The notes: generated by a model from the sequence alone, not told the origin. A DNA stretch of 56,002 nt from Paraphysomonas bandaiensis (GCA_965644295.1 CBFFRP010000260.1:1-56002); one strand, 5' to 3'; numbered from the stretch's first letter, positions 1 to 56,002 are shown. Program-made: numbers and translations.

Positions 1-1531
1 GGACTATATAGACCGATGCGAATTGTAGAAGTCCAGGAGGGAGAGATGAAAACTCGGCTGATCCTGTGTACATGCAGAGACATGAAACCTCCAACACACG
101 GACCGCAATCGGTATAGATGCATTAGCCATTACACCCCACGGCCGCAATGGAGGAGACACACATTAACGTCATTGTGAATTCGTTTACGGAGCTAGCGTT
201 TTTGAACCCAGTGTGAAAGGATGCTCAGCAAAGACCCCTGGCGGATTCAGTCTGGAAGTATTGGGCGAATTTCGGTTTTACTGACATGATCATATCTGAT
301 TTGGGACCAGATTTAAATTCAGCGTTATTCAAGGAATTGACCGATCTGGTGGGAGTTCGGCATGTCTTCAGCATTGCGAACAAGCATGTCAATGGTTGCG
401 AGCGGGTGAATAAGGAAGTGGGACAACCTTGCGAGCGTTGGTATATGACACCAGAGAGAAGGATGTTTTCAGTGACAACCTTCCATCCCCAGCGTCCAAA
501 TCATTCTCAACACACACACGGATCAGCAGAGACAAACCATGCTCCATTTGGGCTGGCTGCCGGGACACCAGACTCAGTCTATAGTGATCTCGCGAAGAGA
601 ATTCGAGGCGCGTCCTTGAGCATCTATACCTCCAGAAGATGCACGAGAACCTTCACCAGTTACGCAACGCATCCTAGACAATACCAAGAGACTCTGATCA
701 AGAAGAGAGTGGAGGGTCCTAACCAGAGGATGGGTCCCAGAACAAATTCCAGAAAGGGGATCCCTTTGGTCTTGTACGACCCAGGAGGAGTGAGACGGTG
801 GCGAAGCTGTCTACAAAACGCAAGGGACCTTTCGAGGGTAGTTCACCAGTACAAGAATGACGTAGACTGCAGAGGCTGTGACTGACAGGGGCTATTCACA
901 AATATTCTGCCCAACTGACCTGAGATTGCCACAGCTGTGGGTTCAAAGGAAGGATGTCCGTGGAAGCCGCCTACTTCCGAGATCAAGAGCAATTCAGAGT
1001 CATGGTGATTCATGGGTACAAGGGAGATTCCAACCACCGTACTAGCATGACATTCATTGTGGGAAGCATGCAGATGGGGACATACTGGAAGTACCATGGA
1101 GTAGAGATCTATTCGATTGTCAGGCATATGAAGATTTCTGTAAATCTAGGAAGTACTTACATCACCTCATCCTGGATCAGAATCAGGTCACTCCTTTCAA
1201 GACTCAGCTCAGGAGGGCAGACGTCACAGCAGTGCAAGAAGTAGGTGATAGAGTGTATGTGGATCTTCGTTTCTTTGAGGATCAGTGGTATCAGAGCTTG
1301 GACCTTCCAGACTTTTCTACAAAATCGTATGTGGTGGTCTTCGAATACACGCATTGGTACCACAGGACATCTAAAAAGAAGATTAGCGCTCGTTTTCTGC
1401 TTAATGGTGCTACTTACGCCCTCGATAATTATCTTGTGTTTGCGTGGGGCTCAGTCAAGACCTTCGATGAGACCTACATGGTGCTGGTGGATGCAGACAT
1501 AGCCAAAAGGTATCCCCGCATAGTTGAATAG
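1..1531 (+). mobile_element. Ty3/Gypsy pol 3' part (integrase core, GPF-type motif, chromodomain-like region, extra C-terminal domain), heavily frameshifted, cut by the window start
   Basis: Integrase-like peptides across frames: IISDLGPDLNS, HVNGCERVNKEV, HAPFGL, GPF..VVHQYKNDV, then FRVMVIHGYKG..MTFIV (chromo-like). Followed by the purine tract AGAGAGAGGGGAGGGGCAG and TGTAAC. Confidence 0.8.
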
Positions 1532-1556
1532 CATAACAGAGAGAGGGGAGGGGCAG

Positions 1557-2299
1557 TGTAACGCCGAGGCGTCAAACTCATCGCATACCACAAAAGACCA
1601 GTGAGGTTAATATGCTACAAGGGGGCTCTAGTGGACTGTGTGTGTATGTACAGCCTGCATCTTATCTTCGGATGAAGACACACTTCCACTTCACTCTCGG
1701 ATTACAAGTGCCACTGTTTTTGCTGTATGGGCAATGGAGAGATCTGATTGGTGTACTCGAGTTATACTGTTTTGTATACTGTATGGTGTTGGAATACGGA
1801 CTGTACTTGGTGGTGATGTGTTTGCAGAGTGTGTTGTGTGACACGAGGTACATAAGTACGCAATGATGCAGTTATAGGTACATGTAGGGAATATCATTAT
1901 ACAGATTATACAGCTGCTGTATTATGTATTACTGCTGAACGCTGATTGGCTAGTCACTGCATTTTTGGTCTGTGGCTGTTGAGTTGGTTTAAGGCTCTTC
2001 CTATAGGCCTCTACGTAAATCTTCCAGAAGGTGAATATCTCCACAAAATTGGTGAAATGTTGCTGAATTTTCTGCAGAATATTGTTCTATGTTCTCTGCT
2101 GTGTTTCTAGATAGTTCATAGAATGTAAATGGTTCTGTATGAGTTGTTTGTGTTCTATGTGCTGTCATTATTATGTTACTAGCCTTGCTGTTAACACGTT
2201 TGAGGAGGTGTCTTCAGATAAGTGCTTGAGGGTGCTCAGGCAGTTGCAGGGCAAAGTAATAAGCATTTTTATCTCTATATTAGCTAGTTACTTGTTACA
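1557..2299 (+). repeat. Putative 3' LTR of the Gypsy element (TGTAAC...GTTACA)
   Basis: Starts with TG directly after the polypurine tract (1538-1556). GTTACA at 2294-2299 is the exact inverted complement of TGTAAC, and Copia sequence begins right after it. Confidence 0.65.
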
Positions 2300-3645
2300 T
2301 TCGCACATTCATTTCATATACATAGCTGCACCCGGTGTGATACCCCGGGTTTGGTCATATCCTATGCAGCAGTTCCAACTCATCTTCTCCATATACTGAT
2401 CAGTCAAATTTGCTTCTGGTGCACCCCTACTACAGCTGGATACATCTGGCAGACTCAGTAAGGTTTGCGTAGGGACCGCAGTCATACCATTAAGCATGGG
2501 TCCCTCCAATAATAATACTATCGCTCCAGTGTTGTGATCCACAATTCGAATTCCATTCCAAACGATGAACTCATAACCCATATCGTTCAAACGTTTCCCC
2601 GAACACAGAAATCTGTTGATATCTTCGGATACTGTATTCGATACCCTTCCAGTCGTTTACCCTTCCTGTTGCCGTTACATTGATCACCGTTCCTTTCTTG
2701 GAGCCTCTGATAACTCTAGCTGATGGAATTGATTCATCGAATACTTGCTGATCATTTATCAAAAACATAGACGATGAGCAGCATGTATCTATGTATGTAT
2801 AGTGTTCAGCAGTAGTGTCAATCATACTACATGTGTCACTTTTATCACATATATATCAACACCGCAGTCATAAAGCATATTCGCTTCGGACTCCGAGTCA
2901 GACTCGGTACCTCCTCTGCGGATATTCTCGAACGTGAAAACCTTCCCAGATTTCTGGGGTCTCTTGGTCTTTCCAGTTGAATTTCGGGGACATTCGTTCG
3001 CGCGATGGTTTTTGGATTTGCATACTCTGCATCCTGTATATTCCTTACTGCCCGGTCTTTGTCCCTTCGTTTCCCCCTTTTTCTTCCTACATTGTTCTGT
3101 ATTATGATTGTGTATTATACCTTTCTTCGAGCAATAAGTGCACTTCCTCTTTGTAGATACTCTCTCTTTCTTTCGAGGCTTTTCAATATGATTCAGCTCC
3201 TCCGTGCTCTTGCGCTTCTTCTCTATGATTTTCCTCCCATACTTGGTGTCGTCGAACTGTTCGATACGTTTGGATAGCAATTCATATGGTACATCATCGG
3301 GCATTAAATACAGAGCATAATTCAAACCGTCATATTCATCACTGATAATTCCCTCCTTCAGCCGACTAATTTTTGATTCTTCCGTTACCGTTTGGTTATG
3401 CGCCTGAAGTTCACGGAGAAGCAGCTCAAAACGCAGTACATACTCTTTCGCGGTCTCCCCTGGCTTCATCTCGAATGATCCAAACTGAGCAAGTAGAACA
3501 CTAATCTTGTTTTGAGTGCTAACCATCTCTCTGGCGTTGAACTTGTTATTCCTTCCTTCAGCTGCCTTGAACTCCTTGTGCTTCAGATGAAACTTCTGCA
3601 GCGCCTTCGGACATCGCTTCTTCACCGCCTCTCAGCAGTATGAGT
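2300..3645 (-). mobile_element. Ty1/Copia gag-protease remnant (frameshifted), interrupted by the Gypsy LTR
   Basis: ORFs 2822-3625, 2571-2825 and 2309-2590: gag UBN2-like region, zinc knuckles CTYC..H....C and CRVCKSKNHRANEC, protease YIDTCCSS. Clearly homologous to ORF 48771-50432. Confidence 0.8.
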
Positions 3646-5297
3646 ATATATACACCTCTGTATCAGTATCGTACCCCAGAAGTTATCTCGGTGTAAGATC
3701 GGTGTAAGATGGCTTGGACGAACAAATGTTATCATTACCTTGGAAGCTAACTGAACTCAGATTGGCGGTGAAGACATCTGAAGTGCACAATGCTTCTGCT
3801 TCTTAGCAGGTGATTGGGAGCTAGTTTACACTTTGATTGAGATTTCTCGTGGTATTATGTATATTAGTAGGTTCTAAGTAGTAATTGCCGTTAATTTTTA
3901 CTTCGTAATATGTTAATGCGAACATCGTCTTATTTTAATTGAATACATGCTTTTTCTTTTCATAATTGATACAGATCTGCAATATTGCTGGTTTTTATAT
4001 TATTTTCTACTTTGCAATATATATTATACTGTGTTTATTATTGTTAATTATAGTACCTCTAGGTCGTATTGGTATTATATTTTTAGGTAGTACCTATAGG
4101 TAGTATTGATACATGCAGGCAGTGCCTATAGGTACATTTTAATATAAATAGGGATACTTATCAGTAGAAAATGTAGAGGTTATAGATACCACCTATAGGG
4201 AGGCAATTAGGCACGTGTATTAGTGCAATATCATATGTCGATATCGGCATCATTTAATCCAACCGTAAGTCCAACGCTCCTGACATACTCCTCATTGGGG
4301 TAACCAGCCATTAGTGGATCATTTTCTTCCAACACCATTCTTAGTACTGCAATAGCTGCACTTAACTTAGGCGCTTCTTCCATAATAGCAATAAATCAAC
4401 AACTATGGATAAGTCTACAATTACAATACTATTTACAAGCAACTTCCAGAGTGAAGAAATTGCATCTTATTATGAATAATTAATATATACTACCTACGAT
4501 TACCAGGTATCATGGTAATGTCAACATAATATTCTACTAATAGGCTGGCGTATTCATCCTCTGCAGAGTGTTACAGGTAGCACTAATATTCTATTTATGA
4601 TAGATGGTAGATATCAAGATACAAAGCACCCTATATCTAGGTGACAATGATTGACATGTTTCAATACACCGTCCTTATTTACATCAATACGTATAGGGCA
4701 CAGTGAGAAAGTAATATATCTTACATTCATATTAGTATATACATACTCAATTGAAGTTACTCTTGCGTGGGTCTCTCCATTATCGAACTCTGAAGCGTCA
4801 TTTTCTTCATATGCTCTGTATCATAGAATCAAAATTTCTAAATTAAATATTTTCACAACATAATTCAAGAACGTTACCGTAAGACTCCTCTGGTGTTACA
4901 TGACAATCGTATCCTGTATGTGAAGCTAACAGACATCTGCCTGTCTCTGGATTCTGTGGACAATATGCCGATTATTATTTTGAAAATGTGTAGTTTTGTG
5001 ACATTTTTGAGTGAAAAACCAGGGGATTTTTTAGTTTAGGTTGTGTAATTCATTTTACATAGTTCTTCTAGTTTCGCTAAACCCAAAAACTCACACACAC
5101 TACAATAGAGAATAATTTTTCTCGTGTACACAACTCTCGAAAATCCTGTTTTTAGTTTTACAAAGATCGGGGGGGGTTTTCAGTTTCTGATGGCGATTCA
5201 CATTTCGATTTCTCGTAACATTATGGAGCACATCCCACAACATCTCAGAACAACAGAAGAAACAAACATCCATCTACTGAACAATGCGAGCCGAATG

Positions 5298-6956
5298 ATG
5301 AAGCTCAGGACCACCCCGTGCAGTACGCTGGCATTAGCTTGTCGACGCAATAAGTCTTGTCGATTTCTTTCCATTGACACCAACCTCATCAAGGGGAACC
5401 TGGGTAGGTTATCCCCGGAAGCCAGCGACGACCAGTCCGTTTTCCTCGAGGGCTTGGCGAACTGTCGAGTTGATCCCATTGGGGATGGCATCGATGTAAT
5501 TCATATTGATAACAAGTTGGGAGTGCCATGGGAATGCTTGGGCCCACAGAAGTTGTTTGTAAGGGAGTTTTATCCTGACTTGTTGAGAGAAATAAGGGGG
5601 AGAGACAGAAGTGTTCTCATTGGAAACCCTGGAATTGGCAAATCCTTTTTCCAGTATTATTACCTGGCTCGAATACTGAATCCGTCTTTGTTCGGACCCC
5701 TTCCTCCTGACTGCTACGGCTCCACCACCCCACCGAAGATAGTCATCCGCCAGGAGGGCACTGCTGCCATGACTATATTCGACATTGCTAATCGCCAAGC
5801 AGAGAGAGTTGATGGTTGTCCAGATTCACTTCTGGACTGTTTTGATCCAGAAACGTCATTATATTTGATGGAACCTGAGATATCTGTGGAGGAACCTTAT
5901 GCTGGAGGCCTTCGCATTCCCACTTTGGCCACCGTACCTCCGAATCTGGCCCGATATAAGGAATTCTGCAAGAACGGAGGAGCAGCACTGTACATGCCTG
6001 TTTTCACTCTTCCGGAGTTGCTTGCGATTGGGAAGTATTTGCTGGAGAACAAGCATGTGCCGGAGTTGCTGCAGCCGGAGTATTCTTCTGAGCAGATCAC
6101 GAAGCGCTTTCACCAATTTGGGGGTATTTTCCGCCATGTGCTGCCGGTATCTCTCGCTTATCTTGATATGTGTCGAAGTAGTCAGTCCGAGGCAATACGT
6201 TCGTGTAATGCACATGCACTCCTGGTCTCCGGCAATGTGGAGAGAGCGGACGTCAGTCATTTCATCATGCAATATGACGTGGAGAGGAATGGCGAACTCC
6301 CCTTTTGCAGATATCGCTTGAACTTTGTGAACGAATCCATCGCATCTCAAGTTCAAGATAAGCTTAACAATGGCTCTCTGGGCGACAGGAGATCAGCGCT
6401 GATTCGAAATGACGAGACAGGATTTATGGCGGATGCATCTGCTAAGATCTATGAAAGTGTCATTGTGGATCAATTGACATCTGCTTCTGGCGTGCGATGG
6501 AGAAAACGGGAAGTGATGGCCAGCTCAGAGGGGAAAGTAAGTGAATGGTCCGATTTCTCATTGAGGTTGAATGAAGCGGTTAAGGGGCGCCCTCCTCCGT
6601 TCGAGGAAATGCGGCCACTGGTGCTGTACGTGTCTTCGAATCCGACCTTTCCATCGGTTGAATACATGTACAAGACGGAGCAGGGGGAATTGGTTATGTT
6701 TCAGGTCACCAGAAACAAGTCCGCAAAGGTGATTATCAAGGGGAGTGCTTTGGAGCAGTTTTTGGACAAGATTAAACTTCCCGTCGACAAGGTGTCGCTG
6801 CTTAGGTTAGTTCTCATCCCATTGCCGTCGCTGGCACAAAGCGCACGATTCGAAGTAGCCGCCGAGGAGGACAAGATCCTAGTGAATGCGGCGCTGGAAA
6901 ATGGTTATGAAGTCTGGCATATTCCCAGTGATTATTTGAGCTATTTCGCGGAATGA
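5298..6956 (+). CDS. Crinkler/RHS-type P-loop NTPase + C-terminal restriction-endonuclease-fold protein, copy 1 (start uncertain; frame open from 5124)
   Basis: Walker A VLIGNPGIGKSFFQYY preceded by LFVREFY; RYKEF..YMPVFTLPEL; RFHQFGGIFRHV; C-terminal PTFPSVE..FQVT. The ATG at 5298 is the one conserved in copy 2. Confidence 0.8.
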   Translation: MKLRTTPCSTLALACRRNKSCRFLSIDTNLIKGNLGRLSPEASDDQSVFLEGLANCRVDPIGDGIDVIHIDNKLGVPWECLGPQKLFVREFYPDLLREIRGRDRSVLIGNPGIGKSFFQYYYLARILNPSLFGPLPPDCYGSTTPPKIVIRQEGTAAMTIFDIANRQAERVDGCPDSLLDCFDPETSLYLMEPEISVEEPYAGGLRIPTLATVPPNLARYKEFCKNGGAALYMPVFTLPELLAIGKYLLENKHVPELLQPEYSSEQITKRFHQFGGIFRHVLPVSLAYLDMCRSSQSEAIRSCNAHALLVSGNVERADVSHFIMQYDVERNGELPFCRYRLNFVNESIASQVQDKLNNGSLGDRRSALIRNDETGFMADASAKIYESVIVDQLTSASGVRWRKREVMASSEGKVSEWSDFSLRLNEAVKGRPPPFEEMRPLVLYVSSNPTFPSVEYMYKTEQGELVMFQVTRNKSAKVIIKGSALEQFLDKIKLPVDKVSLLRLVLIPLPSLAQSARFEVAAEEDKILVNAALENGYEVWHIPSDYLSYFAE

Positions 6957-7447
6957 GAAGGAACTATAGCAGTATTAGTGACAGTGACTTTTATGTCTTG
7001 TGCCATCATCATCACAGCAAGTGCACCTGCCTGCCTGCGGCTGAGGGGTCCACAGTGACCTGTGTATGTGTATCTCATATCTATCATGCTAGTGACGTTG
7101 TCTACTTATTACTGTCATACATAAGAATAGCAACTTATATTATATGGTATACACAACTCTTGTGAGTCAACTAATAAGCAACTTTGTACCACGCACTAGC
7201 TACTTCTCTCATGCATACATAATAGGTATTATCCGGAATCCGCCCGGACCCTTAATATCAAATAATCTCCCTTCTGCCCCCTGCTTTTTGCTTTTAATAG
7301 CGATGCGTTGTTTAGCGCTTAGAGGGGGTACGAGAGTTTTAAGTGCTTAAACCCAAGGTTGTTTTAATCTGCCTTGCATTGTTGCCCGCTTATTAGCCTA
7401 GTTTTACTAATTACTAATAATAAAGAGAAGGCACTGTGACTCTGTAG

Positions 7448-8500
7448 TATTGAAAGTCTTCTTATTTAGCAATAGGCGTTAAGAACCTGCACCAACTTAG
7501 TGGCTAGAAGAGTGCTAGACAAACTATTTAGACCTCTACCCGTAACTAATCAATACAAACTCTTTTATCCTACTATTTAACGCTACAGAAGCTGCATGTG
7601 CGTCACCACAAGCACCAAGGTGCGACCACTTCCGTTCTTAGTGTGTGTTATGAGGCTCGCCATGATCGTGTGTCCTGGGACTCACCGGCGCGTGTGATCT
7701 GGAGGTCTCCCCTTGGTATGAGACTCCACTCGCTATATGACTACACATACATTGTGTGCAATTTGCCTCGGGGACTGCCTTATGTACCTCACGGCAACCA
7801 GGGGAAACAGTACTATACCCTGCTGAGATTGGCGATCTGGTGGCCTTCCTTTAGGAATTGTGCCAAGTGGCTCGGAGGTACGTGGATGAAGGTCTTGCAA
7901 AAGGTTATGGCCTACTGTGAAGAAGCGTCGAAATCGACTCTTTTGCTGTCTTAGCCAGCGGTAGAGAGCACATGCAAGAGAGTGAATAGCTGGACAGGAG
8001 TGGGATATGAGGGTCAGCCGGTGCAAGCAACAGGGAGTCGTTGGTGCAAAAGAGGCAACATCTGATTGAGGAGAGGGGGACTGCGCAACAGAACTAGGTC
8101 TGCCAAGGTCGGGTACTCTGATAGACCTATGCACGAGATGATCGTGATGATGATGATGGTCTGGAGGAGACACTCGGACGTCCTCAGCTGCCCTTGTTAG
8201 TGTCTGTGTTGGTGCAGGGGGGTACAGGCTGAGGCATAGAGAGTGTGTGTAAGGAAGATGACGGCAAGGTATCAGAGACGAAGGGAGAGGCGATGGTTTG
8301 TCTGGGGGTTTTCTAGGAGGAGGCAGAGTGTACTGTGTGTGTGTATGACAGTGCAGCGGTGTGATGAGTGTGTTGGACAGAGAGAAGAGCCGGTGATGTG
8401 TCCAACAGTACAGGTAGACAGGTAGATGGACATGGTGATGTGTCCAACAGTACAGGTATACAGGTACATGTACAGGGTGGTACGCCCAATAGAGTACATG
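7448..8500 (-). mobile_element. Diverged 3' fragment of a non-LTR retrotransposon (LINE); far (5') boundary approximate
   Basis: 7448-7715 aligns by eye with 45135-45328 plus 47733-47800. Shares the terminus TATTGAAAGTCTT.TTATTTAGCAATAGGCGTTAA and encoded KGRPPD motifs. Confidence 0.65.
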
Positions 8501-8639
8501 TAGATGTACATGGGGTTCATATCTTATACAGTCACTTAAAGTACTAAACTGAAAACATCATCCTCTATCTTGTGTCTGATTTCATCTCAGAACAACAGAA
8601 GAAACAAACATCCATCTACTGAACAATGCGAGCCGAACG

Positions 8640-10304
8640 ATGAAGCTCAGGACCATCCCGTGCAGTACGCTGGCATTAGCTTGTCGACGCAATAAGTCTT
8701 GTCGATTTCTTTCCATTGACACCAACCTCATCGACGACACAGAAACGTACTTTGACTTTAGACCGAAACGAGACAAGAACCAGACCGATTTCCTCGAGGG
8801 CTTGGCGAACTGTCGAGTTGATCCCATTGGGGATGGCATCGATGTAATTCATATTGATAACAAGTTGGGAGTGCTATGGGAATGCTTGGGCCCACAGAAG
8901 TTGTTTGTAAGGGAGTTTTATCCTGACTTGTTGAGAGAAATAAGGGGGAGAGACAGAAGTGTTCTCATTGGAAACCCTGGAATTGGCAAATCCTTTTTCC
9001 AGTATTATTACCTGGCTCGAATACTGAATCCGTCTTTGTTCGGGCCCCTTCCACCTGACTGCTACGGCTCCACCACCCCACCGAAGATAGTCATCCGCCA
9101 GGAGGGCACTGCTGCCATGACTATATTCGACATTGCTAATCGCCAAGCAGAGAGAGTTGATGGTTGTCCAGATTCACTTCTGGACTGTTTTGATCCAGAA
9201 ACGTCATTATATTTGATGGAACCTGAGATATCTGTGGAGGAACCTTATGCTGGAGGCCTTCGCATTCCCACTTTGGCCACCGTACCTCCGAATCTGGCCC
9301 GATATAAGGAATTCTGCAAGAACGGAGGAGCAGCACTGTACATGCCTGTTTTCACTCTTCCGGAGTTGCTTGCGATTGGGAAGTATTTGCTGGAGAACAA
9401 GCATGTGCCGGAGTTGCTGCAGCCGGAGTATTCTTCTGAGCAGATCACGAAGCGCTTTCACCAATTTGGGGGTATTTTCCGCCATGTGCTGCCGGTATCT
9501 CTCGCTTATCTTGATATGTGTCGAAGTAGTCAGTCCGAGGCAATACGTTCGTGTAATGCACATGCACTCCTGGTCTCCGGCAATGTGGAGAGAGCGGACG
9601 TCAGTCATTTCATCATGCAATATGACGTGGAGAGGGATGGCGAATTCTCCTTTCGCAGATATCGCTTGAACTTTGTGAACGAATCCATCGCATCTCAAGT
9701 TCAAGATAAGCTTAACAATGGCTCTCTGGGCGACAGGAGATCAGCGCTGATTCGAAATGACGAGACAGGATTTATGGCGGATGCATCTGCTAAGATCTAT
9801 GAAAGTGTCATTGTGGATCAATTGACATCTGCTTCTGGCGTGCGATGGAGAAAACGGGAAGTGATGGCCAGCTCAGAGGGGAAAGTAAGTGAATGGTCCG
9901 ATTTCTCATTGAGGTTGAATGAAGCGGTTAAGGGGCGCCCTCCTCCGTTCGAGGAAATGCGGCCACTGGTGCTGTACGTGTCTTCGAATCCGACCTTTCC
10001 ATCGGTTGAATACATGTACAAGACGGAGCAGGGGGAATTGGTTATGTTTCAGGTCACCAGAAATAAGTCCGCAAAGATGATTATCAAGGGGAGTGCTTTG
10101 GAGCAGTTTTTGGACAAGATTAAACTTCCCGTCGACAAGGTGTCGCTGCTTAGGTTAGTTCTCATCCCATTGCCGTCGCTGGCACAAAGCGCACGATTCG
10201 AAGTAGCCGCCGAGGAGGACAAGATCCTAGTGAATGCGGCGCTGGAAAATGGTTATGAAGTCTGGCATATTCCCAGTGATTATTTGAGCTATTTCGCGGA
10301 ATGA
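8640..10304 (+). CDS. Crinkler/RHS-type P-loop NTPase + REase-fold protein, copy 2
   Basis: 554-aa intronless ORF nearly identical to copy 1, with the same motifs. Confidence 0.8.
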   Translation: MKLRTIPCSTLALACRRNKSCRFLSIDTNLIDDTETYFDFRPKRDKNQTDFLEGLANCRVDPIGDGIDVIHIDNKLGVLWECLGPQKLFVREFYPDLLREIRGRDRSVLIGNPGIGKSFFQYYYLARILNPSLFGPLPPDCYGSTTPPKIVIRQEGTAAMTIFDIANRQAERVDGCPDSLLDCFDPETSLYLMEPEISVEEPYAGGLRIPTLATVPPNLARYKEFCKNGGAALYMPVFTLPELLAIGKYLLENKHVPELLQPEYSSEQITKRFHQFGGIFRHVLPVSLAYLDMCRSSQSEAIRSCNAHALLVSGNVERADVSHFIMQYDVERDGEFSFRRYRLNFVNESIASQVQDKLNNGSLGDRRSALIRNDETGFMADASAKIYESVIVDQLTSASGVRWRKREVMASSEGKVSEWSDFSLRLNEAVKGRPPPFEEMRPLVLYVSSNPTFPSVEYMYKTEQGELVMFQVTRNKSAKMIIKGSALEQFLDKIKLPVDKVSLLRLVLIPLPSLAQSARFEVAAEEDKILVNAALENGYEVWHIPSDYLSYFAE

Positions 10305-10991
10305 GAAGGAACTATAGCAGTATTAGTGACAGTGACTTTTAAGTCTTGTGCCATCATCATCACAGCAAGTGCACCTGCCTGCCTGCGGCTGAGGGGTCCA
10401 CAGTGACCTGTGTATGTGTATCTCATATCTATCATGCTAGTGACGTTGTCTACTTATTACTGTCATACATAAGAATAGCAACTTATATTATATTATGGTA
10501 TACACAACTCTTGTGAGTCAACTAATAAGCAACTTTGTACCACGCACTAGCTACTTCTCTCATGCATACATAATAGGTATTATCCGGAATCCGCCCGGAC
10601 CCTTAATATCAAATAATCTCCCTTCTGCCCCCTGCTTTTTGCTTTTAATAGCGATGCGTTGTTTAGCGCTTAGAGGTACGAGAGTTTTAAGTGCTTAAAC
10701 CCAAGGTTGTTTTAATCTGCCTTTGCTAACATGGTTTGGTATTCTGTAATCATATAAATTGTGATAATTGTGAGAACAAAGCAACAAATATTGTGATGAA
10801 AAAGTATGATTGTTGCACAGAATAGAGTTGTAAAATGAACGGTGCAGGTTGAATCCTCGTTTCTGATTCATGTGTTTTTTTAAAAAAATAAACTGGCACG
10901 GAAAGTGGTGCGTTAGGGTGGAAATGAATTATCCTTATTTAGCATATATGCACTCTACTACCAACTACCATAATGTCGCCACGCTGTGTAA

Positions 10992-11636
10992 TTAATTACA
11001 CAACGTAATACGACGCACCGTAAGAACAATACTACATCCCCAACTCCCTTGATACGCACAAGAAAAATTGAAAAGAATATTTACTTTGCTACCCACGGGA
11101 AATACCCTGGGTAAAGATTGGACAGATGAAGTAATATCGTTTCCGTGTTTGTCTATTTCAGGTACCCCCCAGGGGCCCGACACCGTGGTTGGAATTTGCA
11201 TGGTGACAAATTTCAAATTGTCTTCTTTTTCTTTCCTAATCAGTGGAATGTAACCACGCTCTTTAAGATTTTCTTTGCTGCGTTCCGGTGATACTAACTG
11301 GGTATCAATTGCTAATATATTGCAATAATTTGTACGCGACAACGCAACAACATTCACTTTAAAACATTTTCGAGTCAGATTTGTCTGTTCGCCATAGTTG
11401 GGGGCAATTCGTACGCCATTGAGTTTAAACAGTACTTCGCGCCGGCATGTTCCCTTTTTTTCATTCGGTCCATAGAACATCGTTGACTTCAACGTATATG
11501 CACTTATTCTATCTAACGGGTCGAATTGTATATGGGACGGATTAATGTCGCTTAGTCGCATGATTTTTTTTCCCTCCGTGGGGATACGGTCGCACTTTTT
11601 GGTAGTCGATTTGCGTTGTTGTTTGTCGGTTGTCAT
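10992..11636 (-). CDS. Putative virus-derived OB-fold ssDNA-binding protein (DUF2738-like, NCLDV/Polinton-like virus type)
   Basis: Intronless 214 aa. N-terminal LSDINPSHIQF, central YIPLIR, C-terminal FPVGSKVNILF..Y.GSWGCSIVLTVRRI resemble large-DNA-virus SSB patterns (by-eye recognition only). AT-rich upstream region. Confidence 0.5.
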   Translation of the reverse strand: MTTDKQQRKSTTKKCDRIPTEGKKIMRLSDINPSHIQFDPLDRISAYTLKSTMFYGPNEKKGTCRREVLFKLNGVRIAPNYGEQTNLTRKCFKVNVVALSRTNYCNILAIDTQLVSPERSKENLKERGYIPLIRKEKEDNLKFVTMQIPTTVSGPWGVPEIDKHGNDITSSVQSLPRVFPVGSKVNILFNFSCAYQGSWGCSIVLTVRRITLCN

Positions 11637-11665
11637 GGAATTGCTTGGGTGGATTTCTTTTTATA

Positions 11666-11673
11666 TCAGTTTT
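11666..11673 (-). promoter_or_regulatory. AAAACTGA, one mismatch from the giant-virus early promoter AAAATTGA
   Basis: About 30 nt upstream of the ATG at 11636, followed by TATAAAAAG. Confidence 0.3.
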
Positions 11674-12158
11674 GCAAAGTATATATATAATCTTTTTTTT
11701 TAAATTGCCTGATTCACATCAAAAAAGAAAGTATAATTGGTGCCCGCAGGAAAATTTGGTTTGCATCAAACAAAAAAGTATAATGAATGGCTGAGAATAA
11801 ATGTGTCATTGTACTAAATTATACTTTTGAGACCTGACTGGTGCGGAGAATTACCCGTATAGTTACTATATTCTAAAATGTGTGTATAGTTACTTTTGCT
11901 ATCCCCCTAAAATGAGCTACATGTTTATACAAACTGCATACCCCCGCTAAATTAAACCGTAGTTTGAGTTACACGGAGTTTATGCCATTTTTTTATTTTT
12001 TGTTCAATGTATGATGCTGGACTAGAAGGATAGTCTCACAATACAGCATCTCTGCAGTTCGCTTGTTATTGGATAGTGACTGCTACTCTGGTTTTACTCT
12101 CAGTGTGTATATGTCCTATATTCCCTTCATTATCTATGATTATTTCATTGAGGGGGCA

Positions 12159-12335
12159 TATTAGGATTCATCTTAATATAAGATAGTGTGTGTGAGTTAT
12201 GATGTTCAATGAAATATATCACGAACTGAATTAATGATAGTATCTGTTCAAGATACATGATCGTCATCATAATGATCGTCATTATCAGTTACACTTCTAA
12301 CTATTCCGTTGTACATGATAGTTATGTTCTATTTG
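12159..12335 (+). repeat. LTR-like dispersed repeat (same family as 44835-45134); right boundary approximate
   Basis: Preceded by the purine tract GAGGGGG. The sequence TATTAGGATTCA...GATACATGATCGTCATCATAATGATCG recurs at 44835 and 45018. Confidence 0.55.
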
Positions 12336-12399
12336 ACTATTCACTCTTTATCACTTCTTTACTGTGTTCATTACTTACACTCTAATAATCACAACATTG

Positions 12400-13135
12400 T
12401 TTTACTAATAAGCTTAAATCTTATTTGATAGCTATCATATCATTGGTTCTCATAATACGGTTAGCTACTACTGTATCCTTCGAGTAACGGTTATAATTCA
12501 AATACCTAGGAACTACAGCTTTTAATTGCTTACAAACTGCTTCTTCACAATTCATGGCACAACTGACGGATAGGGAACCACCGAAACCAGGTATAGGACA
12601 AACAGGTGGAAGTATGACTCCGAAGTTTCAGCTAGCCTGACCATATGACAACAAGTTTATGAACCTCTATTTCGTTTGTATGAGTTCTCTCTGATGACCT
12701 CCACAGAAGATTTCTGATCTTCTCCTAGACATCTCTTTCTATGTTTCTCATAAATCACACCACACAGAGATTTTGTAAATATGTCTGCTGTTTGGTCATC
12801 AGTTCCAACGTGATACAATATCGCAGTGTTAAATAGTCCTTCTGAATCTACATGTTCACGCATCCAGTGGTATTTGATCTCGATATGTTTCGATTTAATG
12901 ATAAATCACGGGCATTATGGCTATCTAGGAAGAATGGAGTGGGTTCGTACAATTGAAGTCCTAATTTAGCCAACACCCCCCGAAGCCACACCAGTTCCTG
13001 GATGCCAGCGTACATAGCTTGATATTCACTCTGCATTGAGGAAGTAGACACAGTAACTTGTTATAACCAGTCGTTGAACGACGGGACACGATATCCCCTG
13101 ACCAGTCAGCATCTGTGAAAATATGCAGCGTGTAG
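12400..13135 (-). mobile_element. Copia RNase H / 3' UTR remnant
   Basis: Frameshifted FTDADWSGD..RRSTTGY, STSSMQSEYQA, DQTADIFTKSL. The 3' UTR resembles the reverse complement of 22600-22900. Confidence 0.8.
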
Positions 13136-13657
13136 TCAATAGCAATCAGTTTAATGTAATGATGCATGCAGATGCTGATGGCAGTAGCTGATCAAACAGT
13201 CAAAAACAATACAAAAAATGCCCTGTTTTGATGTGATTTGAGTTCGAAAAGTGGCGATATTCATCAGCTCAAAAAAACAAAAAAGCGGCAATCTTGTGGG
13301 GGAATAGTACGTGGTGATGATGAGTGACACTTTCTGTTGTTTCCAAGAAATGGCCGGATGGGACATCTGTAAGTTGTAAGTGGGAAAAAGTCGACTAGGC
13401 AAAAAAATCGCCCTTTTTCGTTGTTTGAGAATATACATCATCTAAAAATCTTGGAGTTTTTGCCAAGTGGACTTTTTCCCATAAAATTCTGACTAATGTC
13501 TGGATATTTCCCGCTCTATGCCCGGTATGGTGCTGTATATGTATGTATGTATCTGGACTATGCATAATCTCATTATCATCTGCTCTATATACATACATAC
13601 ATACACACACACTCTGCTCTGTTAGCCTCATCAGCTCATTATATTATCACTATAGAT

Positions 13658-16600
13658 ATGTCGCATATATCTGATCTTAATGATGATGTTCTTCGTATCA
13701 TCTTCTCTATGATCCCATACACAGCTCTCCTTCCTGCGATGATGACTTGTAGGAGATTTCACGATATGGTTTATAAGATGAGCGATGAGTGGAGATATCA
13801 GTGGATAGATGAGAGGAGAATTAGCTATATAAACATGATATATGACGACATGACATATGAGTTGAGAGTTGTGTCACTTGTATCTCACTACTGTATGACC
13901 AACTCAATGGTCTCATGGGCTCTGGCTATGGGCTGCCCACACACCAAACTAGTGAATACATGTGCACAATACGGCAGACTACAGCAGCTCATACATCTCA
14001 AACGTGCCACTCTTCACAATGATACAACCACACAGGAACCACTACACCAATCGGATACACGGAATGATATTACTGCACAGGGTAGCCAGGTTAAGATGTT
14101 GCTTCATTCACAGGACCCTCCATGTGCATGGGATAAATGGACTTGCAGGGCAGCTGCAAGGGGTGGACACTTGGATGTTTTGCAGTGGCTTCGTTCACAG
14201 CACCCTCCATGTCCATGGAATGAATGGACTTGCCGTGATGCTGCTTCTGGTGGACACTTGGAAGTTCTGCAGTGGCTTCGTTCACAGCACCCTCCATGTC
14301 CATGGGATGAAGGAACTTGCAGTGATGCTGCGGAACGTGGACACTTGGATGTTCTGCAGTGGCTTCGTTCTCAGGACCCTCCATGTGCATGGGATGTAGA
14401 AGCTTGCCGCAATGCTGCTGCAGGGGGTGGACACTTGGATGTTCTGCAGTGGCTTCATCATTCACAGGACTATTTCATTCCATGGGATGACCATGCTTGC
14501 TCTGCTGCTGCAGGGGGTGGACACTTGGATGTTCTGCAGTGGCTTCGTTCACAGGACCCTCCATATCGATGTGATGAATGGACTTGCAGTGCTGCTGCTT
14601 CTGGTGGCCACTTGGATGTTCTGCAGTGGCTTCGTTCTCAGGACCCTCCATGTCCATGGGATGCAGATACTTTCCAAGCAGCTGCAAGGGGTGGCCACTT
14701 GGATATTCTGCAGTGGCTTCGTTCACAGAACCTTCCATATCTATGGGATAAAGCATTTTGCGTTAATACTGCTCTGAGTCATGGACACTTGCATGTTTTG
14801 CAGTGGCTTCGTTCACAGCACCCTCCATGTCCATGGGGTAAAGGAACTTGCAGGGATGCAGCAGAGAATGGACGCTTGGATGTTCTGCAGGGGCTTCGTT
14901 CACAGGACCCTCCATGCCCATGGAATGAAAGGACTTGCAGTGCTGCTGCTTTTGGTGGACACTTGGATGTTCTGCAGTGGCTTCGTTCACAGGACCCTCC
15001 ATGTCCATGGAATGAAGGGACTTGCAGTGCTGCTGCTTTTGGTGGACACTTGGATGTTCTGCAGTGGCTTCGTTCACAGGACCCTCCATGTCCATGGAAT
15101 GAAGAGAGTTGCCGCGCTGAAGCTTGCTCTGCAGCTGCAGAGAATGGCCACTTGGATGTTCTGCAGTGGCTTCGTTCACAGGACCCTCCATGTCCATGGA
15201 ATGAAGAGAGTTGCCGCGCTGCAGCAGAGAATGGACACTTGGATGTTCTGCAGTGGCTTCGTTCACAGGACCCTCCTTGTCCATGGGATGAATGGACTTG
15301 CAGGTCAGCTGCTTCTGGTGGACACTTGGATGTTCTGCAGTGGCTTCGTTCTCAGGACCCTTCATGTCCATGGGATGAATGGACTTGCAGTGCTGCTGCT
15401 TCTGGTGGCCACTTGGATGTTCTGCAGTGGCTTCGTTCACAGCACCCTCCATGTCCATGGGATGAAGAAGCTTGCCGTAATGCTGCTTCTGGTGGACACT
15501 TGGATGTTCTGCAGTGGCTTCGTTCACAGGACCCTCCATGCCCATGGAATGAAAGAACTTGCAGGTCAGCTGCTTCTGGTGGACACTTGGATATTCTGCA
15601 GTGGCTTCGTTCACAGAACCTTCCATATCTATGGGATAAAGCATTTTGCGTTAATACTGCTCTGAGTCATGGACACTTGCATGTTTTGCAGTGGCTTCGT
15701 TCACAGCACCCTCCATGTCCATGGGGTAAAGGAACTTGCAGGGATGCAGCAGAGAATGGACGCTTGGATGTTCTGCAGGGGCTTCGTTCACAGGACCCTC
15801 CATGCCCATGGAATGAAAGGACTTGCAGTGCTGCTGCTTTTGGTGGACACTTGGATGTTCTGCAGTGGCTTCGTTCACAGGACCCTCCATGTCCATGGAA
15901 TGAAGGGACTTGCAGTGCTGCTGCTTTTGGTGGACACTTGGATGTTCTGCAGTGGCTTCGTTCACAGGACCCTCCATGTCCATGGAATGAAGAGAGTTGC
16001 CGCGCTGAAGCTTGCTCTGCAGCTGCAGAGAATGGCCACTTGGATGTTCTGCAGTGGCTTCGTTCACAGGACCCTCCATGTCCATGGAATGAAGAGAGTT
16101 GCCGCGCTGCAGCAGAGAATGGACACTTGGATGTTCTGCAGTGGCTTCGTTCACAGGACCCTCCTTGTCCATGGGATGAATGGACTTGCAGGTCAGCTGC
16201 TTCTGGTGGACACTTGGATGTTCTGCAGTGGCTTCGTTCTCAGGACCCTTCATGTCCATGGGATGAATGGACTTGCAGTGCTGCTGCTTCTGGTGGCCAC
16301 TTGGATGTTCTGCAGTGGCTTCGTTCACAGCACCCTCCATGTCCATGGGATGAAGAAGCTTGCCGTAATGCTGCTTCTGGTGGACACTTGGATGTTCTGC
16401 AGTGGCTTCGTTCACAGGACCCTCCATGCCCATGGAATGAAAGAACTTGCAGGTCAGCTGCTTCTGGTGGACACTTGGATGTTCTGCAGTGGCTTCGTTC
16501 ACAGGACCCTTCATGTCCATGGGATGAAGGAACTTGCTGGGCAGCTGCAAGGGTTGGACACTTGGATATTCTGCAGTGGCTTCGTTCACAGGACCCTCCA

Positions 16601-16756
16601 TGCCCATGGAATAAAGAGACTTGCAGTGCTGCTGCTTCTGGTGGACACTTGGATGTTCTGCAGTGGATTTGTTCACAGGACCCTCGATGTGCACGGAATG
16701 AAGAAGCTTGCCGTGTTGCTGCGGAACGTGGATTCTACAGAACGAGGATACTTTGA
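13658..16756 (+). CDS. F-box + ankyrin-like repeat protein (about 30 x 29-aa CPWDExTCxxAAxGGHLDVLQWLRSQDPP units)
   Basis: N-terminal F-box ISDLNDDVLRIIFSMIP..LLPAMMTCRRFH; 87-bp tandem coding repeats; 1032-aa intact ORF. Confidence 0.9.
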   Translation: MSHISDLNDDVLRIIFSMIPYTALLPAMMTCRRFHDMVYKMSDEWRYQWIDERRISYINMIYDDMTYELRVVSLVSHYCMTNSMVSWALAMGCPHTKLVNTCAQYGRLQQLIHLKRATLHNDTTTQEPLHQSDTRNDITAQGSQVKMLLHSQDPPCAWDKWTCRAAARGGHLDVLQWLRSQHPPCPWNEWTCRDAASGGHLEVLQWLRSQHPPCPWDEGTCSDAAERGHLDVLQWLRSQDPPCAWDVEACRNAAAGGGHLDVLQWLHHSQDYFIPWDDHACSAAAGGGHLDVLQWLRSQDPPYRCDEWTCSAAASGGHLDVLQWLRSQDPPCPWDADTFQAAARGGHLDILQWLRSQNLPYLWDKAFCVNTALSHGHLHVLQWLRSQHPPCPWGKGTCRDAAENGRLDVLQGLRSQDPPCPWNERTCSAAAFGGHLDVLQWLRSQDPPCPWNEGTCSAAAFGGHLDVLQWLRSQDPPCPWNEESCRAEACSAAAENGHLDVLQWLRSQDPPCPWNEESCRAAAENGHLDVLQWLRSQDPPCPWDEWTCRSAASGGHLDVLQWLRSQDPSCPWDEWTCSAAASGGHLDVLQWLRSQHPPCPWDEEACRNAASGGHLDVLQWLRSQDPPCPWNERTCRSAASGGHLDILQWLRSQNLPYLWDKAFCVNTALSHGHLHVLQWLRSQHPPCPWGKGTCRDAAENGRLDVLQGLRSQDPPCPWNERTCSAAAFGGHLDVLQWLRSQDPPCPWNEGTCSAAAFGGHLDVLQWLRSQDPPCPWNEESCRAEACSAAAENGHLDVLQWLRSQDPPCPWNEESCRAAAENGHLDVLQWLRSQDPPCPWDEWTCRSAASGGHLDVLQWLRSQDPSCPWDEWTCSAAASGGHLDVLQWLRSQHPPCPWDEEACRNAASGGHLDVLQWLRSQDPPCPWNERTCRSAASGGHLDVLQWLRSQDPSCPWDEGTCWAAARVGHLDILQWLRSQDPPCPWNKETCSAAASGGHLDVLQWICSQDPRCARNEEACRVAAERGFYRTRIL
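14696..16480 (+). repeat. 888-bp internal tandem duplication within the F-box/ankyrin gene
   Basis: 14696-15583 is repeated at 15584-16471, including the diagnostic variants NLPYLWDKAFCVN and CRAEAC. Confidence 0.9.
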
Positions 16757-17173
16757 TTGACTGTATGAGACAATGACGATGTATTATATATTATATGATT
16801 TGTAGTAGTGACTATATTATATATTATAGATTTGGTGATGACAATGATTGATGTGAGATGTTTATTACAATTTTAATTAATTGATTTTCCCCATTTTGTC
16901 TCAGAAAAGCTTTTTTTCACCTGAATTGGGTTCAACAGAACGCTCATATTAGCACCGGGCCAATATAGAAGTATAGTGAATGTCTGATTTTTAGCAATAG
17001 GACAGACTAGTCTTCATCTAACTACTTACCTGGTGTTGGTTCTTGATACCTGCTGCTAATTATATAAATTAGATTTAAAGCTAGTCTTGGTATTCATTAA
17101 AGATGCACTTGGTTTTAATTAATTTAATTAAAGATTGAATAATAAGGCCCAATAGTACAATGGCAAGACACGT

Positions 17174-17647
17174 TTGAGCAAAGCGTTAGCACCACACATA
17201 TATGCGTATCTTGTACAGTCGCGTATCATGTATAGTTTTGGTAATTATTCAGGTAGACTGGAGGCCTCATCTGATCAGATTCCCGTCGACTACGCTCCGG
17301 AGGACCTTCCACCTGATGATGTAGAGATGACTGCAACAGCAGCGCGACGTGCAGATGGTGGATGTGGTAGTGACCGCGCAGGTAGATGTCGTCGTAGAAA
17401 ACATAAGAATTATATGGAATCGAATTCTGGCGACGAGGATGAATTGAATTCTAGCAACGAGGAGGAGCAGCAAGTCACAGAGAGCGAGCTGGAAAAAAGT
17501 GTCAGTGAAAGTTCCGATGAATTCAGCAGTTGCGATGAAATACAGATCAAAGTGGGTGAGACATTGAGAAATATTCATGGGCTCAATGGTATAGTTACTG
17601 CAGTGAATGGAAAGTTATATGATGTCAAGTATACTGATGGTTGTTAA
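17174..17647 (+). other. Possible gene fragment: acidic tract plus Tudor/SH3-like tail
   Basis: 157-aa ORF with a non-ATG start, ending IKVGETL..GIVTAVNGKLYDVKYTDG; adjacent to an LTR. Confidence 0.25.
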
Positions 17648-17755
17648 GTCATTGTATTTAAGACCACAAGTAGTTAGAAACAAAGTAGGTTCGAATAGGG
17701 CAATGACTGCTGGCAGCTACACTTATGTTGCTCTTGATGTTCAATGGGTTGACAG

Positions 17756-18051
17756 TGTTGAAAAACGCTCATTCTTACTTAGATCAAAGAGAGATTTAGT
17801 TGTTAGACTAGATAGACTGATTATAATCGTTTACACGAATTGTGATAAACAACACAAACTCGTTTAGCACCATGCAAAAATCACTACTTATGTAGACCTT
17901 TCGCTACTAAACATATCTTGAAAGAGCAAACTATTTCAGTTTTCTCAATATCATACCAACATCTACACATCACCATACTTCACTGTATTCTCGTACATTG
18001 TCTTCAAGTACCACATTGAATATATACTAGGATACAATCCATATTCTAATA
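17756..18051 (-). repeat. Copia 3' LTR (TA...CA on minus strand) with adjacent PPT
   Basis: Homologous end to end with 50416-50709. PPT GAGTGGGAG at 18052-18060 on the minus strand. Confidence 0.75.
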
Positions 18052-18993
18052 CTCCCACTCAATGTAGAATGCAGTGATACCAACAATGAGTACAGTTGCC
18101 CCATTCTGAGCGCGTACTTAGGTAGATTCGGATGGGGGCCGGGCGGGTACCTAACTAATACTTGATTTAAGTCCCATACGTTATTTGCTAGCTACCTACT
18201 GAACCCAACTAGCTACATCATTATCACATGGTATTCAGCGCTGAATATGCAGTGAGACCCCGGGTGGGGAGCCGCTGAACTAAGCAATGTGTACATAGAT
18301 AGAGGTGCGCGGTCGCAGCACTCAGCAGCACCCACTGGGGGGCCGCACGCAGTGATTAGTTACGCTGTCAATATGGGGCAGCTAGGAGTCCTATTCAATG
18401 CTGAAGAGCTGCAGTCCGAGTACTGGTTCAGGTATGAGAGAAGCTTGAGGCTTTAGTCATCGTGGAACGAGTTCTTTTGCAATGGAACTCAGGTTGGGAC
18501 CTGAGAGCCAAACTCTAAATAAGCTAAAACTCGCTTTAACAGAGAGAATGCTGTTTATTATTAACTTATACTACTTCTGCAGTACTAAATGCTTCTTGGC
18601 ACCCTAAGAAACTAAAGCACAACTCACCAGCTATGCAGTTCAGTACTAAACAGAAAAGTGACGAGCTACAACAACCAACAAAGAGAGAACAAGCTTAACT
18701 AAAAAGAATGACGATGCGCTTGGGCGTTGACAGCCACACAGTGACTAAATCCAAATTTTCTGCGAAGGAGTGACAATCTTCATGAATATTCTTGGAGAAT
18801 TCTTCTTCTTCATACTCTACACATTAATGTATGGACTCTGCTGTATACACTCTGAACTGCTGCTCATCTAAACGATAATGAGCACTCGACCAATTAGCAT
18901 TGAGAATAAGGAAAGCATTGGCTCAGTATTCGCTTCCTGTATTTATACAGTGTAGGGTACAGTATACTGATACTGTATACCGACCAGTGAAAT

Positions 18994-19071
18994 GAGCCCG
19001 GTGCCGGTCAAGACACGGTTCAGGGGTTTTTTTGCTTTTTTGGGGGGTTTTCTTCCTTTCCAACATCCAGC
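18994..19071. mobile_element. Left terminus of an older related MULE-like TIR element (target of the nested copy)
   Basis: GAGCCCGGTGCCGGTCAAGACACGGTT... is a deleted version of the TIR at 19072 and resumes after 21963 (AACATACAGCACACT). Confidence 0.65.
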
Positions 19072-21963
19072 GAGCCCGGTGCCGATCAAGACACGGTTTG
19101 TGGGGGTTTTGGTGGTTTGGTGCCAGAATGGACACGTTGGAGGTTTTTTTGCTTTTTTGGGGGGTTTTCTGACATTTTCCTTTCCAACATTCAGCACACT
19201 CAGCAGATAGGCAGGCTAGCTAACGTATCCATCCATACACCAATTCGATCTGTCAATCTTAATACAGCCATATATATCCACTTATTCAGTGATGAATTGT
19301 GATCTTGAATTGACTATGATGATATTATTTTACTTATGCACGTGATGGAACTCACAGAGGAAGATCAAGTGTTTCCAGACTTTGCAATAGATAGTCAGTT
19401 ATGGAGGCACACGTACAGGAAAACAACTGCGACACGACCCACATGTAGCGCAAGGAAGAAATAGAGTTACTATGATATGTATGAATCCATCATGTGCTCT
19501 AAGATTATGTGCTTGGTGTAAGCGTCCTAAAACATACTATATGGATAGTGTGCAAGTATTAAGGAGCACTAGGTGTTGAGCGAGGATGTTATGAGAATTC
19601 CTTGTGTCGTCTTCGGAAAAGCATCACAGGTATATATATATATATGTATAAACTTTTCATTATTCAGTACTTCAAGAACGAGGTGTTGAACAACGAAGAG
19701 TTTGCAGTGATCATGAAGGATATTGGAGTCGGTCGTCGTAATATTAGCACTACCCGCATTCAGGCGAGAAACACACAACAGCACTTTCATGTAATATCGC
19801 ACATGTAAATTGTGCAATAGTAAGCTTACTATGTTAGGCAATGTGTATAATTGCTTACGTTCTAATATTTTATAGTTGATAGGATATACAGAAAGAAGTC
19901 AGACATTGTCCAATGGAGGTTCACATTCTCGATACTGTGAGCGAGCGAGGTATTGTGCATACCATCACGTATACAGTGCATAGAAGCGAGTTGGGAAATG
20001 TGGACTTGTCTAAGCAGAAATGGGACTGTGGAAAGTACCAACAAACAGGAGATGCGTAGTTTCTGCTTAAAGAGTTGTATCCGAATGGAATGCCACAAGA
20101 CCTATTTTCGGAGAAATACTTTCATAAAGAATGCTTTACTATGAGAGTAAAAAATATGCTTGCAGACGTGCCTGAAATGTTAGGCACGATTCACTCTACT
20201 TCAGAAGTTGATAATCGATTGCGATCCAAATCGTTTAGGACTATCAAAGCTCCTCTTGCTAATGATTCCAAGTCTTACAGGAGTTCGAAACGATGGACTA
20301 GCACCGGAGAAAGTTCTAGCAGGTGTTGTTGTCATATCCGCGTCAGATATATTTATTCTTATACATTTATAATGTACAACAGTTCTACTAGTCAGGCTTT
20401 ATTCAAAAAGAAAAAAAACAGTGTCCCGACTGTCACCAGTGGCTCTCGCGCAAGACCCTGCATCCCACCAGTGCATGTAGCACGTATTGTATTCGTAATA
20501 GTATCAGTCCGCCTGAGGTTTTTCTTTCCGGTTATATTGACGAGTTGAATCACCCTAATGATATCGCTGAGCTATCAGAATCGCCTGCTGAAGAAACTGC
20601 AACACTTTTTAGTTAGAATATCTGTTGTGTATTCCATATATTTTATGGCCGCATGTATATTATCGTTTAGTTGGACAATTACATATCTTTAATTTTAAAG
20701 AAATGTGTCTTTACTGTTGTTGCGTTGTTGCTCAGTGATAAAATTCATGCACGGTGTTGAGATCTGAAGATTCTATATACTTGCAATTGAGTGCAGTATT
20801 ATGTGAGATGCAAGGATCGAAAGATATACTGTATATGTAATTAGTACATTATATTGTGTAGTATGAAACTGAAGTAGAAGATTAGTGACTATACAGGATA
20901 CGATCACTGAGTGTGTGGTTTGTACACTATAGTAGTAAATGAATGGTGTTGAACACATCGAATACAACTTAGGAGAATAGTAAGCCCTAGCAAATAATGT
21001 CAACTTCTAATACACGGTAGACGGTAGTGTTTAGTGTTTTACACTGTACTTGACTAGCTAGAACCTTTGACATACTACTAATAATAAATGATCACATTAA
21101 CCACTGCATGTAATATTCTAGCTAGTTGAAAAAACTTTTCTAATTCTGTTATAGCTAGATACTAGATCTGATGTAAAAGAGTTTGAAAATAGTCCTTATC
21201 TACACAGTCATGAAAATTTACATGTCATACACCCTGATAATACTAAACTGAAACCAAGACTATACACACAGAAAGGGGGAGGGGTCCTGGGGGCATAACA
21301 AGATTAATTTAAAAGGAATAAAACCGCTATCTTTTATTCAAAAGAATATCAGATATTAGTGTGTAGTCAAAAGAATATCAACACGCGAATTACAATATCA
21401 TTAACAGAACCAGACAAATTCACTGTTAAAAAGTATACATAAAACCAACTGTATGGAACTATTCAAGCAGTCACTAATCTACCTTCTACGAGTTACTTGT
21501 GCTCTTGCATGGAATCATAAGATTCGTTTGGCAACAAAGGCAGGGGATGTCAATCAAAGAAGATTATAGATATGTCAATATTTACTCATATATTTCTGAT
21601 TCCTACACCTGTTCATCTGAAAGACTCCTATATTCGATCTCATCGGAGTATAAGAGTGGCTAGCAGGACTATGAATGTATGTTCTTCGAGATCTAGCAAC
21701 TGCTCCACGTTGGCCTTCTTTAGCCCTAGCTGTGTCGATAGAGCATCGAGCTGGGTCCCTCGTCCAACTGGAAAGCCATTCACAGGGGAGTTGTGAACAC
21801 TATGTACCTTCCTGTCTTCTAGATGTTGGCAGTGAGTGTGCTGTATGTTGGAAAGGAAAATGTCAGAAACCCCCCCAAAAAAGCAAAAAAACCTCCAACG
21901 TGTCCATTCTGGCACCAAACCACCCAAAACCCCACAAACCGTGTCTTGATCGGCACCGGGCTC
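19072..21963. mobile_element. Non-autonomous Mutator-like DNA transposon with ~130-bp TIRs and a 10-bp TSD
   Basis: TIRs at 19072-19200 and 21835-21963, starting GAGCCCGGTGCCGATCAAG. Flanks are AACATCCAGC (19062-19071) and AACATACAGC (21964-21973). No intact transposase. Confidence 0.8.
20755..21012 (+). mobile_element. Solo LTR of the 23221-28513 Copia family
   Basis: Reverse complement of the LTR at 23221 with an internal deletion; TG...TA ends; perfect 5-bp TSD CACGG (20750-20754, 21013-21017). Confidence 0.9.
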
Positions 21964-22199
21964 AACATACAGCACACTAAGCCCAAGTGTAGCTTCGTAA
22001 CGTGTCAAATATATCGTATCGGCAGTCCGCATCTTATTTTTCGGGAATAAATTGAAGCAAATATTCTCTATATTACTGATATAAAACTACGGCTAGTATA
22101 CATATAATTGTTATCTCAATATTAGAGGCGTCTTTACACAAAAATACACAAAGGATGCCAATACGATTCAGTTGTAAATAGCCGTCTCTTCTTACTACA

Positions 22200-23160
22200 A
22201 CAGTGCAGGGTTCTATGGAGAGACTAGCTATACTTTCAAGTATTGGTAGGAAACAAGAGATGCTATCAACAATTTCTCAGTGAGATACTAACATCTTTAG
22301 AGGTCTCGATGTTTCTGTTTTAAGGATCATCATCCGTCACTTCTGTTTAAACGGGAAGCATTTGAAGTATCAGGCTATGTATATGCTGGTAGGCAGGAAC
22401 TGGTGTGGTTTCGGGGAATGCTGTGGTCGAACTGAGACTTCAACTGTACGAATCCACCCAATTCTTCCTGTTGCTGGATACAGCCAGAGCACTCGTGACT
22501 TAGCGTTAGATTTTGTGGTGTGATTTATCTCACAAGTATCAGAAATTGTATGTGGTGGTTATTAGAGAGAATTCCTATAAATGAAATAGAAGTTCATAAA
22601 TGTCTTGTCTATGGTAAGGCTGGCTGAAAAGTTGGAGTCATACGTCCGCCTGTTTGTCCTCTATTTGGTTTCGGTGGTTGCGTATCTGTCAGTTATGTAT
22701 CGTGGTGGGAAGGAGGGAATGTTGAGTTTTGCTGTTTCGGAGCAAGTAAAAGCTGTGGTTATAAGGTAATGGAATTATGACTGTTACTCGAAGAATACAG
22801 TTGTGGTTAGCAGTATTATGAGAACTAATGTCATGATAGCATAATTTTAATTGTGACACTAAAATATATTGGCCGTACAAGATCGTTACTATCTAAGATT
22901 GTATAAAAATGATTGGTAGTTAAGGTCCCATGAATATGGTGAATGACAAAGATTGATAAGAGATATTGTTTATATATCTAAACTCTCTATTTTACTTTTA
23001 CCTTTTACTAATTCTACAATCTTTGAGTGAATACACGTTCAGTTAACTTAGTATATTATCCAATTGTGTCAATTTCTAACAAGGTTATGTATGCCGGCAT
23101 GCAGGAATTGGTGTGGCTGGGGGGGGTAGGCTGAACTAGGATTTCGACTGTACGAGCCTT
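22200..23160 (+). mobile_element. Degenerate Copia RNase H / 3' UTR remnants
   Basis: Degenerate YQAMYAGRQELVWFRGML near 22370 and MYAGMQELVWL near 23087; 22600-22900 is similar to the 12400-12650 remnant. Confidence 0.6.
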
Positions 23161-23638
23161 GTAGTTCAATGTTGTAAGGCAAATACAAGCCACAAGTTGA
23201 CAGTAAACGATAGTGTTATTTAACAGAAGTTGACATTATTTGCTAAGGTTTACTATTCTCAACTGATAAGATGAAATTATAATCATTACATGATAAAGAA
23301 CCTAAGTTGTGTTCGATGTGTTCAACACCATTCATTTACTACTATAGTGTACAAACCACACACTCAGTGATCGTATCCTGTATAGTCATCCACTTCTACT
23401 TCAGTTTCATACTACATAATATAATGTACTAATTACATATATATCTTTCGATCCTTGCATCTCACATAATACTGCACTCAATTGCAAGTATATAGAATCT
23501 TCAGATCTCAACACTCCCCCTCAATTGAGTGTTGTACTATGACGCCTCCCAGCTATTGAATGCCTGAGATAAAAAAAATTCTTGACAGTAAAATAGACTC
23601 ATCTCTAAGTCTAAACCTCTGTCTAAAAAACTCAGTAC

Positions 23639-26032
23639 CTACTTGCGCCTTCTTTTATCCCTTGGTCCCTCATTAATCACTTCAGTGGAACTCTTAACTT
23701 TCTCTCCAAGATTTCTCTTTCTCTGCTCCATATATGATAAACCAACCAATGACTTTGTATAAATATCTGCTGCTTGTTGCGATGTATGCACATGCACTAA
23801 CTTAATCGTATTGAACTGATTGGGATCCACGTGCTCTCTCACCATGTGATACTTAATCTCAATGTGCTTCGACTTCTTGTGAAACACTGGGTTTTCGGCC
23901 AAATCCTGGGCACTCTGACTGTCGATGAAGAATGGTGTGGGTTTGATGAGCCTCAAATTAATCTCACCCGTCACCCCCCGAACCCATAGCACTTCTTGGA
24001 GACCCGAGTAAATACACTGATACTCAGACTGCATGCTTGACGTTGCCACTGTCGTCTGCAGTTTGGACTGCCAGACTATAGGCCCTCCCGCTGCAAACCC
24101 AACGTACCCCGACGTGGACTTCCTGGAGAGCTGATCTCCCGCCCAATCCGCGTCAGTAAACATATGGAAGTCGAACCGTCTACTCCCATATTGAATCCCT
24201 TTGTCAATAGACCCACGAATATATTGCCATACATGTGTTAATAGCTTGCATACTTCAATATTCACCTTATTACTGAACCGAGACAGTACTCCCACTGCAT
24301 AGGCAATATCCGGCCTCGTGTTCATCGATAGATATAGTAATGCACCTATCAGCGGCCGATATGGGAAGTTATCTACTATAAGCTGTTCCTCCTCGGTATG
24401 CTCATGCCGTGCCCCTTTTGCCACTAAATCCATTGCTTCCGCCGGTAGAGGACTCTTCCGTACCTTTCGCGGTGACCCAAGATACTTTTCAAACTTTTCT
24501 AAGATCTTAGCCGCATATACTGATTGGTCAAGACGAATATACTCTGGCGTTCTTGTGACTCGAACATTCAGAAAATGTTCCATCTCGCCCATATCCTTCA
24601 TATCAAACCGGGCACACAGTTGAGCTTTAATATCCTTCACTATGTTGACATCACGACCTAACACTAGGATATCATCCACATATATCGTTAATAATATCAA
24701 TTCATCGCCCTTATACTGATAATACAAACACGGGTCTAATACACATGGTTTAAAATGCATAGATCGTATGAATTTATCCAATGTTTTCCACCACGACCGC
24801 GGGGAACTCCGAAGCCCGTATAACGACTTCTTCAACTTAAAGCAGTACCCCTCAGGCAGCTGAAAGTCCGGAGTTGCCTTCATATATACATCCCCCTCTA
24901 TATCTGCATATAGAAATGCGTTAGACACATCCAGTTGATGAATTACCATGTTCATCACGAAAGCTATGGCGATTAACAGTCGCACTGTTACCCCCTTAAC
25001 AACGGGTGCGAAATGGTTCGCCCAACCACTCGACTGCTGTCCACAACCGATTGCTACAAGACGAGCCTTATATCGGCGGACCTCTCCCTCCTTATCGTAC
25101 TTCTTTCCATAGACGTACTTGGAGTGCAGTGGGACGACTCCGTCCGGTATACGAGTCACCTCCATGGTATCTCGCTTCGCCAAACCCTCTCGCTCTACAC
25201 GGCGAGCTCGTCTCCACTCCCTGTGCTCGGCACTCTCCAAGGACTCACGATGTGTCTGAGGCACTGTCGACTCTTCCGCTGACATCCACACTGAGTCTGC
25301 CTCCTGTAAAAGGTCACTCACATCACTCTCATCACTCAAATGATGGATTTGTCCTAACACCGACACATTCGTTACCGTCCTTGGAGTTCTTGCGCGTTTG
25401 CCGTGCGGATGATTCTCGGCAGGGGTCCCTTCCCCCGAAGGTAATGCTGAGTCAGCCTGGGGCTGCACCTGCCCACTTTCCGACTGCTGTGGCACCACTC
25501 CGCTGATACCGCCGTCACGGTTGTCAGTAACTCTGGCCCTAACCACCCTCTGCGCAAGATCCTCTGTCATCTTCTTGATGTCAGCAATATGAATAGGAGT
25601 TTTATCCTCCACTTGAACCTGGTTACCAGTAACCAACGACCGGTATCCCACAATAAGTCCCTTCCTTATCACCACTCTGTTAGTCTTGTATAGCAGACCA
25701 CCATCCTCATGGTGCTTTCCGATAAGATACTCAAACTCACCCGGTTGACGAGCCTCGGGATCTATAGCCACTTGAGCCTCCTCCAGCTCTCTATAATAAT
25801 CCTGAGACCTCTCAGGTACCGATTCATCAAATAATACATGTACAGAGTGTACTACGGTGTCCCCCACTAGCACCTTGTATCCTTTTCGATCAGCTGGATA
25901 CCCTATGAAATAACCTGTCATTGCTTTGTCCTCCCAGTCCTTCCTCCTGTCGGCCTTGGGTGTTAGCACATATGCTTTGCACCCCCATTTCCGTAGCCAC
26001 GATAGGCTGGGAACGCTCCCCCTGGGACACAC
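23639..26032 (-). CDS. Copia integrase tail, reverse transcriptase and RNase H part of the polyprotein
   Basis: RYKARLVA, QLDVSNAFLY, LKKSLYGLRSSPRSW, IYVDDIL, FTDADWAG, KHIEIKYH, ADIYTKSL. Confidence 0.92.
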   Translation of the reverse strand: MCPRGSVPSLSWLRKWGCKAYVLTPKADRRKDWEDKAMTGYFIGYPADRKGYKVLVGDTVVHSVHVLFDESVPERSQDYYRELEEAQVAIDPEARQPGEFEYLIGKHHEDGGLLYKTNRVVIRKGLIVGYRSLVTGNQVQVEDKTPIHIADIKKMTEDLAQRVVRARVTDNRDGGISGVVPQQSESGQVQPQADSALPSGEGTPAENHPHGKRARTPRTVTNVSVLGQIHHLSDESDVSDLLQEADSVWMSAEESTVPQTHRESLESAEHREWRRARRVEREGLAKRDTMEVTRIPDGVVPLHSKYVYGKKYDKEGEVRRYKARLVAIGCGQQSSGWANHFAPVVKGVTVRLLIAIAFVMNMVIHQLDVSNAFLYADIEGDVYMKATPDFQLPEGYCFKLKKSLYGLRSSPRSWWKTLDKFIRSMHFKPCVLDPCLYYQYKGDELILLTIYVDDILVLGRDVNIVKDIKAQLCARFDMKDMGEMEHFLNVRVTRTPEYIRLDQSVYAAKILEKFEKYLGSPRKVRKSPLPAEAMDLVAKGARHEHTEEEQLIVDNFPYRPLIGALLYLSMNTRPDIAYAVGVLSRFSNKVNIEVCKLLTHVWQYIRGSIDKGIQYGSRRFDFHMFTDADWAGDQLSRKSTSGYVGFAAGGPIVWQSKLQTTVATSSMQSEYQCIYSGLQEVLWVRGVTGEINLRLIKPTPFFIDSQSAQDLAENPVFHKKSKHIEIKYHMVREHVDPNQFNTIKLVHVHTSQQAADIYTKSLVGLSYMEQRKRNLGEKVKSSTEVINEGPRDKRRRK

Positions 26033-28236
26033 TCATATGGAGACATCCATCCTTGCCACGTCCGAGTTGGCATTCGTCGCACAATGTAACATGCAGTTTG
26101 ATAAGCATCAAACCAGTACGACTTTGGAAGTCCAGATGCCGTCAACATCGTCAGTGTCATCTCCCCAATTGTTCGGAATTTCCTCTCAGACACCGCGTTG
26201 AGCTCTGGCGTGTCTCGTGTTGTATGTGACACCCGAGTCCCATATCGCTGCAACAGATACTCTCTTATTTGCTGACTAATAAGTTCGGATCCTCCATCGG
26301 CATGATACTCCACTATACGGTTCCACCCCTCGTACTTCACTAAGTGGACCTCGCACAAGTGTCGTAGACATTTGAACACCTCCTCTCCGCTTCGAGTCCT
26401 CAATCCATATTCCCATATCATCTTTGTTGCTAAGTCCGTAAATAGGAGCACGTACTTATACCCTTGTCTGGATTCACAATTGAGATAGACGGAGATGTCC
26501 GCTGTTACTCTTTCCAGGAACCTGACTGCGCTTAGCTCTTCGTTGTCCCGTGATTTGAACGAATGCCTGGTTATCTTCGCCTTGGCACACCATTTACACA
26601 GGGGTTTCTTGCAACTCTTCTCCTTTGCCTTCGAAAGGTGATGTCGTTGTAGTCCTGATCCTCTGAATAACATGTGTCGGTGAGCTTCTATTAACTTCGA
26701 TTTCGAGACATGTCCAGTACGCTCATGTAAGCGATCCAACGCATCTTGTCCTGTATTATCCGACAAATTTACCTCCTCCATCTGATTGCACATAGACACA
26801 TTTGGCAGATTTAACACCTCCATCAAGTCCACATACGGCATTCCTCCATGCTCATCGTACTCTCCAGTCAACACCTCGTTTCCAGAGTCCAATTCCACGA
26901 TTTTAGGCTTTCGAAGCAGTTGTAATCCGTATCCCATTGATCTCAGCATTCCTCCTGACACAATGTTCTTCACCGCTTCTTCACTAACTCTGATGTCTCT
27001 CCATTCCCCGAATGTACCAGTTCCCTGTGTCTCCAATTGAGAACCCTTTCTAGTTAGTTGGATTGCCCCAAACTCAGGAGTAAATGACTCCAGTGCAATT
27101 TTATCCTTTACTATAAACAGTCTTTTACTTGCACAACTGTCCAGATATACACGAGGTTCTTCCGACGTATCCACCGATAGCAAAACCTCTTCTCCAAACA
27201 TATTCGCTTCATCATCCGACGACTCTCCGTCGTTGACGTATTTCTTCCATTCTGTCTCGAATTTCCTGTTCGATTTTCGAGGATTCTCATTATCCGGGTT
27301 TTTTATGTTCTTCCGTTTTTTCGACTTGCACTGTCGGGCTTTATGACTAAAATCTCCACAGATATGACAACCAGTATAATCCTTTGATCCTGGCTGCTGC
27401 ACACTCTTCGAAGCTTTTTCCTTTGTCTTCCCTTTTCTTTTGAACTTGTCCATTTTTCTTTGTCGTTCCTTAGCATAACAATTCGCTGCTACATGTCCCT
27501 TCTTCCGACAAAATGAACAAACCACTGGCTCCTTCGACGCCGTAAAATTGATCTCTTCAGATTTGTCTCCCTTTAGTTTCTTCAGCTGCGTCATAGCCTC
27601 GTCATACTCTTCACAAGCCTCTTTCACCGAATCAAATGTAGTTGTTGCTTTAGGCATCATCGCTACCGACATCCATAAATCATGTAATTCCTCTATCTGC
27701 AGCGCTGCTTTTATCTTTGCTAATTTACTTGCCTCTGTCTGCGGTTGTCCCAATTTTATGAGCTTCTGGATTATACCGTTCAGTCGATCTACCCCAACAG
27801 ACACCTTTTCCCCCGGCCTTATTTTGAACGAATGGTATTCTGCCGTAGTCTTCTCCAATACAGTCCCAATCTCGCCTCTGAACCTATCAACCAGTGTCTG
27901 AAGGAGCTCACTGGATAACACCTCCTTAGCAGGATCATCAGCAGGTAAAATTGCCTTCCCCTCCAAATATTGATTGGCTACCTCCAACACATCAGGGTCA
28001 TGCTCGCAAGCCTCCCAAATAGTACTAACACAGGTATCATTACGCTCTCTCCATGACTCTAAATTCCTTCCTCCGGCTGGCGGGTCCTCCAAGCCAAGAT
28101 GGTTTCGGTTTTTCTTCATTAGATGCATCTTGATTTTTCTCGCTGAATAGTCTGCTTGGTTCTTGTCAAACCGTAGCTTCTTGTCATCTTCCCCATCCCT
28201 ACAACTACCATCCGCTACCATAACAGAAGTTGACAT
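25963..28236 (-). CDS. Copia gag-protease-integrase part of the polyprotein
   Basis: CCHC knuckles CSFCRKKGHVAANC and CHICGDFSHKARQC; protease YLDSCAS; GAG-pre-integrase LHERTGH..CKWC; integrase HADGGSE..NAVSERKFRT. Confidence 0.9.
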   Translation of the reverse strand: MSTSVMVADGSCRDGEDDKKLRFDKNQADYSARKIKMHLMKKNRNHLGLEDPPAGGRNLESWRERNDTCVSTIWEACEHDPDVLEVANQYLEGKAILPADDPAKEVLSSELLQTLVDRFRGEIGTVLEKTTAEYHSFKIRPGEKVSVGVDRLNGIIQKLIKLGQPQTEASKLAKIKAALQIEELHDLWMSVAMMPKATTTFDSVKEACEEYDEAMTQLKKLKGDKSEEINFTASKEPVVCSFCRKKGHVAANCYAKERQRKMDKFKRKGKTKEKASKSVQQPGSKDYTGCHICGDFSHKARQCKSKKRKNIKNPDNENPRKSNRKFETEWKKYVNDGESSDDEANMFGEEVLLSVDTSEEPRVYLDSCASKRLFIVKDKIALESFTPEFGAIQLTRKGSQLETQGTGTFGEWRDIRVSEEAVKNIVSGGMLRSMGYGLQLLRKPKIVELDSGNEVLTGEYDEHGGMPYVDLMEVLNLPNVSMCNQMEEVNLSDNTGQDALDRLHERTGHVSKSKLIEAHRHMLFRGSGLQRHHLSKAKEKSCKKPLCKWCAKAKITRHSFKSRDNEELSAVRFLERVTADISVYLNCESRQGYKYVLLFTDLATKMIWEYGLRTRSGEEVFKCLRHLCEVHLVKYEGWNRIVEYHADGGSELISQQIREYLLQRYGTRVSHTTRDTPELNAVSERKFRTIGEMTLTMLTASGLPKSYWFDAYQTACYIVRRMPTRTWQGWMSPYECVPGGAFPAYRGYGNGGAKHMC

Positions 28237-29209
28237 TATTTGCTAAGGTTTACTATTCTCAACTGATAAGATGAAATTATAATCATTACATGATAAAGAA
28301 CCTAAGTTGTGTTCGATGTGTTCAACACCATTCATTTACTACTATAGTGTACAAACCACACACTCAGTGATCGTATCCTGTATAGTCATCCACTTCTACT
28401 TCAGTTTCATACTACATAATATAATGTACTAATTACATATATATCTTTCGATCCTTGCATCTCACATAATACTGCACTCAATTGCAAGTATATAGAATCT
28501 TCAGATCTCAACATTATTAACTTGTTTTATCAGAAGTTATCTGTGATAATGACTAGCATTCCAATCTGTCTTCTATCACAGACGACACCCACAGCTCTCA
28601 CCTTGGACATATATATGCCCTTACTCTATACCAATCTACTGTACCTATTGCCTATTGGACTGTACATATCCTACACCCTACACCGTATTGTCATCATACA
28701 CCGTATAATGGTATACCGTTACCCTACTGTAGCTGGCTGTCTTCACTACACTGTATATATCCTGCAAACTATACACCCACAGTATAGTGCAGTATACAGC
28801 TGTATACTACCAAGCAAGCCAAGCTCACACTCCAACGACAGTCAATCTCCTATACGGGGATGGTAACAGTCAATTTCTCACATATTTTACTAATTTAGAA
28901 TTGAGTGAGTAAATTTTCACCACCCTAGTGTCAAATCTTGATATCATGCAATACGTACTCAGTACTCATCATGGGGTGGTTGTGCAAATTGATTTGCTTA
29001 AAAAGTGATGACTTTGCAATGAAAAAGCTGATGACCAAATAGATGAACAAATCGATTATCCCCATATTCAATAGTAGTTGACAGAATCTCGGCTACGAAT
29101 AACACCACAATATTGCCAACAAAAACCGATAGAAAAGCAATTAACCAGAATAATATAATTATGGTGGTATAAAATAACTGAGAATTATAATTAAATCACA
29201 CTCATTACC

Positions 29210-32200
29210 CTATGCAAAGTTTTCCGATGTAAATTCAATGTCGACATGACTTGGAACATAAACATTTCTAAGAGCTTTGTTAATATCAGTAATTATCTCC
29301 GACCGTGTTGAACATACACATATTTTAGCTCTGTAAATTCCATCCGCACAGCACAATTCAGCAAAACTATTAATGTACGAACTCCACACGGGGCGCCCTT
29401 TCTTCAGGATACGGGTCATAAATTTCTTGTTCTCAACAATGCTTCGCAGCTCTTCATCATGCTCATAAGCAGAGTCTGACTTCATAAACTGCACCACATC
29501 TTCGTCGAAATCTCGTGTCACATGAACAGCAGCTTTAATTCGTGTTGAGAAACTTGTTGTCATGGCCTCCCGAAGCTCATCCATCACCCAAGTTATCTCA
29601 TGCATATGACCCGTTGACCACACAAACCAAACTTTGATATTTCTCGACCGAGTATTATCTTTTATATCTTGTATCACGGATAACGCTCCAGCAATACCCG
29701 TGCCTGTACCAATCAACATGACACAGTCATAGCCACGCCAATCCTGGAACGAAGAGGCAAAAGGTCCCATAATATCCAAGTTGTTCAAACTGTTCTCCAT
29801 GATAACCTCCTTCAATCTTTCAGTCCACCCATTCTTCTCCACTTTAATCAGAAGACCCAAAGTATCAACGTTACCATGTTGAATTGGCCCTGATGCAATG
29901 GAGAAAGGATGCCATTCCAAATGAGAGAGCTGTGCACACCTCATATAAACTATTTGTCCAGCTTTGAAGGTAAATCTCCCTTGTGTTTCAAGTCGTAGCT
30001 TTATAGCCATCGTTTCTGGATTCATAGGAGTCGGATATATACAATCTTTGTCAATTCGTTGAATATTGAACCACGATATCAATTTATCCATTGCATATAT
30101 CAACCAGAATGGAAAAGCGGAATAAAACACTTCAAAACGACTAAAAAATGCTCCAAAGGCAACAGCGTTTGCACCCAGTACATGAGTGTATAGAAAAATT
30201 TCAAAACTGTTGGGTGTAATCCACGTTCTCCAAATGTCTGAATTGAAAGGAAATTTATCGCCACCGATATTCAGTAAAGGGTACTTCAAAGCCGAGCTAG
30301 AAAGCATCATTAAGAGAGTTGTGACAATGACAATGCGTAGAAAAAGTACGGCTCCAGGGTTACCCGATGAGTCGAATACACATGACTCATAGTCATATAC
30401 TTCATCTCGAAACTTCGAATGTTGCTGGTCATTAATATCGTCTGCGCTGCAAAACCACACCGGGCCACGGATATCAAAAAATGACCCACTGGGAAGAAAC
30501 GCTCGACATTCATTTTCTTCACCATACTCTGCACACGAGAAGTACATCGCGACCCACCATACAAGAGCGCCAATATACAAGCCAACGCAAAGTGAGTAAC
30601 CTAAAAAGCGGTGAATGGCATATAAGTGATGAAAATGCAAAAGGTTTGCAAAAAAATTTCTGGTTGAATATTGACTATCTAGATTCGTCATCCAACTAAT
30701 CAGCTGGCGACACATCGTCAGCGGAAGTAACATAAATACCACCAAACATACGTGCATTATGCCGTACAGTACCGGAATCAAATGATCTTGAATCGGGCGA
30801 TCATTTAAATTGTACTGTGGACCTAGGCCAAGGTATGTTTGGTCATTGAGACTCGACGAATTTGTAACTAATGCACAAATTCCTCCGACCAACAGAGCAA
30901 CAGACATGGCAGCAATGGCCGTATTCTCATAATTGTTGTGCTTTCCTGTATAAACAAGAGCCGGATATATCACAAGTAGCATCACAACAAGCACAGCCCA
31001 TCTATTGTATGACGATGTAGACTGGCCAATATGCAATGCACACAGAAAGAATCTGTAGGAGCAATATCCCACAAGTACACTTGGAGCAACGAATGATACA
31101 TCAGACACAATTCTAATAAATTTGACTGCTTTAGAAAACAAAAGCGTGACTAGCCCCTTTGTCCGCGCAGGAGGCATTGGAGAAACATCAGGCTCCCCTA
31201 AAATCGAATATACCGGTTCAATTTGACAAGGATCAACAGTACCGGGCATACAAATATCTACTATATCCAATGTCCGAATTACTTCTCTGTTGCTAATATC
31301 TGTAAAAAGAGGGCAACACTGTGATCCTATCGTTATTTCTCCACTCTGGAAAAAACGACTCACATGATGATTGAAAAATGTCGTTAGCGAGACTCCATTC
31401 ATATCAAGTTGATAATGTAATTGGTCATCTTGTTTAGATGCTTCCCAGGGTGCAAGTTTAACCAAGAAACCAGTTATATCATCTCTCCATGACGCTGCCA
31501 CGACTGCCTTCTTTATACATAGACCATCATGGAGTTCATCCTCCAAAAATATATTCATGGCACTGCTCCACCAATCGTTGCTTCGTAGTTCATCTACTTC
31601 CTTGTACATATTACAGCCATGTTGAGCCTTCCAACGGTTAACCAGGTGTTCAAAGTTATAAACCATATTATCTGCATCGTTGTTTTCACATGATAAATCA
31701 TGAGCAGTCTGAATGTATACGGGAACAAATAGTTCACACAAAAGCTGAAGTAGCACATTATCCTCTTCGATGCATGCCTCGGTGCTATGTCCACTCACGC
31801 GCCCATCCGCTAAGCGAACTCGACTAGTAATCGAAATGTCAATTTGTTTTATGCGTGAAGCGATGAGGTCAAATACACATTGGACAGGCCGAGCCACGCA
31901 ACCACGTATCGCTCTCGCAATGATGTCACCCCCTACTTGCAAGCACAATGCACAAGCAAGACCTCGAATGTGAACCCTTCTGTTCCTGGTTGTCCATCGT
32001 TCAACGTCGTTTCTATGACACCTATACCAGCCATATATACTGTATGTATGTGTCACGATGTCATCAACACATTTCAAAAGCGGTCTGCTGACAATGGTTT
32101 CACTTGAATTTGGTGAAGGGATGGAATTAGTGATACCATCAGGAGATTCAGTAACCGTTGATAAGGGCGTTGTCGCGTTATTATTGTACCATGACAGAAT

Positions 32201-35200
32201 AGCTTTAGTCTGTGTCTTTAAATTGCCTAATTCGACTGAGCAATTTCGGAATATCACCACATCGGATATATTGCAACCGACAACAAACAAAGATATCATT
32301 GTCACCAAATCTCTCCAAAAATTTCCTTCTTGTGACGAGCAAAATTTTGAATAATTATACACGACAATGAATAAATCTATAATATCTGTACTAAATGCGA
32401 AGAAGAGAGATACCTTGACAGATTCAAACCGTTTATTGACCTCCAAGATGAAACTATCAGCACGACCCCTCAAATCGTTTTCATCCACAATATTTAACTT
32501 GCGAATAATGCTTTCACTTTTATCATCATCTAATATACCTTGAACAACATACCACCACTCCTCCAAACAATACCCCGCATTAAAAGCGGACAATGGAGAA
32601 AACGTAAACGAATTTGTGAAAACTGTACAGTACACCAGTGGCAACATATTAAAAAACAACGCAAAAGAATATATCTGCGTATCCGTTTGGTCTTTTTTTA
32701 GGGAAATTAACAGATTAATAAAACACAGTACCATGTCAAATATTTCAAAAACCAATACTCTCCAAAGAAATAAGTACGACCAAGGTGGAGGTGACAAGCC
32801 TTTAAACTGAGAGCGTATAATACAGTCAACAAAAACAACCAGCACAGCAACAATGACGGCTCCAATTGCATGGCCTGAAGCACGCGGTGCACAGAGCGGG
32901 CCATCACGAGGATTTTGAAAGACAACAGGCTCAAATTTATCAGAATCTGCACTTGACACTGCTACTCTTCGAATTAAATGATTGTATGAGTCACAAACCA
33001 GAACGAACGATTCATTGGTGGATAGTGACACACCCATAGGGCCATTAAACAACGCGTTGGTACCAAATCCATCAGCATCACCGCTAGTGTTAGTCCCTGC
33101 AATTGTTTCAACAATAAGACTGCTCATAAATACTTTCCTGATGGCATTGTTCCCAAAGTCGGCGACAATCAAAACACCATTGTGCTTAGTCAACACAACT
33201 GATGTCGGAAAAGAGAACAGAGATGATGTACCTATTCCATTTACAAGGCCCTTGACACCAGTCGTACCTACTAGTGTTGTAACTAAACCGCTTTTCAATT
33301 CTAACTTTCTTATGGTGTGGCTCCCATAGTCTGCAATGAACGCCAGAGAGTCATCTGATGACATTGAGGTTACATATGGGACGTTATATTGTGCGGTTGT
33401 TCCTATTCCATCCTCAGATCCCACGGCACCACCGGATATAGTACTCACATTCCCAGAAGAAAGCATATACTTCCGAATGTTGTAATTTCCACTGTCACTA
33501 ATAAGGGCATAAGTGTCATCGGATGATAGCACTATCGAATTTGGAACAGAGAATGAAGCAGATTCTCCAACTGCAATAACTATTTTGTTGGTGGTAAAAT
33601 CCAAAACTTTGATTGATCGGTCACCAATATCTGTATATAGTCCAAAACTGCTGTCTGAAGATATTGCAAAAGAAAACGCACTATTGAATTGACCACGTCC
33701 CTCAGAAGTGGATGTAATTTCAGTTGAGAATAAAACAGTGGTTACCTCTCCAGTCGACAATACTAGTTTTCGAATCGCGCTTTTCTCACAAATAATAGCA
33801 AATGAACTGTCAGGTGATAAGACAACATGAGAAGGATGGTCAAACGATGCATCCGATCCAACACCATCAATAGTAGCAGGTATCCCAGTACCTGCTACTG
33901 TTGAAACAGCAAAGGGTACTGAAGGTGTCAATGTTGGCAAAGAGCTTGGAGTGTCTATTTTAGATATGTATGTGGGACCCGGAGATGGAAGCTGACATTC
34001 ATGAATTTCACTTTGTGACAGATAAAACTTTGTTAGAAATCCCAGACTACATAATGCCGTGGGATATCGGTGAGTGTGAAAAAGATTGTCTTGTAGTTGC
34101 AACTCATGTAAGGAAGTCATCTTCGACAATGTTTCTGGAACAGTTCCAGTGAAAAAATTGCCCTGAAGCTGCAACAACCTGATGCCATATAAGTCTCCAA
34201 TTTGTAGTGGAATTTGCCCAGTCAAACTGTTTAATCCCAAATTTAATTGAGTGAGGTATCGCATGCTTCCAATGGAGTGTGGTAGTGTACCTGCTATTCC
34301 TTCCAATTTCAACTTAATGGCGACTACAGGCCCATCATTGCTGACGCAATCAATGCCCACCCAGTTACCATAACATTTATCGCCTATTCTTGCACACGAC
34401 CAACCCAGTTGGTGTACGTTAGTTGAACTTATAAAGTCACAAATAGCAGCGTTTTCGACGTCTACATAAGCCGTCGAGGACATTGATGGAACACCTGATG
34501 GAATAAAAGTAGGACGTGAAGTTGGCACTTCGCACTCATGCACGGCACTTTGTGAAAGATAAAAGGTTGTAAGCGAAGTCGAATCACAAAGTTCGGAGGG
34601 GTATATATGTTGAAGATTATTGTCCTGTATCTGTAGCTCACGTAGATGCACCAAAGACGCCAACGAGGAAGGAACAGTGCCCGAAAGTAGATTAGACTGA
34701 AGACGAAGTCCAACCAGGCTGTTCATGTTTCCGATACTCATTGGCAGAGAGCCGCGGAAGAAATTGTCGTTCAAATAGAGCAGTGAGAGTCTGGAAAGTG
34801 CGGTAATAGTCTCTGGAATAGTACCTGCAATACCATAACCGGCTAGAGAAATCTCATTGATAAATCCATCAACACAATCAATCCCAGTCCATCCTCCAAC
34901 TGTACACCTATCATTCATAGACTCCTGAGTGCAGTTCCAACCTGTTACATCCTTTGTAGTCACATCAGTGACATCGATAAAATCACATAAGAATGAAATC
35001 TCAAGGGAGTCATAAGTAGATTGTGCCACAGTCGGAATCCCTGTCCAATATGATACAAATCAGAAACTCTTCAGCATAATATACATGCCATTTTCAACAA
35101 CTTACCAGTTGGTGGATCTGATGTTGCTGCACTAGTATGCCATACATCTCTCCTGAAGCCATTTCCATCATGACCACCAATAACCCAGATCTTGTTATCG

Positions 35201-38200
35201 TAAACAACGCTGGTATGACCATGTCGAGCATCCCATGAAATCATGGCAGATACCTCCACCCATTTGGAGCCATCGGTAGTATACCACATATCATTCTTAT
35301 TGTTTCCATCATTTCCACCCATAATCCAAATATTAGAGTCATATACTACGCTGGTGTGTACATGTCGAGCACTCCATCCCTCACCATTGATTGTTACCTT
35401 CGTCCAGTGCGAGCCATCAGTGGTATACCACACATCATCCTTATAATTGTCTCCGTCCCAACCACCCATAATCCATATCTTCTGATCAAACACTACACTG
35501 CTAAGAAATTCTCGACCACCCCATGTTTCACTAGAAACAGCTTCCACCCACGCGGAACCGTCTGAAGTGTACCATACATCATTCTTCTGGTGACCTACAT
35601 ATGAATAACCCCCCATTATCCATATTTTATTGTCGTATACAACACCGGCAAAATGATATCGAACAGACCATATATTACTGGTAGTGACCTCTGTCCATGT
35701 TGAACCATCAGAGGAGAACCAAATGTCATTCCGGAGGCTATCAGAATCATGGCCACCCATGATCCACATTTTATTGTCATAAACGACACTGACGTGCCAG
35801 TGCCGACCAGACCATGCAGCAGTGGTAGAAGCCGCTGTCCATTCTGAGCCATCAGTAGAATACCACACATCATTATTATAGTCTCCATTATATCCACCCA
35901 TCACCCATATCTTATTTTGATATGCAACACTCGTGTGGCCAGTTCGAGCACTCCATGCAGCAGCAATAGTGGCCTCCGTCCATAACGAAGTTGTTGATTG
36001 ACTGGTTGGATGAATAGTTGGTGGATTGGTTGAATGAACAGTTGGTTGACCGGTTGGATGAACAGTTGGTTGAATGGTTGGATGAATAGTTGGTTGACTG
36101 GTCGGATGAATAGTTGGTTGCAATGTAGGCATGGAGGTAGGAGCCACAGTAGTATGCCATACATCTCTCCTGAAGCCATTTCCATCATGACCACCAATAA
36201 CCCAGATCTTGTTATCGTAAACAACGCTGGTATGACCATGTCGAGCATCCCATGAAATCATGGCAGATACCTCCACCCATTTGGAGCCATCGGTAGTATA
36301 CCACATATCATTCTTATTGTTTCCATCATTTCCACCCATAATCCAAATATTAGAGTCATATACTACGCTGGTGTGTACATGTCGAGCACTCCATCCCTCA
36401 CCATTGATTGTTACCTTCGTCCAGTGCGAGCCATCAGTGGTATACCACACATCATCCTTATAATTGTCTCCGTCCCAACCACCCATAATCCATATCTTCT
36501 GATCAAACACTACACTGCTAAGAAATTCTCGACCACCCCATGTTTCACTAGAAACAGCTTCCACCCACGCGGAACCGTCTGAAGTGTACCATACATCATT
36601 CTTCTGGTGACCTACATATGAATAACCCCCCATTATCCATATTTTATTGTCGTATACAACACCGGCAAAATGATATCGAACAGACCATATATTACTGGTA
36701 GTGACCTCTGTCCATGTTGAACCATCAGAGGAGAACCAAATGTCATTCCGGAGGCTATCAGAATCATGGCCACCCATGATCCACATTTTATTGTCATAAA
36801 CGACACTGACGTGCCAGTGCCGACCAGACCATGCAGCAGTGGTAGAAGCCGCTGTCCATTCTGAGCCATCAGTAGAATACCACACATCATTATTATAGTC
36901 TCCATTATATCCACCCATCACCCATATCTTATTTTGATATGCAACACTCGTGTGGCCAGTTCGAGCACTCCATGCAGCAGCAATAGTGGCCTCCGTCCAT
37001 AACGAAGTTGTTGATTGACTGGTTGGATGAATAGTTGGTGGATTGGTTGAATGAACAGTTGGTTGACCGGTTGGATGAACAGTTGGTTGAATGGTTGGAT
37101 GAATAGTTGGTTGACTGGTCGGATGAATAGTTGGTTGCAATGTAGGCATGGAGGTAGGAGCCACAGTAGTATGCCATACATCTCTCCTGAAGCCATTTCC
37201 ATCATGACCACCAATAACCCAGATCTTGTTATCGTAAACAACGCTGGTATGACCATGTCGAGCATCCCATGAAATCATGGCAGATACCTCCACCCATTTG
37301 GAGCCATCGGTAGTATACCACATATCATTCTTATTGTTTCCATCATTTCCACCCATAATCCAAATATTAGAGTCATATACTACGCTGGTGTGTACATGTC
37401 GAGCACTCCATCCCTCACCATTGATTGTTACCTTCGTCCAGTGCGAGCCATCAGTGGTATACCACACATCATCCTTATAATTGTCTCCGTCCCAACCACC
37501 CATAATCCATATCTTCTGATCAAACACTACACTGCTAAGAAATTCTCGACCACCCCATGTTTCACTAGAAACAGCTTCCACCCACGCGGAACCGTCTGAA
37601 GTGTACCATACATCATTCTTCTGGTGACCTACATATGAATAACCCCCCATTATCCATATTTTATTGTCGTATACAACACCGGCAAAATGATATCGAACAG
37701 ACCATATATTACTGGTAGTGACCTCTGTCCATGTTGAACCATCAGAGGAGAACCAAATGTCATTCCGGAGGCTATCAGAATCATGGCCACCCATGATCCA
37801 CATTTTATTGTCATAAACGACACTGACGTGCCAGTGCCGACCAGACCATGCAGCAGTGGTAGAAGCCGCTGTCCATTCTGAGCCATCAGTAGAATACCAC
37901 ACATCATTATTATAGTTTCCATCATATCCACCCATCACCCATATCTTATTTTGATATGCAACACTCGTGTGACCAGTTCGAGCACTCCATGCAGCAGCAA
38001 TAGTGGCCTCCGTCCATAACGAAGTTGTTGATTGACTGGTTGGATGAATAGTTGACAGTACATCGATAGCCTCAGCAGAACCAGCAAGAAGAAGAATGAG
38101 GCTTGAGATGTATCTATTTCTGACTGACACACCAGAGTGAAGGCTTACCACACACACAACATAATAGAGAAGTAAAAGGGCACAGTAAGCGATACAAGAT

Positions 38201-38319
38201 CCATAGTCTGTAAGCTGTAGTGGGCTGTGCACAGAGGGCGTATCATCCCATATAGAGTTCCCAGTACAGAAGAGATGGGGGACAACAGCAGGAAGTATTG
38301 GTTTCAATATCGTTTGCAT
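29210..38319 (-). CDS. Giant receptor-like membrane protein: Kelch x3 + LRR x2 + NHL propeller + TM segments + NADPH oxidase/ferric reductase module (join 38319-35106, 35040-29210; ~3014 aa)
   Basis: A 65-nt phase-1 intron (GTAAG at 35105 to CAG at 35041) joins the 1082-aa and 1939-aa ORFs in frame. C-terminal EWHPFSIASG, GWTERL, MGPF, LIGTGTGIA, WFVWS, GRPVW, SENFA. LRR LxLxxNxLSGTVP; NHL-type FNGPMGV/VADFGNNAIRK; Kelch-type KIWIMGG..NDVW. Confidence 0.85.
35133..38054 (-). repeat. ~2.9 tandem copies of a 1017-bp unit (six Kelch-like blades + PT stalk)
   Basis: Exact 1017-bp periodicity; only a few substitutions, in the 5'-most unit (YDGNY vs YNGDY). Confidence 0.95.
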
Positions 38320-38653
38320 TGCGACTTCTATAATCGTCCAAAGCCTATAAGGTCAAAGCTAGCTATAAGCATAGGCGATAACACACACATATCTTGGTGA
38401 GACTGCCGTACAGAGCCCGCCCGTTTGCACAACCACCCCCAGAATACACACATTATCACGTATATAAAAACGGGGGGTTGTACGGAACTAAAAAATGAGG
38501 GGGGACAGCCGCAATTTTTCATAACGAACGGCCTGTATGACATCACTAGTAAAGTGGTATCTTTTTTTGTTCTGTGTGTCATCACAATAAAGTGAAGTCA
38601 CATCTGCTGCATATACATACACTTCACTTCACTTCTATATACACATATATAAG

Positions 38654-39328
38654 ATGGATGATATTATTACAGCTGCTCGTGTGGGTGATATCAATGCAGT
38701 GAGGAGGTGTGTTAGGAGGGGTGGTAACATCAATGAACAAGATGAGGTACACACATACATACTCATATATACATACATACATAGAGTGTTATGGCTCATA
38801 TGTGATTATTATTATTGTTTTATAGAGGGGTCGTACAGCTCTTCACTTGGCTGCCTCCCATGGTCACAGAGATATAGCTGAGTATCTTATAAGAGAAGGA
38901 GCAGATACAACTATACGAGACAATGTAAGTAACCCCTCGATACATACATACATACATACATACATACATACATACATACATACATACATACATACATACA
39001 TACATACATACATACATACATACATACATACATACATACATACATACATACATACATACATACATACATACATACATACATACATACATACATACATACA
39101 TACATACATACATACATACATACATACATACATACATACATACATACATACATACATACATACATACATACAAACATACATACATACATACATACATACA
39201 TACATACATACATACATACATACATACATACATACATACATACATACATACATACATACATACATACATACATACATACATACATACATACATACATACA
39301 TACATACATACATACATACATACATACA

Positions 39329-39362
<34 letters not shown>

Positions 39363-39732
39363 CATACATACATACATACATACATACATACATACATACA
39401 TACATACATACATACATACATACATACATACATACATACATACATACATACATACATACATACATACATACATACATACATACATACATACATACATACA
39501 TACATACATACATACATACATACATACATACATACATACATACATACATACATACATACATACATACATACAAACATACATACATACATACATACATACA
39601 TACATACATACATACATACATACATACATACATACATACATACATACATACATACATACATACATACATACATACATACATACATACATACATACATACA
39701 TACATACATACAAACATACATACATACATACA

Positions 39733-39766
<34 letters not shown>

Positions 39767-40288
39767 CATACATACATACATACATACATACATACATACA
39801 TACATACATACATACATACATACATACATACAAACATACATACTTACATACACACATACATACTCATATATACATACATACTTACAGTGTTATGGCGGCT
39901 CATATGTGATTATTCTTATTGTTTTATAGGGGGGTTATACAGCTCTTCACTGGGCTGCCTCTGGAGGTCACAGAGATACAGCTGACTATCTTATAAGAGC
40001 AGGAGCAGATATCACTATACGAAACAATGTAAGTAACCCCTCCATACAGACATACATACATACACACATACATACATACATAGAGTGTTATGAGGCTATA
40101 TGTGATTATTGTTGTTGTTTTATAGAGGGGTCGTACAGCTCTTCACGAGGCTAGCTCTAGAGGTCACAGAGATATAGCTGAGTATCTTATACGAGCAGGA
40201 GCAGATACAACTATACGAGACAATGTAAGTAATCCCTCAATACATACATACATACATACATACATACATACATACATACATACATACA

Positions 40289-40322
<34 letters not shown>

Positions 40323-43300
40323 CATACATACATACACACATACATACATACATACGTACATAGAGTGTTATGAGGCTATATGTGATTATTGTTGTTGTTT
40401 TATAGAGGGGTCGTACAGCTCTTCACGAGGCTAGCTCTAGAGGTCACAGAGATATAGCTGAGATTCTTATAAGAGAAGGAGCAGATATAACTATACGAGA
40501 CAATGTAAGTAACCCCTCCATACAGACATACATACACACACACATTACATACTCATATATAGTGTGTTATGAGGGCTCATATGTGATTATTGCTATTGTT
40601 TTATAGGGTGATCGTACAGCTCTTCACGAGGCTAGCTCTAATGGTCACAAGGATATAGCTGAGATTCTTATAAGAGAAGGAGCAGATATAAGCATACGAG
40701 ATGATGTAAGTAACCCCTCGATACATGGATACATACACACACATTACATACTCATGTATATAGTGTTATGAGGGCTCATGTGATTATTGTTATTGTTTTA
40801 TAGGAAGGTCGTACAGCTCTTCACGTGGCTGCCTCAAGAGGTCACTGGGATATAGCTGAGCATCTTATAAGAGCAGGAGCAGATATCACTATACGAGACA
40901 ATGTAAGTAACCCCCTCGATACATACATATATGCATACATACAGTGTTATGAGGGCTCATATGTGTATACTGTTATTGTTTTATAGGATGGTCGTACAGC
41001 TCTTCACGAGGCTACCTCTAATGGTCACAGGGATATAGCTGAGTATCTTATAAGATCAGGAGCAGATATCACTATACGTGACAATGTAAGTAACCCCTCT
41101 CATACATACATACACACACACATACATACACATATATAGTGTGTTATGAGGGCTCATGTGATTATTGTTATTGTTTTATAGGGTGATCGTACATCTCTTC
41201 ACTATGCTGCCTTTGGAGGTGACAGAGATACAGCTGAGTATCTTATTACAGCAGGAGCAGATATAAACATACGAGACACTGTACGTAACCCTCGATACGT
41301 ACATACATATATACATACATACAGTGTTATGAGGCTCATATGTGATTATTGTTATTGTTTTATAGGGGGGTCGTACAGCTCTTCACGATGCTGCCTCTAG
41401 AGGTCACAGAGATACAGCTGAGTATCTTATTAGAGCAGGAGCAGATATCACCATTGGAGACACTGTAAGTAACCCCTCGATACATACATATACACATACA
41501 TACAGTGTTATGAGGGCTCATATGTTATTGTCGTTATTGTTTTATAGGGGGGTCGTACAGCTCTTCACGATGCTGCCTCAAGAGGTCACAGAGATATATC
41601 TGAGTATCTTATAAGAGAAGGAGCAGATATAAACATACGAGACACTGTAAGTAACACCTCTATACATACATACATACATACATACATACATACATACATA
41701 CAGTGTTATAGGGCTCATATGTGTATACTGTTATTGTTTTATAGGATGGTCGTACAGCTCTTCACTGGGCTACCTCTAATGGTCACAGAGATATAGCTGA
41801 GTATCTTATAATATCAGGAGCAGATACAACTATACGAGACAATGTAAGTAACCCCCTCGATACATACATACATACATACACACATACTTACATAGAGTGT
41901 TATGAGGGCTCATATGTGATTATTGTTATTGTTTTATAGGGTGGTCGTACAGCTCTTCACTATGCTGCCTTTGGAGGTGACAGAGATACAGCTGAGTATC
42001 TTATAAGAGAAGGAGCAGATATAAACATACGAGACAATGTAAGTAACCCCTCGATACATACATATATACATACATACAGTGTTATGAGGCTCATATGTGA
42101 ATATTGTTGTTGTTTTATAGAGGGGTCGTACAGCTCTTCACGAGGCTGCCTCTAATGGTCACAGAGTTATCGCTGAGAATCTTATAAGAGAAGGAGCAGA
42201 TATAAGCATACGAGATACTGTAAGTAATCCCTCGATACATGGATACATACATACATACATACATACATACATACATACATACATACGTGTTATGAGGCTC
42301 ATATGTGATTATTATTATTGTTTTATAGGAAGGTCGTACAGCTCTTTACGAGGCTACCTCTAATGGTCACAGAGATATAGCTGAGTATCTTATAAGATCA
42401 GGAGCAGATATCACTATACGTGACAATGTAAGTAACCCCTCGATACATACATATATACAGAGTTATGAGGACTCATATGTTATTGTCGTTATTGTTTTAT
42501 AGGATGGTCGTACAGCTCTTCACTGGGCTACCTCTAATGGTCACAGGGATATAGCTGAGTATCTTATAAGAGAAGGAGCAGATATAACTCTAAGAACCAA
42601 TGTAAGTAACCCCTCGATACATACATACATACGTACATACATACATACAGTGTTATGAGGGCTCATATGTGAATATTGTTGTTGTTTTATAGGAAGGTCG
42701 TACAGCTCTTTACGAGGCTACCTCTAATGGTCACAGAGATATAGCTGAGTATCTTATAAGATCAGGAGCAGATATCACTATACGTGACAATGTAAGTAAC
42801 CCCTCGATACATACATATATACAGAGTTATGAGGACTCATATGTTATTGTCGTTATTGTTTTATAGGATGGTCGTACAGCTCTTCACTGGGCTACCTCTA
42901 ATGGTCACAGGGATATAGCTGAGTATCTTATAAGAGAAGGAGCAGATATAACTCTAAGAACCAATGTAAGTAACCCCTCGATACATACATACATACGTAC
43001 ATACATACATACAGTGTTATGAGGGCTCATATGTGAATATTGTTGTTGTTTTATAGAGGGGTCGTACAGCTCTTCACGAGGCTGCTTCTAATGGTCACAG
43101 AGTTATCGCTGAGTATCTTATAAGAGAAGGAGCAGATATAAACATACGAGATACTGTAAGTAATCCCTCGATACATAGATACATACGTGTTATGAGGGCT
43201 CATATGTGATTATTATTATTGTTTTATAGGAAGGTCGTACAGCTCTTTACGAGGCTACCTGTAATGGTCACAGAGATATGTCTGAGTATCTTATAAGATC

Positions 43301-44467
43301 AGGAGCAGATATCACTGCTGGAGACAATGTAAGTAACCCCTCGATACATACATATATACAGAGTTATGAGGACTCATATGTTATTGTTGTTATTGTTTTA
43401 TAGGATGGTCGTACAGCTCTTCACTGGGCTCTCATTAGAGGTCACAGGGATATAGCTGAGTATCTTATAAGAGAAGGAGCAGATATAACTCTAAGAACCA
43501 ATGTAAGTAACCCCTCTCATACATACATACATACACACACATACGTACTCATGTATAGAGTGTTATGAGGGCTCATATGTGATTATTGTTATTGTTCTAT
43601 AGTTGGGTTGTACTGCTCTTCACTATGCTGCCTTTGGAAGTGACAGAGATACAGCTGAGTATCTTATAAGAGAAGGAGCAGATATAAACATACGAGACAA
43701 TGTAAGTAACCCCTTCATACATACATAGAGTGTTATGAGGTCTCATATGTGATTATTGTTATTGTTTTATAGAGGGGCCATACAGCTATTCACTGTGCTG
43801 CCCTTTTTGGTCACAGAGATATAGCTGAGTATCTTATAAGAGCAGGAGCAGATATCACTATACGAGATAATGTAAGTAACCCCTCTATACATACAAACAT
43901 ATATACATATATATTGAAAGTCTTTTTATTTAGCAATAGGCGTTAAAAACTCATACATGTATACATACATACATACATACATACATACATACATACATAC
44001 ATACATACAGAGTGTCATGAGGGCTCATATGTGTATACTGTTATTGTTTTATAGAGGGGTCGTACAGCTCTTCACGAGGCTGCCTCTAATGGTCGCAGAG
44101 ATATATCTGAGTATCTTATAAGAGCAGGAGCAGATATCACTATACGAGACAATGTAAGTAACCCGTCGATATATGCATATTATATTTACTTCACTGACTC
44201 GTTAATGTAAAGATGATATGGATAAGTGGCGATGCACTGTGTCACTTCTTTTTATGATGTTTATTGTCGTTTTCGCAGGAGGGAAGGACTCCTGTTGATG
44301 TGGCTAGAGATGATGCGATGCGTGATATCATCACAAATGCACATGTGAGTATGTGTATTGTATGCTTCATCTTATTCATAGAACCAGAGATATGACCTCA
44401 CTGGAATCATATGTGGATTGTATAGGCTGAGAGGCAGAGAACTCAACCAAGAGACCACGATGGATGA
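38654..44467 (+). CDS. Multi-exon ankyrin repeat protein (~825 aa): N-cap exon, 23 single-repeat 99-bp exons, C-cap exon, short tail exon
   Basis: Exon 1 is 38654-38746. The 99-bp AG/GT-bounded exons start at 38826, 39930, 40126, 40406, 40607, 40804, 40987, 41182, 41366, 41548, 41745, 41940, 42121, 42329, 42503, 42693, 42867, 43057, 43230, 43404, 43603, 43773, 44055 (consensus [33 protein letters not shown], no stops). C-cap 44279-44344 [18 protein letters not shown]; probable last exon 44426-44467. Confidence 0.93.
38940..39850. repeat. (TACA)n microsatellite, ~0.9 kb, inside intron 2 of the ankyrin gene
   Basis: Nearly pure tetranucleotide array with rare CAAA/TATA variants. Confidence 0.98.
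43912..43952 (-). mobile_element. 41-bp LINE 3'-end micro-insertion in ankyrin intron 23
   Basis: TATTGAAAGTCTTTTTATTTAGCAATAGGCGTTAAAAACTC matches the terminus at 45135; possible TSD ATACATATA/ATACATGTA. Confidence 0.75.
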
Positions 44468-44633
44468 CTTAGAGGTCTACGGAGTTTCCCCCGATTATGT
44501 TGCATATTGACACCAGTGTAATCCACAATCCATGATTGCACTTGTGGGTTCTACCCTCAGTAGAACTATTTTACATGTATTCACCTATACTCGTACATCC
44601 ATGTTTCCGAAATGATTATTTCATTGAGGAGAG

Positions 44634-45134
44634 TATTAAGATTCATTTACTTACGGATATCTCTTAACTTGTGAATGCAACAAAATAATACAATGAAATA
44701 TCAATTGACTGAATAATTACCTGACTATATAAGATACAAGACACGCTAATGTGTGATTGGTTTTAATGCTCTATTCTACCGTATCTAATGTGGAGTTTTA
44801 TTATTATAATCAATCTTTACCATCTCTTGAGTTCTATTAGGATTCAGCTTAATATAAGGCAGTAACTATGAGTTATAATGTTCAATGAAATATATCATGA
44901 ACTGAATTAGTGAGAGTATCTGTTGAAGGTACATGATCGTCATCATAATGATCGTAATTATCAGTTATACTTCTAACTATTCGCTCCGTTGTGCATGACA
45001 GTTATGTTCTATATTGTTGTTAGGATTCAGCTCAATACAAGATAGTATCTGTGAGTTATAACGCTCAACGTAATATATCATGAACTGAATTAGAGAGAGT
45101 ACCTGTTGAAGATACATGATCGTCATCATAGTAT
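44634..45134 (+). repeat. Cluster of LTR-like fragments, including two tandem partial copies (44835, 45018) of the repeat at 12159
   Basis: Shared TTAGGATTCAGCT..AATATATCATGAACTGAATTAG..ACATGATCGTCATCATA; PPT-like GAGGAGAG before 44634. Confidence 0.55.
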
Positions 45135-46254
45135 TATTGAAGGTCTTTTTATTTAGCAATAGGCGTTAAAAACTCGTTCCGATATAGTGGCTAGTCTACT
45201 AGCTAGACCTCAACCCATAACTAATCAGCACAAATTCTATTATCCTACTATTTAGCGCTACAGAAGCTGCTTGTGCGTCGCCGCAAGCACCAAGGCGCAA
45301 CCACTTCCGTTCTCAATGTGGTTTGTGACAGGGATAGGGAACAATATATTGTATTGCAATATATTGTACAATATATTGATTGGTGGACTGGTCAAAGATT
45401 CCATCAATAGTGTTTCTGTTAATAGAGCTCACAATACTATTGCAATATATTGCAATCAATATTATGATAGTCATATAAGAGAAGATCCTTAACTGTATGG
45501 TGCAAAATATACGCCTCTGTATACAAATATCCGGAAAATAAGAAAAAAAGCCTATTTTTGATGTTATTTTCTATTTTTTACATACACATGCATGCGTTTG
45601 CTGCAAATTAACGACAAATCTTGATATATGCTAAATTTCACCTAATCTTATAGTTCAGTACAGTACCATCTAGTTCTCATTATTGCTTGCGCATGTAACA
45701 GAAAAGCAATAACTGTACCCCAATGAATGAACTGATTATTACTCAACAGCCCAATAGTACTCCAGCTGCACACTCTACTACTCTAGTCTCTAGTACCAAT
45801 ACTTATTACCTGACACTAGCCGGGAGTCTCTGGAGCTTAAAGCCATTTCTGATACATTATTTCTCTTTTTACCACGACTGAGAGCATTGCTCAGTAAGTC
45901 GAGCATATCCACTACCTCACCTGCATGGTCTTCTTTTTCCATTTCAAACACGGTTTCATGCTGTAAATCAGCACATGAATCAACGACGTACTCGGACTGA
46001 ACTTTCACTGCGCATTTCAAATGCTTTACTCCCCTCCAATCTAATAGGCATTCTGCTTGCTTGCGTCATCTTGAATAACCTCGAGACATACACTCTCCGC
46101 TTTTCTACAGGTCACGGGAACCCACTTGTCACGCTCATTTTGTCGATAATGAGGCATAAACCTTCACAATAGCTCTCCCGCATAGTAATGAAGCTTGCTA
46201 TACGAACTCACAGTTAATAATGGCACGATTCACAGTGTGTTCGCTCTCTCAATC

Positions 46255-46415
46255 TGTGGGAATAAGTCGATCCAGCAGAATATGACGATCCAGCAAAAAA
46301 ATCGACCTTTTTTCGTTATTTCTCTGAAATATATTCGTCTAAAAACAACATGCATCAAAAAAGCCTGGATTTTTTTGCTGGATCGACATATTCTGCTGGA
46401 TCTTATATTCCCACA
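46255..46415. repeat. MITE-like inverted repeat nested in the hAT element
   Basis: TGTGGGAATA..GATCCAGCAGAATATGACGATCCAGCAAAAAAATC versus GATTTTTTTGCTGGATCGACATATTCTGCTGGATC..TATTCCCACA. Confidence 0.7.
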
Positions 46416-46844
46416 CACAGAATTGTTGCCTTGTTGGAATTCCAAGACATCACTATCTAAGTGCGTGGCATTCGCTACTTCAAAATTGAAGTTGCGGTTT
46501 CTGCAGCACGACATCAAGATTTCAGCTGGATGATGGTATCTTGTTCCCTCAAACCATCCCTATCTGCTTCTTGGAGTTCCAAAACGCTGTTCATATACCA
46601 GTGCCTGCCCATACTTCAATGTTCTGTTCGACGTCACACTTTAGTCATCCGCATAGCATTTGCGATTACTATACAATCACAACTTCACTGCAATCAAGTC
46701 AGAGTTATCATCACGACAAAGATTCGTGTCCTCACAGTGAGTGTTGCCTGGAGTGACTCTACACCTCTCCACATGTATGTACAGTACTTCTCTTAATATA
46801 GTATATATATCCTATAGTGACAAGAAGAGACAACTGAATGATGA

Positions 46845-47501
46845 GTGCATACAAAAGTAGGGACATTTATCGCCCTTGTAGACGACCTGAGGAAGTTTGA
46901 AAGCGTCTCGAAATTGCTTCAAACTGGAGGATCAAGTCAAGTGAATCTTTATGAATGCCGGAACATATTTGATGGCTTATTGAGGGACTTTGGGCCAAAG
47001 TATCCACTATCTGCTTTACAGAAAAACAGTCCCATTGTTAATGATCCAAATTTCGAGAATGGAATTGCAAAACTCCAAGCAGGCGAAGAATTGGACTTGA
47101 CAAGATCTGAGAAAGATGCTGTTAGAATATATCTCCGTTCAGACAGTGATTATTGCAACAATACAGAGGATGATGAAGCTGAAGTTGGCTATGCGGAAAA
47201 AATTCTTCAATCAGCTCAAAAACTTAAGAAGCGGAAAGTTGAAATATCTAAGTACAGGTGCACGAGTCATGTAGTATGTACTTCCAATACGTGTGAACGC
47301 CTGTTCAGCGCAGCAAAACTGATTATATCCGTGTTGCGCAAACGTATGCATCCTACTACACTTAATCTGCTGTTGTTTCTGAAAGCTAACCGACAGTTGT
47401 GGCCGGATGCAAGCATATTTCAATCAATATTGAATGAATATGGTGATGATGATTTCACCGATGATGGCTCAGAGGATGAGTATGAGGAAACTTTTAATTA
47501 G
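46845..47501 (+). pseudogene. hAT transposase C-terminal fragment (dimerisation domain)
   Basis: TSNTCERLFSAAKLIISVLRKRMHPTTLNLLLFLKAN; the N-terminal part is absent. Confidence 0.85.
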
Positions 47502-48843
47502 TTAAGAGTAGTGGGTTTGATTATCAAGTGACCTTAGACCTTATAAAATATGGTAAGTACTAAAAATGAAAACTACGGATGTGTTTACTTACTGATTGGT
47601 CATACTAATATATTGCAATATATTGTACAATATATTGCAATAGTATTGTAGGGCCGGTTTAAAAAATCCATCAATACTATTGATGGAACGCTACCTAACA
47701 ATAGTATTGCAATATATTGTTCCCTATCCCTGGTTTGTGAGTTCGCCCTGCTCGTGTGTCTGAGGACTCACTGGCGCGTGTTGTCCGGGGGTCTCCCCTT
47801 GGGATAAGGTTCCGCCTGGCTCTGAGGTACAGGGTTCTGTATTAAGGTCCTGAGTGTACCGAGCACTAGATGTGTGTACTGAGCGGTTGATGGTGTGGTG
47901 GAATGTGGCGGTGTCGACATGCACCGTCTGGGCGTTGGGCATAGGTGGAGTTGCCGGAGACGTCGTCGCCGTTGTCTAGGGCCTGTTGGTTTCATACGGT
48001 CCGGTGCTATGGTCCTTTGTGTATGGTTGGTAGGGTTCATATGTGCGGTGGGCGGTGTTCCAGTCTAGGTTCGTCTGTGGATTCCTATAGTAATCTTAGC
48101 ACCCTTGGGCGTTTCCGTTTCTGTCTGCGTTTTGGACGCGGCCGCGGTAGTAGCCTTTGGGGACCTTTCTGTAGGGTGACGCATCTTCTACTTCGATCTT
48201 GGATCATTAGCTTTGCTGCAGCGAAAAGCGGTAGAAGTAATTTGATGATCGCTGATTCGATGCTGCGCAGTCCTTGGGATGTCAGTGACTCATGGATGTG
48301 ATCTCCAAAAACCATTTCAAGCTGTGTAGTTGTGATGGTACCCGTCCAGAATCTCTCCACCTGTGGCAAGGAAGGGTTCCAGGCCCTGCTGGAGAGTCGC
48401 TGGAGTACAGTGGTGGTCCATTGGGGTAGTTCCGGATTTCTCATTTCTTCTAGAAGCGCGTTTTTGTGGCTGTGAAATGCAGACTCCCTTATCTGCGTTA
48501 TGGTGTCATTTGTACAGTCTAGACACATATGCTTGAGTGAGTCTAGTCTAAATCCGCAGTCAGAACATGCGGCTTTAGCCATGTCGAGTCCGTGTTTGAA
48601 TTTTCGCCTGGTTTCTTCCTATGCTGAAGGATTTGTCCCATGTCAGTGCTGCATTGAGTACTCGCTGGCGCAGGTGGGAACTCACTTTGTCCTTTGATGG
48701 TCCACCATCTGCTTGCGCTAGTTTGCGCGGAAGTAGTGCTCCGCTGTCTTTCCAGTATTCAGGAGCCCGGTCAGGATTGTGACCGTAGCGTTGGTCTCGG
48801 AGAGCTGTGTAGGCCTCCAGCGCCCGTTGCAAACGCTCTCCGA

Positions 48844-50709
48844 TGCAGCAACTCCAGCTCGTCCTCACCAGTCCTATCGCTAAGATTTACTTCACAATTA
48901 CTCGGTGTAGACACATCTGGAAGCTCCAACAGCTGCTGAGTTGGAACTGCAGTCATTCCATTCTTCATGGGTCCCTCCAGTACCAGTTCACCAGTATTAC
49001 AGTCATAAATTTGGATCCCATACCACACCGTGAATCGATAGCCCATTTCGTTCAGCTTACGTCCGGAGCACAGGCATCGATTGATCGGATCTGAAATTTC
49101 TATGTCTCTCCATGCTCCACGGGAACCCACACTTGTGATATGAATCTCTGATCCCTTCTTAGAGCCGTTTATCACCTTTGATGTATTCACATGAGTGTCA
49201 AGCATGGTCACATCATTCATCAAGAACATTGATGATGAACAGCAGGTGTCAATATATGTATAATGCATGTCATCATTTACACTACATATATTCGTTTCAT
49301 GTATATTGCATGACAATTTCATAACATCCTCGATCATATTTGCTTCATCTTCATCAGAGAAATCTGCTGGTTCTCCACGCCGTATATTCTCTACTGTCAG
49401 CAGCCTTTTGTCCGGCTTCCTACCATGATTCTTCCCTTTCTCTCCTCTTCTAGAATGCTTTTTCTTCGTCGTTGGACAATCAGCAGCAAGATGTTCCAGA
49501 GACTTGCAATTTCTGCATCCCGTATACTCAGCACTTCCAGGACGCTGCCCTGATATCTCTCCATCCTTCTTCCTCTGCTTCCTCCTGCACTGTTCAGTTG
49601 AATGACTATGAGGAATTCCTTCTTTCCTGCAATATCTACAATTGCCCTTCTTACGCTTATCCCGTTCTGTTCGAGACCGTTTGCTCTTTTCAATGAAATT
49701 CAGCTCCTCCACCTTCTTGCGTTTCCGCTCTAACGCAATCCTTCCAGGAATGGTATCATCATACCGTTCTATCTTCCTTGATAATGTTGCATAATCAACA
49801 TCATCAGGCATCAAATACAAAGCAACATTCAGAGGAGCATATTCTTCATTCAACAGACCTTCTCGTAACCGTGTTATTTTTGAGAGCTCCGATATGTCCT
49901 GCTGCTGCTCCTGTAGCTCTTTCAGCAGTATTTCAAACCGTATTATATAGTCCTTCGCAGTCTCCTCCGGACGCATACGGAAAGATCCATACTGAGTCAA
50001 CAGCTCACTGATCTTGTTTTGCTTCCCTCCAGCAAAGCACTTCTTCAACTCATCAATCATAATATGCGCCTTAAACCTGTTGCTTCCTCTTCCATCAGTC
50101 TTGAACCCTTTATGTAGAAGATGGAATTTCTGAAGCGCCTTCGAAGATGATTGCACTGCCTCTCTACAGTACGAATACGCTATGGCATTCGCCTTCCAGT
50201 ACTTCTTCACAGCCTGTCTGTAAGACTTCTCCTCCATTAACGTGAGTGGCTGTTCCCCGAAGTCGCTTTCCTTCGGTGGTGGCTCCACCGCTACCTCACT
50301 TTGCTCTTTCCTCATGAGGAATGTTTCGAAGTCCTCAATCCATTGTTCAACGTTATTCTCGTTGAACTGAGGAACTACTCCTCTATCCTCCTTCTCTCCT
50401 CCTCGCTCGCTACCATGTTGAGAAACGCTCATTTTACACTAGATCACAGAGAGAATTTGTCGTAAGACTAGATAGATTTATTAATATCGTTTACACGAAG
50501 TTGTGATAACCAACACTAACTCAATATAATCCCTGCATAATATCCTACATATGCGAACCTCTCGTTACTGAACATATCTTGAAAGATCAAACTATTTCAG
50601 TTTTTCAATATCATCACAGCATTTGTACATCACTATATTTCACTGTATTCTCGTACATTGTCTTCAAGTGACATACTGAATATACTAGAATAAGATCCAT
50701 ATTCTAATA
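48844..50709 (-). mobile_element. 5' half of a Copia element: LTR (50416-50709), PBS, gag-protease ORF truncated at the LINE junction
   Basis: ORF 48771-50432 with zinc knuckles, YIDTCCSS and ELLHRR. PBS TGGTAGCGAGCG immediately after the LTR end (50415 downward). LTR homologous to 17756-18051. Confidence 0.85.
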
Positions 50710-50880
50710 TAGTAAAAGTCCTACTCAGTTGTGGCTTATCATTACTGCACCAGAATTGCTTGACAATTCACCTTAACATATTGCATTCGTATTGTCTTGT
50801 GCGTTGATGCAGAGGCAATGTTGAGTGAGTCTGACCGCAATACGAAGCAAGCATGGTAGCATCTCTACCTAACTATGAAA

Positions 50881-50926
50881 CGTCGCAGATTTTTAACGCC
50901 TTTTGCTAATAATAAGACTTTCAATA
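50881..50926 (+). mobile_element. 46-bp LINE 3'-end micro-insertion with an 11-bp TSD
   Basis: TTTTTAACGCCTTTTGCTAATAATAAGACTTTCAATA is the reverse complement of the terminus at 45135/7448. Flanked by TAACTATGAAA at 50870-50880 and 50927-50937. Confidence 0.8.
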
Positions 50927-51676
50927 TAACTATGAAATTTCAATTGGTATAGCACAACTATGAGAAGTAGACTATCAATTTACAACAGTATTTGATACAA
51001 GAAATATAAGGGTGGGGAATTGGCGCAAATTGAATTTCCCGGAATATCAGATATATTTTAGCAGTACTCTTTATATTGGTCATCCAATTATAATAGTCTC
51101 AGTTGATATACCAGCAAAACTTTGTGTACACAAAATCACATGTAAAATCCAAGCAATCATACTGAGCCATATATACGATTCTGCATTGATGACACATGGT
51201 GTAATCAGGCTCGTCCAGTGAAATTAATTTCATTCAAATAGTTCCGTTCTTTCAAACCTCATGACTCGTGTTTCCTCGATGATATACCCAATCGCTTATC
51301 TGCAAGCCCATCAATCAGGTTCCATCAATCTGAGAGAATATGTTTGTCTAACTGGATAATAATAGTACCATGAGATGATTGGTTAATCTCTCCCTCTAAT
51401 CTCGCTCACACGAGTTGATAGAGATAACTCATGACATTAGTCATCGAATCATACATATCTGTGTCTTCCAAAATCAGACTCCTCTCGAAATACAGATACA
51501 AGCCCTCGGTATACGGTATACCAGTGTATTCGAGGTCTTCGTTCTGCTCCGATACGATATGAACATGCATATATGCATATACACACATATGTACAGCTCA
51601 GTGGAGTAGCTGATAATATATAGAGGAGAGTAGAAGAGCGGGGCAGAGCTGAGCTAGCACCGGACATATCGCGGTC

Positions 51677-53214
51677 ATGCTGTTACACGTATTTATACTT
51701 GCCGCCATGGCATCTTTGTGTGTTGCTGGTGCAAATGCACTCTACATAACACCTTAACACATACGATCCACACAACGCACGCCTGTCATGATAAAACCCA
51801 CCCAGCGGCCATATCGTCCAATTGTCTGGACCGCTATCTCAGAGCCAATGGATTTGACGGCTCCATTGATTTCCCTAACTCCTCTTCCTACAGCCAAGCC
51901 ATTGATATCGATAATAGGCGCGCGATCCAATATCCACTGCTTGTTGTTGCGCCGATGAGTGAGGCTGATATTTCTTTGTCGGTTTTGGCCGCCCAGGTGT
52001 GCAATACATCTTTCTCAGTACTTTCTGGCGGACACTCTGCCAACGGGTACTGTTTGGCTCGAGGCGGCTTGACTGTTGACCTTTCCCGATATATTAAATC
52101 GGTCTATATGGTATCACAGGGAGAAAGGGATGCTGAGTTCTACGTGGAGGCCGGAGCACTATGGGAGGATATATATAAGGCTGCCTATGAGAGCCGATAT
52201 GTTCCAATCGGCGGCGGATGTCCCACCGTCGGCGCTGGTGGATTTCTATTGGGTGGCGGCTGGAGTTTTTTGTCGCGATCTTATGGTCTTGCCTGTGACA
52301 ACATAGTTAGTATGCGAGTGGTGCTTTCGAATGGGTCTGTTGTCACAGCCAGCGCAGAGCAGAATCCAGAACTATTCTGGGGCTCTAAAGGGGGAGGTGG
52401 AGGGAATTTCGGTGTAGTGTCTTCATTCATTATCAAAGCACCTAAGCCTCGGTCCCAAGTTATGTGGATAGGGGAGCTGTGCTGGCCCCCTTTCGACCAG
52501 CCAACAGTGGAACAGCTGTGGGTTTGGTGGCTGGATTATTGGCCTCGTATGCCGACCTGGATGGACATCGTCCCAGTGTGGCTACTGATGGAGGGACAAA
52601 GTAACGAGGAGGAGCAGCGAATGTTCTGCTGTACTGTAGTATGCAACGGCGATCCCGAATCGGAGTGCCAACCTATAATTGACCCACTTGTGGCGCGATA
52701 TCCACCCGAAACGAACTCTGTCGCAGCCACAGGGTTCATTCCTTGGCAGCTCGCTAACGTGGATGTGACAGATGCCCAAGGCGGATATCTGTATCTAACA
52801 TCCGGGATTCTTTTGCCTGGAGCAATGACTTCTTCTCTTGCCGCTCGCCTGACTAGTGCGCTGCAGCATGCTCCCTCCAAGAGAAACCTCATCCTATTCC
52901 ACGTGGGTGGAGGACGTATTGCAGAGTTTCCACCGAATGCTACCGCCTTCCCACATCGAGATGTGCAGCTTCTCATCCAAATTAAGGGTATATGGGAGAA
53001 TCCGGACGAGGAAGCTGAGAATGTCGCCTGGGTAAAGCACGTGCGCTCCATCATAGAGCCGTATTTATCCGGGTCCTATTTAAACTACATCGATGGCCTT
53101 TTGGAAGACTGGCAGCAGGCGTATTATGGGGTCAACTACGACAGGCTAGTGACACTGAAGCGGGACATAGATCCATCAAACTTTTTTTCTTTTCAACAGT
53201 CCATTGACACTTGA
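51677..53214 (+). CDS. Secreted FAD-linked oxidase, berberine-bridge-enzyme-like (join 51677-51728, 51806-53214)
   Basis: SGGHS, GGCPTVGAGGFLLGGG, YGLACDN, ELFWG.KGGGGGNFGVV, C-terminal YLNY..YYG.NY.RL..LK..IDP.NFF. The signal peptide MLLHVFILAAMASLCVA is joined in frame by a 77-nt GT-AG intron. Confidence 0.9.
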
Positions 53215-54205
53215 TGATATATATGTATGCTGGTGCAAATTACAGTGTAGCAATACATACTTGTAGGCTTTGCATATACTTCAGTATAGAGTTGAAAATC
53301 TGGAACACTAGTCATATTTTCTTCTACTGTTTTATTTGCCTATAAGTTTAACTAGATCATGTCGTTTGTATACTGCAAGCGCTTAGTTATTGCCACTTTA
53401 CCATGCACGACGCACGACGAGTTGATTGCAAGCATTTGTCATGTACCTATTACTTCGTTCTTAAGCGGTTCATTAGATGAATGTCAATACTCTTTGGTAA
53501 ATAATTGAAACCATACACATATCTCTGGGAATACTTGTTTCTTCGACAATGAGAGACTAGAACATAAAACGTATTTGAGAGAAAAAACACGATACTATTA
53601 TACCTGTGTTACTGTCATAGCTATAAGGAGATGACAAAACTAATGAATGGTGAGTAATGACAATAAAACTCAGATAATAAATTTGCGGAAAATTGAAGAA
53701 GTGAACCCAGTAAAGATGCGAGAGTGTGAAAATATTCGTACAAAGGTACTAATCACAATCATGAATATGAACAATTGGTCATAGGTAAATGATAAATTAT
53801 CCAGTGATACTGTTGTACTACATATGTTTACCACTGAGTTCTAAAACTATAAGTTTGATGAGCTATGACTCAGTGGTGACAATCATTCATTCACTTAGAA
53901 ACCCTTTTCGACATGGTACAGAGAACTCAACAACAGTTTATAAATAGTATCACTACACGCAGCACATGATACCAACGAGTAGTTACAAGTAATAATACAA
54001 ATAAATCAAGCATTCCCCCTATATGCTGTAGGAGATATAAACATGAACCACACAGTGGGCATGTTACTACGACTGAATTATATAAACACATATATTTCTG
54101 TAAGCAAGCCAGCAACAATGCTAGATCGATCAAACATCTAGCCAATAGCAGACAGGCGTTTCATATTCGCATCGCATATTCTCAAAAAATTCATTGAAAT
54201 AAATG

Positions 54206-56002
54206 CTAGATAAATTCCATTGCATCAAGTACGGTTTTTTTCCAGATATTGGGCTTGTCAGTTTGTCCAACATAAATCACTGCGTCATCTTTAGAATTGG
54301 GGAATAGATACTTAATATCATTTGTAGAGGCTAAAATGTGCTGGCTGTACAACTTTCCAACACCATGAAGGTTCATGGAACGGTGATCATTGCGTGGTGC
54401 CCCAATATCCTCAGAGTACGCGCTGTCCTGCGAGGACAACGATGATGACCTTTGGATAACATTCGAAAGAGAGTCGAACGGGGCGCTCTCCGAACTGCGG
54501 CCACTTGTATATTGCAGTTGGTTAGTTTCCCACAAGTGGGTGGGAAGAGTACCCAGGGATCGGGGACGCAGGCTATGCCTGCTGAGAAGAGAGAAAGCAG
54601 AGGTGCAACCGAGACTCCGCGGTAAGGCATTGCGGAGAGAAATAGAGCAATCCAGCTTCTGTTGCTGAGAAGCACAGGTAGATTTCGTGGTGGTGGGGTG
54701 ATCAGAAGGGGTGGGCTTATTGCATACGACACGAGGGTGCTGTGGTAGAGACGATAACCGGGAAAGGATAGAAGGACGCTCAGTTGAAAACAAGGGTGCT
54801 TGGAAATCTTTCGTCTGACACTGATTATTTCCCTGTTCCATCCGTTGACGTTGACGCTTCCGTTTACTTGTTCTGGAGGTATATAGCCCACCAACTTCGA
54901 CGACCGTCTTCTGCTTAATGTCACGGGCCTGTAATAGTGTCTGTGCATTTAAATATAGTGGGAAGAGTTTGGAGTTAGCGACATTTGTATTACGTACCTC
55001 TGCTGCTGCACGAATATCATCGCTGCTAGGGGATGCCCTCATCGCGATCCGACTTGCGAAAGTATTTTTAGATTTTTTTAAAGTATGCAATACTTGGATA
55101 TAGACACCTATCTCGCAGCTCTTTCGTACTCTTGGCAGGAATCCGTCCACTTCCATCATTCGCACAATGCAAGCATGAACAGCTGGAACTACAGAGTACA
55201 CCCTCCTGACAACAGAAAAATGAGGTCACAAACCAGAGCGAGAGAACTAACGTTGAAGCACTCGCAATACTTCTTCAAGCACATAGACTTGCGACATCGA
55301 CAACCTGTCTTGTGAGATAGAGTAGAAACGGCTTCCTGAAATAATTTTATTAAATTAAATGTAACAATTCGACAATACCGTTTTCTTAAACTTGCAATCG
55401 AAGGCATTAGGATTCCTTTCCAAAATCACCTTCACTGCATTTTCACGAGCCTCCTCATTGCCCACAATATTCGCACAATCAATGCAATGGCAGCATGAAT
55501 TACAAACAATTTTAGCCGCAAAACATTGGCAGTACCTATTCAAGTAAAATATGTGAGATTAGAACGTGTAGTTTACAAAGTACGATCTTAGTCTCACAGT
55601 TTCAAGCATCTGGATTTTCTACAATTGCAGATCACTCTCTCCTCATCACTTTCGGCCTTAATGATCATCTCGTCCTATACAGGGCCACTTACACTGTACG
55701 ATATAAGATATAACAACATACACTGTCTGTTAAGAGGACCGTTGAATCTGATGTCTGATCACTGCAATCATCAGGCTGCTGACAGCTCATCGAGATGGAA
55801 GGAGTGGTGATCATGACTCACTACACCGCACAGCACCTACTCAAGTTGAAGGAAGTATTAAGTGACAGCAACAGTGATGGTGAGATATTTTCAAAAGGCT
55901 GTGTTGCGAATGATTCGCCTCTAATCCCTATATACACTGTACATGTGCTGGAAGGCACTGCTCACGCCATCATCATAATGTGAGACGACAAATTCCAAAT
56001 TT
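54206..56002 (-). CDS. Tesmin/TSO1/LIN54-like CXC (CRC) domain transcription factor, multi-exon; 5' end uncertain or outside the window
   Basis: Spliced CNCRKSRCLKL|YCQCFAA..C..CHC.DCAN, the linker ILERNPNAF, and a second GCRCRKSMCLKKYCECF|..CSSSCSCLHCAN; last exon is in ORF 54206-55201. Confidence 0.85.

Follow-up and report, generated by a model that had tools for sequence, protein, structure and literature searches.

In principle, the design of the gene described here has precedents in brown algae, Tetrahymena and fungi. In Ectocarpus, ROCO-LRR and NB-ARC-TPR genes carry one repeat per exon (PMC3341825; PMC11378527). Like them, our gene sits in a stramenopile-type host, encodes each repeat in a symmetric exon of fixed length, has duplicated exon-plus-intron units in tandem, shows diversifying selection on the ligand face (by a test that is approximate here) and belongs to a multigene family, whose members in Ectocarpus are proposed recognition receptors. 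It differs in its unit, a 99-nt ankyrin exon rather than a 72-nt LRR or a TPR, and in having neither ROC-COR nor NB-ARC, nor any domain for signalling or effector function in its product. Orphan exons within introns, inactivated or in reverse orientation, are the hallmark of shuffling in Ectocarpus and are absent here: none of the 299 nhmmer exon matches in the window and 35 paralogous loci lies on the reverse strand, and the window holds exactly 23 matches, with no orphan or inactivated exon inside an intron. Orphan exons, which a sequence-only reading of this DNA had proposed to look for, did not appear in these loci.

The 90-bp-exon LRR arrays of Tetrahymena comprise thousands of single-length exons in tandem units with uniform introns (PMC6564038). 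They share with our array a single exon length, tandem exon-plus-intron units, repeat-rich surroundings and, probably, clonal expansion by unequal crossing-over, but are far larger in scale, encode LRRs rather than ankyrin repeats and have interlocking phase 2 introns, whereas the introns here are phase 0 and contain (ATAC)n. Fungal NLRs carry highly internally conserved ANK, TPR or WD repeats (PMC4986451). Both show ankyrin repeats that are nearly identical, vary in number and evolve in concert, with positive selection on the concave face (inner helix and hairpin) and effector swapping among relatives, patatin-like and kinase types included. In contrast to fungal NLRs, our gene has one repeat per exon, and its paralogues place effectors C-terminally, whereas fungal effectors are N-terminal to a NACHT/NB-ARC core; no such central NTPase of the fungal (STAND) type occurs in the gene, and Pfam returned no NACHT or NB-ARC in the scanned paralogue ORFs.

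Among solved structures, DARPins and ankyrin-1/2 were the top matches of a profile built from the 23 exons. DARPins and consensus-designed ankyrin repeat proteins (PDB 6mol, 5le2, 2qyj, 1n0r), the best of these, share the layout of N-cap, repeats of identical framework and C-cap, the caps being putative here, and variable codons 1, 11, 12, 24, 31 and 33 align with their library positions. They are, however, man-made and intron-free with 2–3 internal repeats, and codons 8 and 10, strongly variable here, correspond to the framework residues L and A of DARPins, while codon 3 hardly varies within our gene. The membrane-binding domain of vertebrate ankyrin-R/B/G (PDB 4rlv, 7tw3) is a long solenoid, as our protein would be, with 24 repeats that bind many targets in an inner groove. 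Unlike ours, the repeats and introns of vertebrate ankyrins are old and differ from one another, show no tandem-unit turnover and are followed by large C-terminal spectrin-binding and death domains. As here, single 99-bp exons encode many of the vertebrate repeats. In three paralogues (C71, C457 and C235) the ankyrin array is followed by a PARP catalytic domain, as in tankyrase-type ANK-PARP proteins; unlike these, our locus has no PARP, and no SAM domain was seen. We consider it probable that the locus is a germline-diversifying, exon-per-repeat ankyrin binder gene without a dedicated combinatorial machine.

Anatomy of the array

The window, meaning the whole 56,002-nucleotide stretch of DNA analysed, contains a marine protist gene whose product, of about 825 residues, is made of ankyrin repeats only: 23 full ones flanked by a putative N-cap and a putative C-cap, followed by a short tail. 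Scanning for AG + 99 nt + GTA[AC]GTAA returned exactly 23 units (38826–44153), a count that, like the flawless duplication and the 947-bp (ATAC)n tract listed below, comes from the assembly alone, the array being unspanned by any contig or read. All 23 units are 99 nt long, open in frame 0, free of indels and bordered by AG and GT, and an nhmmer profile of the exons recovered the identical 23, every one on the plus strand. The features are as follows, exons 1 to 23 being placed by the unit scan.

38654–38746, plus strand: N-cap exon, 93 nt, 31 codons, donor GTACAC
38826–38924, plus strand: ankyrin exon 1 (RGRTALHL..)
38940–39886, no strand: (ATAC)237 microsatellite in intron 2 (38925–39929, 1005 nt), from tandem-repeat and intron analysis
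39930–40028, plus strand: ankyrin exon 2, matching one exon in paralogue C114 at 96% identity
40126–40224, plus strand: ankyrin exon 3, possible mosaic whose halves have different best partners
40406–40504, plus strand: ankyrin exon 4
40607–40705, plus strand: ankyrin exon 5
40804–40902, plus strand: ankyrin exon 6
40987–41085, plus strand: ankyrin exon 7, Pfam Ank E 2.6e-11, possible mosaic of 15/17 and 14/16 types
41182–41280, plus strand: ankyrin exon 8, RNA joint 41280>41366 (X10 and X13)
41366–41464, plus strand: ankyrin exon 9, RNA joint at its 5' side
41548–41646, plus strand: ankyrin exon 10
41745–41843, plus strand: ankyrin exon 11
41940–42038, plus strand: ankyrin exon 12, possible mosaic
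42121–42219, plus strand: ankyrin exon 13, 97% identical to exon 18
42329–42427, plus strand: ankyrin exon 14
42503–42601, plus strand: ankyrin exon 15
42329–43056, plus strand: 364-bp block of two units, perfectly duplicated in tandem (42329–42692 and 42693–43056, 100% identical)
42693–42791, plus strand: ankyrin exon 16, identical to exon 14
42867–42965, plus strand: ankyrin exon 17, identical to exon 15
43057–43155, plus strand: ankyrin exon 18
43230–43328, plus strand: ankyrin exon 19, RNA joint 43328>43404 (X10)
43404–43502, plus strand: ankyrin exon 20, RNA joint at its 5' side
43603–43701, plus strand: ankyrin exon 21, Pfam Ank E 1.7e-10
43773–43871, plus strand: ankyrin exon 22
44055–44153, plus strand: ankyrin exon 23, RNA joint 44153>44279 (X10 and X13)
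44279–44344, plus strand: C-cap exon, 66 nt, 22 aa, RNA joints on both sides
44426–44467, plus strand: last coding exon, a shortened form of the family's charged linker exon, 13 codons and TGA, RNA joint 44344>44426 (X10 and X13)
44433–44480, no strand: left end of a dispersed repeat (repeat matches, loose ends), which takes the place of the remaining linker exon and provides the stop codon

Each exon encodes one Pfam Ank (PF00023) repeat in register at E values of ~1e-10 to 1e-11; exon 7 scored 43.6 bits over profile positions 1–33 of 33 and exon 21 scored 41.0 bits over positions 2–33, with the gathering score at 21.1 bits. All 25 introns at 38654–44467 are phase 0, because the N-cap exon measures 93 nt, the 23 repeat exons 99 nt each and the C-cap exon 66 nt. 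This confirms what the sequence-only reading had described, namely 23 phase-0 99-nt exons of one repeat each between N-cap and C-cap exons, with no stop or indel in any of them and every subset in frame. Neither the N-cap exon (31 aa) nor the C-cap exon (22 aa) matched Pfam when taken alone; by eye, their motifs AARxGDxxxVRRxxxxGGNINxQD and GRTPVDVAR resemble ankyrin capping helices.

The introns are 71 to 183 nt long except for the single 1005-nt intron, a 14-fold spread, with (ATAC)n microsatellites of widely differing length at their cores. Identity reaches 88% over the final 46 nt and 86% over the initial 16 nt, so that introns earlier called near-identical are so at their ends and not in their length-variable cores. 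Indels occur in the intron ends, in contrast to none across 23 × 99 nt of exon. The 88% intron-end identity and the exonic pS of 0.15 reflect similar divergence, which fits joint copying of exon and intron.

Turnover and probable selection on the binding face

The 23 exons encode 21 distinct repeat peptides, since exons 14–15 and 16–17 form the perfect 364-bp duplicate. Tandem Repeats Finder scored the array at 2400–3600 for periods of 174–364, far beyond chance, and higher-order blocks are visible (exons 13–15 resemble 18–20, and 7–8 resemble 11–12). Moreover, 34% of site pairs are four-gamete incompatible, and such mosaic exons point to gene conversion.

T4, A9, L21, I22, G25, A26 and D27 are invariant, and the most variable codons within the gene are 8, 1, 12, 10, 24, 11 and 29. 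The sites listed as variable from the sequence alone were upheld for codons 1, 8, 10–12 and 29; codons 2 and 3, with entropies of 0.43 and 0.77 bits, vary little in the gene (codon 3 ranks top in variability family-wide), codons 30–32 are just mildly variable there, and codon 24 had been missed. A counting method applied to 287 family exons found nonsynonymous changes in excess of synonymous ones at codon 12 (p = 5e-7) and codons 8 and 24 (p = 0.0014), a weaker excess at codons 31, 11, 33 and 1 (p = 0.005–0.014) and purifying selection at framework codons, the site-wise p-values being approximate because they derive from parsimony on a poorly resolved tree of recombining 99-nt sequences. The earlier claim that variability concentrates on the canonical ankyrin binding face is supported. 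Most of the codons with a nonsynonymous excess align with DARPin-randomised positions. Those library positions were originally picked because they vary on the surface of natural ankyrin repeats, so the coincidence is expected in any diversifying ankyrin family and is by itself no evidence for an immune-like system. Judged from sequence, unit duplication, mosaicism and the nonsynonymous excess together support inherited (germline) diversification of the binding face.

Transcripts and exon choice

RNA data consisted of short assembly contigs from one culture run and one polyA metatranscriptome. GT..AG joints in X10 and/or X13 contigs match the four predicted introns marked above; the gene is expressed and spliced. 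X5 and X8 contigs retain introns and hence are DNA, and they agree with the assembled junctions at every overlap; this is the observation that bears on receptor assembly of the lamprey VLR type, in which somatic cells complete an unfinished germline gene with cassettes from its flanks.

In one X10 RNA contig the N-cap tail is followed by a D-type exon (placed at exon 17, 42865) and not by exon 1; the last 25 nt of the N-cap exon are unique in the assembly, even allowing one mismatch. Such a joint is at odds with a transcript in which every exon is spliced constitutively as ordered in the assembly. In another X10 contig, an exon-5-like end is followed directly by an exon-7-like body. Both speak for a combinatorial exon library, in which skipping of exon subsets would yield many isoforms and a binder repertoire from one gene, as do the open frame of every subset and the alternative splicing reported for the exon-per-repeat ROCO LRR arrays of Ectocarpus (PMC11378527). 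Skipping might be helped by pairing across exons between a donor-side C-rich box and a branch-point-side G-rich box, whose mean duplex energy is −7.6 kcal/mol against −4.9 for shuffled sequences. The stem, however, spans just 5 bp, the branch-point region would be conserved regardless, and covariation of the boxes, which docking and selector pairing in Dscam-like systems would call for, is weak and inconsistent, their combinations carrying no consistent compensatory change.

Nearly all the other odd RNA joints trace to near-identical exon ends (sides of 20–42 nt, placed ambiguously) or to paralogues, and isoform ratios are beyond the reach of assembly contigs. The N-cap joint itself has a competing explanation: X10 carries a different organism label (B) from that of the best DNA holders (A), and since repeat number varies within the family, a different exon order in the source strain could equally account for it. 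Such a library therefore appears unlikely. Of the binder diversification first proposed, turnover of units at the DNA level holds, as the duplicate and mosaics attest, whereas exon skipping finds no support in the RNA contigs, which give canonical GT..AG joints and mostly ambiguous or paralogous exceptions.

The gene family and the truncated linker

The gene is a member of a large, fast-diversifying family. The search for paralogous arrays found at least 30 loci with more than 280 99-nt ankyrin exons in the 62.6-Mb genome, at least 449 unit matches on more than 30 contigs, 33 copies related to the N-cap and about 29 related to the C-cap. Intact copies make up 218 of 220 full-length exons, and arrays range from 1 to more than 32 repeats.

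In paralogues the linker exon reads on (AERQRQQEEAA..E, then GTATG), with PARP, protein-kinase or patatin-like domains beyond it. Here no further domain was found at 38654–44467, nor any PARP, kinase or linker continuation in the whole window, a dispersed repeat having broken into the linker exon at ~44433–44440. The 48 nt at 44433–44480 match at least 11 other contigs at 98%, contigs of X5, X8 and X13 have loose ends at 44433, and similarity to most paralogues stops at 44439–44440, with one extending to 44453. The sequence-only reading of a pure binder was thus right about the domain content of the locus, though only on account of this truncation.

Conceivably the gene is a decaying relic, a transcribed but functionless remnant that lost its effector to the repeat and looks intact because its repeats are young. 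Within the array pN/pS is ~1.04, and the lack of stops among 73 distinct variants of this gene alone is non-significant (P = 0.16), so relaxed constraint after truncation is possible from this locus alone; in addition, the corresponding linker exon of the relative C114 contains a TAG, and a repeat fragment lies within intron 23. Family-wide, 1 stop was seen against ~8.7 distinct stop-creating variants expected among 244. The truncation is old, as paralogue C571 shares the junction at only ~88% identity, yet all 23 repeat exons here and all eight full-length exons of C571 are open with AG/GT borders (two further matches in C571 are partial). The indel-free exons beside variable introns, spliced transcripts that include the repeat-derived tail in two independent RNA sets, and paralogues C5 and C186, naturally ankyrin-only with a short tail, likewise make a relic quite unlikely.

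Misassembly of a satellite-like repeat, or copying of introner-type mobile introns, is barely credible: although the 364-bp duplicate is perfect, short-read contigs span at most about one unit and several family arrays lie on very short contigs or contig ends, X5/X8 DNA and X10/X13 RNA contigs match many exon–intron and exon–exon junctions at 99–100%, exons and introns diverge in step, and a genome search with a 33-nt intron consensus (up to 3 mismatches) placed 69 of 69 matches on ankyrin-array contigs at family loci and none in unrelated genes.

A germline-diversifying binder gene would work as follows. Exon-plus-intron units of ~170–200 bp, each intron with its (ATAC)n, would be gained and lost in tandem, probably by unequal recombination or replication slippage, and gene conversion among repeats would then scatter variable patches. 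Selection would preserve the 99-nt frame, splice sites and repeat framework while favouring replacements in the canonical target-binding groove formed by the hairpin tip and inner helix. Most likely the product folds as a long solenoid and has proteins as its targets, presumably bound through this groove. In paralogues the array may serve as the recognition arm of a PARP, protein kinase or patatin-like lipase; here the dispersed repeat has cut the linker exon, leaving what would be a binder that lacks any enzyme and might act as an adaptor, decoy or competitor. Any role in non-self recognition would be hypothetical.

There is a slim chance that the array is a working cassette library, in which skipping, or frequent mitotic gain, loss or conversion of units, gives cell- or clone-specific ankyrin binders, with the intronic microsatellites and conserved intron boxes assisting exon skipping or unit turnover. 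If so, the joint between N-cap tail and D-type exon would be its first trace, and the gene, together with its paralogues linked to PARP, kinase and lipase domains, would make up an immune-like system of recognition in a single-celled predator.

Architecture of the gene and its family

We scanned 38400-44800 for AG followed by 99 nt and GTA[AC]GTAA and recovered exactly 23 units, the first starting at 38826 and the last ending at 44153. All are open in frame 0, confirming the array of 99-nt phase-0 exons described in the sequence-only reading. Each exon encodes a single in-register Pfam Ank repeat (profile positions 1-33 of 33), and a profile built from the alignment of the 23 exons gave its best solved-structure matches to DARPins, consensus ankyrins and ankyrin-1/2. 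Tandem Repeats Finder reported array periods of 174, 197 and 364, with scores up to 3632. Three further exons complete the gene.

Exons flanking the 23-exon array
38654-38746, + strand: N-cap exon, 31 codons
44279-44344, + strand: C-cap exon, 22 codons
44426-44467, + strand: last exon, TGA at its end

All 25 introns of the gene are phase 0, and the predicted product has 825 residues (31 + 759 + 22 + 13). The introns have similar starts (GTAAGTAACCCCTC..., 86% identity in the first 16 nt) and finishes (...GTGTTATGAGGGCTCATATGTGATTATTGTTATTGTTTTATAG, 88% in the last 46 nt), and their cores are (ATAC)n tracts of very unequal length, (ATAC)237 in intron 2. As read from the gene, retention of an intron would lead to a stop or a frameshift. 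Neither strand has a competing long ORF, microsatellite read-throughs excepted, and no Rfam RNA family was found across the whole window.

In the 62.6-Mb assembly, the exon-plus-intron unit gave at least 449 matches on more than 30 contigs, together with 33 N-cap-like and about 29 C-cap-like copies. Among 220 full-length exon matches in 35 fetched loci, 218 were exactly 99 nt, open and AG/GT-flanked; the two exceptions were one exon of 102 nt and one with a stop. Arrays range from 1 to 32 or more exons, the framework signature differs by subfamily, and the intron blocks at the donor and acceptor sides are conserved across the family. In the window and the 35 paralogous loci, no opposite-strand exon and no orphan exon was found. 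On contig C186 (137400-149600; loci L027 and L047), approximately 7-8 short ankyrin-only family genes lie head to tail at a spacing of ~1.2-2.3 kb, each with ~3-8 repeats and its own N-cap, C-cap and short tail.

We also searched 1.84 billion protein representatives with the 23-exon profile. The family signature was present in none of the 150 matches listed, all of them generic long ankyrin proteins, so this profile search found neither a spliced product nor a foreign relative. Exact-pattern scans of metagenome contigs gave no match to the N-cap tail or to an intron-exon junction.

Diversification of the array

Several blocks within the array are alike. The segments 42329-42692 and 42693-43056 are 100% identical, exons 13-14-15 share 97, 92 and 94% identity with exons 18-19-20, and exons 7-8 are similar to exons 11-12. 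The halves of exons 3, 7, 12 and 23 match different best partners, and within 99 nt the four-gamete test fails in 34% of informative site pairs. At 96% identity, exons of the paralogue on contig C114 are nearer to exons 2 and 3 than is any other exon of the window array. Tandem duplication and loss of units together with gene conversion leave this signature, and we infer them as the mechanism for the array. Mean exon identity is 84%, with a silent-site difference of 0.15, and the intron ends are 86-88% identical; this similar divergence indicates that exon and intron were copied jointly and have drifted at about equal rates.

Codon positions 1, 2 and 3 of the gene's exons have about the same identity (0.841, 0.829 and 0.859), and pN/pS within the gene is 1.04. 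Family-wide, entropy is highest at codons 3, 8, 12, 1, 11, 33, 23 and 24. A counting method on a parsimony tree of 287 exons, approximate because parsimony is applied here to short recombining sequences, gave a nonsynonymous excess at codon 12 (ratio ~6, p 5e-7), at codons 8 and 24 (p 0.0014), and also at codons 31, 11, 33, 1 and 15. Purifying selection was found at codons 2, 4, 5, 7, 9, 14, 16, 21, 22, 26 and 28. We mapped the binding face by register against DARPin and ankyrin chains, which places the DARPin library positions at exon codons 33, 1, 3, 11, 12 and 31, plus 24. These positions take in six of the eight codons with nonsynonymous excess; codon 8 sits on the inner helix. The library positions of DARPins were originally picked from natural variability. 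In our view, this selection pattern speaks for a binding face that diversifies but does not point to a specific biological role. Across the family, the reading frame and the absence of stops are strongly constrained, with 8.7 stop-creating variants expected and 1 seen. In the window gene alone, the depletion is not significant (P = 0.16).

To assess transcription, we compared contigs from sequencing runs over 40363-44520. In contigs of X10, a culture run judged by its behaviour to be RNA, and of X13, a polyA metatranscriptome, GT..AG joints coincide with the predicted introns at 41280>41366, 43328>43404, 44153>44279 and 44344>44426, so that transcription of the gene, with removal of these four introns where predicted, is seen in culture as well as in the sea. 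X5 and X8 are DNA runs, because their contigs read through the introns. Near-identical pieces of the gene occur in runs under at least four organism labels as well as in marine metagenomes and metatranscriptomes, a spread compatible with a flagellate of wide occurrence that also appears in cultures of other organisms.

The RNA contigs also bear on whether the array is reshuffled by splicing. According to the exon identity matrix, most non-canonical joints, including those that seem to go back or to skip, are canonical joints between neighbours in which one side has been assigned to a near-identical exon; other odd joints bear foreign letters, typical of paralogues. Two contigs fall outside this account. 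One, of 99 nt, links an exon-5-like end with an exon-7-like body. The other, from X10, has TGGTAACATCAATGAACAAGATG as its left end, and its fitting part, from 42865, is AG plus a D-type exon (the kind that includes exon 17). No second copy of the 25-nt N-cap tail occurs in the assembly, even with one mismatch allowed, so this contig represents either exon skipping from the window gene or another exon order in that strain. Of the diversification that had been proposed from the sequence, germline change of the binding array is supported, by unit duplication, mosaic exons and the site pattern; a splicing-based combinatorial library is not supported by these contigs.

A C-rich donor box in the introns is able to pair with a G-rich box ahead of the likely branch point, with an energy modestly better than shuffled and no clear covariation between the two boxes; such pairing as a selector system is not supported. 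A reading of the introns as introners was rejected because all 69 assembly matches to a 33-nt intron motif (up to 3 mismatches) are confined to ankyrin-array contigs.

The 3′ end, enzymes downstream of paralogous arrays, and neighbouring genes

Most paralogues match the window up to 44439-44440, and one to 44453, and then continue AERQRQQEEAA..E followed by GTATG, within the charged linker exon that follows the C-cap in this family and whose short version ends the window gene. In the window, a dispersed repeat starts at ~44433; it is matched at 98% by at least 11 other contigs, three runs have loose ends there, and the last nine codons and stop of the gene come from it. Contig C571 has the same repeat junction at only ~88% identity, indicating that the truncation is old, and full-length exons are intact in both copies. 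Because the repeat-derived tail is covered by RNA contigs, it is the truncated form that is expressed. The same linker exon carries a TAG in C114.

The 3′ flank (44433-46200) is a nest of dispersed repeats. One part, 45580-46200, is present in at least 40 copies that are 96-100% identical, from 2704 first-look candidates. Intron 23 contains a 41-nt piece of the flank repeat (43912-43952). At six loci (L049, L051, L056, L058, L060 and L067), the charged linker exon and its intron are tandemly repeated 2-5 times, forming a second, smaller exon-plus-intron repeat system.

Predicted domains downstream of paralogous arrays
C71 (L050:472-1155), C457 (L054:3685-4434), C235 (L066:4048-4737), same strand as the array: PARP catalytic domain, E 1e-14 to 3e-13
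C124, C640 and C483 (L056:863-2659, L060:572-2368, L063:694-2490), same strand: kinase ORF, 599 aa
C138, C618 and C263 (L064:903-3917, L067:268-3276, L068:1358-4366), same strand: kinase ORF, ~1003 aa
C58 (L062:1795-2481), same strand: patatin-like phospholipase stretch, 26.9 bits, slightly below the Pfam cut-off of 27.7

The genome has eight PARP matches, three of which lie directly downstream of ankyrin arrays, after the charged linker exon; on C71 the acceptor and frame are compatible with a phase-0 junction. We predict that these three loci are ANK-PARP genes of a tankyrase-like kind, made with the family's cassette exons. The 1003-aa ORF type has ~440 residues ahead of the kinase and ~340 behind it, with no Pfam match in either. 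C5 and C186 have only a short tail, and elsewhere in the window we found nothing PARP- or kinase-like and no linker continuation. The earlier statement that the protein has no effector domain therefore applies to the window gene, where the dispersed repeat replaces the rest of the linker, but not to paralogues with predicted PARP, kinase or patatin-like domains.

Other features of the window
5124-6956 and 8640-10304, + strand: near-identical paralogous ORFs, 610 and 554 aa, with a GNPGIGKS P-loop-like motif and no Pfam match
13658-16756, + strand: intronless 1032-aa ORF, an F-box then ~30 ankyrin-like repeats of 29 residues (GHLDVLQWLRSQDPPCPW..), 87-bp period
23639-28236, - strand: Copia-type retrotransposon, gag-protease-integrase-RT ORFs
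29210-38319, - strand: two long adjoining ORFs upstream of the array gene, one a 1082-aa Kelch protein (three near-identical 1017-bp blocks, PT linkers), the other a 1939-aa LRR + NHL + ferric-reductase/NADPH-oxidase-like protein
48771-50432, - strand: second gag-like ORF

The F-box ORF is a second, unrelated repeat-receptor-like gene, and the Copia-type element and gag-like ORF mark the region as transposon-rich.

Relation to known repeat-receptor systems

Among described systems, the nearest are genes with one exon per repeat from Ectocarpus, for LRR and TPR (PMC3341825), where alternative splicing has been reported (PMC11378527), genes from Tetrahymena, whose LRR arrays consist of 90-bp exons (PMC6564038), and fungal repeat genes (PMC4986451). 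For brown algae (LRR, TPR) and ciliates (LRR), proteins whose tandemly copied repeats occupy one exon each and vary at the binding face are proposed to act as recognition receptors that evolve fast; the proposal extends to fungi (ANK, TPR, WD), there without introns. The ankyrin exon family shares its logic with all three systems but differs in its repeat, an ankyrin encoded one per 99-nt phase-0 exon, in having neither a NOD nor a ROC-COR core, in having no orphan exons in its introns, and in carrying its effectors C-terminally, varying among paralogues. Our search of a literature library found no published description of this family.

The window locus is, more modestly, an effector-less family member of 23 repeats that is transcribed and well preserved. 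The family as a whole carries the exon-per-repeat receptor design over to ankyrin repeats in a marine protist, in which one type of array either is predicted to be coupled with an enzyme, be it a PARP, a kinase or a patatin-like lipase, or stands by itself. Should the targets of the arrays prove to be non-self, such as viruses or prey, the family would be an independent invention of a sensor-effector repertoire that is modular and lacks a NOD core, and a natural counterpart of designed ankyrin binders.
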